Assembly (NCBI GenBank): GCA_963422645.2
Contig: CAXXVO010000009.1
Location: forward strand, 192,001 to 256,000
Source of the DNA: Alphaproteobacteria bacterium
Lineage (GTDB): Bacteria > Pseudomonadota > Alphaproteobacteria > UBA828
Length of the DNA stretch: 64,000 nt
Direction: 5' to 3'
The notes beneath the pieces are model-generated. The model worked only from the letters and a program-made list of their open reading frames with translations. It had not been told where the DNA came from and ran no database searches. Position numbers and translations under genes: made by a program. Positions 1 to 64,000 of this stretch are shown here, piece by piece; the first letter of the stretch is position 1, and each line of letters begins with the position of its first letter.

Positions 1-1040
1 GCCACAGCCGGATGTATCTGGTCCAGATCTTTCCCCGCGAGAGCCAGGAGATGGTCTTCGAGGCGCACGAGCGTGCCTTCCGCTTCTTCGGCGGGGTCTG
101 CCGGCGGGGCATCTACGACAACATGAAGACGGCGGTGAGCACGATCTTCGTGGGCAAGAAGCGGGACTACAACCGCCGCTTCCAGGAGCTGTGCTCGCAC
201 CATCTGGTGGAGCCTGTGGCGTGCACGCCAGGGGCTGGCTGGGAGAAGGGGCAGGTCGAGAAGCAGGTGGGTGACCTTCGCGGCCGCCTGTTCGTGCCCA
301 TCCCGCGGGGCCGCTCCTACGCCGAGATCAACGAGTGGCTGATGGATCGGTGCATCGAGGACGCCAAGAAGCATCCGCATCCGACAATCCCGGGCAAGAC
401 GGTGTGGCAGGTGTTCGAGGAGGAGCAGCCCTTCCTGATGGCGTATCGCGGCCCCTTCGACGGCTTCCATGCCAGCGAGGTGTCGGTCTCGAAGACCTGT
501 CTGGTGCGCTTCGACAACAACCAGTACAGCGTCGCGGCCCGCGCCGTCGGCCGGCCGGTGGACGTGCGGGCCTATGCCGATCGGATCGTCATCCGCCAGG
601 ACGGCGAGACCGTTGCCGAGCACCCCCGCAGCTTCGGGCGCGGCCGGTTCGTCTACGATCCGTGGCATTACGTGCCGATCCTGACGCGGAAGCCCGGCGC
701 GCTACGCAATGGCGCGCCCTTCAAGGACTGGCAGTTGCCCAACGCGCTCGGCCGCCTGCGAACCCGGCTCGCGGGCCACGACGACGGCGACCGGCAGTTC
801 GTCAAGGTGCTCGCGGCGGTGCTGGAGGACGGACTGGAGGCGGTTGAGGCGGCCTGTGCCGAGACGCTCGACTGCGGTGCCTGCAGCGCCGACGTGGTGC
901 TCAACATCCTCGCCCGGCAGCGCCAGCCGGCACCGCCGGCAATCATCCCGACGCCCGAGGGCCTGCAGCTTCGCCACAAGCCGGTAGCCGACTGTCAGCG
1001 CTACGACAGCCTGAGGGAGGCCGGTCATGGAGCGTCATGA
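1..1040 (+). CDS. istA: IS21-family transposase IstA (5' part outside window)
   Basis: [16 protein letters not shown] and [10 protein letters not shown] motifs; overlaps istB. Confidence 0.95.
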
Positions 1041-1755
1041 TGTGCTGGAGATGATGACCCAGCTGAAGCTCGCAGGTATGCGCGCCGCTTACGACGACAT
1101 CCTTGCCGACGGGCTCAAGCGCCGCCATCCGGTGCAACAGATCATCGGTACGCTGCTGCAGGTCGAGATCGCCGACAAGAGGGCCCGCTCGATCAAGTAC
1201 CAGATGGCCTCCGCCAAGCTGCCGACGGTCAAGGAGCTGGCCGACTTCGACTTCGCCGCCTCGCCGGTCAACGAGCCCCTGATCCAGGAGCTCGCCGGCG
1301 GCGGCTTCCTCGAGGGCAAACGCAACATCGTGCTGGTCGGCGGCACCGGTACCGGCAAGACCCATCTCGCCGTCGCCATCGCGCGGTCCTGCATCCGCAA
1401 GGGCGCGCGCGGCCGGTGCTACAACGTCGTCGACCTGGTCAACCTCCTCGAGGCCGAGCTTCGCGCCGGACGCCAGGGCCGCACTGCAGACCAGCTCGTC
1501 CGCCGCGACTTCGTCATCCTCGACGAGCTCGGCTACCTGCCCTTCGCCCAGGCCGGTGGGCAGCTGCTCTTCCATCTGATGAGCCGGCTCTACGAGCGCA
1601 CCTCGATCGTCATCACCACAAACCTCGCCTTCGGCGAATGGCCATCCGTCTTCGGCGACCCCAAGATGACCACAGCGCTGCTCGATCGCCTCACCCATCA
1701 TTGCGAGATCATCGAGACCGGCAACGAGAGCTGGCGCTTCAAGAACCGCTCCTGA
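1027..1755 (+). CDS. istB: IS21 helper ATPase IstB
   Basis: Walker A GGTGTGKT, Walker [16 protein letters not shown]. Confidence 0.96.
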
Positions 1756-1957
1756 CCCGCCGCCGGCCTCCCTTGCGGCCCGGTTGCCCCGGTGGGCCAA
1801 CAGGGACCCCCCACGCGGCTTCGCTCCGCGTAGCGCAGGGCGCCACACGAAGCCGCGCGGGTCCCCCCTATTGGCTACCGGGACAACCTCCGCCGTGCCA
1901 CTCAGGGGGGTCAATTTTGCACGCCGATCGGGGGTCAGTATTGAAAGCCGATTGACA

Positions 1958-2580
1958 ACCAGCACGCGCCCGCGCCGGCTCCTGATGTCGAGCCCGGCGA
2001 CGATGGCGTGGCGCTTGCCGTCGGCGCAGATCACGTCGACCGTGGTCGAGTCCAGCTCCCAAAGCTGATTGAGGCGCACGACGTGGGCGGCCGCGTCGCC
2101 GCCGGCCGGCTTGCGGTGCGAGCGGTGGCGGTCGGGATTGGCAACGGCGCTCACCTCGAAGGCGTGCCGGCGCCGCCAGTCGGCGAGCCAATGGCTGATG
2201 GTCGATCGCGCCGGGGCGTTGGCCGAAGCGGGCCTCAAGCGTGCGGTGGCAATGCTCGGCGGTGAGGTGCGAGGGATTGTGCGTGGCGAGCGCTTCCAGG
2301 GTCTCGCGCACGCGGCCTGCGATCTTCGGCGGCCGGCCGGTGGGCTTGCGGTCGAGCAGGGCGCGCACGCGGGCGCCTTCCGGCAGGCCCTTGACCTTGG
2401 CCCGCCAGCGGCCGACGACGGCGGCGGAGACCCCGGCCTCGTCCGCCGCCGTGGCATCGGCGGCGGCGCGCGGAATGCCAACGGCGATCAGGTCCTCGGC
2501 GCGGCGCAAGGCGGCGAGAGGGTGGCGGGCCTGGTCGCGCTGCGCCTCGGTGGCGCGCTCCCGGGCGTGATCGTGCGCGA
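1958..2580 (-). pseudogene. Mu-type (MuA-like) DDE transposase fragment, frameshifted and cut by IS21
   Basis: ERATEAQR..LAALRRAEDL, HTH-like VSAAVVGRWRAKV, then in another frame NQLWELDSTTVDVICADGKRHAIVAGLDIRSRR ending at the IS21 end; no start and no N-terminal domain. Confidence 0.75.
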
Positions 2581-2639
2581 GCTATTCCGGGGCCGATTTT
2601 TCGGCCGATTCGGGATCTATTCCGCCCCCTTTTTCCCGC

Positions 2640-2690
2640 CGTTCGACGCGACTTTCGGCGCCAATTCGACGAAGTTTTCGGCGGGCTACA
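2640..2690 (-). mobile_element. Putative Mu-like transposon end (5'-TGTAGCC on minus strand)
   Basis: Tandem TTCGACG(C/A)..TTTCGGCG repeats then GGCTACA at 2684-2690; same layout as 62598-62647. Confidence 0.6.
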
Positions 2691-2783
2691 ATGAGAGGTA
2701 GAGAGAGACTGGGGGAGGTGGGGAATCCCTGCGCCGTTGCCGGCGCTGCCCCGCTTGCCTATGGTGCCTTCGGTTCACCGAGA

Positions 2784-2860
<77 letters not shown>

Positions 2861-2934
2861 ACCTTTTCACAGGCTTAGCCGCCTCTCGCTTTCCGCCCTT
2901 TGCCGTGAAACAGATTCTGGCGAGGGACGCGCGG

Positions 2935-4664
2935 TGACGCTCCAACCCCGAGGTCACGGCGTTGGCTGAGACCGCCAGGGTCGGCGCGGCGGAGACGAGC
3001 GGTGGACTTCCCCGATGTGGTCCGAAGCGGTCCCGCGTAGCCGGCTGACGAGATGCGGGCCGCTCAGGCGGCCTTGAGTTCCGCGCCTACGGGCTCGATG
3101 TAGCCGTAGCGGCGGAGCATGCGGATCCACCGAGGAGCGTTGCGCTTGACCATCAGAGCGTCGTAGTCGGCCGTGCGGTCGTAGTAGGGCCTGCCGGTCT
3201 TGAGCACCACATAGATGATGCGCAGCATCTTGTGAGCGCCGGCGACGATGGCGCGCTTGTAGCCGCGCCGGGCGGCGAGGGCGCGGTGATGAGCCTCGAA
3301 CTGGCACCCCTTGGTTCGGGCCGCGCCGTGGGCACACTCGACGAGGCAGGCGCGCAGGGTCTTGGAGCCCATGCGGGTGCGTGCGTTGCGGCGCTTGCCC
3401 CCGCTCTCGTTGTTGCCGGGGCAGAGCCCGGCCCAGGCGGCGAAGTGCTCCTTGGAGGCGAACACGCCGATGTCGGGGCCGATCTCGATGAGGATGGTCG
3501 AGGCGGCGGTGCGGTCGATGCCGGGGATGGTGGTCAGCAGACGGAGCTGCTCCTCCCACGGTGTCATCTGCCCGTCGATCTTCCTGGTGTAGGACGCGAT
3601 GCGCGCCTCAAGCGCGTCATGCTCCTCCAGCAGGTCGTTGAGCATGAAGCGGTCGTTGTCGCCCAGGCTCAGGGTGAGCGCCTCGCCGAGCCCCTCCAGC
3701 TTGTTCGCAACGTGGCTGGTGAGCGAGGCGAGGATGACCTCGCGCGCCGTCCCCTGCGCCAGGCCGTCGAGGATCTTCCGGCCGTTGACGCCGAAGACGT
3801 CGGAGAGGATGCCGCCGATGCGCGCACCGGCGCGGTCGATGATCTTCTGCACGCGGTTGCGCACGGCGGAGCGCTGCCTGACCAGGACGCGGCGCTGGCG
3901 GCTCAGTGCGCGCAGCTCCCGGAACGGCTCAGGCGGAACGTGGGAAGGCGTGCAGAGCCCGAACTGGCACACGCAGGCCAGCCACACGCTGTCCGCCACG
4001 TCGGTCTTGCGCCCCTTCAACTGCTTCACCTGACGCGCATGCACCAGGATCGCCTCGAGCCCGGCCGCCTCCAGGGCCGCGAAGGGCGCCTGCCAGTAGA
4101 CCCCGGTCCCTTCCATCACCGCAGCCTCGACGCCGTGACCGGTCAGCCACGCGACCATCTCCTCCAGACCGCTCGGCAGCGTGCCGAAGCAGCGCGTCTC
4201 CACCACCGGCTCACCCTCGCCCTCACAGAGGCGAACCGTCGCGGTGATCTCCATCTTGTGCACGTCCAGACCCGCCGCGCGCGGCCGGACGACGTGCAAG
4301 CCTTCCGTCTTCATCGCCTTCCTCCTCATTTGCGCTCTCGCCACGGCGGCGTACGATCACGCCGTGGCATCGCCACGGTGGAGGCGGGGACAGCGGTCGG
4401 AAGAACACGCATCCGACGAGCGGGTGCGGTGCAATTTGCCGCGCGTCCACGGCCACGGGCCGGGTACAATACGGGGTGCGGAGCCGGCCGCCGGAAGCAG
4501 TTTTGTCATCGGGAACTACGTCACCGATATAACGACGCTCACACGTCCCCACCTCCGCCAATACCCATCCTGACACGGCAAATGGGTGCAAGCGCAAGGA
4601 AAACGTCAGCCGAACCGCTCCTGTTTCATGCCACGGGGTGGCTCAGAACCGCGGGGACCATGAC
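2935..4664 (-). mobile_element. IS110-family element (boundaries approximate)
   Basis: Transposase plus ~350 bp upstream non-coding region; no TIR or TSD, as expected for IS110. Confidence 0.7.
3064..4314 (-). CDS. IS110-family recombinase/transposase
   Basis: DEDD motifs [21 protein letters not shown]; C-terminal IPGI..A and NNESGGK; AGGAGG upstream of ATG 4314. Confidence 0.95.
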
Positions 4665-5087
4665 TGTTTTGCCGAATAGCTGTCCAGTCGGACAGAAACT
4701 CCGAATTCGGCCGGCCGGACGCGCGCCGGTGCGCTGTCCCCTAGGTCGTACCTCGGTGCGACGGGCGGGGACATGTCAGGCGGGGGCGTTGAGGAAGTAC
4801 CCGCTAGTCACGTGACTCCAAAGTTCGTGGCATAAATTTTGTTCGACCCTGAGGCAAAAGCGCTTGAGGGCGGCGCCGCCAGCGGCCGGCCCATAGCGCG
4901 TGCCATCGCGACGCCCTCCATTGTCACACCCAGATGGCCACTACGAAGGAAACTTACTTCAGTGCCAGATGGCTAGAGCGCGTCCGACTTTGACGGACGC
5001 GCAACAGGCCGCGACTGCGGCCCGCCGCCAATGCGGCGCGCCCGCGCAGGCGCCGGCCCCAGGCCGGCTGCCGTGAGCGATGAAGAT

Positions 5088-5999
5088 CTAAAGATGCGCC
5101 TTGGGTCCCCGGCCGCCACCTTGCATCGCCTCGCGGCGGGCGATGTAGATGCCGCTGGTGACGATCAGCGCCGCGCCCAGCCAGGTCCACACGTCGACGA
5201 CATCGCCGAACCAGAGGAAGCCGATCACCGCGGCGCCGATCAGCTGGCCGTAGTCGAAGGGGCCGACCACCGAGGCGCGGCCGTACTGATAGGCCTTGAT
5301 CACCAGAAAGTGCCCGCCACCGCCGAACACGCCGAGGCCGATGAAGGCCCCCCAATGGACGAGCTCCGTCGGCCAGGTCCAGAAGAAGGGCCCGGCAGCC
5401 GTGGTCGCCACCAGCGCCACGATGATCGTGTAGATCGCGGTGGTGCGGTAGTCGTCCTGAGCCGCAAGCTGGCGGGTCTGGATCTGGAAAAGCGCGTAGG
5501 CGGCTGCGGCGCCCAGCACCAGCAGGAAGGACCAGTGGATGATCTCGCCGCCGGGCCGGAAGATCACCGCCGCCCCGGCAAAGCCCACCGCCACGGCGGC
5601 CCAGCGTCGGGGGCCCACCCGCTCCCCCAGCATCGGCACCGAGAGGGCGACGACCATGAGCGGCGCCGTGAAGAAGGCCATCGTTATGGCCGTGAGCGAC
5701 ACGTGCGAGAGCGCGGTGATGTAGAGCACCAACGCAACGAGCTGCAGCGCGGAGCGGATGAGCTGGAGGCCCGGCCGGTTGCTGCGCAGGATGCGGAGCC
5801 CGCCATAAGGTACAAAGAGCCCGAGCATCCATACCATGTGGACAACCGAGCGCATCCACATGATCTGCACGATCGAATAGTCGTTCGACAGGAGATACTT
5901 CACCAACGCATTGAGCAGAGGAAAGACGACGATCGCAACGAGGCACATGAAGAGGATGCCCCGGAAGGAATCGTCGATGCGGGCGGGGGCGATGGTCAT
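5088..5999 (-). CDS. DMT/EamA family transporter
   Basis: About 10 hydrophobic segments, LGERVGPRRW..V.VGF.G. Confidence 0.92.
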   Translation of the reverse strand: MTIAPARIDDSFRGILFMCLVAIVVFPLLNALVKYLLSNDYSIVQIMWMRSVVHMVWMLGLFVPYGGLRILRSNRPGLQLIRSALQLVALVLYITALSHVSLTAITMAFFTAPLMVVALSVPMLGERVGPRRWAAVAVGFAGAAVIFRPGGEIIHWSFLLVLGAAAAYALFQIQTRQLAAQDDYRTTAIYTIIVALVATTAAGPFFWTWPTELVHWGAFIGLGVFGGGGHFLVIKAYQYGRASVVGPFDYGQLIGAAVIGFLWFGDVVDVWTWLGAALIVTSGIYIARREAMQGGGRGPKAHL

Positions 6000-6031
6000 C
6001 GTGCTGTTTTAGCCCGGAACTCTTGCCGGGG

Positions 6032-6925
6032 TCAGGTGGCCCTCTGCCTTAGACGCGCTTCCCGGTGGGCGATGTAGAGGCCGCTCGCGATGATCACGGC
6101 GGCGCCGACCCAGGTCCAGGCGTCGGGAACTTCGCCGAAAAACGCGAAGCCGAAGATGCTGGCGCCTACCAGCTGGCTGTAATCGAAGGGGCCGACCAGC
6201 GAAGCCTCGGCGTACTGATAGGCCTTGATGATGAAGTAGTGGGCGAGACCGCCCACCACGCCGAGCGAGAGGAAGAGCAGCCAGTCCACCGTGTTCCTGG
6301 GCATTTCCCAGAAGAAGGGCACCGCGACCGTGGCCACGATGAAGGCGGCGAGGATCGTGTAGACCGCCGTCGTGCGCGGATCGTCGTGGCCCGCGAGCTT
6401 GCGGGTCTGGATCTGATAGATGGCGTAAAAGAACGCACCGCCGAGCACGAGCAGCGCACCCCAGTGCACCGCATCGGCGCCGGGGCGGAGGACGATCAGG
6501 ACACCGGCGAAGCCGACGAAGACCGCAGCCCAGCGGCGCGGCCCCACGCGTTCGCCGAGGAAGGGCACCGAGAGCGCCACCAGTATCAGCGGCCCGGTGA
6601 AGAGCACCATCGTGACGGTCGTGATCGGTGTCCAGAAGAGCGCGACCCAGATCAGCGTGAAGGTCACGAGCTGGGTCAGCGAGCGAATCGACTGCAGCCA
6701 CGGGCGGCGGCTCGCGAAGAGCCTCGGCCCCATCGCCGGCATGAAGAGCACCACCATGAAGCCCAGGTGCACGACGCAGCGGAACCAGATGATCTGCACC
6801 ATGTGATAGTCGGCGATGAGCGCCTTCACGAGGGCGTTGAGCCCCGGCAGCCCGAATCCCGCGGCCATGCACATGTAGAGGACGCCGACGAGCGGCGCGG
6901 CCGAGGCGGATTGCGGGGGGACCAT
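6032..6925 (-). CDS. DMT/EamA family transporter (tandem paralog)
   Basis: Same EamA signature; similar to the adjacent gene. Confidence 0.92.
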   Translation of the reverse strand: MVPPQSASAAPLVGVLYMCMAAGFGLPGLNALVKALIADYHMVQIIWFRCVVHLGFMVVLFMPAMGPRLFASRRPWLQSIRSLTQLVTFTLIWVALFWTPITTVTMVLFTGPLILVALSVPFLGERVGPRRWAAVFVGFAGVLIVLRPGADAVHWGALLVLGGAFFYAIYQIQTRKLAGHDDPRTTAVYTILAAFIVATVAVPFFWEMPRNTVDWLLFLSLGVVGGLAHYFIIKAYQYAEASLVGPFDYSQLVGASIFGFAFFGEVPDAWTWVGAAVIIASGLYIAHREARLRQRAT

Positions 6926-7325
6926 GCGACCTTCTAGCCCGGATTTCTTGTCGAGATCAGGGCCTGCGCCTCATTCAGGGCAGACAAGCAGGCTGGAGTC
7001 CCAGAAAACCGGTCGTGTTTCGTTTCAAAACAAGGGTTTACGCGAAACTGGGTTTGTTTAGAAAATTTCATGGTTGCCGCGCCCTGCCTGCGCCCGGCGG
7101 GACACCGCCGCGCGCGGGTACGCGCGCTGAATCTGGACAGGAGCGCCCGGCAACCGGCGGGAGTCCGCCATTGACGGGAACCGGGCTGCGAAGCAGTCCG
7201 GACGGCGCGACCGCGCCGCGCGCGTAGCGCGGAGCCAAGCGAGCGGAGCGAGCACCCGGCGATTGAGGGAACTATCTAAAAACCCGCCCGCCGTTGAGGG
7301 AACCTATTAAACCACCGCCCGCGCC

Positions 7326-8075
7326 TCATTCCGGCCCGAGGGACAGGATCGATGTGGGCCCGGTGCGGAACACCCGCGGCGCAATTTCTGGCCAGGATTC
7401 GCCGGGCTCGGCTTCGGGGCGGGATTCACCGGGATCAGGTGGGATTAGGCTGGATGGCCGGGATTCCGCCGGATTCCACGGGTCCACCGGCACCGATGTG
7501 ACGGTGCGCGGCGGCCGGGGCGGCGGGGGCGGGTCGCCCTCCACCGCCGCGCGGATCATGGCGACGGTTTCCGACGAGAGCCCCCCCTGGGGCTTGGCCT
7601 GGCCGGCGCTCTGCGCCGCCTTCTTCACCGCCTGCTCCCGGTCCGCGCGGAGCTTGTCGGTACCCTCGATGCGCTTGAGAGTGAGGGCGAGGCGGGCGAG
7701 CTCCTCTGTCGAGGCGGGCTCTTCCCGCTTGCTGAGGTCGGCCATGGTCGAGAGCACCATGGTCCGCAGGGTCTCGATCAGGAACAGCGCCGTGCGGCCT
7801 TCGGGGCGCTCGCCGAGCGCGTCCACCCACGCCTTGATGGTGCGGTCGGTCTCCTCTTGTTTGCGGATCAGGTCGCGCATGTTCTTGGCGTAGCGGCCGA
7901 CGGCGGAGCGCGAGCATGTCTCGCCCCCGGCCCGGATGCGGGCGGCGATCTCGTCGATGGTGGCGCCGTCCGCGATGGCCGCATCGACGGCCTCGCGCAG
8001 CTCGGGCGCCAGGCGGTCGATGGAGGAGCGGCCGAATGCCGGGCCGGTCGGGGTCTTGGGGGCTTCGTTCTGCAT
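7326..8075 (-). CDS. Mu gp27-like (DUF3486) phage protein with Pro-rich C-terminal tail
   Basis: GRSSIDRLAPELRE, SRSAVGRY and GLSSETVAMIR resemble the DUF3486/gp27 pattern. Confidence 0.75.
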   Translation of the reverse strand: MQNEAPKTPTGPAFGRSSIDRLAPELREAVDAAIADGATIDEIAARIRAGGETCSRSAVGRYAKNMRDLIRKQEETDRTIKAWVDALGERPEGRTALFLIETLRTMVLSTMADLSKREEPASTEELARLALTLKRIEGTDKLRADREQAVKKAAQSAGQAKPQGGLSSETVAMIRAAVEGDPPPPPRPPRTVTSVPVDPWNPAESRPSSLIPPDPGESRPEAEPGESWPEIAPRVFRTGPTSILSLGPE

Positions 8076-8163
8076 GGCGGGGCTGTGCTCGCGGGCTGGT
8101 TCCGGGGTCATTCCGCAATGCTGCCCCGCCCCGCACGCACCCTCCACCGCACCATGGTCCGGG

Positions 8164-8346
8164 GTCGCTCGCGCCCGAAGGCTCGCGAGCGCGGAAGTAG
8201 AGTCACGCGCGCCCGTAGGGTCGCGAGCGCGGAAGTAGAGTCGCGCAAGCCCGTAGGGTCTCGCGCGCGGAATATAGAGTCGCTCGCGCCCGAAGGCTCG
8301 CGAGCGCGGAAGTAGACTCACGCGCGCCCGAAGGGTCGCGAGCGCG
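8164..8346. repeat. Tandem array of five ~38-bp hairpin-forming units
   Basis: Unit GTCGCTCGCGCCCGAAGGCTCGCGAGCGCGGAAGTAGA with variants; internal GCTCGCG/CGCGAGC stem. Confidence 0.9.
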
Positions 8347-8381
8347 AGACACATGGCCGGGGGTTGCGACCGCTCCAGCCG

Positions 8382-8652
8382 CTAGCCCGCATTTTTCACC
8401 AGGGTCACGGCCTGCGTCGTGCCCAGGCGTTCGATCCGCTAGGAGCGGGCCGAAAAGCGTATCAGGGAATACGGTTGAGGCCCGCGACGACGCGGGCGGA
8501 CGCCTGGGCGCGACCCGAAGGGCGGCGCTCTCCGGCCGACAGCGTGCGTCGCGACCCTTGCCCGATGCACCACATCGCGCTGCGCGCCGCTCCTACTCTG
8601 TCGGCCGGAGAACGCCGCGCAGACCATGACCGTGGTGAGAAATGCGGGCTAG
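8382..8652. mobile_element. MITE-like element, copy 1
   Basis: ~28-bp imperfect TIRs CTAGCCCGCATTT(T/C)TCACCA(G/C)GGTCA; inverted homolog at 29917-30214. Confidence 0.85.
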
Positions 8653-8656
8653 GCGT

Positions 8657-10279
8657 TCAGGCGGCGGCGGGCGCTTCGGCGGGGAGCGGCGGCTTGCCCA
8701 GGATCATGTCGGCCGCCTTCTCCGCGATCATGATGGTGGGGGCGGCGGTGTTGCTGCTGGTGATGAGCGGCATGACCGAGGCGTCGACGACCCGGAGCCC
8801 CTCCGCGCCGCGCAAGCGCAGCTCTGCGTCCACCACGGCGCGCTCGTCGCGCCCCATGCGGCAGGTGCCGACCGGGTGCCAGACGGTGGTGAGGTTGGCC
8901 CTGATCCAGGCATCGATCTCGTCGTCCGACTGCGCCTGACTGCCCGGCGCGATCTCGTCGCCGCGGTAGGGGTCGAAGGGCGCCTGGGCCATGATCCGCC
9001 GCGCGAAGCGCACCGCGGCGCGCATCACCCGGCGGTCGGTCTCGGCGCTCAGCGTGTTGGCGTGGATTGCCGGCGCCGCGTGAGCGTCTGCGGCGGCGAT
9101 GCGCACCTCCCCGCGGCTCTCGGGCCGGAGCTGGTAGCAGTGGGTGAGGAAGCCGTGCCGGCCCTGCTTCTTGCGGGTCACGTCGAGGGTGAGGCCGGGG
9201 ATGAAGGTCACCTGCAGATCGGGCGCATCGAGCCCCTCGCGGCTGCGCGCGAAGCCGCCGGCCTCCAGCGCGATCGAGGTGCCGGGGCCGGTGCCGAAGA
9301 GGTAGGCGCGGAGGCAGGCGAGCGCCGCGCGGTCGGGCCGCAGCAGGTCGTAGAGCGCCACCGGCTGGGTGCAGGCAACTTGCACGTAGACGCCCGCGTG
9401 ATCCTGCAGGTTGCGCCCGACATCGGGGCTTTCCGCCACGACGTCGATACCGAGAGACTTGAGATGCTCCGGCGCGCCAATTCCCGAGAGCTGCAGCAGT
9501 TGGGGCGAGTTGATCGTGCCGGCTGAGAGGATCACCTCGCGGCGCGCGCGGATCTCGCGCCGCTGCCCCCCTTGCCGGTAGGCGACGCCGACGCAGCGCC
9601 TGCCTTCGAAGAGCAGCCGCTCGACATGGGCACGGAGCACGACGCGCAGATTGCTTCGCTCCCGCACCGGCAGGATGAAGGCATGGCCGGTGTTCACCCG
9701 CCGCCCCCGGTCGACGCAGAAATCCTGCCGGCCGACGCCCTCCTGCACCGCGCCGTTGAAGTCGTCGTTGCGCGGCAAGCCATACGCCTCGCAGGCCTCG
9801 AGGAAGACGCCATAGAGCGGGTTTTCCGAGGCGGCGCGGTTCACGCGGAGCGGGCCGTCGCTGCCGTGATAGGCGTCGCGGCGGGAGCCGTGCCCCTCGG
9901 CCCGCTTGAAGTAGGGCAGCACGCTCTCGTAGTCCCAGCCGTCGAGTTCGCGCTGGCGCCAGCCGTCGTAGTCCATGCGGTTGCCGCGCATGTACATCAT
10001 GCCGTTGATGGCGGACGTGCCGCCCAGCACCTTGCCGCGCGGCCAGGGGACGCGGCGGCCGTCGAGATGGGGCTCGGGCTCGGTCTCGTAGCCCCAGTTG
10101 ATCGAGCGCATGAAGTAGACCAGCCCCGCCATCAGCGGGATGTGGATGAAGGGATGGCGCGCCTCGCCGCCGGCCTCCAGCAGCGCGACGCTGGTCCCGG
10201 GCTCGGCCGAGAGCCGGTTGGCCAGCACACAGCCGGCGGTGCCGCCGCCGATCACGACGAAATCATGCTCGTCCGCCAT
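8657..10279 (-). CDS. GMC family oxidoreductase (choline dehydrogenase-like)
   Basis: GGGTAG FAD motif, PRGKVLGGTSAINGM, WHPVGTCRMG. Confidence 0.95.
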   Translation of the reverse strand: MADEHDFVVIGGGTAGCVLANRLSAEPGTSVALLEAGGEARHPFIHIPLMAGLVYFMRSINWGYETEPEPHLDGRRVPWPRGKVLGGTSAINGMMYMRGNRMDYDGWRQRELDGWDYESVLPYFKRAEGHGSRRDAYHGSDGPLRVNRAASENPLYGVFLEACEAYGLPRNDDFNGAVQEGVGRQDFCVDRGRRVNTGHAFILPVRERSNLRVVLRAHVERLLFEGRRCVGVAYRQGGQRREIRARREVILSAGTINSPQLLQLSGIGAPEHLKSLGIDVVAESPDVGRNLQDHAGVYVQVACTQPVALYDLLRPDRAALACLRAYLFGTGPGTSIALEAGGFARSREGLDAPDLQVTFIPGLTLDVTRKKQGRHGFLTHCYQLRPESRGEVRIAAADAHAAPAIHANTLSAETDRRVMRAAVRFARRIMAQAPFDPYRGDEIAPGSQAQSDDEIDAWIRANLTTVWHPVGTCRMGRDERAVVDAELRLRGAEGLRVVDASVMPLITSSNTAAPTIMIAEKAADMILGKPPLPAEAPAAA

Positions 10280-10349
10280 GCTTCCCCCTGCATAGACGCG
10301 AGGTCTGCCTTAGACTGCGCCGCCCCCACCCTTCAGCACGGACCCCGCC

Positions 10350-12305
10350 ATGGCCTTCGACACCCTGTTCAGCCCGATCACCGTGGGCGCTCGCCAATTG
10401 CGCAACCGCATCGTCCATGCCGCCACCGTCACCGGCCTCGGCAAGGACCGCGCCGTGACCGACCGCTTGATCGCCTACCACGCGGCCCGGGCGCGCGGCG
10501 GCACCGCGATGATCGTGACCGAGCTGATGAACGTTCACCCCACCAGCAGCGGCGCGCCGATTCTGGTGAGCATCCACGACGAAGCCAACCTGGGGGGCCT
10601 CTCGCGCTGGGCCGAGGCGGTGGAGCGCCACGGCTGCCGGCTGATCGGCCAGCTCGGCCACATCGGCCGCCAGCAGCTCTGGGGCCTCGATTCCGTGCCG
10701 CGCAGCGCGTCCTCGCAACCCGAGACGCTCTATTGGAACAGCGCCCGGCCGCTCGGCGAAGACGAGATTCCGGGCATCGTCGCCGGCTATGCGGAGAGCG
10801 CGGAGCGGCTGAAGCGCGCGGGCTTCAGCGGGGTCGAGCTGCACGGCGCCCACGGCTATCTGATCGCGCAGTTCCTCTCGCCCGCCTGCAACGACCGGAG
10901 GGACGGCTACGGCGGCAGCCTCGAAGGCCGCACCCGCTTCATGCGCGAGGTGATGGCAGCGGTCCGCGCCGCCTGCGGCGACGACTTCATCGTCGGCATC
11001 AAGCTGCCGGCGGACGAGCGCGTGCCGGGCGGCATCGACCCCGACGAAGCGGAGCGCATCGCCCGCGCGGCCGCGGCCGAGGGCGTGCTCGACTATCTCG
11101 CCTTCAGCCAGGGCGCGTTCGGACCTGCGTTCGATACCCATCTGCCTGACATACATTACCCGCCCCGGCCCTTCCTGCCGCTTCACACGCGGCTTCGCGC
11201 AGCCGGCGGCGGGCTCCCGGTGATCGGCCTCGGCCGGATCGAATCGGCCGAAGCGGCAGAGACGGCGCTTGCCGAGGGCGCCTGCGACTTGGTCGGCTTC
11301 AGCCGCCTGTTGATATCGGACGCCGATTGGCCGCGCAAGACGGAGGCCGGCCGCGCCGGCGACGTCCGCGCCTGCACCTTCTGCAACTATTGCTGGGGCG
11401 AGATTCACGCGGGCAAGCCCATCCGCTGCTTCCAGAATCCCGTGCTGGCGAGCGCGGACGAGACCGATTGGCGGCCGCCACCGGCCGATGAGCCCAAGCG
11501 CTTGGTGGTGGTCGGTGCCGGGCTCGCCGGGCTGGAGGCCGCGTGGATCGCGGCGGCCCGTGGCCATGCGGTCACCCTGTTCTCGGCAAGCGCCGAGCCC
11601 GGCGGCGCGGCCCGCATCGAGGCCCTCCTGCCGGGCCGGGCGGAGGTGATGAAGACCGCCGAATTCCAGCATCGCAAGGCCGCAGAGGCAGGCGCCGAAT
11701 TCCGCTTCGGCGAAACCGCGACGACGGCGGCGGTGATGGCGTGCGAGCCCGACGCGGTGATCCTCGCCGCGGGCTCGCAGATGCGCTGGCCGCCGGCGCT
11801 CGTCGAGGGCGCCAAGGCGGTCGATCTGAGGCAAGCCGTCGCAGCGCTGGCCGAAATCGATGTTCCGCCGTCGCCGGGCACTGCGGTGCTGCTCGACATG
11901 GACCAGACACCCGCCGTCTATGGCGCAGTGGAGTTGTTGGCGCAGCGCTTCGCCCGCGTCGTCCTGCTGACCCCGGCGGCGGAGAACGCCCGCTTCGTCA
12001 ACCTGATGTCGCGCATGGGGGTCGAGCGCAGGCTCGCGCAACTCGGCATCGACGTGCGCCGGCTCACCGAGCCGATCGGGCGCCAAGGCGAGCGCGTCAC
12101 CTGCCGCCACGTGATCACCGGCGCCGAGACGCTGATCGAGGATGTCGCGCTGTTCACCTATGCCACACCCCGTGCCGCGCGGGGGGAGCTTGCGGACGAT
12201 CTGGCGGAAGCCGGGGTTCCCGTCACGCTCATCGGCGACTGCCTGCTACCGCGCGACGCCGCGTCCGCCATCCACGACGGCCACCGCGCCGCGCTTGCCC
12301 TGTGA
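10350..12305 (+). CDS. NADH:flavin oxidoreductase (OYE TIM barrel + 4Fe-4S + FAD domain)
   Basis: ELHGAHGYLIAQFLSP, CTFCNYC cluster motif, GAGLAG. Confidence 0.93.
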   Translation: MAFDTLFSPITVGARQLRNRIVHAATVTGLGKDRAVTDRLIAYHAARARGGTAMIVTELMNVHPTSSGAPILVSIHDEANLGGLSRWAEAVERHGCRLIGQLGHIGRQQLWGLDSVPRSASSQPETLYWNSARPLGEDEIPGIVAGYAESAERLKRAGFSGVELHGAHGYLIAQFLSPACNDRRDGYGGSLEGRTRFMREVMAAVRAACGDDFIVGIKLPADERVPGGIDPDEAERIARAAAAEGVLDYLAFSQGAFGPAFDTHLPDIHYPPRPFLPLHTRLRAAGGGLPVIGLGRIESAEAAETALAEGACDLVGFSRLLISDADWPRKTEAGRAGDVRACTFCNYCWGEIHAGKPIRCFQNPVLASADETDWRPPPADEPKRLVVVGAGLAGLEAAWIAAARGHAVTLFSASAEPGGAARIEALLPGRAEVMKTAEFQHRKAAEAGAEFRFGETATTAAVMACEPDAVILAAGSQMRWPPALVEGAKAVDLRQAVAALAEIDVPPSPGTAVLLDMDQTPAVYGAVELLAQRFARVVLLTPAAENARFVNLMSRMGVERRLAQLGIDVRRLTEPIGRQGERVTCRHVITGAETLIEDVALFTYATPRAARGELADDLAEAGVPVTLIGDCLLPRDAASAIHDGHRAALAL

Positions 12306-12432
12306 TCGCTACGTGAGCGAGTTCGCGGGGCGGCACAACATCCGGGAGAAGGACACCGCCGAGCAGATGGGCCACATCGCAGAAGGCATGGTGGGGAAGC
12401 GGCTGCGCTACCGGGAGTTGGCGCAGGGGTGA
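12305..12432 (+). pseudogene. IS1595-family transposase C-terminal fragment
   Basis: RYVSEFAGRHNIREKDT..QM....GMVGKRLRYREL resembles the IS1595 (ISXO2-like) C-terminus. Confidence 0.75.
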
Positions 12433-12487
12433 CGGGATCAAGGGGTTGGGAGTAACTCGCGGCTCGCCATCAGCTCAACGATCACCC

Positions 12488-13108
12488 TCATTGTTCCACT
12501 TCTGCCTGAAGCTCAGGCAGTTCTAGCCACTGCAAGTTCTGGAGCCCTTCATAGAATGACCTCGCCATCGCAAGAGGAAGAGTCTTGCGATTTGTCAGAA
12601 GGAGGTTATCCATCATTCGTCTCATGTCAGCGAGGGCCTGCTTCAAGTCTGTTCTTTTCTGATTTCCTAGCGAGGATGTTCGTGATTCGATCGCGACTTC
12701 AAAAGCAGTCTCGAATTTTGTAAAGAGAGCAAAGCGCACAGCATCCGATGGGATAGGTGGCCGACCCTCTTCTGGAGGGGAAAAAGTTGGAGCGGAGAAG
12801 ATTTTCTCGAAGTGAGTTGAGATAAGCCTTTGGATGTAATAAATCTGTTCTTCTCCCTCATCTTCTCCGATGTCCCCCTCATCCGATGTCTTCCCCGCCT
12901 CATGTCTCTTAATCTGTAAATCCTCCTTTTTCATATGCATTCCGTATAGCGCCATCGGAAAAGCAATGAACCCTGCGGCGACGGTAAAGATGTTCCTTGC
13001 CGCCTCCAATGTGGAGGTGTTCTCTGTGACTATAACGTCGAGATGAGCAAGAGTTCCTAGAGCAGCGACAAAAATGCAGGTTGACCAAACGACCACAAAG
13101 ATGAACAT
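12488..13108 (-). CDS. Hypothetical protein, two N-terminal TM helices (low GC)
   Basis: 206-aa ORF in an AT-richer segment; last of three abutting genes. Confidence 0.7.
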   Translation of the reverse strand: MFIFVVVWSTCIFVAALGTLAHLDVIVTENTSTLEAARNIFTVAAGFIAFPMALYGMHMKKEDLQIKRHEAGKTSDEGDIGEDEGEEQIYYIQRLISTHFEKIFSAPTFSPPEEGRPPIPSDAVRFALFTKFETAFEVAIESRTSSLGNQKRTDLKQALADMRRMMDNLLLTNRKTLPLAMARSFYEGLQNLQWLELPELQAEVEQ

Positions 13109-13111
13109 TGG

Positions 13112-13417
13112 CTATGACTTGTCTACATCCCACTTGCTTATTCCAGCGAGCTTCGCGCTATAAAAGTTCACATGACCACACGATTTGCATACCAATAGTG
13201 CAAGTGGATAGGTTATCCCGTTCAAGCTCCACTCTTCTTCATTGGGATCCCATCGTGGGCAAGTCACCAAGGCAGGTGTGATCTCAACAGAGTCGGACTT
13301 GCATTCTCTGCAGCGCCTGCTTCCATGAACCTTGCGCCTAAGAAATCTTAAGAAAGTATCTCGCCAGTCATTAGTGGTCGGCTTGAGTGTGTCGTCTGTC
13401 ACGCTCATGCTGCCCAC
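13112..13417 (-). CDS. Hypothetical zinc-ribbon protein
   Basis: CRECKS ... CKSCGH CxxC pairs. Confidence 0.7.
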   Translation of the reverse strand: MGSMSVTDDTLKPTTNDWRDTFLRFLRRKVHGSRRCRECKSDSVEITPALVTCPRWDPNEEEWSLNGITYPLALLVCKSCGHVNFYSAKLAGISKWDVDKS

Positions 13418-13599
13418 ACCTCCTTCACGATGAAGGTGTCGCGCAGAAATTCATTTCCGCAGATGGCGTCGGGCCGACTGGCAGGTGCCAGCATATAGAC
13501 ATTAGAGGAAAGGGAGTCTTCGATGAGCGAATCAGGCGGCTGATCGTCATCATCCGTTAATTCGTCATCATTACCCTTGATAGCATCACTTTCGTTCAT
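13405..13599 (-). CDS. Small acidic hypothetical protein
   Basis: GGGAGA RBS-like site upstream; overlaps next ORF. Confidence 0.45.
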   Translation of the reverse strand: MNESDAIKGNDDELTDDDDQPPDSLIEDSLSSNVYMLAPASRPDAICGNEFLRDTFIVKEVWAA

Positions 13600-14029
13600 G
13601 ACACATCTCCCGTTGCTACAGGGAGCGTGCCCGCGCTAAGCTGCGCTTCTCGATTCGTCGCAGCGGCGGGGCTTCATCCCCGTTGGAAGTTACATGGGGC
13701 GGAGGCAGCCTGGCGGGGCTTGCCTCCGTTTCCCTTTAGAGGCGAAGTCTGTGCCTCCATCCGATCTCTGTCAATGCGGGAGCCGGCATTTCCCCGATAT
13801 CCCCATGTTTCACAGCGGTCGGCGCATCCCAACGTCAAACCTGGCTCCCGCCAAACGCGGCGGTCAGATCGGATTGTCGTTACAGGCTCCAAATGACGAG
13901 GCTCGGGATCGTCCCGACCTGCGGGCTGCCGTGTGTGTGCGAGAACAAGTGTGCGCGGTCGCGCTGGGCGAGGCAATGGACTAAGTGATAGGTGGGGAAC
14001 GACGAAGCTGGAAGCCAGGATCGCATCCC

Positions 14030-14236
14030 ATGCCAGATAACTCTTCAGCCAAGGGTCAGCCGACCCCTGCGGCCAAGCCCGTGGTGCGCGTGCGCCCCTT
14101 CAGCTACCAGCCCAGCAAGCACGAACTGGAGGAGCCGGTCATCCTCCGCAAGCCCGATGGCTCTGCGCCTACGGTGGACGAGGTGGTTTCGGCTGTTCAA
14201 CGCCCGGTCAAGGTGGTCGAGGACCCGGACGCTTAG
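14030..14236 (+). CDS. Small hypothetical protein near the IS1595 end
   Basis: VRVRPFSYQPSKHELEEPV; GC-rich codon use; directly inside the IS1595-like terminus. Confidence 0.55.
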   Translation: MPDNSSAKGQPTPAAKPVVRVRPFSYQPSKHELEEPVILRKPDGSAPTVDEVVSAVQRPVKVVEDPDA

Positions 14237-14367
14237 CCGTCCCTGTGGCACTCTCGTATATAATCGTAACTGCCCAGGTCTGATTCTGCCGAGCACTCGG
14301 ACGTGATGGATTGATGGTTCTGACCAGCCAGGGGTCAGGCGGCGCTTTCCCGGAGCAGCGCAGGATT

Positions 14368-15909
14368 TCAGAAGCGCAATACGGGGATCAGCTGGATTGG
14401 ATCGGGGTGCGCCAGGGTTTCGAGGACATTCCAGCGCTGTTTTCGAGCGGTGGCGATGACGGATCGCAGGTTTGCGAAGTCGCGGGCGCCTTGTATCGAG
14501 CGGAAGCCGCCTGAGATTTTCTGGCGCAGCTTGCCCATTCGGAGGTCGCGCTCGGCCTCGTTGTTGGAGAAGGGGGTTCGCGGATCGGTGAGGAAGCGCA
14601 GGCACCCCTCCTTGTACTTCTGGAGTCGGAGGGCGAGGTTGTGACCGATGCGGCGCTTTTGTCGTCCGCGCTTTCCGGTCTGGAGCGGTGGCATTTCTTC
14701 GTGAGAGGCGATGGCACGTTCGAGGATGCGGTCCCAGGCTCGCGAGATGCGGGCCACCAGTGAGGCGGGCACGTCGCGGTCGTTCTTGTGGGCGAAGCGG
14801 GCGGCTCTGTTGGCACGGATGAGGAGCCGGTGCGTGCTCGTTGCCCAGTCTTCCTTCTCGATCTCGATGAGGGCTTGGAGCTCGCGCAGGTGATGGGCGT
14901 TGCAGGCCCCGTGGCGCACGCCCTCGAGAGCGAAGTAGGTGGCGTAGTCGTCATGGATGACGATGCCGTTGAGCTTCTCGTCGATGTGGCTGCGCCCGGT
15001 GGCGACGCGCAGGATGGTGAGCAACGGGGTGCACAGCACATGGAGCCAATGGGTCCGGGCGGCGATGCGGATGCCGGTCTCGTCGAGGTGTTTGACTGGG
15101 GCTGCGGTGCGGATGATCTCCGCGAGGCGATCGAGGAAGCCCTCGAAGCGCCGGGCGGTGCGCCTTCCCATGGCGACGATGGTGGCTGTTGAGAGCTTGA
15201 CCGCGAAGAGGTCGCTCATGACCTCGGCGACCCGCTTCTCGGGAATGAACTGAGCGTGCAGCAGGTAGGTCACCCACGCGGTGATGCGCGGCCCGTATTG
15301 GACCGGTGCGCTCACGCCGTTCGGGAAGACGGCTGTCGTCACGGTGCCGCAGGCAGCGCAGAGGCAACGATGGCCGCGATGTTCGGTGACCTCGAGGGGC
15401 TGCGGCTCGGGCACATCGAAGACCTGCCGGCAGACGGGGGCTCCGTGACGGTCAGCGTCCGACAGCGGCGCGCCGCAGCCCTCACAGGCGGACGGATCAT
15501 GATCGACGACATGGTCGGGCGTCGCGGTCCGCTCCAGGGTAGTTCCCTTGTGGCCCGGCTGGCCGCCACTGGGCCTGTCGGACTTGCCGCGCTGGCTCCG
15601 GGTGCGCTTCTCCCGGTCACCGCTCTTCTTCTTCAGACCGTCGCTGGCCGGCGGCTTGGAGCTGGTGGTGCTGTCGAGCGCGGCGCTGCGCTCGAGTTCG
15701 GCGATCCGCTCGCGCAAGCGGGCGTTCTCCCGCTCCAGCGCGTCGTTCTCCTTGACCAGGGCCGCGCTCAGGCGCAGCAACCCCTGGCCCCATTCCCGAA
15801 TGGCTTTGACGGCGGTCATTGCGAAGGATTGTGGGGTGAAAAGGTCCTGCAGGCACGCGAAGGCCTCGTCGTGGGCAGCGAGGTCCTCGTGCCAGCGCGA
15901 CACTGTCAC
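14368..15909 (-). CDS. tnpC: IS66 transposase TnpC
   Basis: Coiled coil, SSKPPASD, GGQPGHKG, CxxC zinc finger, HLDETG, CNAHHLREL, NNEAERDLR; GTG start overlaps MTase stop (GTGA). Confidence 0.95.
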   Translation of the reverse strand: MTVSRWHEDLAAHDEAFACLQDLFTPQSFAMTAVKAIREWGQGLLRLSAALVKENDALERENARLRERIAELERSAALDSTTSSKPPASDGLKKKSGDREKRTRSQRGKSDRPSGGQPGHKGTTLERTATPDHVVDHDPSACEGCGAPLSDADRHGAPVCRQVFDVPEPQPLEVTEHRGHRCLCAACGTVTTAVFPNGVSAPVQYGPRITAWVTYLLHAQFIPEKRVAEVMSDLFAVKLSTATIVAMGRRTARRFEGFLDRLAEIIRTAAPVKHLDETGIRIAARTHWLHVLCTPLLTILRVATGRSHIDEKLNGIVIHDDYATYFALEGVRHGACNAHHLRELQALIEIEKEDWATSTHRLLIRANRAARFAHKNDRDVPASLVARISRAWDRILERAIASHEEMPPLQTGKRGRQKRRIGHNLALRLQKYKEGCLRFLTDPRTPFSNNEAERDLRMGKLRQKISGGFRSIQGARDFANLRSVIATARKQRWNVLETLAHPDPIQLIPVLRF

Positions 15910-16574
15910 GAACCCTCGTCGGCCTCGACGGCCATGATCGCGGCCAGCACCGCCAGGCGTTCGCCCGCCGGCATGGCCTCGTAGCGCCGGCCCCAGTTGG
16001 CCGCCTTGCGCTTGATGCACTGGCGCTCGGTGAAGTTCCGGCCGGCGAAGCTCGCCCAGTGCACCCGGTCAGGCGCGAAGTTGAACCACACGACCTCGGT
16101 CCGCACCTGGGCCTGGGTCGTCACCTGCAGCGCCAGCCGGCGCCAGCCCGCCAGCAGCTCGTCATAGAGCGCAGACGGGTGGCCCGAGACCATCACCTGG
16201 CAGGGCAGACCCTTGAGCAGTTCGAGGAGCGCGACGTGGTCGGCCTCCTCGTACTCGAAGCGGTAGCGCTGCGACGAACGCCGGGTCGCGTGCAGATAGG
16301 GCGGATCGCTGTAGACCAGCTCCGGGCCCAGAAACGGGAACGAGGCCAGGAAGGAATGGGCGCAGCCGTGCACCAACTCCACCGGGTAGTCGCAGCCAAA
16401 GGCCTCAAGCGCCCGCTCGTCGCGGTCGATCCCGATCGAGCGCATGGCCGCAGGCTTGCGCTTCATCAGCGCCCCGCCCCCAAGATGGCTCTCGATATAG
16501 ACAGAGTGCGGCGGCATCAGCGCAATCAGCGCCTGGCTCAGACCGGTCGTCGCCTTCGACCCGAAATACCCCAC
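15906..16574 (-). CDS. Dam/D12-class N6-adenine DNA methyltransferase (IS66 passenger)
   Basis: YFGSK, YIESHLGGG (motif I-like), GID, VYSDPPY (motif IV), RTEVVWFN. Confidence 0.88.
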   Translation of the reverse strand: MGYFGSKATTGLSQALIALMPPHSVYIESHLGGGALMKRKPAAMRSIGIDRDERALEAFGCDYPVELVHGCAHSFLASFPFLGPELVYSDPPYLHATRRSSQRYRFEYEEADHVALLELLKGLPCQVMVSGHPSALYDELLAGWRRLALQVTTQAQVRTEVVWFNFAPDRVHWASFAGRNFTERQCIKRKAANWGRRYEAMPAGERLAVLAAIMAVEADEGS

Positions 16575-16621
16575 CGGCTGCTCCTCTCATGCGAGAGTGC
16601 AACCCATAGGCGAGATAACCT

Positions 16622-19134
16622 CAGACTTCCTGACCTCGTGATGCTGGCTGTTCTGGGCAGCGTGCCGGGAACTCCTTGAATTCTGATACATTTCGGTTGT
16701 TTCAGGCGGTTTTTCGCTGGGTGTCGCGCCCGAGGTCTGATATTATAATTTGATACCAATTGCACGGTCTCAACCATGCCCAGTACCCTCCCAATGTGCC
16801 CTCCAGAGGCGGTCTCGATCGGCAACAGCTGCTTCGCCGTCCTGATCTCGGACGACACCTTCACCTACTTTTCCAACCTCATTCCCTTTGACAGCCACGC
16901 CGCCGATGACCGCACGGCCATGCTCTTGCGGATCGGCCGCCTCGCGGCGATCAGCGCGGTCTCGCCGCAGGAACTGGCTGACGCTTTCGCTGTCTCGCGC
17001 GCGACGGTGCAGCGCGCACGACGGCGCTACCTGGCCGAGGGCGAAGCGGGGTTCATGAAGCCCCGGCGCGGTCGCGGGCCGTCGGTGTTCACTCCGGAGT
17101 TGGCGGAGAAGGCGACGGCGTTGCTGGCATCGGGCCTGAGCGGCTCTGCGGCGGCCCGGGTTCTCGGCGTGTCAGCGCCATCGGTCAACAAGTGGCGCCG
17201 TCAGGGACTGATCGGCAACACGGAGGCGGATGGGGAGCCCGGACGCTCAGCGCTGGCTGCGCCGCCTGACGCGGGTGCGGCTCCTGAAGGCCGTGTCGAT
17301 GAAGAGAGTACCGGTGCCCCGGGGCCGGAGACGGCGCCGGGGCTGGAAGCGCAGCCGCAAACGGATCGCAGCGCGCGCGATCGGCGGGACCGGCAGGCGC
17401 CGATGGGGCGTGCGACTTGCGATGTTCCGGCTCGGGTTCTGGCCAGTTGTGGACAGGCGGGGCCGGTCGAACCGCAGTTCGCCGCCGCCGCCCGCGGTGT
17501 CCGCTTCGGCGGCGTGCTCGCCGCCCTGCCGGCCCTGCTGAAGGAAGGTCTTCTCTCCGAGACCGGTCTCCTGCCATTGCTGCCGAAGGGCTATTACGGC
17601 TTGCCTACGATCCTGCTCTTCCTGGCCTTCATGACCTTGGCGCGGGTGCGCAACCCCGAGAGCCTGCGCTACCAGGCGCCGGGCGAATGGGGCGCCATTC
17701 TCGGCCTCGATCGCTGCCCCGAGGTCAAGACGCTGCGCCGCAAGATCGCTCTCATCGCCGACGACGAGGCCGGCGTGCGGGCGTGGCAGCTCGCCCTTGC
17801 CAGGCGCTGGCAGGCGCCGACGAGCCGGAGCTCTGGGCGACGCTGGCCATCGACGGGCACGTCAAGGTCTACTCCGGCCGCAAGGGGCGCTTGCCCAAGC
17901 ACTTCGTCTCGCGCGAGAAGCTGTGCCTGCCGGCGAGCGCCAGCTACTGGATCAACGCTCTGGGCGGCAAGCCGCTGCTCTGTCTGCACAAGCCGCTGGA
18001 CCCGAAGATGGTCGCGGCCATCGAAGCCGACGTGGTGCCGGCGCTGCAGGAGCTTGGGATCGTTGGCGCCGGGGCGCCGGACCTGACCGCCGAGCATCCC
18101 GGCCAGCCGGCGCTCACCCTGGTCTTCGACCGCGAGGGCTGGAGCCCGGATCTGTTCCGCCGGCTGGCGAGGCGCGGCGTCGCCTGCCTGACCTGGCACA
18201 AGAACTTCAGGGGCGAGGACTGGCCGGCCGAGGACTTCGGCGCGATGACCGTTCCCATTCACGGACCGGCGGCGGACGGCAGCGCCACCATGCGGCTGGC
18301 TGAGAAGCCGGTGACGTTGCCGAACGGCTTCAGGGTGCGCCAGATCCGCCGCCTGCTCGACAACGGCCGTCAGGTGCCGCTGATCACCACCGATCCGCAC
18401 AAGCCGATGGCTGAGGTTGCGGGCGCCATGTTCTCGCGCTGGTCGCAGGAGAACTTCTTCAAGTACATGCGTGACGAGTTCAATCTCGACGCCCTGCCGA
18501 CCCACGAGCTCGAGCCTCTCGATCCCGCCGCCATGGTCGTCAACCCGCTGCGGCGGGCCTATGACAAGGCAATCCATCGCCTCGACCGCCAGCTTGGCCG
18601 CCTGCGCAACCGCATCGCCGACACGGCCCGGAAGAAGCAGCCGACGGCGGAACTCAGGAGGGAAGTCAGGGACCTCCAGGATGTCCGCGACATCGTCAGG
18701 GCCAGCCGCAGGGAGACGCCCAAGCACTGCCGGGCCGGCGACCTCGACGAAGCCGAGCAGCTCGATGCCTTGCCCGCGCGCGAGCGCCTCCTCCTCGACG
18801 TCATCCGGATGATCGCCTACCGCGCCGAAACCCGCATGATGCTTCCCGTCATGCAGGCGCAGGGCCACAAGCCCCATCCCCGGAAACTGCTTCAAGCGCT
18901 GCTCACCGCCGATGCCGACATCCTGCCGGATCCTGGCAATGGCCTCCTGCGGGTCCACATTCTTGGCCTCGCAAACGACGCCTGCGACCGTTGGATCGAT
19001 GCGGTTCTGAGCGACCTGAACGCCACCGAAACGGTCTTCCCCGGCACCCGTCTGCGCATAGTCTACGACATCGACGGGGCCTCGGAATCCGCGCGGCTCG
19101 TGTCACCTAAAATCAGCAGAGGTCAGGAAGTCTG
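16622..19134 (+). mobile_element. Unclassified (ISNCY-like) insertion sequence nested in IS66 copy 1
   Basis: Perfect 16-bp TIR CAGACTTCCTGACCTC; 5-bp flanks AACCT/AAGCT. Confidence 0.9.
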
Positions 19135-19135
19135 A
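16776..19135 (+). pseudogene. Large DDE transposase with frameshift near 17815
   Basis: N-terminal HTHs; after the shift IDGHVKVY, LVFDREGWS, RWSQENFFKYM. Confidence 0.8.
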
Positions 19136-19244
19136 AGCTATACAGTCAAGCGGGGATCAACGACGCGCCGACGGCGAAACGGCACCGACGGCAAGCAACA
19201 TCAGCACGCACTCAGAACTGGCGGCGGGGTACCTGGGTAGTTAC

Positions 19245-19750
19245 AGCATGATAAAGAAGTGGCGCGGGTCCACCGGCGCCATTTGCCCGCGGCGGATCCA
19301 CTCTTCCACCACGTGGGCGCGCTGGTCGGTGACGTCGCGGATGTGCTGGCGCTGGTGCCGCTCCAGGAACTGGGCACCGCGCAGGATCTCGTTGGCGAAG
19401 AAGCGGGACTCGGTGGCGTGGCGGCGGGAATACTCGAGTTTCGCGCGAATGTAGGCGGCGATGGCCTCACGGGGTTCGTGCTCAGGGACGATATGCTCGA
19501 AGGCGCGGTCCCATCCCTCGATCAGGCGCTCGATCACGGCCGTGTAGATGCTCTCCTTGGTCGGAAAGTAGTAATAGACGTTCGTCTTGGGCAGGCCGCT
19601 GACCTTCGCGATTTCCTTGATGTGCGTGCCGTGAAAGCTCTTGTCGGCAAAGAGGCCGACGGCGGCGCGCAGGATTCTCTCCTCGTTGCGGGCCCGGATA
19701 CGCAGCGTCGGCGCCGCCGCCCCCGCATTTGCCTGCGCTCTCTTCGTCAT
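19245..19750 (-). pseudogene. RutR-family TetR regulator truncated at C-terminus by IS66
   Basis: SGLPKTNVYYYFPTKE HTH, YIRAKLEYSR, SRFFANEIL; ends VDPRHFFIML at the IS end. Confidence 0.88.
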
Positions 19751-19839
19751 GGATATCCCTCGCACTCTACGCCGGCGAGACCCACAGCCGGCGCCGTTCG
19801 CAGTCTAGCCCCGCATCCAGGCTGGGTAGAGAAAATACT

Positions 19840-19887
19840 TGACGTGCGTGTCAGGTTACCAAATCGTGGAACATGACACGCGTGTCA
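19840..19887. promoter_or_regulatory. Two TGAC-N6-GTCA operator sites (RutR-box architecture)
   Basis: TGACGTGCGTGTCA (19840-19853, overlapping a TTGACG -35-like hexamer) and perfect palindrome TGACACGCGTGTCA (19874-19887). Confidence 0.75.
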
Positions 19888-19900
19888 GCTTTTTGAGACC

Positions 19901-20773
19901 GTGGAGCGGTTGGACGCCATGGCGGTGCAACTGAGAACGGCGCTGCGGGAGACGCTGGAAGGCTGGCAGACTGACGTCGATCCGCTTTGGCGTGATGTGG
20001 TCCGCGATGTCGACCTGGCGTTCGACGATGTGGACCCCGCGCTCGAACTCGAGCCCTGGGAGCCGATCTTTCCTGCCCGTCGCGGCCGGACCTTTCCCGG
20101 TGCGCCGGCCGGCGCGCACATGCTGCGCGCCTTCGACCGGCTCGCGCCTGCGGCCGTGCGCTGCGTGATTTTGGGCCAGGATCCCTATCCCTGCCCGGCC
20201 TTCGCCACCGGCCGGGGTTTCGAGGCCGGCAACGTCACGTGCTGGCGGGAGCTCGACAAGATGTTCTCCCCCAGCGTGCGTGCGGTCATCCAGCTCATCG
20301 TGGCCGCCCGGACCGGGGAGGCCCATTACGCCCAGAGCTTTTCTCGATGGCCAGCGACACTGGCGGCCATCGAGGACGGCGCGATCGACCTGGAAGCGCC
20401 GGGCGCCCTTGCCGATCGCTGGGTGGCGTCGGGCGTATTGCTTCTCAACACCTCGCTCACGCTTTCGCGCTTCCAGCGCGAGGGCGATCCGCATCAAGTG
20501 CGGGGGCATCTGCCACTCTGGCGACCGCTGATGGTCCGGGTGCTCGACCATCTCGCGGGGAGGAGAACGCCGGTCGTCTTCATCGGCTTCGGCGACGCGG
20601 CGGCCGAGACTCTCGTGGCGGCGGGCCTCAGCGGGCCAGATGCAGGCGATACGGAGCGTGTCATCCTCCGCCCGCACCCGGCCTCGGCCGACGAGATCCT
20701 CGCGCAGGAGAACCCGTTCACACTCTGCAACAGGCGCCTCCAGGCCATGGGCGCGGCAGCAGTGAACTGGTAG
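19901..20773 (+). CDS. Family-1 uracil-DNA glycosylase-like protein
   Basis: VILGQDPY, ATGRGF, W...GVLLLNTSLT, GH..LW, HPAS; start may be 19919. Confidence 0.85.
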   Translation: MERLDAMAVQLRTALRETLEGWQTDVDPLWRDVVRDVDLAFDDVDPALELEPWEPIFPARRGRTFPGAPAGAHMLRAFDRLAPAAVRCVILGQDPYPCPAFATGRGFEAGNVTCWRELDKMFSPSVRAVIQLIVAARTGEAHYAQSFSRWPATLAAIEDGAIDLEAPGALADRWVASGVLLLNTSLTLSRFQREGDPHQVRGHLPLWRPLMVRVLDHLAGRRTPVVFIGFGDAAAETLVAAGLSGPDAGDTERVILRPHPASADEILAQENPFTLCNRRLQAMGAAAVNW

Positions 20774-20776
20774 CCG

Positions 20777-22438
20777 ATGCCGCGTGCACGGGCAGCCGAT
20801 TACATCATCGTGGGCGCCGGCTCGGCGGGCTGCGTGCTGGCGAACCGGCTCTCGGCCGATCCCGAATGCTCGGTGCTGCTGATCGAGGCCGGAGGCAAGG
20901 ATCGCAATCCCCTGTTCCGCCTGCCAATGCTGATGGGAAGGCTGTTCCACTCCGGCATCTACAACTGGCGCTATCACACCGAGCCGGTGCCGAGCCTGGG
21001 CGGCCGCTCGCTCTACTGGCCGCGCGGCAAGGTGCTGGGTGGCTCGTCCACCATCAACGGCATGGTTTACGTGCGCGGCAATCGCCACGACTACGACCGG
21101 TGGGCCCAAATGGGCCTCACCGGCTGGTCCTACGAGGACGTGCTGCCCGCGTTCCGCCGCTCCGAGGGGCATATCGAGCGCGACGACGCCTATCACGCCA
21201 CTGGCGGCGAGCTCACCGTCTGCCGCGCGCGCGGCGCCAACCCGCTCTTCGACACATTCGTCGAGGCGGGCCGCGAGGCGGGTCATCCCGTCAACGACGA
21301 TTTCAACGGGTCCGGGCAGCAGGGCTTCGGCCGCTATGACTTCACCATCAGGCGGGGCAGGCGCTGTTCCGCCTCGACGGCCTTCCTGCGCCCCGTCCGA
21401 CATCGCCGCAATCTGGCGATCGCCACCGATTGCCTGGTGCGCCGCGTGGTTGTCGAGGGTGGCCGCGCCACAGGGGTCGAGGTCTCTGACGGTGCCGGCG
21501 TTCGGACCATCCGCGCCGAGCGCGAGGTCATCCTCTGCGGCGGCACGGTCAACTCGCCTCAAATTCTCATGCTCTCCGGCATCGGGCCCGGCGACGAGCT
21601 GGGGCGGCACGGCATTCCCGTGGTCCACGAGCTCCCCGGCGTCGGACGCAACCTGCAGGACCATGTCGACTGCGTCCTCGCCTACACCTGCACCGAGCCC
21701 ATCACCCTCTACCGGGACTTGCGGGCCGACAGGCTCATCCGCTCGGTGGCCGAAGGGCTACTATTCGGCCGCGGTATGGCCACGACCTTCCCTTATGAGG
21801 CGGGCGCCTTCCTCAAGAGCCGGGCGGAGATGGTGGCGCCGGACATCCAGGTGCACTTCATGCCGGCGCTGGAAAGTGCGGCCAACCTCCACGTCCCCAA
21901 TCCCTTCAGGAAGGCACCGGTCGAGGAGACCCACGGCTTCAGCATGCGCGTGGGCCCGGTCAATCCCGAGAGCCGGGGCTGGATCGGCCTCGGCTCCGCC
22001 GATCCAGCAGCGCCGGCGCTGATCCAGCCCAACTACCTGCACGACGAAGCCGATTGCCGGACGACGATCGCGGGCATCCGCATGGTCCGCGACGTGATTG
22101 CGCAGTCGGCCTTCGATTCCTATCGCGGCCGGGAGCTTGCCCCCGGCGAGGCGGTGCAAAGCGACGCCGAGCTCACCGCCTGGCTCCGCGCCAACGCCAT
22201 GACGACCTTTCATCCGGTTGGCACCTGCCGCATGGGCACGGACCCGATGGCCGTGGTGGACGCCCGCCTCGCGGTCCGCGGCATCGCGGGGCTCAGGGTC
22301 GCCGATGCGTCCGTGATGCCGGTCATCGTGAGTGGCAACACCAACGCGGCCGCCATCATGATCGGCGAGAAGGCGGCCGAATTCATGCAGGGTCTTGCCC
22401 AGCCTGCATCCGCCGCAACGGGGGAGATTGGGACATGA
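20777..22438 (+). CDS. GMC family oxidoreductase
   Basis: GAGSAG, PRGKVLGGSSTINGM, FHPVGTCRMG, SGNTNA. Confidence 0.95.
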   Translation: MPRARAADYIIVGAGSAGCVLANRLSADPECSVLLIEAGGKDRNPLFRLPMLMGRLFHSGIYNWRYHTEPVPSLGGRSLYWPRGKVLGGSSTINGMVYVRGNRHDYDRWAQMGLTGWSYEDVLPAFRRSEGHIERDDAYHATGGELTVCRARGANPLFDTFVEAGREAGHPVNDDFNGSGQQGFGRYDFTIRRGRRCSASTAFLRPVRHRRNLAIATDCLVRRVVVEGGRATGVEVSDGAGVRTIRAEREVILCGGTVNSPQILMLSGIGPGDELGRHGIPVVHELPGVGRNLQDHVDCVLAYTCTEPITLYRDLRADRLIRSVAEGLLFGRGMATTFPYEAGAFLKSRAEMVAPDIQVHFMPALESAANLHVPNPFRKAPVEETHGFSMRVGPVNPESRGWIGLGSADPAAPALIQPNYLHDEADCRTTIAGIRMVRDVIAQSAFDSYRGRELAPGEAVQSDAELTAWLRANAMTTFHPVGTCRMGTDPMAVVDARLAVRGIAGLRVADASVMPVIVSGNTNAAAIMIGEKAAEFMQGLAQPASAATGEIGT

Positions 22439-22761
22439 TCGTCGAGCATCGCACCTACACCTTCCGCCCCGGCGCGGTGGACGGTTGGCTCAAGAAATAC
22501 GAAGCGGAAGGTCTGCCCATCCAGAAGCGCCATCTCGGCCACTTCGTCGGTCTTTACGTCTCCGAGATCGGACGCCTGCACCGGATCGTCCTGATCTGGG
22601 CTTACGAGAGCCTGGCCGATCGCGAGCGTCGGCGGGCCGCGATGACCGCGGACCCCGCGTGGCAGGCCTTCATTCAATCCGTCTGGGCGCTCGACGCGAT
22701 CCAGGAGCAGGACGTGATGGTGATGAACCCGGCGCCGTGCTCGCCGCCCATCGGCAATTGA
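22435..22761 (+). CDS. NIPSNAP family protein
   Basis: MIVEHRTY..RPG, WAYESLADRERRR...DPAW; ATGA overlap with the GMC gene. Confidence 0.9.
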   Translation: MIVEHRTYTFRPGAVDGWLKKYEAEGLPIQKRHLGHFVGLYVSEIGRLHRIVLIWAYESLADRERRRAAMTADPAWQAFIQSVWALDAIQEQDVMVMNPAPCSPPIGN

Positions 22762-22837
22762 ACGGTTCGCCCGTGGGGTCTGCCCACGAATTCCGGCCTG
22801 GCGCAGCGGGCGCCCGAGAGAGAGAAGGAGAAACGCC

Positions 22838-23911
22838 ATGTCGAACAAGCCGACGTTGAAGGATCGGAGTGCGATGCATGCTCTCGTCAGCCGCCGCCGC
22901 TTTCTGGCGGCTACCGCCGGTGTCTCTGCGATCGTCGGCACGGGTGCTGCGTTGCCCTTTGCGGCGCGCGCGGACACCGGGCTCGTCGCCCTGGTTCACA
23001 CCCAGGCGGCTGGCGACAACGGCCCCATCGATTCCATGATGGGACGGCTCAACCAGCTCTCGGAGGCGCAAGGCTTCGAGACCCGAGCCATCTACGCCCA
23101 GGACCCGGCGACCTACGAGACCGTGCTCAGGACACTCGGCGATGCGGGTGCTTCCATCGTGCTCGGCACATTCCCGGTCATTTCCGAGGCATTCAAGGCG
23201 GTGGCCCCGCTCTATCCCGACACCAGGTGGATTCAGCTTTTCGGCGACCCCGTCGACCCGCCGATCGCGAACCTTGTGACGGTTTCCTACGACTACTACC
23301 TGGGCTGCTATCTGTCGGGCATCTTCGCCGCCCAAGTCTCGCAGTCGAAGCAGATCGGCTATATCGGCGGCATTAGCATTCCGCCGCTGAATGCCGACTT
23401 CAACGCGCTCAGAGCAGGCGTCCACGCGGTCAATCCGGACGCCACCGTTACCGCCGCGTTCGCGGGCTCCTTCCAGGACCCGGCCAAGGGCTTCGAGATC
23501 GCGAGCCAGATGTTCCTGGACGGGATCGACTATATCCAGACCGATTCCGCCGCGACCGACGGCGGTATCATCCAGGCAGCCAACGAGCGCGAGGGCGCCA
23601 TGGTCAGCGCGCTCGACCCCGCTCAGTATCCGCTGGGACCCGGCTCGGTGATTGGAGTGGTCAGCCTCGACTTCGGCCAGTCGCTCCATAACGAGACCGG
23701 CGCGGCGCTCGCCGCCGACTGGCAGGGCGGGCGGCATGTGCCGACCGGCCTCGGCAGCGGCGTGATCGACTTCCTGCGCTCGCCGCTCTATCGGGAGCAG
23801 GGGCCGGCGGCAATCGTCGCCCGGGCCGACGAGGCGTGGCCCGCAGTCGAGGCGGCGCGGGCGGGTATCCTCGACGGATCGGTCACGGTGCCGTTCAATA
23901 CGGAGCTCTGA
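22838..23911 (+). CDS. BMP-family nucleoside ABC substrate-binding protein (Tat signal)
   Basis: SRRRFL Tat motif, GD.G..D, IGYIGG, GSFQDPAKG. Confidence 0.88.
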   Translation: MSNKPTLKDRSAMHALVSRRRFLAATAGVSAIVGTGAALPFAARADTGLVALVHTQAAGDNGPIDSMMGRLNQLSEAQGFETRAIYAQDPATYETVLRTLGDAGASIVLGTFPVISEAFKAVAPLYPDTRWIQLFGDPVDPPIANLVTVSYDYYLGCYLSGIFAAQVSQSKQIGYIGGISIPPLNADFNALRAGVHAVNPDATVTAAFAGSFQDPAKGFEIASQMFLDGIDYIQTDSAATDGGIIQAANEREGAMVSALDPAQYPLGPGSVIGVVSLDFGQSLHNETGAALAADWQGGRHVPTGLGSGVIDFLRSPLYREQGPAAIVARADEAWPAVEAARAGILDGSVTVPFNTEL

Positions 23912-23946
23912 TCGCCCGTCCTGATGAGGAGGTCCCTTCGGGAGAC

Positions 23947-25530
23947 ATGACGGCGGCGGACCCGCCGGCCCTCCAGTGCCGCGGGATTCGCGTTACATAC
24001 GGCGAGGTCACGGCGCTCGCCGAGCTTGAGATCGCCTTCGCGCGCGGTGCCATTCATGCCGTGGTCGGCCAGAACGGCGCGGGCAAGACCACCTTCGCCC
24101 GCGTCGCAGCCGGTCTCATTCGGCCCGATGCAGGCTCGCTCCATATCGACGGGCACCCGTTGCGTCTCGGCCGTGTGGCCGGCGCGCGTGCGGCAGGAGT
24201 CGAGCTGGTTCACCAGAGTTTTGCGCTGCCGCCCTCCTTTACCGTGGCGGAGGCGCTGGAGTTCGGTGCCGGCGGCGGTATCGGCCCCTACAGCCGTCGG
24301 CAAGTTCTCTCGCGTTGCCGCGAGCGCCTCGCTGCCCTCGATCTCGACGTCGATCCCCGCCGGCGCATCCGCGACCTGCCGGTGGAGGTGCAGCAGGGAG
24401 TGGAGATCGCCCGCGCGCTAGTCACCGATGCGCGGCTCCTGATTCTGGACGAGCCCACGGCGGTGTTGCCGCCCTCCGGCATCGAGGTGCTCTTCGAGCG
24501 TATCCGCAGCCTCAAGCGGCACGGGGTCACGGTGATCCTGATCCTCCACAAGATCCGTGAGGTGCTGGCGGTTGCCGACACGATCTCGGTGTTGCGCGGG
24601 GGCCGGCTGGTGGCGGGTCCCATCCCGCGCGAAGGCGCCGACGAAACGAGCATCGCCGAGATGATTATCGGTGGCGCGGGCGCCGCCTCCATCGGCGCCG
24701 ACGACACGGATGCGCTGATCGGCACAACGCCCGTCCGGGGATCCGCTGTTCGCGGTGCGCGCTTGGGCGGGAAGTTCGTCCGAATGCCGGAAGCGATCCT
24801 CGAACTGGCGGGTGTGAGCACGGTGAAGGAGCCGGAGGAGTCGCCGCTCGACCGGGTCTCCCTCACGGTCAGGCCGGGGGAGATCGTCGGGGTCGCCGGG
24901 GTTCAGGGCAACGGCCAAGGGACCCTGGTAAAGGCGATCGCCGGCCTCGCCGACATGACGGGCGGGGACATCCATCTGGGTGGCGCGCGCGTAAGCCGCA
25001 TGAGCCCCGCCTCCCGTCGCGCGCTGGGCCTGCGCGTCATTCCCTTCGAGCGCAACAGCGAGGGACTCAGCCTCACCAGCGCGCTGTGGGAGAACTGGTC
25101 CGTTCGCGACCTGATGCAAAGGCCGTTGTTCAGTCTCGTCGATCCGACAGCTCTGCGCCGGCGCTGCGACGAGGCTCTCAAGGCCTGGGGCGTGCGCTAT
25201 GCGTCGGCGACACAGAGCGCAGGCGCTCTTTCCGGCGGCAACGCGCAGAAGGTGATCCTCGCGCGCGAGATCGACGAAGACGCGCGCCTGATCATCGCCG
25301 CGCAGCCCGCGCGCGGGCTCGATATCGGTGCCACCGCCTTCGTCTGGTCGGCACTGCGGGAGGCAGCCGAAGGCGGCTGCGGCGTGCTGCTGATCTCGTC
25401 CGATCTCGACGAGCTCTTCGACGTCAGCCATCGCCTGGTGGTGATGCTCTCAGGCCAGATCGCCGGCGAGTTCGCACCGCCCTACGACATCGCCGCGGTG
25501 GGCCGTGCCATGACCGGGGCGTCCGCGTGA
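23947..25530 (+). CDS. ABC ATPase with two NBDs (nucleoside/sugar type)
   Basis: GQNGAGKT, LDEPT, LSGGNAQK. Confidence 0.95.
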   Translation: MTAADPPALQCRGIRVTYGEVTALAELEIAFARGAIHAVVGQNGAGKTTFARVAAGLIRPDAGSLHIDGHPLRLGRVAGARAAGVELVHQSFALPPSFTVAEALEFGAGGGIGPYSRRQVLSRCRERLAALDLDVDPRRRIRDLPVEVQQGVEIARALVTDARLLILDEPTAVLPPSGIEVLFERIRSLKRHGVTVILILHKIREVLAVADTISVLRGGRLVAGPIPREGADETSIAEMIIGGAGAASIGADDTDALIGTTPVRGSAVRGARLGGKFVRMPEAILELAGVSTVKEPEESPLDRVSLTVRPGEIVGVAGVQGNGQGTLVKAIAGLADMTGGDIHLGGARVSRMSPASRRALGLRVIPFERNSEGLSLTSALWENWSVRDLMQRPLFSLVDPTALRRRCDEALKAWGVRYASATQSAGALSGGNAQKVILAREIDEDARLIIAAQPARGLDIGATAFVWSALREAAEGGCGVLLISSDLDELFDVSHRLVVMLSGQIAGEFAPPYDIAAVGRAMTGASA

Positions 25531-26573
25531 GCGGCATGAGCATCCGCGCGGGCGCGGTAGTCCGCACTCTCGCCTTCATCGTGATTGCGCTCGCGCTCTG
25601 CGGCGTCGTCTTCGAGCTGGCCGGCTACTCCGCGCTTCTGATGTTCGAAAGCGTCGTCGAGGGCGCCTTCCTGCGGGCGGGCGGCTGGGCGCAGAGCCTG
25701 CGTTGGGCCTTGCCGCTCTTCATCACCGCGACCGGCGTCGCGATCTCATTCCGCTGCGGCTTCTTCAATATCGGTGCGCAGGGCCAGTTCTATGTGGGCG
25801 CCGTCTGCGCCGCCTTTGTCGCCGAGGGGCTCGGCGGCGCACCGGCCGCCCTCGTGCTGCCGGCGACCTTCCTCGCTGGCATGGCGGGCGGAGCGCTGTG
25901 GGCGCTCTGGCCGGGGTATCTCAGGCTTCGCTCCGGGACCGACGAGGTCATCACCACCTTGATGGGCAACTTCATCGCCACGCTCGTGCTGGTCTACGTC
26001 ACCTCGGGCCCGCTCAAGGACCCCTCCGGCACCGGCCAGCAGGCGGCGAGCCCGCTGCTGCCCGCGGCCTATCGGATCAGCGATTTCCAGGGCATCTCGC
26101 CCGCGATCATCGGCATCGCGGTGGCCGTCGCGCTCGCCATGTGGGTGCTGGTCAACCGCACGCCCTTCGGCATGCTCGCGAGCCTCGCCGGGCGCAACCC
26201 GACCATGGTGCGCTTCCAGGGGGCGCGGCTCTGGACTCTCGGCCTCTCCAGCTTCCTGATTTCGGGCGCACTGGCGGGGCTTGCCGGCACCATCGAGCTC
26301 CTGGGCCCGACCGGGCGCATCGCGAGCGGCTTTCTGCCGGCCCACGGCTTCACCGCGGTGCTGATCGCGCTGGTCGCAAACCTTTCAGTGCTCGCGACGG
26401 CGGTCGTCAGCATGTTCTTCGGCGGCCTTGCGTACGCCGCGCTCTATCTGCCGATCCTGGCCGGGCTGCCGGCCGCTGCCATCGACATCTTCAACGCCTC
26501 CGTCGCGCTCTTCATCACTGCCAAGTCTGGGTTGCTGGATCGCCTCCTGCGCATGGCCAAGTTGCCGACATGA
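25527..26573 (+). CDS. Nucleoside ABC transporter permease
   Basis: FNIGAQGQF, EVITTLM; GTGA overlap. Confidence 0.92.
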   Translation: MSGMSIRAGAVVRTLAFIVIALALCGVVFELAGYSALLMFESVVEGAFLRAGGWAQSLRWALPLFITATGVAISFRCGFFNIGAQGQFYVGAVCAAFVAEGLGGAPAALVLPATFLAGMAGGALWALWPGYLRLRSGTDEVITTLMGNFIATLVLVYVTSGPLKDPSGTGQQAASPLLPAAYRISDFQGISPAIIGIAVAVALAMWVLVNRTPFGMLASLAGRNPTMVRFQGARLWTLGLSSFLISGALAGLAGTIELLGPTGRIASGFLPAHGFTAVLIALVANLSVLATAVVSMFFGGLAYAALYLPILAGLPAAAIDIFNASVALFITAKSGLLDRLLRMAKLPT

Positions 26574-27472
26574 CCGAGTTCCACGAGTTCATGGTGGCGA
26601 TCCTGCGCTCCGGCACGCCGCTGGTTTACGTCACCATGGCAGGCGTCATCGCCCAGCGCGCAGGCGTCTGGCACCTCGGCCTCGAAGGCGTGATGATCAT
26701 CGGCGCGTGCGCAACGATCCTCGGCATCGTGCTGACCGGTTCGTTCCCGGCTGCCATCGCGATCGCCTGCGTGCTCTGCGTCGCGGCCTCGGTCCTGCTC
26801 TGGTTCGTGATCGAGAAGCTGGGCGCCAACCCAATCATCGCAGGCCTGGGCCTCACGGGACTCGGAATCGGTGGGACGGCCTTGGCCGTTCAGTCGCTTT
26901 TCGGCAGCCTCGCTGCCGTGACCGCACCCTTCGGCGTGCCCCGGCTCGGTGCGTCCTTCGGCACTTACGGCGCGCTCTCGATCTTCGTTCTGATGATGCC
27001 CTTCGTCGTCTGGGGCATGTGGGTGCTGCTGCGCCGCACCCGCTACGGCCTGCGGCTTGCCGCCGTTGGCGAGCATCCGCTCGCAGCACGCAGCGTCGGC
27101 ACCAGCCCGGCCAATGCGAGGCTCATCGCGCTGGGGGCCGGCGGCATCCTCTGCGCCATCGGCGGGGCCGAGCTCGCGGCAGGCGGCCTCACCATCTTCG
27201 CGCAGAACATGACCGCAGGCCGCGGCTTCATGAGCTTTGCCGCCGTCATCTTCGGCGCGGGGCATCCCGTCGGCGCGGCCTTCGCTGCGCTCTTCTTCAG
27301 CCTGGTGGGCGTCGCCGGAATCAGGCTGCAGCTTCTATTCGGCGCAAGCATCCCGCACGACGTGCTGCTCTCGCTGCCCTATATGGCGACGATTGCCGGG
27401 GTATGGATCAGCGGCCGGATGCGCGGCGGCGCCAAGGCCGCTACGCAGGCCTCGGAACTTCGCGACTATTAG
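26570..27472 (+). CDS. Nucleoside ABC transporter permease
   Basis: GLEGVM, GLRL.AVGEHP, AGRGF, LPY; ATGA overlap. Confidence 0.92.
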   Translation: MTEFHEFMVAILRSGTPLVYVTMAGVIAQRAGVWHLGLEGVMIIGACATILGIVLTGSFPAAIAIACVLCVAASVLLWFVIEKLGANPIIAGLGLTGLGIGGTALAVQSLFGSLAAVTAPFGVPRLGASFGTYGALSIFVLMMPFVVWGMWVLLRRTRYGLRLAAVGEHPLAARSVGTSPANARLIALGAGGILCAIGGAELAAGGLTIFAQNMTAGRGFMSFAAVIFGAGHPVGAAFAALFFSLVGVAGIRLQLLFGASIPHDVLLSLPYMATIAGVWISGRMRGGAKAATQASELRDY

Positions 27473-27521
27473 CGCGGAGTGCTCTTCACAGCCGTGCCGA
27501 GAGAACGGGGGACGGCGCAAG

Positions 27522-28544
27522 TCAGGTCGTGACGACAATCTTTCCGCGCTGCACGTTGGTTTCCATGTACCGGTGTGCGTCCACGATCTGCTCCAGGGGG
27601 AAGGTCCGGTCAATGATGGGCTTCAAGGCGCCGGAGGCCACCTCATCATGCACGAAGGCGAAACAGGCGGCGCGCTTCTCCGGCAAGCGCATCGTGTCGT
27701 ACAGGCTGTGGAACTTGAAGAAGAGCCGCTTTGCGAGCATCGGCAGGACGGGAATGTCGATCGGCTCGGTGCGCAGGTTGCCGTAGTTGACGATGAGCCC
27801 GTAGGGCTGCGCCGCCGCGACGAGATCGCCGATGAAGGCGCCGCCCACCGGGTCGTAGGCGATGGTGAAACCCTGGCCGCCGGTGATCTCCTTCACGCGG
27901 GTTTCGAGGTCCTCCTCTTCGGTGGCGATGACGTGATCGGCGCCGGCGCCGTGCAGAAATTCCGCTTTCACGGACCTGCGCGTGGCGGCGATAACCATGG
28001 CGCCGGCATTCTTCGCGATCTGCAGCCCGGCGAGCGCGGCGCTGCTGCTTGCCGCCGTGACCAGCACGATGTCGTCGGACGACACGCCGGCGTGATCGAC
28101 GAGCCCGCCCCATGCGGTGCCGTACTGGCACCAGATTGCACCCGCCTCGATCGCCGAAATCCCGTCAGGATTGCGGGCGATGCAGAACGCAGGCACCACC
28201 GCACTCTCACCGTAGAGGCCATACTTCATGACCGAATCGCTGGTCCAATTGCCCCACTGGTCCCACGAATTGAAGGGAACGGCACCGGCGCGGTCGCCGA
28301 TGGAGAAGCCCGAGACGCCGGGGCCAAGCGCATCGATCACACCGCTCGCCTCGATCCCGATGCGGGAGGGGAAGGTGGGGTTGGAGATGTAGGCACCGTT
28401 CCGGAACATGATCTCGGCCCGGTTGAGGCCGATCGCCTCGATCTTGAGGCGGACCTCGCCCTCGCCAGGTTCTTCGAGCGGCTCGTCGTGAACTTCCAAG
28501 ACCTCGGGGCCTCCGTGACTGGCGAACCGAACGATGCGGGGCAT
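27522..28544 (-). CDS. MDR-family NADPH:quinone oxidoreductase-like protein
   Basis: GGPEVL, AIGLNRAE, TAASSS, GKIVV. Confidence 0.9.
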   Translation of the reverse strand: MPRIVRFASHGGPEVLEVHDEPLEEPGEGEVRLKIEAIGLNRAEIMFRNGAYISNPTFPSRIGIEASGVIDALGPGVSGFSIGDRAGAVPFNSWDQWGNWTSDSVMKYGLYGESAVVPAFCIARNPDGISAIEAGAIWCQYGTAWGGLVDHAGVSSDDIVLVTAASSSAALAGLQIAKNAGAMVIAATRRSVKAEFLHGAGADHVIATEEEDLETRVKEITGGQGFTIAYDPVGGAFIGDLVAAAQPYGLIVNYGNLRTEPIDIPVLPMLAKRLFFKFHSLYDTMRLPEKRAACFAFVHDEVASGALKPIIDRTFPLEQIVDAHRYMETNVQRGKIVVTT

Positions 28545-28990
28545 GCGGCTGACCTTTCCCTGTGTTGAGCCTGTGCTGGCGTCGCGCTTGCGGCTCCGAT
28601 CATAGGGCTAGCTGTGAATTCTGGCCACGGCCGTGGGATTGTTGGCGGTCCTAGAGCCGCCAGATTTTTCGGGACGTGGTGCGCGCGCTCCGGCAAGTCT
28701 TGGACGGAGAGCATCCGAGGCAGGGGGACTGGGTCTAACGCGACAATCCCACGTCATGATATGCCTCACCGCTATATGCATGACGTAATCGCCATGTAAA
28801 TCGTTACTCACGGCACGAACGTCTGCAACAGACATATACATATTAGTTATATATTCCCACAAAACGATGTGTATAGAAGAATATCTTCCATAAGAATGGA
28901 TATAACTTTACGTTATGTAATTTACGTATTTGGGTATAACGTTTTGAAAGTCCGTTGCGCCCCTTCGATTATGCTTGTATCACCTAAGTT

Positions 28991-29920
28991 ATGCCCAAAT
29001 CCGGCTCTTATCGGATGCCGCCGACGTCTGCGTTGGTAGCCTTTGAATGCGCCGCCCGGACCGGCAGCTTCGCTGCGGCCGCCAAGGAGCTGGGCATGTC
29101 GCAGCCCGCAATCAGTCGCCATATCGCAAACCTCGAGGAGCGGAATGGCGCGAAGCTGTTTGATCGATCCCGGACCGGGGTGAGGCTGACCGAAGCCGGA
29201 CGACGCTTCCATACGGGCGTTGCTCCCGCACTCGGCATGATCACCAAGGCTGCCTCCGAGATCGCGACGGCTTCAACGGGCGAACAAGTGGTGATCGCTT
29301 GCTCCGACCCGGCGTCGCACTACCTGCTGCGGCCACGACACAACGAGCTTCGCGAAGCGCTCGGCGAGCGCACTCAAATACAGCCCGTGATTTTCCATCG
29401 ATACGCGCGAAACCTGCCACTCGATCCGGTTCCCGATGTGGTCTTGGACTGGGAGTCCACCATCGGAGCGGAGGATCACGTGGTGCTTTTCAGGGAGGCG
29501 GTGAGGCCCGTTTGCGCAGCCGGGTTCGCCGCAACCCACGCGGATACCCTGGGTGGACCCGTCAGCGGCTGGGACGGACTGACGTTTCTCGAACCGGGCG
29601 GCACCGGCGGGAGTTGGGCGTCTTGGAAAGATTGGTTTCAAGCGTTTGGGCACCCTGAGCCTGCATCTCGTTTCATGAGCTTTGACAACTACGTCTATTC
29701 GCTGGAGGCGGCCGTCGAGGGGCAGGGCATCGCACTCGGCTGGAGGAACTTCGTCGATCGGCATCTTGAAACCGGCGCCCTCGTTGCGCTCGGCGATGGC
29801 TATGTCGAGAGCGACAACCACTTTTGCGGTGCGCTCACTGAACAGGGACGTGTCAGACCCATCGCACGAATGTGCCTCTCGTTTTTCGAGCGAAGTGCGT
29901 TTCTCCACGAGGACGCCTAG
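28991..29920 (+). CDS. LysR family regulator (GcvA-like)
   Basis: AFECAARTGSFAAAAKELGMSQPAISRHI HTH. Confidence 0.93.
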   Translation: MPKSGSYRMPPTSALVAFECAARTGSFAAAAKELGMSQPAISRHIANLEERNGAKLFDRSRTGVRLTEAGRRFHTGVAPALGMITKAASEIATASTGEQVVIACSDPASHYLLRPRHNELREALGERTQIQPVIFHRYARNLPLDPVPDVVLDWESTIGAEDHVVLFREAVRPVCAAGFAATHADTLGGPVSGWDGLTFLEPGGTGGSWASWKDWFQAFGHPEPASRFMSFDNYVYSLEAAVEGQGIALGWRNFVDRHLETGALVALGDGYVESDNHFCGALTEQGRVRPIARMCLSFFERSAFLHEDA

Positions 29921-30214
29921 CCCGCACTTCTCACCAGGGTCATGGTCTGCGCGGCGCTGTCCGGCCGATAGGGTAGGAAAGCTGTGCAGCGCGATGTGGG
30001 GCATCGGGCAAACAGCTTGACGCACACTGTCGGCCGGAGAGCGCCGCCCTTCGGGTCGCGCCCAGGCGTCCGCCCGCGTCGCGCGTTCCACGCGCGCGGG
30101 AGCGCACGATGCGCGCCTCAACCGTATTCCCTGATACGCTTTTCGGCCCGCTCCTGGCGGATCGAACGCCTGGGCGCGACGCAGGCCGTGACCGTGGTGA
30201 GAAGTGCGGGCCAG
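29917..30214. mobile_element. MITE-like element, copy 2 (inverted relative to copy 1)
   Basis: Reverse-complement homolog of 8382-8652 with a ~27-bp internal insertion; its CTAG supplies the LysR stop codon. Confidence 0.85.
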
Positions 30215-30568
30215 ATAGCGCCGCAGCGCGATGCGCCGCCCTTGCCCTTTGCTCCTGCGAGACTGCGCTGCCGAATTCTCTTCAAGTCGACGATGTGCGA
30301 TGCACCATGTGCCTCGCGCACGCCAGGCGCAAAGCGCATCGACCCCATTGATTTGTGTAGGATACACGCTTGCTAAAAGCGCATGCCTGATGGGCATAAT
30401 GGTGTAACTGCCCAGGTACCCCCTCTCTCTTATGGAACAAGCCAGTTCCTTTTGCGTCAACGCCCCCACGCCGCGGGGGTGCCTACTCTCTTGAGCGCGA
30501 GAGGATGATGAACGCCGCGTCGCGAACAAGATGAGAGGACAGCGATACTCAGGATGAGCCGGAGAAGT

Positions 30569-40421: not shown

Positions 40422-41393
40422 ATGCGGGATAGGCCCCCGCCGGCCGGCCCTCCGCGCTGGGCCGGGCCGTTTGCGCCGCTCCTCGCCGCCTATAACACCC
40501 TGCCGCCGCCGGCGCGCGGCATGCTGCTGCTGCTGGGCGCCACCGTCGGCTTCGCGTCGATGCACGCGGTGATCCGCATCGCATCGAGCGAGCAGCACCC
40601 CTTCGAGGTCGCGTTCTTCCGCAATTTCTTCGGCCTGCTCTTCATCGCACCCTTCCTGCTGCGCCACGGTTTCGGCGCGCTGCGGACGCAGAGGCTGCCG
40701 CTTCATGCGGCGCGCGGCGCGGTCCACGTCTCGGCCATGATGATGTTCTTCTACGCGGTGCCGATCACGCCGCTCGGCACCATCGCGGCGCTGAGCTTCA
40801 CGGCGCCGCTCTTCGTCACCGTTGCCGCGGTGCTGCTGCTGGGGGAGGCGGTGCGCATCCGGCGTATCGTCGCGCTGATCGCGGGCTTCGCCGGGGCCCT
40901 CATCATCATCCGCCCCGGTATGGCGGCGCTCGACCCCGGCTCGCTGCTGGTGCTTGGCTCGTCTGCCGTCTGGGCCTGCGCGATGATCCTGATCAAGCTG
41001 CTCTCGCGCACGGAATCGAGCCTGACGATGACCGCTTACATGGCGGTCTTCCTCACGCCGCTCTCCTCCATCGCGGCAGCCTTCGTCTGGCAATGGCCGA
41101 GCCTCGAAGACCTCGGCTGGTTCGCGCTGATGGGGAGCTTCGGCACCCTCGCCCATCTCTGTCTTGCCCAGGCCTTCCGCGAAGCCGACGCGACGGTCGT
41201 GCTCCCGGTCGATTTCCTCCGCCTGATCTGGTCGTCGCTCTACGGCTACCTGCTCTTCAACGAGGTGCCGGTGCTCTACGTCTGGATCGGCGGCATCGTC
41301 ATCTTCGTGAGCACGCTCTACCTCGCCTATCGCGAGGCCAAGGTGGCGCGGGAGACCATCGCCGCCAAGGCCGGCGCGCCGCCGCCGAGCTGA
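40422..41393 (+). CDS. DMT/EamA family transporter
   Basis: EVAFFRN, LGEAV..RR, hydrophobic helices. Confidence 0.9.
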   Translation: MRDRPPPAGPPRWAGPFAPLLAAYNTLPPPARGMLLLLGATVGFASMHAVIRIASSEQHPFEVAFFRNFFGLLFIAPFLLRHGFGALRTQRLPLHAARGAVHVSAMMMFFYAVPITPLGTIAALSFTAPLFVTVAAVLLLGEAVRIRRIVALIAGFAGALIIIRPGMAALDPGSLLVLGSSAVWACAMILIKLLSRTESSLTMTAYMAVFLTPLSSIAAAFVWQWPSLEDLGWFALMGSFGTLAHLCLAQAFREADATVVLPVDFLRLIWSSLYGYLLFNEVPVLYVWIGGIVIFVSTLYLAYREAKVARETIAAKAGAPPPS

Positions 41394-41471
41394 CGCCGTG
41401 CGGATTGGCGAGCGATCGATGGCCCCGCTATGCTGGCCTCACCCATGGGCTTCACCGCTGGAGAAGGTTCG

Positions 41472-42551
41472 ATGCAACTCGGTCTTTTCACCATGCCGTT
41501 GCACCCGCCGGGCGCGAACTTCACCGCGACGCTCAAGGCGGACCTGGATCAGATCATCAAGCTCGACGAGTTGGGTTATTCAGAGGTCTGGATCGGCGAG
41601 CACTTCACGTGCGAGTGGGAGAACATCCCCGCGCCGGACCTGCTCATCGCGCAGGCGCTCCCGTTGACGAAGCAGATCAGGCTCGGCACCGGCGTGAGCT
41701 GCATCCCGAACCACGACCCCTTCGTTCTCGCCCACCGCATCGCTCAGCTGGATCACATGGCGGAAGGCCGCTTCAACTGGGGTGTCGGCATCGGCAGCTT
41801 TCCCGGCGACATGATGGTCTTCGGCTACTGGGGCGAGAACGCGACCATCAACAACGCGAGCTACACGCGGGCCGCGCTCGACACGATCCTCAAGCTCTGG
41901 ACCGACCCCGAGCCCGGCGTCTACGAGAGCGACGGCTTTCGCTTCACTGTCCCCGAGACGATTACCGACTACGGGCTCAGGTTGCACGTCCGCCCCTATC
42001 AGAAGCCGCATCCGCCGATCGGAGTCGCCGGCGTCTCTGCGCGCTCGGGCACGCTGAAGATGGGTGCGGCCAAGGGCTATATGCCGATGTCCATCAACCT
42101 CGTGCCGCCGGTGCTGCTCAAGACCCACTGGGACGCGATCGAGGAGGGCGCACAGGCAGCGGGCCGCGCTCCCGACCCCGGCGCATGGCGCGTCGCCCGC
42201 GAGGTCGTGGTGGCGGAGACCGGCGCCAAGGCCCGAAAGCTGGCGATTGAAGGGGTTCTCGCGCGCGATTTTCGCGACTATTTCTTCCGCCTCCTGCCCA
42301 AGGTCGGCATGCTCCCGTTGCTGAAGAACGATCCGGACATGGCCGACAGCGACGTGACCATCGAGTACATGGTGGACAACGTCTTCATCGTCGGCAGCGT
42401 CGACGAGGTGGCGCAGAAGCTGAACGATCTCAGGGGCGAGATCGGCCCCTTCGGCACCCTGCTCGCCATGGGCCACGACTGGGAGCCCTACGAGGACTGG
42501 TACCAGTCCATGGCTCTGCTCAAGAACGAGGTGCTGCCCAAGGTTTCATAG
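41472..42551 (+). CDS. LLM-class flavin-dependent monooxygenase
   Basis: WIGEHF, IRLGTGV, LDHMAEGRFNWGVG, PYQKPHPP. Confidence 0.92.
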   Translation: MQLGLFTMPLHPPGANFTATLKADLDQIIKLDELGYSEVWIGEHFTCEWENIPAPDLLIAQALPLTKQIRLGTGVSCIPNHDPFVLAHRIAQLDHMAEGRFNWGVGIGSFPGDMMVFGYWGENATINNASYTRAALDTILKLWTDPEPGVYESDGFRFTVPETITDYGLRLHVRPYQKPHPPIGVAGVSARSGTLKMGAAKGYMPMSINLVPPVLLKTHWDAIEEGAQAAGRAPDPGAWRVAREVVVAETGAKARKLAIEGVLARDFRDYFFRLLPKVGMLPLLKNDPDMADSDVTIEYMVDNVFIVGSVDEVAQKLNDLRGEIGPFGTLLAMGHDWEPYEDWYQSMALLKNEVLPKVS

Positions 42552-42570
42552 CCGCAGGGCCGGCGCTGCT

Positions 42571-43563
42571 TCAAAGGGGAAGCCGGCTCGCCTCGACGAA
42601 GGGGGCGATGTCCGCTTCCGGGCGGGCGCCGTAGTGGCCGAGAATCTCGCCGGCGGTCAGCGCCGCAAGCCGCCCGCAGCGGGCGAGGTCGAAGCCGCGC
42701 GCCAAGCCTGAGAGGAAGCCCGCGGCGTAGAGGTCGCCCGCCCCGGTGGTATCCACGACCCGGCCGACTGGCGCGGCCTCGATGGTGTGGACCGCACCCC
42801 CGCCCGCAACCACCGAACCCTTGGCGCTGCGGGTGAGCGCGACGACGGCGCAGTCTGCCCGCGCCGCGTCGAGCGCCGCGTCGAAATCCGCGACCTCGTA
42901 GAGCGACATCGCCTCGTCTTCGTTCGCGAACAGGACATCGATGTGGTTCGCCACCAGATCGCGCAGCTCTTCCCGGTGGCGGTCGACGCAGAACGAGTCG
43001 GAGAGCGAGAGGCAGACCCGCCCGCCCGCGGCATGGGCGATTCCGAGCGCCTTGCGAAAGGCGTCCTTGGCTGCCGGCGGGTCCCAGAGGTAGCCCTCCA
43101 TGTAGAGGAGCCGGGCGCGGGCGATGAAGTCAGGGTCGATATCGGCAGGCCCAAGCTCGACGCAGGCGCCGAGATAGGTCGTCATCGTGCGCTGGGCGTC
43201 CGGCGTCACGAAGACGAGGCAGCGCGCGGTCGCGGCACCCTCTGCCGCCGCCGGGGTGGGGAAGCTGACACCCGCGGCCTCGATATCGCGGCGAAACACA
43301 GCACCCGCCGCGTCGTCCCGCACCTTGCCGACGTAACCGGCCGCTCCGCCCAGCCTCGCCACGCCCACCATGGTGTTGGCGGCGGAGCCGCCGCAGACCT
43401 CCACCGCAGCCCCCATGCGCGCGCGGAGCGCATCGGCGCGGGCGCCGTCGATTAGGGTCATCGAGCCCTTCGGCAGGTCCTCCTTGGCGAGCAGCGAGTC
43501 ATCGGCCTCGGCGACGGCATCGACGATGGCGTTGCCGATCCCGACGACATCCAGCGACCCCAT
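42571..43563 (-). CDS. PfkB family kinase (adenosine kinase-like)
   Basis: GIGNAIVD, GGSAANT, DTTGAGD. Confidence 0.92.
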   Translation of the reverse strand: MGSLDVVGIGNAIVDAVAEADDSLLAKEDLPKGSMTLIDGARADALRARMGAAVEVCGGSAANTMVGVARLGGAAGYVGKVRDDAAGAVFRRDIEAAGVSFPTPAAAEGAATARCLVFVTPDAQRTMTTYLGACVELGPADIDPDFIARARLLYMEGYLWDPPAAKDAFRKALGIAHAAGGRVCLSLSDSFCVDRHREELRDLVANHIDVLFANEDEAMSLYEVADFDAALDAARADCAVVALTRSAKGSVVAGGGAVHTIEAAPVGRVVDTTGAGDLYAAGFLSGLARGFDLARCGRLAALTAGEILGHYGARPEADIAPFVEASRLPL

Positions 43564-43723
43564 CCGCGTCTCCTCCTAGGATTGTTGCCGCCGGCGCGGC
43601 GGCGGCGGGACTATAGGGCGCAGGCCACCGGCGGCAAAGCCGGCGCCACAACACGCTCATGCCCGTCGCTTTCTCCGTCTGGCGCCTCCCTGTATCCTCG
43701 CGCGGCTTCAGCGGAGGAGGGCT

Positions 43724-45451
43724 ATGGCGAGTTCGATCGAGGCGCGAAAGACCAGACGCCGGTTGTGGGCTGGCGCGGACCCCGCACAGCGGGGAGACTT
43801 GGCGAACCGCGCCTACACCGGCGGCGATGCGTTGGTCGCGACCCTTCTCGACCACGGCGTGGATACCGCGTTCGGCGTGCCGGGCGAGAGCTACCTCGCC
43901 GTGCTGGAAGCGCTGCGGGCGGCGCAGGATCGGCTCCGCTTCGTCATCACGCGCCACGAATCCGGTGCCACCTTCGCCGCTTGCGCCTACGCCCGTCTCG
44001 CGCGCAAGCCGGGCGTCGCCTTCGTGACCCGCGGGCCCGGCGCCACCAATGCCTCCATCGGTATCCACACCGCGCGCCAGGATTCGGTGCCGCTCGTGGT
44101 CTTCATCGGCCAGGTCCCGTCGGATCAGCGCGGCCGCGAGTCCTTCCAGGAGATCGACTACCACCGCATGCTCGGGCCGATGACCAAGGCGGTGTTCGAG
44201 CCCCACGCGCCGCACGAGGTTGCGGCGGCGGCGGCGGAAGCCCTCGCCATTGCGACGGACGGCAGGCCGGGGCCGGTCGCGGTGGCGCTGCCGGAGGACG
44301 TGACCGAAGGCGAGACCAACGACGCAGCGGTGCCTGAGCCCCGCCCGCGCCGCGCCATTCCGGCCGCGCCCCACGACATCCGCGCCATCGCCGAGCGGAT
44401 CGCGCAGGCCGAGCGACCCGTCGCGGTCGCGGGCGAGATGGTGGGCTTCGAGGGCGCCAACGAGGCGCTCGCCGCCTTCGCCGAGGCCTATGGCGTAGGC
44501 GTGCTCAGCTCCTTCCGCCAGCAGGGGGTGGTGCCGTGCGCGCACCCCGCCTATCTGGGGACGCTCGGCCTCGCGCTCCCGCCTTATCAGGAGGACCTGC
44601 TGGCCGAGGCGGACCTCCTGCTCGCGCTCGGCACCCGGCTCGACCTCGCCACAACGGTCGATGACCGCGTGATCCACGAGGCCCGCTTCGTGGTTCACGT
44701 CTATCCGGACGCGGACGCGCTGGCCGCCGCCGGGGCCGGCCTTCAGGTCTGCAGCGATGTGGTGCCGGTACTGGCCGGCCTCATCGCCGCGGCGCCCGAG
44801 GCGCCGCCTGCCCCCCGCAGCGCCTGGCGGGCGGCGCAGCGCGCGGCGTTCGACGGGTTCCGGCAGGAGTCCGCAGGGCCGGCGCTCGGTTCGGTCGATC
44901 TCGCCTCGGTGGTGCAGACGCTCGCCGAGCAGGTTCCGCAGGACGCCACCATCGTCAACGACGCGGGCAACTTCTCGACCTGGCTGCTGCGCCACTTCCC
45001 CTACGAACATCCGCTGGCCCAGGCAGCGCCGTCGGTGGGCGCGATGGGCTACGGCGTGCCCGGCGCGATCGGCGCCCAGCTCGCGAGGCCCGGCAAGCGA
45101 GTCGTGGCGCTCGCCGGCGACGGCGGCTTCGGCATGACCGGGCAGGAGCTGATTACGGCGGTCGGCAATCGCCTGCCGATCGTCGTGCTGGTGTGCGACA
45201 ACGGCGTCTACGGCACCATCGCCATGCACCAGTACAACCGCTACGGCGCCGATGCGACCTACGGCGTCGCCCTCAGCAGCCCCGACTTCGCGGCCGCCGC
45301 GCGCGCCTGGGGCGCCGATGCCTGGACGGTCGAGACCACCGAGGCCTTCGCGCCTGCCCTGGAGGAGGCGCTGGCGGCGGACGGCCCCGCACTGATCCAC
45401 CTCAAGACCGACATACGCGACCTCGCGGCCTCGGGCGCCAAGATGCAGTGA
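43724..45451 (+). CDS. Thiamine-diphosphate enzyme (acetolactate synthase-like)
   Basis: FGVPGESYL, RHE, TRGPG, GDGG; start uncertain. Confidence 0.9.
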   Translation: MASSIEARKTRRRLWAGADPAQRGDLANRAYTGGDALVATLLDHGVDTAFGVPGESYLAVLEALRAAQDRLRFVITRHESGATFAACAYARLARKPGVAFVTRGPGATNASIGIHTARQDSVPLVVFIGQVPSDQRGRESFQEIDYHRMLGPMTKAVFEPHAPHEVAAAAAEALAIATDGRPGPVAVALPEDVTEGETNDAAVPEPRPRRAIPAAPHDIRAIAERIAQAERPVAVAGEMVGFEGANEALAAFAEAYGVGVLSSFRQQGVVPCAHPAYLGTLGLALPPYQEDLLAEADLLLALGTRLDLATTVDDRVIHEARFVVHVYPDADALAAAGAGLQVCSDVVPVLAGLIAAAPEAPPAPRSAWRAAQRAAFDGFRQESAGPALGSVDLASVVQTLAEQVPQDATIVNDAGNFSTWLLRHFPYEHPLAQAAPSVGAMGYGVPGAIGAQLARPGKRVVALAGDGGFGMTGQELITAVGNRLPIVVLVCDNGVYGTIAMHQYNRYGADATYGVALSSPDFAAAARAWGADAWTVETTEAFAPALEEALAADGPALIHLKTDIRDLAASGAKMQ

Positions 45452-45453
45452 CC

Positions 45454-46677
45454 ATGGCCGCTGGCCACGACGAGACGGACGACGCGGCGGAGGCCGGCGA
45501 GGAAGGTCCGGCGCCGGAGGAAGCGCCGGTCGAAGCCCATGTTCTAAGCTCCATCTCCCAGGTGGACGCGGCCGCCTGGGATCGCTGCGCCGGCCCCGAC
45601 AACCCCTTTGTCCGACACGCTTTTCTCGCCGTTCTGGAAGAGAGCGGCTCGAGCACGATCGAGACCGGCTGGCACCCCCGGCATATCGTCCTCAAGACCC
45701 CGCAAGGCGCTGTCCTCGGCGCCGTGCCGATGTATCTCAAGAACCATTCCTACGGCGAGTACGTCTTCGACCACGGCTGGGCGGACGCGTTCGCGCGGGC
45801 GGGCGGCCGCTACTACCCCAAGCTCCAGGTCTCGGTCCCCTTCACGCCGGTGACCGGGCCGCGCCTGCTGGCGCCACCGGGGCCGGGCTCGGAAGCGGTG
45901 CGGACGGCACTGCTCTCCACCTGTGTCGGCATCTGCGACCAGATCGGCGTCTCCTCGGTGCATATCACCTTCCCCACCGAGGACGAGTTCGACCTGATGG
46001 GGGACGCCGGGCTCCTGCAACGCACCGGCATCCAGTTCCACTGGCTCAACGAGGGCTACGAGAGCTTCGACGATTTCCTCGCGAGCCTCGCCTCGCGCAA
46101 GCGCAAGCAGATCCGCAAGGAGCGGCAGGCCGTCGCCGACGCCGGCCTCACGATCACGGCCCTGGCAGGGAGCGAGATCGAGGAGCGCCACTGGGATGCC
46201 TTCTTCGACTTTTACCAGGCGACCGGCAGCCGCAAGTGGGGGGTGCCTTACCTCACGCGCGAGTTCTTCAGCCTGCTCGGCGAGCGGATGGCCGACGCGG
46301 TGGTGCTCATAATGGTGGAGCGGGAGGGCCGGCCCATCGCGGGCGCGCTCAACCTGGCGGGCTCGGATGCGCTCTACGGCCGCAACTGGGGCTGTGTCGA
46401 GGAGCACCGCTTCCTGCACTTCGAGGCCTGCTACTACCGCGCCATCGACTACGCCATCGCCCATGGGCTGAAGCGCGTCGAGGCCGGCGCCCAGGGTCCG
46501 CACAAGCTCGCGCGCGGCTACCTGCCGGTGCCCACCTATTCCGCGCACTGGGTCGCCAACGAGAGCCTGCGCGATGCGGTCGCCCACTACCTCGACCACG
46601 AGACCCGGGAGATCGACCGCGAAATTTCCGTGCTGGAGCGGCACGGCCCCTTCCGCCAGAGCGACGACGCGGCGTGA
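45454..46677 (+). CDS. GNAT/FemAB-like protein (DUF482)
   Basis: HSYGEYVFDHGWA, PFTPVTGPR, LYGRNWG, EAGAQG.HK. Confidence 0.92.
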   Translation: MAAGHDETDDAAEAGEEGPAPEEAPVEAHVLSSISQVDAAAWDRCAGPDNPFVRHAFLAVLEESGSSTIETGWHPRHIVLKTPQGAVLGAVPMYLKNHSYGEYVFDHGWADAFARAGGRYYPKLQVSVPFTPVTGPRLLAPPGPGSEAVRTALLSTCVGICDQIGVSSVHITFPTEDEFDLMGDAGLLQRTGIQFHWLNEGYESFDDFLASLASRKRKQIRKERQAVADAGLTITALAGSEIEERHWDAFFDFYQATGSRKWGVPYLTREFFSLLGERMADAVVLIMVEREGRPIAGALNLAGSDALYGRNWGCVEEHRFLHFEACYYRAIDYAIAHGLKRVEAGAQGPHKLARGYLPVPTYSAHWVANESLRDAVAHYLDHETREIDREISVLERHGPFRQSDDAA

Positions 46678-46768
46678 ACGGGACCCGCACCCGCAGGCCG
46701 CTTGCAGAGCGTGCGACAGCGCCCCAAGATCGCCCCCACACCAACCGCTGCCCCCGAGGAGAGACCGA

Positions 46769-48118
46769 ATGGACGCCTCCAATCTCGACGCGCTGACCCG
46801 CGACGCGCTCGACTACTTCCTGTTCCCGCTCGCGAGCAAAGAAGAGATCCGCACGCAGGGTCCGATGATCTTCACCAGCGCCGAGGGGATGGAGATCACC
46901 GACGCAGGCGGCAAGACCTACCTCGACATGATGAGCTGCCACACCAGGGCAGGCTCCCTCGGCTACGGGCAGGAGCGCATCGCGCGCGCGATCTACGACC
47001 AGCTCGTGTCTCTCCACTACGCCGGCACCATCGCCAATGTCGTGGATGTCACGGTCAATCTCTCGGCCAAGATGGCGGACCTGGCACCGGGCTCGCTCAC
47101 CTCGACGGTGTTCGCCGGCAGCGGTTCGGAAGCCAACGAGATGTCGATCAAGCTCGCCCGGCAGTATCACATCGCCAAGGGCGACAAGCCGCACGCACAT
47201 AAGGTCATCTCACGCTGGAACGCCTATCACGGCGCCACCATGGGCGCGATCGGCTGCACCGACTATCTGGGCACCCGCGCCATCACCGAGCCGGGCGTTC
47301 CCGGCTACAGCCGCGTCCCCGCGCCTAACCTCTACCGCACGCCCTTCGGCATGGACCCCTCCGAGGTCTGCGACTACTGCGTGGACTTCCTGGAGCAGCA
47401 CATCATCCACGAGGGGCCGGAGATGGTCTCCGCCTTCATCGCCGAGCCGGTGATGCAGGGAGATGGCGTGCAGGTGCCGCCCGACGATTACTTCGCGCGC
47501 GTGCGCGAGGTCTGCGACAAGTACGACGTCATGCTGATCGGCGACGAGGTGATCACCGGTTTCGGCCGCTGCGGCTACTGGTTCACGCTGGAGCACTGGG
47601 GTGTCGAGTGCGACATCATGAGCACGGCGAAGGCGATCACCGCCGGCTACTTCCCGCTCGGCGCGTCGACGGTAAGCCGCAAGGTGGCGGACACGCTGCC
47701 GGCCTTCAACCACATCCAGACCTACAACGGCCACCCCGGCGCCTGCGCCGCGGCGATGGCCACCATCGACATCCTGGAAAGCGATAACCTGATCGAACGC
47801 GGGCGGGAGACCGGCGCCTACTTCCTGGACGCGCTGCAGCGGCTCCGCGATCTGCCCATCGTCGGCGACCTGCGCGGGCTCGGCATGTGGACCTGCATCG
47901 ACTTTACCGTCGACAAGGAGACCAAGGCGCCCTTCACCGACGACACGATCAAGGCGATCACCCGGCGCATGGCCGATCTCGGCGTACTCGGCGGCGAGGA
48001 GGGCACGGCCATCGAGTTCGGCCCGGCTCTCGTCGCGAGCCGCGAGGACGTCGACCGCTGCGTCGATGTGGCGGAGCAGGCGATCCGCGAGGTGATGGCG
48101 GACCGGAACCTGGGCTAG
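46769..48118 (+). CDS. Class III PLP aminotransferase
   Basis: SGSEANE, AYHG, DEVITGFGR, AKAIT. Confidence 0.93.
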   Translation: MDASNLDALTRDALDYFLFPLASKEEIRTQGPMIFTSAEGMEITDAGGKTYLDMMSCHTRAGSLGYGQERIARAIYDQLVSLHYAGTIANVVDVTVNLSAKMADLAPGSLTSTVFAGSGSEANEMSIKLARQYHIAKGDKPHAHKVISRWNAYHGATMGAIGCTDYLGTRAITEPGVPGYSRVPAPNLYRTPFGMDPSEVCDYCVDFLEQHIIHEGPEMVSAFIAEPVMQGDGVQVPPDDYFARVREVCDKYDVMLIGDEVITGFGRCGYWFTLEHWGVECDIMSTAKAITAGYFPLGASTVSRKVADTLPAFNHIQTYNGHPGACAAAMATIDILESDNLIERGRETGAYFLDALQRLRDLPIVGDLRGLGMWTCIDFTVDKETKAPFTDDTIKAITRRMADLGVLGGEEGTAIEFGPALVASREDVDRCVDVAEQAIREVMADRNLG

Positions 48119-48212
48119 GCGCCAACTGGCACCGCTGGCTTGCCGGGGTCACGGTCCGCGCTGAGGAGAAGACGCCCGCCTCCGCCTGTCGCCCCTTCTC
48201 CGGAGGCCGCCC

Positions 48213-49265
48213 GTGCCGCTTCTGACCACCTGTATCGGCTCCTATCCCAAGCCGCCCTACGTGCCGCGCATGGATTGGATGCACGGGGGTCTCGAGGTCG
48301 GTGAGGTCGAGGGAGAGGCTCTATCGCCGGAGGAGCGGCAGGCCGCGTTCGACCACGCGACAAGGGAGGTCGTCGCCGAGCAGGCCGCCATCGGAATCGA
48401 CATTCCGACGGACGGCGAAGTGCGCCGCGCCAACTACATCCACTACCACTGCAGCCATCTGGAGGGCTTCGAGCCCGACAGGCTGACGCTCTGCACCATG
48501 CGGGGCGGCGCCTGGATTGCCAAGGTTCCCACCTTCACGGGCAGGGTCGCGGCGCGCGCGCCCTTCCTGGTGCGCGACTGGAAGGTCGCGCAGGCGGCGA
48601 CGGAGAAGCCCGTCAAGATCACCGTGCCCGGGCCGCTCACGATCGCGGATTCGACCGCCAATACCTTCTATCCCGACCGCCGGTCCTGGTGCGCGGCGCT
48701 CGCCGACGCGCTTAACGTGGAGATCAGGCGCCTGGCCGACGCGGGCTGCCGCCACATCCAGGTCGACGAGCCCCTCTTCGCGCGCCTGCCGGACCAGGCG
48801 CTCGACTTCGGGATCGAGAACCTGGAGCGCTGCTTTCACGGCATGCCCGGCGGCGTTACCCGCACCATGCACATGTGCTGCGGCTATCCCGACAAGCTGG
48901 ACGAAACCGACTACGTGAAGGCCGACCCGGAGGTCTACCGGCGGCTCGCCGGCGCGGTGGAGGCCAGCATCGTCGACGCGGTCTCCATCGAGGACGCGCA
49001 CCGGCACAACGATCTGTGCCTGCTCGACACCTTCTCCCGCACCACGGTCATCCTGGGCGTGGTCGAGATCGCCTCCAGCCGGGTCGAGACTGTGGACGAG
49101 ATCGCAGCCCGCCTGCGCGCGGCGCTCGACCATATCGATACCGACCGGCTGATCGCCGCGCCCGATTGCGGCCTCATCATGCTGGGCTCCGAACTCTCGA
49201 AAGCCAAGCTCGGCCGCCTCGTCGAGGCCGCGCGCGCAGTCAGTCCAGGATCACGCCGGGGTTGA
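48213..49265 (+). CDS. Cobalamin-independent methionine synthase II family (MetE C-terminal-like)
   Basis: IGSYPKP, TDGE.RR, QVDEP, HMC, APDCG. Confidence 0.9.
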   Translation: MPLLTTCIGSYPKPPYVPRMDWMHGGLEVGEVEGEALSPEERQAAFDHATREVVAEQAAIGIDIPTDGEVRRANYIHYHCSHLEGFEPDRLTLCTMRGGAWIAKVPTFTGRVAARAPFLVRDWKVAQAATEKPVKITVPGPLTIADSTANTFYPDRRSWCAALADALNVEIRRLADAGCRHIQVDEPLFARLPDQALDFGIENLERCFHGMPGGVTRTMHMCCGYPDKLDETDYVKADPEVYRRLAGAVEASIVDAVSIEDAHRHNDLCLLDTFSRTTVILGVVEIASSRVETVDEIAARLRAALDHIDTDRLIAAPDCGLIMLGSELSKAKLGRLVEAARAVSPGSRRG

Positions 49266-50637
49266 GGATGCCCTTGGGGTCGAGGGTGTGCTTGAGCGTG
49301 CGCATCAGCGCGATCTCCTCGGCCGTGCGGGCGAGCGGCAGGTAGGCGCGCTTCATCACGCCGATACCGTGCTCGGCGCTGATGCTGCCCTGGCGCGAGT
49401 GCACGGCGGCGTAGATCGCGTCGGCCAGCGCGGGCTCCATGGCGAGAAAGTCGTCGTCGGCGAGCCCCGGCTCCTGCGCCATGTTGACGTGGACGTTGCC
49501 GTCGCCGAGATGGCCGAAGAGCACCACCCGCACGCCCGCGAACCCCTCGGCCAGCGCTTCCATCTCGCCGAGGAAGGCGGGGATCACGCCGGGCGGCACG
49601 GTCACGTCGAACTTGTGGGTGAGCCCGCGGCGGCTCACCGCCTCGGTCGGCGCCTCGCGCACGCGCCAGATGGCCCGCGCCTGCGCCTCGGAGCCCGCGA
49701 CCACGGCGTCGGCGATCAACCCGGCCTCCAACAGGCTTTCCAGTCCCGTGGCGAAGGCCTCGCCCGCGGCCTCGCCCGACGCGGATTCCTCCTCGATCAC
49801 GACGAGGCTCTCGTGGTCGCCGTCGAGGGGGATGCGGAGGTCCGGATCCGCCGCCCGCACATAGGCCACGGTCTTGCCGTCGATGAACTCCAGCGACGAG
49901 AGGCGGGGGAAGCGCGCCCGCGCCGCCTGGAGCAGGGCGGGCAGGAGGTCGCGGCGGGCGAGCCCGGCGAGCGCGGTCTGAAACGCCTCCGGCGCCGGCT
50001 GCACCTGCAGCACGGCGCGGGTGATGACGCCCAACGTCCCCTCCGAGCCGATGAAGACCTGCTTCAGGTCGAGGCCGGTGTTGTTCTTCTTCAGGATGTT
50101 GAGGCCGCTGACGACCGTGCCGTCGGCCAACACGACCTCGAGCCCCCGCACCTGCTCCCGCATATGGCCGTAGCGCAGCACCTTAACCCCGCCGGCGTTG
50201 GTCGCGATCATGCCCCCGATCTGGCATGACCCGCGCCCGCCGAGGTCCACCGGCATGTCGTAGCCCCGCTCGGCGAGGTAGGTCTGCAGCGTCTCCAGCA
50301 CGACGCCGGCCTGCACCCTGACGGTGGCCGAGGCCTCGTCGAACGCCTCGATCTCGTTCAGCCGCTCGACGCTCAGCACCACCTCGCCTGCGCGGGGCAC
50401 GCCGCCGCCCACCATCCCGGTGTTGCCGGCCTGGGGCACCACCGGCACGTCGAGCTCGGTGCAGGCGGCCAGCACCGCCGAGACCTCCTCGGTCGTGCGC
50501 GGGCGCACCACCAGCGGCGCGTGGCCCGCGTACTTGCCGATCCAGTCCCTGGCGTAGCGGGCCGTGTCGGCGGGGTCGTCGAGATAGAGCGCCGGGTCGC
50601 CGAGCCTCGCCCGCAGCCTCTCGTGAGGTGCCGTCAT
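49240..50637 (-). CDS. FAD-linked oxidase (D-2-hydroxyacid dehydrogenase-like)
   Basis: GNTGMVGG, TNAGG, GSEGTLG, GHLGDGN.H, SAEHGIG. Confidence 0.93.
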   Translation of the reverse strand: MTAPHERLRARLGDPALYLDDPADTARYARDWIGKYAGHAPLVVRPRTTEEVSAVLAACTELDVPVVPQAGNTGMVGGGVPRAGEVVLSVERLNEIEAFDEASATVRVQAGVVLETLQTYLAERGYDMPVDLGGRGSCQIGGMIATNAGGVKVLRYGHMREQVRGLEVVLADGTVVSGLNILKKNNTGLDLKQVFIGSEGTLGVITRAVLQVQPAPEAFQTALAGLARRDLLPALLQAARARFPRLSSLEFIDGKTVAYVRAADPDLRIPLDGDHESLVVIEEESASGEAAGEAFATGLESLLEAGLIADAVVAGSEAQARAIWRVREAPTEAVSRRGLTHKFDVTVPPGVIPAFLGEMEALAEGFAGVRVVLFGHLGDGNVHVNMAQEPGLADDDFLAMEPALADAIYAAVHSRQGSISAEHGIGVMKRAYLPLARTAEEIALMRTLKHTLDPKGILNPGVILD

Positions 50638-50715
50638 CGTGCACTCCGTTCGGCAGGGGTGCGGTTTTGCGGCACTATGGGGCTGAGGTCAAACGGCGAG
50701 GGCGGAGCGCGGCAT

Positions 50716-51357
50716 ATGAGCGTCAAGGTGTTGTTTCTCGACTACGACGGCGTGATCGCCGACAGCATGGGGGCCAAGGCGGAGGCCCTGGCCGATGCTT
50801 TCGCACCCTATACCCAGGATCGCGCCGGGGTCGCCGACGGCTTCAGGCGCCACGCCGGGAGTGGCCGGGAGCTCATTTTCGACCGCATCTACGAGGACCT
50901 GATCGGGTCGCCGCTCGACGAGGCTTCGCGCCGGCGCATCTTGCGTGTGTTTCTCGCCCGCATCGACGCCATCAACGCGGCCATCCGCCTCTTCCCCGGC
51001 GTCCACGGCTTCATTGAAGGCCAGGCGGCGAAGCGGCTCGTCGCCGTGGTGACAGGCGTGCCGCAGGAGGAGGCCCGGCGGCAGCTCGAGCGCCTGGGCC
51101 TCGCACCCTTCCTCGCCTCGGTTCACGGGGCGACGCGCGAGACGCCGAAGCACATCCACATGGGGCGCTTCCTGGAGGCCCGCGCCATCGCGCCGGCGGA
51201 CTCGCTCTTCGTGGGCGATTCCCACGCCGACATGCGCGAGGCAGAGCTGGCCGGCGTCCCCTTCGTCGGCATCGGCGAGGCGGCGTTCTTCGCCGAGGGC
51301 GCGCCGCTCGCCGTGCTTACCAGCCTGCCCGACCTCGCAGCCGTGCTGGACGAGTAG
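50716..51357 (+). CDS. HAD family hydrolase
   Basis: LDYDGVIADS, VGDSHAD. Confidence 0.9.
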   Translation: MSVKVLFLDYDGVIADSMGAKAEALADAFAPYTQDRAGVADGFRRHAGSGRELIFDRIYEDLIGSPLDEASRRRILRVFLARIDAINAAIRLFPGVHGFIEGQAAKRLVAVVTGVPQEEARRQLERLGLAPFLASVHGATRETPKHIHMGRFLEARAIAPADSLFVGDSHADMREAELAGVPFVGIGEAAFFAEGAPLAVLTSLPDLAAVLDE

Positions 51358-51367
51358 AGCCGCGCGC

Positions 51368-53095
51368 TCAGACCGGCACCACCGCGCCCGAGCGTGGGGC
51401 AGCGAGAAAGTCCAGGTCGCAGCCGCGGTCGGCCTGCTCGACATGGGCGAGGTGGAGCGCGAGATAGCCGCGCTCCGCGCCTTCCGGCGGGGGCGGCGGG
51501 CGCCAGGCCGCCCGGCGTGCATCGAGCGTCGCCTGCGGCACGTCCAGCGTCAGCGACCGCGCCGCCACGTCCAGCGTGATCCGGTCGCCGTTCTCCACCA
51601 GCGCGAGCGGGCCACCGATGGCGGCTTCAGGCGCCGCGTGGAGCACGATGGTGCCGAAGGCGGTGCCGCTCATGCGCGCATCCGAGAGCCGCACCATGTC
51701 GGTCACGCCCTGGCGAGCGAGCTTGCGGGGGATCGGGATGTAGCCGGCCTCGGGCATCCCCGGCGCGCCCTTGGGGCCCGCGTTGCGCAGCACCAGCACG
51801 TCCTCCGGCGTCACGTCGAGCGCGGGATCGTCGATCCGCTCCGTGAGATCGGCGACGGAGTCGAACACGACCGCGCGGCCGCTGTGCTGGCAAAGCGCGG
51901 GCGTCGCCGCCGATTGCTTGATGATCGCACTGTCCGGCGCGAGGTTGCCGCGCAGCACCGCGATGCCGCCCTCGGGGTAGATGGGGTCGCCCGGCTCGCG
52001 CACCACATCCTGGGCCCAGGGGTCGGGGGCCGCGGCGATCTCCTCGCCCAGCGTGCATCCGGTCACGGTAAGGCAATCGAGATCCAGCTGATCCGACAGC
52101 GCGCGCAGCACCGGAACGAGCCCGCCGGCCTTATTCAGGTCCTCCATATAGTGCTGGCCCGAGGGCTTGAGATCGACCAGCACCGGGGTCTCGCGGCTCA
52201 GCCGGTCCAGGCGGCTCAAGTCGAGATCGAAGCCGCAGCGCCCTGCGACGGCGGCGAGGTGGATCACCGCGTTGGTCGAGCCGCCGACCGCGAGCAGCAC
52301 CGTGAGCGCGTTGGTGAAGGCGGCCGGCGTGAGGATGCGCTCCGGCGTCAGCCCTTCCGCAGCCATTGCCACGGCCCGCGCGCCGCTCTCGCGCGCGATG
52401 CGCTGGCGGTCGGCAAGCACCGCCGGGATCGCGGCGCTGCCCGGCAGCATCATGCCGAGCGCTTCCGCCGCGCAGGCCATGGTGCTGGCGGTGCCCATCA
52501 CCATGCAGGTGCCGGCAGAGGGCATAAGCCGGCCGCCGACCTCGGCGATCTCGTCCTCATCCACGCGCCCGCCCCGGTGCGCGCCCCAGTAGCGCCGGCA
52601 GTCGGTGCAGGCGCCGAGGCGCTCGCCCCGGTGGCTGCCGGTCAGCATGGGCCCCGTGACCAGCTGGATCGCGGGCACGCCCGCGCTCGCCGCCGCCATG
52701 AGCTGGGCCGGCACGGTCTTGTCGCAGCCGCCGATCAGAACCACCGCATCCAGCGGATGGGCGCGGATCATCTCCTCCGTGTCCATCGCCATCAGGTTGC
52801 GGAAGAGCATGGTCGTCGGGTGCATGAAGGGCTCGCCGAGCGAGATCGTGGGGAAGGTCAGCGGCAGCCCGCCGGCGGCCGTCACCCCGCGCTCCACCGC
52901 CTCGATCAGGGCCGGCACCGTGCCGTGGCAGCTCACGAGCCCGCTGGCCACATTCGCGATGCCGATGACCGGGCGGTCCAGCTCGGCCTCGGTGTAGCCC
53001 ATCGACTTGGCGAAGGCCTTGCGCAGGAAGAGCGAAAAGCCTGGATCGCCGTAGTCGGTGAGCTTGCCCCGGAGCCCGGTGGGCTTCTCCGTCAT
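51368..53095 (-). CDS. IlvD/Edd family dehydratase
   Basis: GCDKT, CMVMGTASTM, GGSTN, SDARMSGT. Confidence 0.95.
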   Translation of the reverse strand: MTEKPTGLRGKLTDYGDPGFSLFLRKAFAKSMGYTEAELDRPVIGIANVASGLVSCHGTVPALIEAVERGVTAAGGLPLTFPTISLGEPFMHPTTMLFRNLMAMDTEEMIRAHPLDAVVLIGGCDKTVPAQLMAAASAGVPAIQLVTGPMLTGSHRGERLGACTDCRRYWGAHRGGRVDEDEIAEVGGRLMPSAGTCMVMGTASTMACAAEALGMMLPGSAAIPAVLADRQRIARESGARAVAMAAEGLTPERILTPAAFTNALTVLLAVGGSTNAVIHLAAVAGRCGFDLDLSRLDRLSRETPVLVDLKPSGQHYMEDLNKAGGLVPVLRALSDQLDLDCLTVTGCTLGEEIAAAPDPWAQDVVREPGDPIYPEGGIAVLRGNLAPDSAIIKQSAATPALCQHSGRAVVFDSVADLTERIDDPALDVTPEDVLVLRNAGPKGAPGMPEAGYIPIPRKLARQGVTDMVRLSDARMSGTAFGTIVLHAAPEAAIGGPLALVENGDRITLDVAARSLTLDVPQATLDARRAAWRPPPPPEGAERGYLALHLAHVEQADRGCDLDFLAAPRSGAVVPV

Positions 53096-53132
53096 TTCGG
53101 CCTCCGCCAGTCGGTGGGTGGCGCGTCGGCCC

Positions 53133-53903
53133 TCACTCGGGCACGAGCCCGCAGCTCACACCGCCGTCGATGGTGAGCGCGATGCCGGTGACCCAACGCG
53201 CCTCGTCCGAGGCGAGGTAGGCGAAGCCCCCGGCAATGTCCGCCGGATCGCCCACGCCAAGCGGATGCAGCCCTGCGAGGCGTTCCTTGAACCCCTCCGG
53301 GTCGTCGAGCTGGGAGAGGTGGTAGTCCACCATCGGGGTCTGCACCCAGCCGGGGCAGACGCAATTGACCCGGATCTGGTCCCTGGCGCCGTCGAGCGCG
53401 AGGCACTTGGTCAGCATGACCACCGCGCCCTTGGAGGTGGCGTAGGCCACCTGCCCCGGCGTGCCGATAAGGCCTGCGACCGAGGCGGTGTTGAGGATCG
53501 CGCCACCGCCGCGCTCGCGCATGTGACCCCAGACCGCCTTGGCGCCCCGGTAGACGCTGGTGACGTTGACGTCCATCTGGCGGTCCCAGTCGGCGCGCTC
53601 GACCTCCTCCACGCTGCCGATCACGGCCTGACCCGCGTTGTTGACCAGGATATCGACGTGGCCGAGGGCCTCGATGGCGGCGGCCACCATCCCCGTCACG
53701 TCCTCGTCCTGCATGACGTCGGCCTCGATGGCGACGGCGCTGCCGCCGGCCTTCTCGACCGCGCGCACGGTGGCGACGTTGTCGTTGGCGCTGAGGCCCG
53801 CGCAGGCGACCGCCGCGCCTTCCCTGGCGAAGCGCAGCGCCGTGGCGCGGCCGATGCCCGAGCCTGCGCCGGTGACGACCGCGGTCTTGCCCTCGAGCCT
53901 CAT
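53133..53903 (-). CDS. SDR oxidoreductase
   Basis: [17 protein letters not shown]. Confidence 0.93.
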
Positions 53904-54019
53904 GTGTCTCTGCTCGTCCTCATGGCCGCCGCAGGATAGCCCGGTGGCCTGGGGCCTGCGAGGGTTGACTCCGCGCCCTGCCAGCCGATAGGCCGGGCGA
54001 GATAGGGGATCGGGAGGCA

Positions 54020-54832
54020 ATGACGCTCGAGGGGAAACACGCCATCGTCACCGGCGGTGGGCGCGGCATTGGGCGCGAGATCGGCCGCCGCTTCGCCGCC
54101 GAGGGTGCGCACGTGCTGCTCGCCGATATCGACGGCGAGCGCGCAGAGGCCGCGGCTGGCGAGGTCGTCTCCGCCGGCGGTCAGGCGACGCCCTGCACCG
54201 CCGACCTCGGTGAGCCTGCGGGCGCGCAGCACGTGTTCGAGCAGGCGGAGGCGTGCTTCGGCGACCGCCTCGACATCCTCGTCAACAATGCCGGCATCGC
54301 CCATCACGGCGCCTTCCTGGAACTTTCGTTCGAGGATTGGGAGCGGGTGCTGCGCAACAACCTGACCAGCGCCTTTCTCTGCGCGCAGGGAGCGGCGCGC
54401 GTCATGGCGGCGCATGGCGGCGGGCGAATCGTCAACATCGGTTCGATCTCGGGCCAGCGCGGCAGCTACGGGCGAACCGCCTACGGCGTTAGCAAGGCCG
54501 GCATCCACCAGATGACGCGCATCATGGCGGTCGAGCTCGGCCCGCGCGGCATCACCGTCAACGCCATCGCGCCCGGCCCCATCGACACCGGCATCACGAG
54601 CATGGGGCCGGATCAGGAGCGCCGCTACCTGGAGCGGATCCCGCTGGAGCGCTTCGGTCACGCCCGCGACATCGCCGGCACCGCGCTCTTCCTCGCGAGC
54701 GACGAGGCGGCCTACCTCACCGGCAGCGTCGTCAACGTGGACGGCGGCTTTGATGCCGCCGGCCTCATCTTCAGCTATACGGAACTCACCACGGTGAAGA
54801 GCGATGTCCGAGACCACTCCAAGAGCGACTGA
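54020..54832 (+). CDS. SDR oxidoreductase
   Basis: TGGGRGIG, NNAG, YGVSK. Confidence 0.93.
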   Translation: MTLEGKHAIVTGGGRGIGREIGRRFAAEGAHVLLADIDGERAEAAAGEVVSAGGQATPCTADLGEPAGAQHVFEQAEACFGDRLDILVNNAGIAHHGAFLELSFEDWERVLRNNLTSAFLCAQGAARVMAAHGGGRIVNIGSISGQRGSYGRTAYGVSKAGIHQMTRIMAVELGPRGITVNAIAPGPIDTGITSMGPDQERRYLERIPLERFGHARDIAGTALFLASDEAAYLTGSVVNVDGGFDAAGLIFSYTELTTVKSDVRDHSKSD

Positions 54833-54836
54833 GCCC

Positions 54837-55589
54837 ATGCAGATCGACGGATGCGAGGCCTTCGTCACCGGTGCCGCCGGCGGCATCGGCACGCCCCTGG
54901 TGGCGGCCCTGGCCGCGCGCGGCGCCCGGCGCATCCACGCCGTGGACCTGCCGGCGGCACTCGCGAAGGCGGCGTTCCCGGAGGGTGCCGGTGTGGAGCC
55001 GCTCGCCCTCGACGTGACCGACGAGGCGGCGGTTCAGCGCGCCGCAGAGCGATGCGAGGGCGTTACACTCGTCATCAACAACGCCGCCATCGTCGCCTGG
55101 GAGGGCGTGATGAGCGCGCCCACCCTCGCGACGGCGCGCACCGTGTTCGAGATCAACTACTGGGGCTATCTGCACGTGGCCCGCGCCTTCGCCCCGGTGC
55201 TGGCGCGGAAGGGCGGCGGTGCGATGGCCAACGTGCTCTCCGAGGTGGCGCGGGTGAACGCGCCCTTCTGCGGCTCCTACTCCGCGAGCAAGGCGGCGGT
55301 CTGGTCCGCGACCCAGTGCATGCGGGCCGAGCTTGCCGCTCAGGGCACCCATGTGCTCGCGGTCTTCCCGAGCTCGACCGATACCCCGATGGTCGCGGGC
55401 TTCGGCGGCGAGAAGCAGCCGCCCGAGGCGGTCGCCGAGGGCATTTGCGACGCGCTGGAGGAGGGCGTGGAGGACGTCTGCATCGGCGCCCACTCGATCC
55501 AGACCGAGGCGCTGATGCGGAGCGACCCCAAGGCCGCCGAGCGCGAGTTCGCCGCCCTGCTCCCCGGCGCCGCCGCAATCCCCGACTAG
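54837..55589 (+). CDS. SDR oxidoreductase
   Basis: TGAAGGIG, NNA, YSASK. Confidence 0.9.
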   Translation: MQIDGCEAFVTGAAGGIGTPLVAALAARGARRIHAVDLPAALAKAAFPEGAGVEPLALDVTDEAAVQRAAERCEGVTLVINNAAIVAWEGVMSAPTLATARTVFEINYWGYLHVARAFAPVLARKGGGAMANVLSEVARVNAPFCGSYSASKAAVWSATQCMRAELAAQGTHVLAVFPSSTDTPMVAGFGGEKQPPEAVAEGICDALEEGVEDVCIGAHSIQTEALMRSDPKAAEREFAALLPGAAAIPD

Positions 55590-55736
55590 CCCGGGCATCG
55601 CGGAGGTGGGTAGCAGGTACGTTATTCAAAGGGGATTATATGTAACTACCCAGGTACCCCGCCGCCAGTTCTGAGTGCGTGCTGATGTTGCTTGCCGTCG
55701 GTGCCGTTTCGCCGTCGGCGCGTCGTTGATCCCCGC

Positions 55737-55765
55737 TTGACTGTATAGGTTCTCTCGCCTATGGG
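55737..55765 (+). promoter_or_regulatory. Sigma70-like promoter of the MTase-tnpC operon (isoform A)
   Basis: TTGACT-N17-TATGGG, then GAGGAG RBS before GTG 55794. Confidence 0.6.
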
Positions 55766-55793
55766 TTGCACTCTCGCATGAGAGGAGCAGCCG

Positions 55794-56462
55794 GTGGGGT
55801 ATTTCGGGTCGAAGGCGACGACCGGTCTGAGCCAGGCGCTGATTGCGCTGATGCCGCGGCACTCTGTCTATATCGAGAGCCATCTTGGGGGCGGGGCGCT
55901 GATGAAGCGCAAGCCTGCGGCCATGCGCTCGATCGGGATCGACCGCGACGAGCGGGCGCTTGAGGCCTTTGGCTGCGACTACCCGGTGGAGTTGGTGCCC
56001 GGCTGCGCCCATTCCTTCCTGGCCTCGTTCCCGTTTCTGGGCCCGGAGCTGGTCTACAGCGATCCGCCCTATCTGCACGCGACCCGGCGTTCGTCGCAGC
56101 GCTACCGCTTCGAGTACGAGGAGGCCGACCACGTCGCGCTCCTCGAACTGCTCAAGGGTCTGCCCTGCCAGGTGATGGTCTCGGGCCACCCGTCTGCGCT
56201 CTATGACGAGCTGCTGGCGGGCTGGCGCCGGCTGGCGCTGCAGGTGACGACCCAGGCCCAGGTGCGGACCGAGGTCGTGTGGTTCAACTTCGCGCCTGAC
56301 CGGGTGCACTGGGCGAGCTTCGCCGGCCGGAACTTCACCGAGCGCCAGTGCATCAAGCGCAAGGCGGCCAACTGGGGCCGGCGCTACGAGGCCATGCCGG
56401 CGGGCGAACGCCTGGCGGTGCTGGCCGCGATCATGGCCGTCGAGGCCGACGAGGGTTCGTGA
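55794..56462 (+). CDS. Dam/D12-class N6-adenine MTase
   Basis: Same protein as copy 3. Confidence 0.88.
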   Translation: MGYFGSKATTGLSQALIALMPRHSVYIESHLGGGALMKRKPAAMRSIGIDRDERALEAFGCDYPVELVPGCAHSFLASFPFLGPELVYSDPPYLHATRRSSQRYRFEYEEADHVALLELLKGLPCQVMVSGHPSALYDELLAGWRRLALQVTTQAQVRTEVVWFNFAPDRVHWASFAGRNFTERQCIKRKAANWGRRYEAMPAGERLAVLAAIMAVEADEGS

Positions 56463-57287
56463 CAGTGTCGCGCTGGCACGAGGACCTCGCTGCCCACGAC
56501 GAGGCCTTCGCGTGCCTGCAGGACCTTTTCACCCCACAATCCTTCGCAATGACCGCCGTCAAAGCCATTCGGGAATGGGGCCAGGGGTTGCTGCGCCTGA
56601 GCGCGGCCCTGGTCAAGGAGAACGACGCGCTGGAGCGGGAGAACGCCCGCTTGCGCGAGCGGATCGCCGAACTCGAGCGCAGCGCCGCGCTCGACAGCAC
56701 CACCAGCTCCAAGCCGCCGGCCAGCGACGGTCTGAAGAAGAAGAGCGGTGACCGGGAGAAGCGCACCCGGAGCCAGCGCGGCAAGTCCGACAGGCCCAGT
56801 GGCGGCCAGCCGGGCCACAAGGGAACTACCCTGGAGCGGACCGCGACGCCCGACCATGTCGTCGATCATGATCCGTCCGCCTGTGAGGGCTGCGGCGCGC
56901 CGCTGTCGGACGCTGACCGTCACGGAGCCCCCGTCTGCCGGCAGGTCTTCGATGTGCCCGAGCCGCAGCCCCTCGAGGTCACCGAACATCGCGGCCATCG
57001 TTGCCTCTGCGCTGCCTGCGGCACCGTGACGACAGCCGTCTTCCCGAACGGCGTGAGCGCACCGGTCCAATACGGGCCGCGCATCACCGCGTGGGTGACC
57101 TACCTGCTGCACGCTCAGTTCATTCCCGAGAAGCGGGTCGCCGAGGTCATGAGCGACCTCTTCGCGGTCAAGCTCTCAACAGCCACCATCGTCGCCATGG
57201 GAAGGCGCACCGCCCGGCGCTTCGAGGGCTTCCTCGATCGCCTCGCGGAGATCATCCGCACCGCAGCCCCAGTCAAACACCTCGACG
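56459..57287 (+). pseudogene. tnpC: IS66 TnpC truncated at the first catalytic Asp (KHLD|)
   Basis: Diverges from copies 1 and 3 at 57288. Confidence 0.92.
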
Positions 57288-57301
57288 CTGAGCGCGCGCG
57301 G

Positions 57302-57771
57302 ATGGGGGCGATCTCTGCGACGGCGTTCTCGTCGACGCTGTGCAGGCGGACCAGGGGATCGAGGATCAGGAGGCGCGGTTCGATGCGCTCCACGGTCTGC
57401 TGCAGGCGTTGACGGTCGCCGGGCCGGTCGAGACGCAGGGTGGGCACGTCGATGACGGCGATGTCGAGTTCGTCGAAGGGGGTGGCGGCGGCGCGGGCGA
57501 TCCCCTGCAGACGCTTGCGCACCCTGTGGCCGGCGTCCTCGGCGGCGAAGAGCAGCACGGTGCCGCTTGCGCTGGGGCGGTAGTGGCGCAGGCATGGGAC
57601 GCCGGTGGCCACGGCGACGGCGAGATCGAGCGCGAGCAGGGATTTGCCGCACTTGGGCTCGCCGCCGACGATGCCCACGGCCTGCTCGGCCCACAGCGTG
57701 TCCACCATCCACTGTTGCGCCCGGGGGCGATCCTCGAGCTGCATCGGCGCCCGTGTCGGGAAGCCCTTCAC
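57302..57771 (-). pseudogene. AAA_25/RepA-like helicase, C-terminally truncated at the TIR
   Basis: GEPKCGKS, LFAAED, LLILDPLVR, DEN; GTGA overlap with the upstream ATPase. Confidence 0.8.
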
Positions 57772-58601
57772 CGCCGTGCCCTCTTCGGCTTGGCGGGCTC
57801 GCCCAGGATCTCCATGAAGAGCTTCTCGTCGAGAACCTCGCGGTTCTTCTCGGCGCCGGCGGCGAGCAGCATGTCGCCCATGACGGTAAGCGCCCTGGGG
57901 TTGCCGCCGGCGTGGGTGACCAGGGTGTCCTTGAGCTCTGCGCTCATGAGGCCCGGATTGCCGGCCTGCTCGACCAGATGGTCGAGCAGGGCCGCGAGGT
58001 CGCCGGCGTCTGCCTGGGTCATGACCAGGCGCTGGCGCAGGCGCGAGGCGATGGGCTGCAAGTCGGGCTGGCGGAGCCTGTCGATCAGGCGGCTGTCGCC
58101 GGCGAAGACGACCGAGAGGATGGCGCGCGAGTCGAAGTCGGTGGACGCCAGCAGGCGGATCTCGGAGATCACCGAGGGCAGCAGCTCCTGGGCCTCGTCG
58201 ATGAGCACCACGGGCCGCATGCGGGTGTCGTCGACATGGGTGAGCCATCGCTCGCGCAGGTTTTTGAAGCTGGCCCAGCGGTTGTTGTACATCAGGTCGA
58301 CGCCGAACATCCCGCCGATCTCGCGGTAGAAGTCGGACAGCCTGGAAGAGGGGTGGGTGATGGCACAGACCCTGAGCCCGTCCGAGCGGCCGAGGCGGTC
58401 GGCGAGCACGCGCAACGCCACGCTCTTTCCGGTGCCGGGCTCGCCGGCGATCAACGCGAAGCCGCCCTGGCGCACAAGATGATGCTCGATTCTGAGGCAG
58501 AAGCTGTCGACGGCGGGGCTCACCATGAGGCTGTCGACCGGAAGGTCGGTGGCGAAGGGGTTCCATTTGAGCCCGTAGAAGGTGAGCAGCTCGCGGTTCA
58601 T
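57768..58601 (-). CDS. ExeA-like AAA ATPase (transposition helper)
   Basis: YGLKWNPF, GEPGTGKS, LIDEAQ, GNPR. Confidence 0.9.
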   Translation of the reverse strand: MNRELLTFYGLKWNPFATDLPVDSLMVSPAVDSFCLRIEHHLVRQGGFALIAGEPGTGKSVALRVLADRLGRSDGLRVCAITHPSSRLSDFYREIGGMFGVDLMYNNRWASFKNLRERWLTHVDDTRMRPVVLIDEAQELLPSVISEIRLLASTDFDSRAILSVVFAGDSRLIDRLRQPDLQPIASRLRQRLVMTQADAGDLAALLDHLVEQAGNPGLMSAELKDTLVTHAGGNPRALTVMGDMLLAAGAEKNREVLDEKLFMEILGEPAKPKRARR

Positions 58602-60073
58602 GACGGATCTCCCTGATCGTCGTCCTCGCCCGGACCGGGCGTCTTGTTATGGGGTACCCAGGCCGGCGGCAGGCCTGTTGCGGCCTGGGCGTCGAGCACG
58701 CCCTTGAGCAGCGGCGGAAGTTCGCCGACGCCCGCGCTGGCGCCGCCATGGTCGCTGCCGGGTCTCGCAGGACGGCGGACGCCATCGGCGTTGCCGCGCT
58801 TGTCGAGGGGGTACAGCGTGCACAGCCGCTCGCCGCTTCGGCCTTCCACCAGATCGACGCCGCTGAGGTCCCAGCGCGCATAGCGGACCCAGAGCGTCCT
58901 CAGGTGGCGCCACGGCTGTGGCACCTGGTAGCGGATGCCCTCGACCGAGACGGTGCCGTCCGAGCGCCTGAGCGTGCGCTTCCTGGCGATGCGGAAGGCC
59001 GCCTTGAGCTCGTCCGAGGCGGGGCAGGGCCTCGATGCCTTGACGCTCCCGGCGAGGCGTTCATGCGGCGTCATGCCGAGCTCGCGGTGCACCCGCCGAT
59101 GGTAGTCCTGCTCCAGCCAGGCTATGGTGGCGTCGTTGAGCATCTTCAGGGTGAGCGCGTCGACGCCTTCGAGCTGAGCCATCAGGCGGCCCTCGACCGT
59201 GCCCCAGAACGACTCGATTTTTCCATTTTGATGGGGGCTGTAAGCGAGTGTCGTGGCCCCCACGATGCCGAGGCGGTGCAAGCCCTCCTCGACCTCGCCC
59301 GCCGTCATCGGCCCGCCGTTGTCGGTCAGCAGGGACCTGGGCAAGTCCCTCTTCATGAAGGCCTGACAGAGCCCGTGGACGAAGACCTCGGCGGTCTCCT
59401 CCAGGTACCACTGCAGGTGGCAGCCAAGCCTGGAGTGGTCGTCGAGGAAGCCGAGCAGGATGGGCGTCTGCCATTCGCCCGACGCCGTCAGCACGCGGCG
59501 CTTGCCGTGGTGGAAGTCCCCGTGCCACAGCGCGTGACTGCGAGACACCTCGTAGCTAAGGACCTCGCGGGCTTCGACCGCCGGCTTGTCCTCACCCTCG
59601 TGCCACTTCCTGGGGCGCTCGCGCACCAGGCCGCGATTGCGCATCGCCCGCGTCAGCGTCGCGTAGGACGGCATCGGGCCGAGCTCGGGATGGGTCGCAA
59701 CATGAGCCTTGAGGGTCTCGTAGTGGAGCTGCGCCGCCCACGAGGGATGGACCCGGTACTGCTCGCGCAGCGCCGCGATCAGCCCCGCCGACATGGACCG
59801 CTCGCGGCCGACGTCGGTCCGAGGCTTCCGGCGCAGCGCCTTGACCGGGTCCTGCTCCTCTGCCCGCGCCCGGTAGTACCAGCGCTCGATCGTCGAGGCC
59901 GCAAAGCGCACCGGCCCCTTGCCCGACGGGTGCTCCCAGTCGCGCTGCGACAGACGCTCGAACTCGGCCCCCAGCTGGCCTGCAGGCGGCGGTGAAGCCA
60001 GAAGCGGCCCCACCACCGCAAAGCGCAGCCGGGCCCACTTCTCGCGCCTGGCGCCTGCGTCGTCCTTGTCCAT
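58598..60073 (-). CDS. DDE integrase/transposase (rve, Mu-like C-terminus)
   Basis: LWHGDFH, LDDHSR, TDNG, NGKIE, DGTVSVEG. Confidence 0.92.
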   Translation of the reverse strand: MDKDDAGARREKWARLRFAVVGPLLASPPPAGQLGAEFERLSQRDWEHPSGKGPVRFAASTIERWYYRARAEEQDPVKALRRKPRTDVGRERSMSAGLIAALREQYRVHPSWAAQLHYETLKAHVATHPELGPMPSYATLTRAMRNRGLVRERPRKWHEGEDKPAVEAREVLSYEVSRSHALWHGDFHHGKRRVLTASGEWQTPILLGFLDDHSRLGCHLQWYLEETAEVFVHGLCQAFMKRDLPRSLLTDNGGPMTAGEVEEGLHRLGIVGATTLAYSPHQNGKIESFWGTVEGRLMAQLEGVDALTLKMLNDATIAWLEQDYHRRVHRELGMTPHERLAGSVKASRPCPASDELKAAFRIARKRTLRRSDGTVSVEGIRYQVPQPWRHLRTLWVRYARWDLSGVDLVEGRSGERLCTLYPLDKRGNADGVRRPARPGSDHGGASAGVGELPPLLKGVLDAQAATGLPPAWVPHNKTPGPGEDDDQGDPS

Positions 60074-60122
60074 TCCGGCATCCCTCCCTCGCCGCATCGG
60101 AGAGATGCCCATGTAGAACGCC

Positions 60123-60740
60123 CTATCCGGGCGTGACAGGAACACTTTCTGCGGGCGGCGCCGAGCCATCGCCGAGCCCGCAATAGCCCGTCCACGGCTT
60201 GAACCAGATCAGGCTCAGGAACAGACGCTCACCGAAGCGTCCGCCCCGCATCTGCCGCAGCACGAAGAGCAGCGGCACCTCCTCGGGTGGCATCACCAGT
60301 TCGCCACGCTTCGCTCCCCAGGGCTCCGTCGCCGGGAACGCCTCCAGCCACCACTTCCGCCAGCGGCGCAGTGTGGCGACCGAGACCCCCCACTTCCGCT
60401 TGATCGTCTGCAACCGCACCCCGCCTCTCAGAACCAGTGCACTCAACAGAACGAACAGGGCGCCCAGATAAAAGCGGCGCCCGAAGAATCGTACCGATGG
60501 TGGGGTCGCTCGCAGGCGGCAATCCGCGCAGCAGAAGCTGAACCGCCGCGTGCCCTCTTCCCTCAACTCGGCTGCCAGACCGTACGGCTTGCGCGGATAC
60601 GTCGCGCTGTGCAGCTTGCCGGGGCAGTGTCGGCAGCCCGCCTCGCGGCAGCGCGCCGCCTCGGCCTCATCGACCTCGCGCAGCCAGGCCCAGACCAGGG
60701 CGTTGCAAAGCATGGAGTGGCGGAAAATGTTGTGCGACAT
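60123..60740 (-). CDS. Cys-rich zinc-finger/HTH transposon accessory protein
   Basis: CRHC, CCADC, PPSVRFFGRR, ATLRRWRKWW. Confidence 0.7.
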   Translation of the reverse strand: MSHNIFRHSMLCNALVWAWLREVDEAEAARCREAGCRHCPGKLHSATYPRKPYGLAAELREEGTRRFSFCCADCRLRATPPSVRFFGRRFYLGALFVLLSALVLRGGVRLQTIKRKWGVSVATLRRWRKWWLEAFPATEPWGAKRGELVMPPEEVPLLFVLRQMRGGRFGERLFLSLIWFKPWTGYCGLGDGSAPPAESVPVTPG

Positions 60741-60891
60741 TGGGGCCGTCTCTGGCGATTGTGACCGTCACCACGAGACAAAGCCCCCCGGCGAACTTCT
60801 TGCAAGTTCGCCGAGGGGCACCCGCCCCAAAACCTCAACAAATCCGAGCGGATCAGGCCCCGATCCCCGCTGAAAGACCGCGCGCGCTCAG

Positions 60892-61588
60892 CGCCGCCAT
60901 CAAGGCCATGGCCGACACAATCAACGCCATGATCGACGCCTTCGGCGATCCGAACGGCGTCGCCACCCTCGACGGCTCCGGCCTGCACCCCTTCCGCCAG
61001 ATGCGGGGCGAGGTATTCACCGCCGCCGAGCGCACGCGGCTGGCCAACCTCAGCGAGCGCACGGCGCCGCCGCGTCCCGGGCCCGAGCCCGCGCCCCGGC
61101 CAACGCCGCGCGGGCGCAAGACCTTCACCTCGCCCGGCTCCGGGTACTGGCGCGCGCCCGCGGGCGTGACCCGCGTGCGCGTGCAGTTGCGGGGCGGCGA
61201 CGGCGGCGACGGCGCCGGCGATAGCGGCTTCGAATACAACAGGGGCGCCGCGCCGATCAGCTGGACGGGCGGCGACGGCGGCGACGGCGGCTTCATCTAC
61301 TTCGAGATCGCGGTCTCGCCGGGCACCTCCTACAGCTTGACCGTGGGAGACAACGGCGTGGACGGAGCGCGATTGAGGGACGGCGGCGACGGCAGCAACA
61401 CCGCCGTCCTCGGCGGCACGGCGCGCGGCGGCAAGGGCGGCAAGAGAGCGTATGGCCGACGCAACGGCGCAGACGGCGCAGACGGAACCGCCTCCGCCCC
61501 CGCCGGCGCAAGCGGCGTCAGCCGCCACACCCAGCTCACCGTGCCCTCCCCGGTCTCCGCCGGCTATATCGTCATCGAGTGGGGCTGA
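60892..61588 (+). pseudogene. Phage tail-fibre-like Gly-rich protein, probably 5'-truncated
   Basis: TFTSPG..W.APAGVTRVRV.L.GG.GG.G, VSPG..Y..TVG, GYIVIEW; ATG at 60908 could give a short product. Confidence 0.7.
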
Positions 61589-61593
61589 TCGCG

Positions 61594-62475
61594 ATGCGCC
61601 GCACCCTCGTCCCCGCAGGCGGCGGCATCGACAGCACCGCCCTCGCCCTCCTCGTCCTGCGCGAGACCGAAGACGAGGTCGTCCTCTCCTGCTACCGCGA
61701 GCCCGCCCGCGAACTCCCGGAGCGCATCGCCCGCGAGCAGGCCGCAAGCGAGGCCGTCGCAGACTGGCTCTCCCGCAACGTCCGGCCCGTGCGCCACGTC
61801 AGCCGCGACGCCCTGCGCGTGGAGACCGGCCCCCGCGCAAGATGGCCAATTCGGGACGGGAGAGGATGGGAGGGCGTCTGCGACCCCACATTCGGCCCCT
61901 GGGGCATCGACCGATACGCAACCCACGCCGACGAGGCCGAGCGCCACCGCGCCGACCGGGTGATGCCCGGCATCACCTCGTGGGACACCGCCGACGACAT
62001 GCACCGCATGTACTGGTATCCCGTCTACCGCGCGCGCACCGCCGTCCCCATGGAACTCCCCTTCTTCCCCGGCTGGGAGGACGGCGCGCAGTGGCCGCCG
62101 TCGCGGGACGACCCCTTCGGACCCGTCGCCGGGCGCTTCATGCTCCAGGCCCTGCTCCCGCCCGGGCTGGAGGCGCTCACCTGGCGATGCACCGTCGCGG
62201 CAGAGCCCTGCGGACGCTGCCCCCGATGCCGCCTCAACGCCTTCTTCGAGCGCTTCTGCCGGGGACGCCCGGCGGACGGGATCGCCCGCATCGACGACGC
62301 CCTCGAACGACACCGCGGCGCAGGCCGATGGTACGCCGACGCCGACCCCGGAAGATGGACCGGTCACGACGGATACGACGCCGCAGAACGCGCCGTCGAA
62401 GACCCCGAATGGTGGAAGGCCGAACTCGAACGCCCGTGCCGCCCCGGCGCCCGCCCCGGTCCCGACCGCGCCTGA
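61594..62475 (+). CDS. QueC-like PP-loop ATPase
   Basis: LVPAGGGIDS (SGGxDS-like), LTWRC-x6-CGRCPRC zinc motif. Confidence 0.75.
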   Translation: MRRTLVPAGGGIDSTALALLVLRETEDEVVLSCYREPARELPERIAREQAASEAVADWLSRNVRPVRHVSRDALRVETGPRARWPIRDGRGWEGVCDPTFGPWGIDRYATHADEAERHRADRVMPGITSWDTADDMHRMYWYPVYRARTAVPMELPFFPGWEDGAQWPPSRDDPFGPVAGRFMLQALLPPGLEALTWRCTVAAEPCGRCPRCRLNAFFERFCRGRPADGIARIDDALERHRGAGRWYADADPGRWTGHDGYDAAERAVEDPEWWKAELERPCRPGARPGPDRA

Positions 62476-62597
62476 AACCCTCACGCACCGCCCGTGCACG
62501 GGCCCTGAACCCCCCGCGCAGCGCTCCTTCACGGCCCATGCACAGGCCGGTTTTTCCAGCCCGATTCAGCCCCGAAAACCAGACGATTTTCCAGGCC

Positions 62598-62647
62598 ATT
62601 CGCAAAGACTTCCGGCCGCGATTCGCAAAGACTTTCGGCCGGCTACA
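62598..62647. mobile_element. Mu-like element end
   Basis: Two 20-bp repeats ATTCGCAAAGACTT(C/T)CGGCC then GGCTACA; junction cuts a Mo-enzyme gene. Confidence 0.75.
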
Positions 62648-64000
62648 GCCGCCCTTCACACCGTACTCGGTGAAGGGGGACGGCGTCTCGACATGGCCGA
62701 CGACGATTTCGACCGGCGACTCCTTGATGGTCGGGATTAAGTAGTCGGTCCAGAGCGCGGTCGTAAGTTGGCCCGCCTCGTCGTAACTGAATTCCTCGAA
62801 GAGCGCCGTGCCGATGCCGTTCACCGTGCCGCCCCGGATGTGCCCCTCCAGCGTCATCGGGTTCACCATCGTGCCGCAGTCGTGCACGGCGGCGTAGTGG
62901 AGGAAGTGCACCTGCCCGGTCTCGATATCCACCTCGACCACCGGGATGTGACAGCTGTGGCCCATGATCGGGTAGAAGATCCCCATGTGACGCTCCTCGG
63001 GGTCCGGGAGCGTCGTCACCGGATGGTCGTAGACATAGGTCGCGTCGAGCCCGCTGGTGAGGTCGAGGTCCTCGGGCATGCTGAGCCGGTAGTAGTGCGC
63101 CTTATCGGCGAGCTCGGCGATGCTCATCTTCATGTCGGGCACGCCCTTGACCTGCACCGCGCCGTCCTGAAGCGTGAGATCGCGGACATCGGCCTCCATC
63201 AGATGGGCAGCGATGCGAAGCAGCTTCTCGCGAATCTTGCCGGCCGCGCCGACGATGGCGCCGGTCACCATGACCGTGAAGCGGCTGCCGCCCGGCCCGG
63301 TCGAGTTGAGGCCCTGGTCGGTATCCGAATAGGTGATCTCGATATCCGAGGGGTCGATGGTGAGCTGCTCGGCCAGCACCTGGGCCGCCACCGTCTCCGG
63401 GCTGTTGCCCCAGAAGGGCGAGTGCAGGGTGACGAAGGCCTTGCCGGTGGGGTCGATCTTGACCGAGACCCCGTCCGGGGAGCTGGTCCACTCGACACCG
63501 GGCTCCAGGTTCCACATCCAGAACTCGGTGGCGCTGAAGACGCTTCGCTCCTGACAGGAGGCGACGCCGATGCCGATGTAGCGGCCCTCCTTGCGCGCTT
63601 CGGCCTGCTTCGCCCGCCAGCCGTCCAAGTCGGCCAACTTCAGCGTCTCTTCGAGAACGGCCTGATAGTTGCCGCTGTCGTACATGTTCCCAGTCGGGAT
63701 CAGGTAGGGGAACTGGTCCGGCTGGATGAAGTTCTGACGCCTGAGCACGATCCGGTCGACACCGAGCTCGTCGGCCGCTGCATCCACGAGCCTCTCGATG
63801 ACGAAGTTCGCGACCTCGGAGCCGAAGCCGCGATAGGCGCCCTGCTGGCACTTGTTGGTCAGCACCGCGGCGAGATCGACCTCGACGCTGTTGATGCGGT
63901 AGGGGCCTACGCATTGCGAGAGCGCGTTGCCGTGCTGGCCGACACCGAACTGCAGGTATGCGCCGTAATCGTCGATGATCCGGGTCTTGAGGCTGAGCAG
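62648..64000 (-). pseudogene. Xanthine dehydrogenase/CoxL-family molybdoenzyme large subunit, 3' end interrupted
   Basis: AYRGFG, DCGT.VNP, YGVKGG| breaks before the expected GE.G motif; 5' part outside window. Confidence 0.88.

Follow-up and report, generated by a model that had tools for sequence, protein, structure and literature searches.

Positions 19243-27472 of the window, the 64-kb stretch of DNA that we analysed, hold a gene cluster that we read, with about even confidence, as a horizontally spread, repressor-controlled operon for the salvage or catabolism of an imported pyrimidine N-glycoside, in which an UNG-like protein would act as a small-molecule N-glycosidase. The operon substrate would most likely be a uracil (deoxy)nucleoside or a close analogue. 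The UNG-like protein may cleave uracil from a small imported molecule, and not from DNA, because its DNA-handling loops are gone and its gene is the first of a conserved import and breakdown operon.

Organization and conservation of the operon

The region contains the following features (positions within the window).

16776-19135, + strand: frameshifted IS transposase, as two overlapping ORFs (16776-18086 and 17417-19135); context only, outside the operon
19134-19245, no strand: 112-nt repeat D7, a direct repeat with a 99% identical copy at 35739-35850
19241-19765, - strand: RutR-like TetR repressor gene (TetR_N and TetR_C_3; best NCBIfam match RutR)
19840-19853, motif match: candidate operator site 1, TGAC-N6-GTCA half-palindrome
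19874-19887: candidate operator site 2, TGAC-N6-GTCA, 34 bp after site 1
19919-20773, + strand: UNG-like gene, 284 aa from the ATG at 19919
20777-22438, + strand: GMC-family FAD oxidoreductase, BetA-like (GMC_oxred_N and GMC_oxred_C)
22435-22761, + strand: NIPSNAP protein of 108 aa, dimeric alpha/beta-barrel type (PF07978, E 2e-29)
22838-23911, + strand: BMP/PnrA-family periplasmic substrate-binding protein (PF02608, E 3e-34)
23947-25530, + strand: ABC ATPase with two nucleotide-binding domains (PF00005, two stretches)
25536-26573, + strand: ABC permease 1 (PF02653)
26570-27472, + strand: ABC permease 2, the final gene of the conserved block (PF02653)

An earlier note on this DNA had listed the RutR-family gene, the two TGAC-N6-GTCA sites and the ung-like, GMC, NIPSNAP, BMP, ATPase and permease genes, and all of them were found in place. 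Only 3 nt separate the UNG-like stop codon from the GMC gene, and the NIPSNAP start overlaps the GMC end by ATGA. An alternative GTG start at 19901 would give a 290-aa UNG-like protein; its homologues are mostly 281-284 aa. The best NCBIfam match of the ATPase is the BMP-type ABC ATPase model, with a score below the cut-off. Upstream, the second transposase ORF matches PF21804 Transposase_29 (E 3e-72), and the first contains an N-terminal HTH and the first part of the same family. Homology with two related loci (L002 and L005) stops precisely at 27472.

Conservation of the gene content was directly observed. Of 40 related loci, which come from a number of alphaproteobacterial orders (records of Rhodospirillales, Mesorhizobium, Ensifer, Shinella, Devosia, Hoeflea and Paracoccaceae; UNG-like identity 54-81%), 32 have all eight genes, and contig ends cut four more. 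The UNG-like gene is linked to the GMC gene in 37 of 39 assessable loci and to the BMP gene in 35 of 38, down to 54% identity. Neighbourhood conservation had been proposed as a check, with unlinked homologues as the outcome that would count against the idea; within the orthologous subfamily the linkage held. The TGAC-N6-GTCA element occurs in the window only at 19840 and 19874, and 38 of the 40 loci have it upstream of the UNG-like gene, with at least two sites in 27 and most printed pairs starting 32-35 bp apart.

Directly downstream and on the same strand, nine loci add a RihA-like pyrimidine ribonucleoside hydrolase gene and nine a deaminase-like amidohydrolase gene, so that 16 of the 32 full clusters carry one or both. 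One variant locus (L003, a single 6.8-kb contig) has a 2OG-Fe(II) oxygenase of DIOX_N type in place of the GMC protein. Of 400 other alphaproteobacterial genomes that were sampled, two carry the UNG-like gene, which is rare and patchy, not housekeeping. The host genome contains three other PF03167 UDG-superfamily genes and no canonical ung above the cut-off. No phage or defence link of the operon was found. Both deoC and thymidine phosphorylase are absent in only two of four carrier genomes, which counts against our preferred reading.

Fold and active site of the UNG-like protein

The UNG-like protein had no Pfam match at E 0.01, PF03167 included, and scored 64.5 bits against NCBIfam ung (TIGR00628), below the cut-off of 185.75. 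Its AlphaFold2 model (pLDDT 84, pTM 0.87) has the alpha/beta UDG fold (Foldseek E 3e-7), and the best solved structural match is M. tuberculosis Ung 4wpk (Z 17.6, rmsd 3.1 Å, 207 of 228 residues). As modelled, the protein is of the family-1 UNG fold, which it shares with the M. tuberculosis, human (2ssp) and E. coli (1eug) enzymes at Z 14-17.6 over about 200 aligned residues. It differs from them by an added N-terminal part of about 60 residues, by a conserved helical insertion of about 40 residues, ten of them invariant, and by the position of its gene within a transport and oxidation operon.

The motif pattern was read directly, with motif names (motif A, motif B, PPS, GS) following the main text of PMC5449639. 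The window protein has GQDPY, GRGF, LLLN and HPASAD, the same letters from which the earlier note had claimed that GQDPY, the stacking Phe, the LLLN Asn and the catalytic His are kept and that HPSPLS has become HPASAD. These kept elements, motif A and the motif B His among them, are those of family-1 Ung. All 26 orthologues have the Q, D and Y of GQDPY, the Phe that stacks, the Asn of LLLN and the His of HP, and the uracil-stacking F101 and Asn N177 are invariant in both alignments (A1 and A2). The water-activating Asp and leaving-group His, invariant in the 26 orthologues, are nearly so across a wider clade. Motif B HPSPLS with its intercalating Leu is not retained beyond His and Pro: it reads HPA-x-A/G-x, its Ser is not conserved among orthologues, and the position of the Leu wedge is Ala, Gly or Phe in orthologues and the wider clade. 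Likewise, the DNA-pinching serines of PPS and GS are not conserved, the aligned segments being WPATL (variable among orthologues) and GFGD.

BdiUng (Blr0248) of Bradyrhizobium diazoefficiens is described in the main text of PMC5449639 as a separate UDG family that has a family-1-like motif A, lacks a classical motif B and cuts DNA, preferring ssDNA. Since this enzyme acts on ssDNA without motif B, loss of the Leu loop alone cannot exclude a DNA substrate for the UNG-like protein. The two proteins are alike in being alphaproteobacterial, in motif A and in the missing classical motif B. They differ in that BdiUng, as given in that text, has GQDPA and carries YVMVN about 35 residues past motif A, whereas the Tyr is invariant and the spacing about 90 residues in the UNG-like protein. 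No recognisable Bradyrhizobium entry was present among the sequence and fold matches, which carry generic UDG names only, and the term "operon" does not occur in the main text of PMC5449639. The earlier suggestion that a UDG fold was repurposed as an N-glycosidase stands in part: loss of the Leu loop leaves DNA possible, and it is the loss of DNA-handling motifs together with the conserved insertion, the rarity of the gene and the three other UDG-superfamily genes that favours a non-repair, small-molecule role.

The regulator and its truncation

The full-length orthologues of the regulator scored 169 bits (cut-off 368) and 149 bits (cut-off 230) against the RutR equivalogs, and the regulator matched RutR chains at 138 bits. 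The uracil-contact residues of RutR are L74, W77, L78 and W167 in PMC4325133. All 36 regulator orthologues keep W77 and all but one keep W167; position 74 is Ile or Leu, and Asp takes the place of the thymine-excluding Leu78 in every one of the 36, so that the full contact set is not present. On these sequence comparisons, the regulator is a RutR paralogue and not RutR itself. The description of the operon as RutR-linked therefore holds for a RutR-like TetR protein with both stacking Trp in its orthologues, and fails on the sub-cut-off scores and the Asp at the Leu78 position. With E. coli RutR (3loc, 6z1b) the regulator shares two Pfam domains, both Trp and a palindromic operator with TGAC/GTCA arms, and TGAC-N6-GTCA probably resembles the RutR box; the regulator differs also in controlling a different operon and in the truncation of the window copy.

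The window copy has 174 aa, compared to about 215 aa in orthologues, and lacks the C-terminal end, that is, the last 41-48 or so codons, the RutR W167 equivalent among them. The L002 orthologue runs 41 residues further, and RutR models align to the window copy at profile positions 8-155 of 202 only (140 bits). Homology of the gene with related loci begins exactly at 19243, and the 112-nt repeat, which is probably an IS end, abuts this break beside the frameshifted transposase. An insertion sequence has truncated the TetR gene in the window, and the operon has therefore probably lost its regulation in this genome.

Transporter, GMC and NIPSNAP proteins

The BMP protein (PF02608, 119 bits) has a twin-arginine leader, SRRRFLA. 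Its best solved relative is the thymidine-binding BmpA of B. burgdorferi (9q1u, E 7e-23, 85 bits). Equivalents of the BmpA ligand residues F176 and D225 are kept, that of K242 is Leu, and the N-terminal F27 region could not be aligned. Just part of the nucleoside-binding set thus seems to be retained, which counts against our preferred reading, and the match list also includes adenine-, atrazine- and riboflavin-type entries. As described in PMC13325309, the PnrA/BmpA/BmpD nucleoside importers share with this system the BMP-family binding protein, a duplicated ATPase and two permeases, and differ in having a lipoprotein signal where the window protein has a Tat leader. Import of short oligonucleotides by the BMP system, also put forward in the earlier note, found no support.

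The GMC protein has both GMC domains (PF00732, 7e-59; PF05199, 5e-36) and passed the broad subfamily NF002550 (667 bits, cut-off 605), with 575 bits against a cut-off of 732 for the choline dehydrogenase BetA equivalog TIGR01810. Its closest solved chains are choline dehydrogenase 9lq0 (1e-135) and chloramphenicol oxidase 8b7s. It is closest to primary-alcohol oxidases, not to sugar-1-oxidases, again counting against our preferred reading. The NIPSNAP protein matches PF07978 over its full length (102 bits).

Proposed pathway

We infer all catalytic steps and the identity of the substrate. The BMP-type ABC system would import the compound, and the cytoplasmic UNG-like enzyme would cleave the free small molecule hydrolytically between base and sugar, liberating the base by means of the family-1 uracil pocket and the catalytic Asp and His but not of DNA-handling loops. 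The GMC flavoenzyme and NIPSNAP barrel would process the non-base part. In the version that we prefer, an inverting glycosidase would yield an alpha-sugar, NIPSNAP would serve as mutarotase or isomerase, and the GMC enzyme would oxidise the sugar; it would be just as plausible for the nucleoside to be oxidised first and cleaved afterwards. The RutR paralogue would sit on the two TGAC-N6-GTCA sites and be released by a pyrimidine-ring effector unlike plain uracil near C5. The hints conflict here, which counts against our preferred reading: the conserved Tyr would leave no room for 5-substituted uracils, but Asp78 of the regulator suggests an effector with a 5-substituent or some other difference.

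Where pyrimidine bases are released by hydrolysis, the enzymes are usually IU-type nucleoside hydrolases (RihA/UriH), which have an unrelated fold and would do the chemistry proposed here for the UNG-like protein. These hydrolases depend on the 2'-OH of ribose, and UNG chemistry suits 2'-deoxy sugars; the RihA-like hydrolase and the UNG-like enzyme may therefore be complementary and not redundant. The oxidative deoxyribose pathway offers a precedent: in it, a free deoxy-sugar is oxidised to a lactone or acid as the catabolic entry, by a molybdenum dehydrogenase and not a GMC enzyme, according to PMC6365646, whose main text mentions neither GMC nor mutarotase nor thymidine.

Alternative explanations

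The UNG-like protein could instead be a true DNA glycosylase, probably for ssDNA, that is co-transcribed with the importer to remove uracil or analogues misincorporated during heavy salvage, with GMC and NIPSNAP in an unrelated catabolic step. The complete catalytic and uracil-recognition set, with intact Asp, His and Tyr as a DNA glycosylase needs, the family-1 fold across 207 residues, the missing canonical ung, the BdiUng precedent of an ssDNA-active UDG without motif B (main text of PMC5449639) and the linkage of distant members to LigD are all consistent with this. It is a real rival to our reading, but we regard it as unlikely, given a gene that heads a tightly packed operon in almost all assessable loci, a patchy distribution, the loss of serines and Leu wedge alongside conservation of a new insertion, the other UDG genes in the genome, and the recurrence of oxidoreductases and deaminase-like enzymes as partners in other subfamilies. 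Far less probable still is a non-catalytic uracil binder or chaperone-like component, for example one sequestering the released base: the uracil pocket is conserved and no other data demand catalysis, but invariance of Asp and His would be unexpected in a mere binder.

A further alternative is that the operon handles a free hydroxymethyl pyrimidine or related heterocycle (5-hydroxymethyluracil, or a cytosine analogue after deamination), with GMC oxidising the CH2OH and the UNG-like protein acting on the base or on an N1 substituent other than a sugar, instead of on a nucleoside. This would suit the similarity of GMC to primary-alcohol oxidases (choline dehydrogenase, chloramphenicol oxidase, HMF oxidase and pyridoxine 4-oxidase), the Asp that replaces the RutR Leu facing uracil C5, the binding of bases and heterocycles by BMP proteins, and the oxygenase of L003, although the last comes from a single short contig. 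It is made quite improbable by the invariant GQDPY Tyr, which blocks 5-substituents in family-1 UNG in the main text of PMC5449639, and by the added ribonucleoside hydrolase, which points to glycosides.

A wider clade of UNG-like proteins

The UNG-like protein belongs to a clade of 126 clusters at 50% identity (E <= 1e-30), with GQDPY, ATGRxFExG, LN..LT, H..W.P and HP motifs and no Leu loop. We found no paper describing this family, clade or operon. Among metagenome loci of distant members (30-45% identity to the UNG-like protein), 79 of 80 are without GMC/NIPSNAP/BMP linkage, which is confined to the orthologous subfamily; this counts against our preferred reading. Distant members adjoin a distant GMC flavoprotein in 6 loci and a PF13618 small subunit in 7; in 4 loci the gene immediately upstream encodes a Dabb barrel protein, and in 13 they occur with a deaminase-like amidohydrolase, adjacent and on the same strand in 11. 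We consider these partners non-orthologous functional analogues of the operon genes. The genes next to five distant members encode LigD primase-polymerase, LigD phosphoesterase or metallo-beta-lactamase-fold proteins; this is a setting of DNA repair and counts against the small-molecule reading.

Tentatively, and with more doubt than for the operon itself, we propose that the whole clade left DNA repair to become small-molecule pyrimidine N-glycosidases of oxidative nucleoside or glycoside catabolism, teamed repeatedly and independently with a flavin (GMC) dehydrogenase, a dimeric alpha/beta-barrel protein and a deaminase-type amidohydrolase. If so, the clade would represent a new route for degrading (deoxy)nucleosides or nucleoside-like natural products.

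Gene order and operator of the importer operon

The operon headed by the UNG-like gene (19243-27472) lies in a region of ~68% GC. Its gene order, taken from reading frames and family scans, is as follows:

16776-19135, + strand, transposase, frameshifted (reading frames, family scan)
19241-19765, - strand, TetR-family gene, RutR the best models (family scan)
19766-19918, spacer carrying TGAC-N6-GTCA at 19840 and 19874
19919-20773, + strand, UNG-like gene (alternative start GTG at 19901 possible)
20777-22438, + strand, GMC oxidoreductase
22435-22761, + strand, NIPSNAP
22838-23911, + strand, BMP-family binding protein with an SRRRFLA leader
23947-25530, + strand, ABC ATPase
25536-26573, + strand, permease 1
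26570-27472, + strand, permease 2

The earlier note had reported a 3-nt gap between the UNG-like and GMC genes, an ATGA overlap between the GMC and NIPSNAP genes, and two TGAC-N6-GTCA sites upstream of the UNG-like gene. These observations were confirmed, because the gap and the overlap are exact and the two sites are the sole matches to the pattern in the 64-kb window. A scan of 19200-27700 for promoters and terminators gave none exceeding shuffled controls.

Conservation and probable mobility of the cluster

Scanning a single genome of each species for UNG-like relatives yielded 40 loci (54-81% identity of the UNG-like protein), labeled as Rhodospirillales, Mesorhizobium, Ensifer, Shinella, Devosia, Hoeflea, Paracoccaceae, and others. 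Partner genes were scored as present by tblastn with the window proteins (E <= 1e-10, at least half of the query matched).

Table. Partners of the UNG-like gene in the related loci (L numbers).
GMC gene directly downstream: 37/39 assessable; absent in L003 and L017; L013 ends
NIPSNAP gene: 36/39 assessable; absent in L006, L017, and L031
BMP protein gene: 35/38 assessable
Divergent TetR gene: 36/38 assessable
All eight genes: 32/40 loci; contig ends cut 4 of the remainder

The neighborhood check proposed in the earlier note therefore showed strongly conserved linkage of the UNG-like gene to the GMC (37/39) and BMP (35/38) genes. Likewise, TGAC-N6-GTCA occurs 5' of the UNG-like gene in 38 of the 40 loci, with at least two sites in 27 of them, spaced 32-35 bp start to start in most of the printed pairs. 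Directly 3' of the second permease gene and on the same strand, nine loci carry a RihA-like pyrimidine ribonucleoside hydrolase gene and nine carry an amidohydrolase gene, for which the best models are nucleobase/nucleoside deaminases and chlorohydrolases.

Variant L003 (1142-4648) lacks the GMC gene but retains the operator and the UNG-like and NIPSNAP genes; divergently upstream are genes for a 2OG-Fe(II) oxygenase (DIOX_N type) and a fatty-acid-hydroxylase-family protein. In loci with a ~1-kb gap between the TetR and UNG-like genes, an extra gene was considered and rejected, as merely repeats and shadow ORFs were found. In one of the related loci (L011, 8900-9950), this spacer has grown by ~1 kb through short repeated elements with recurring translated motifs and holds no credible gene.

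Sampling of 400 other genomes of the class turned up the cluster in at least 2, and a sample of the phylum gave at least 1 match (E <= 1e-20) in 400 other genomes; both counts are lower bounds, with at most six candidates scored per genome. In the window, the operon sits between two IS66-family copies (14266-16215 and 33389-35338) that are 100% identical, are in direct orientation, and flank ~17 kb. This position and the rarity of the cluster fit a mobile accessory trait. A viral-contig scan for a phage link gave only stretches of 23-31% identity, too distant for the UNG-like clade, and PADLOC returned no match to defense systems.

Other features were noted in the flanking DNA. A third IS66 copy (30467-32410), 62-89% identical, lies between the outer pair, and the whole arrangement looks like a composite transposon. 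Just 5' of this third copy is a 41-nt inverted repeat (29917-29957 and 30174-30214; 85% complementary, 216 nt between arms). A second GMC oxidoreductase paralogue (8657-10279, - strand) has ~72-73% DNA identity over ~260 nt to the GMC genes of related loci and is divergent from a gene (10350-12305, + strand) for an Old-Yellow-Enzyme-type flavoprotein fused to a pyridine-nucleotide-disulfide reductase domain. An ORF (7326-8354, - strand) encoding a phage Mu Gp27-like domain (PF11985) hints at prophage or mobile DNA nearby.

Fold and motifs of the UNG-like protein

The UNG-like protein had no Pfam hit and scored far below the ung cut-off. Nevertheless, phmmer led to family-1 UNGs (best, M. tuberculosis Ung, 1.6e-10), and an AlphaFold2 model built on an alignment of 26 orthologues (pLDDT 84, pTM 0.87) matched family-1 UNGs with Z 17.6 and rmsd 3.1 A over 207 residues (Foldseek E-value 3e-7). 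The residues that the earlier note had read as retained proved invariant in 26/26 orthologues: all five of GQDPY, the stacking Phe, the LLLN Asn, and the motif B His, together with the adjoining Pro. Its second claim, that HPSPLS is replaced with loss of the Leu, also held, since this Leu is not conserved across orthologues (HPASAD in the window); the PPS Ser and GS Ser are not conserved either. Motif names follow the paper on BdiUng, a Bradyrhizobium diazoefficiens UDG of a separate family (PMC5449639). Around the stacking Phe the sequence is TGR.FE, in which Arg and Glu are invariant. An insertion of ~40 residues, placed after the Phe strand and before the position of PPS, has its own invariant residues, W..EL.KMFS.S.R. 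As the protein carries no signal peptide, it would be expected to encounter its substrate in the cytoplasm, once this has been imported.

Regulator, binding protein, and GMC enzyme

By blastn, homology to three related loci begins exactly at 19243 and ends exactly at 27472 for both loci extending that far. The TetR protein has 215 aa in an orthologue (L002) compared to 174 aa in the window copy, which stops just before the Trp aligned with E. coli RutR W167. A 112-nt repeat (19134-19245) adjoins the transposase and abuts the break. A search of the genome at E <= 1e-10 turned up no second RutR-like gene. With the TetR gene truncated and no other candidate found, the operon is probably unregulated in this strain.

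A second copy of the repeat (35739-35850) lies just 5' of a LysR-type gene (35945-36760), in which the HTH domain is cut short and the last 26 residues alone match, as if this element had truncated a second gene as well.

The assignment of the regulator to the RutR family stood in part. It aligns with E. coli RutR over the full length and, in orthologues, keeps W77 and W167, with Ile or Leu at position 74. By contrast, full-length orthologues score below both RutR cut-offs, and the L78 equivalent is Asp in 36/36 orthologues. In E. coli RutR, these four residues matter for uracil binding and L78 excludes thymine (PMC4325133). This combination of retained Trp residues, Asp at L78, and missed cut-offs implies that the regulator is a RutR paralogue, probably sensing a pyrimidine ring with a different edge.

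The best solved relative of the BMP binding protein is thymidine-binding BmpA of B. burgdorferi. Compared with the ligand residues of BmpA (PMC13325309), the F176 and D225 equivalents are kept, whereas Leu replaces K242 and no alignment was obtained for the N-terminal ligand loop. The GMC enzyme passes the broad "choline dehydrogenase" subfamily model alone. Among solved relatives, choline dehydrogenase, chloramphenicol oxidase, and alcohol oxidases come closest, followed at a greater distance by pyridoxine 4-oxidase, HMF oxidase, glucose dehydrogenase, and pyranose dehydrogenase.

Other neighborhoods of the clade

When 1.84 billion representatives were searched with a profile, 126 clusters matched at E <= 1e-30 and as many as 1341 matched at E <= 1e-10, and the ESM Atlas matches were "uracil-DNA glycosylase family protein" clusters alone. 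Clade members aligned down to 25% identity share GQDPY, ATGRxFExG, LN..LT, H..W.P, and HP, and the Leu loop is absent from all of them. A metagenome scan with distant members gave 80 loci (44 of at least 5 kb), of which one (L095, 61% identical) has the partners of the window operon (type A) and the other 79 do not.

Twelve metagenome loci carry a second operon type (type B), fullest in two:

L099, 2796-16807, type B operon
L108, 3675-16858, type B operon

Its order is HAD hydrolase, PF13618 small subunit (7 loci), distant GMC flavoprotein (6 loci), Dabb barrel protein (111 aa; PF07876, E 4e-18), UNG-like gene, 525- and 406-aa proteins without significant family match, a 939-aa protein that includes a deaminase-like amidohydrolase domain, and S8 subtilase. 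The Dabb gene is immediately 5' of the UNG-like gene in 4 loci. A 551-aa deaminase-like amidohydrolase, distant kin of the type A amidohydrolase (30% identity over 122 residues), occurs in 13 metagenome loci and is a same-strand neighbor of the UNG-like gene in 11. Thus, the clade is repeatedly, though not in every branch, accompanied by flavin dehydrogenases, barrel proteins, and deaminase-type hydrolases that are not orthologous. A weak Pfam UDG match (E 0.024) at the N-terminus of the 939-aa protein raised the idea of a UDG-deaminase fusion, which was dropped because profile comparison failed to confirm it (probability 0.2%).

In five loci, the UNG-like gene lies beside genes for LigD primase-polymerase, LigD phosphoesterase, or metallo-beta-lactamase-fold proteins. 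This is a DNA end-repair setting, unlike the metabolic neighborhoods. These loci (L130, 6212-9378, and L094, L116, L126, and L131) have the most distant UNG-like genes; in L130, the gene is flanked by the LigD primase-polymerase and phosphoesterase genes on one side and by the metallo-beta-lactamase-fold gene on the other.

Proposed function

In the pathway we propose, the BMP system would import an external pyrimidine glycoside, and the UNG-like enzyme would hydrolyze the base-sugar bond of the free molecule through its uracil pocket and Asp-His pair, the loss of DNA loops and the new insertion adapting it to a substrate lacking a phosphodiester backbone. The GMC and NIPSNAP proteins would then handle the non-base part. 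Family-1 UNG inverts configuration, and the barrel of NIPSNAP-type proteins is of a kind also seen in rhamnose mutarotase; an alpha-sugar could be released, anomerized by the barrel protein, and oxidized by the flavoenzyme. UNG chemistry is tuned to 2'-deoxy sugars and IU-type hydrolases need the 2'-OH, so that the UNG-like enzyme and the RihA-like hydrolase could be complementary in the nine loci that have both. There is precedent for a catabolic route that begins by oxidizing a free deoxy-sugar (PMC6365646).

We consider a repurposed UDG fold, as the earlier note had proposed, the best-supported reading, with an even chance of being correct. The fold, the loss of DNA loops, and the conserved linkage favor it, whereas a DNA enzyme would require this same catalytic set, and some clade members are linked to LigD. 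Moreover, BdiUng shows a UDG without motif B to be capable of cutting ssDNA (PMC5449639). The order and site of oxidation may also differ from our scheme, with the nucleoside oxidized before cleavage or a hydroxymethyl group on the base oxidized. Also against the reading, the GMC enzyme is nearer to primary-alcohol oxidases than to sugar-1-oxidases. The invariant Tyr, which blocks 5-substituents, is at odds with the regulator Asp78, which hints at a changed C5 side, and no one simple substrate satisfies both.

Complementarity with the classical deoxynucleoside route was considered and rejected as inconsistent. The genome carrying the window (99.6% complete) and one other carrier (G048) have neither deoC nor thymidine phosphorylase above cut-off, and two further carriers (G247 and G762) have both. 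With both genes absent in only two of four tested carriers, there is no clear metabolic gap for the operon to fill.

Implications

UDG-superfamily enzymes are textbook DNA-repair proteins, and none, to our knowledge, has a demonstrated role in small-molecule metabolism. A literature search of main texts found no report of a UDG in metabolism, no relevant match for a bacterial 5-hydroxymethyluracil pathway or for a GMC and NIPSNAP pair, and no description of this UNG-like family or operon. The question is directly testable, since some carriers (Ensifer adhaerens, Mesorhizobium) are cultivable, genetically tractable soil bacteria. If the clade hydrolyzes free pyrimidine glycosides, it would be a new enzyme class for nucleoside catabolism and a clean case of metabolism having recruited a repair fold. 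In addition, it would explain widespread genes databased as "hypothetical protein" or "UDG family protein" and provide a ready regulator/operator pair and a binding protein for a pyrimidine ligand.
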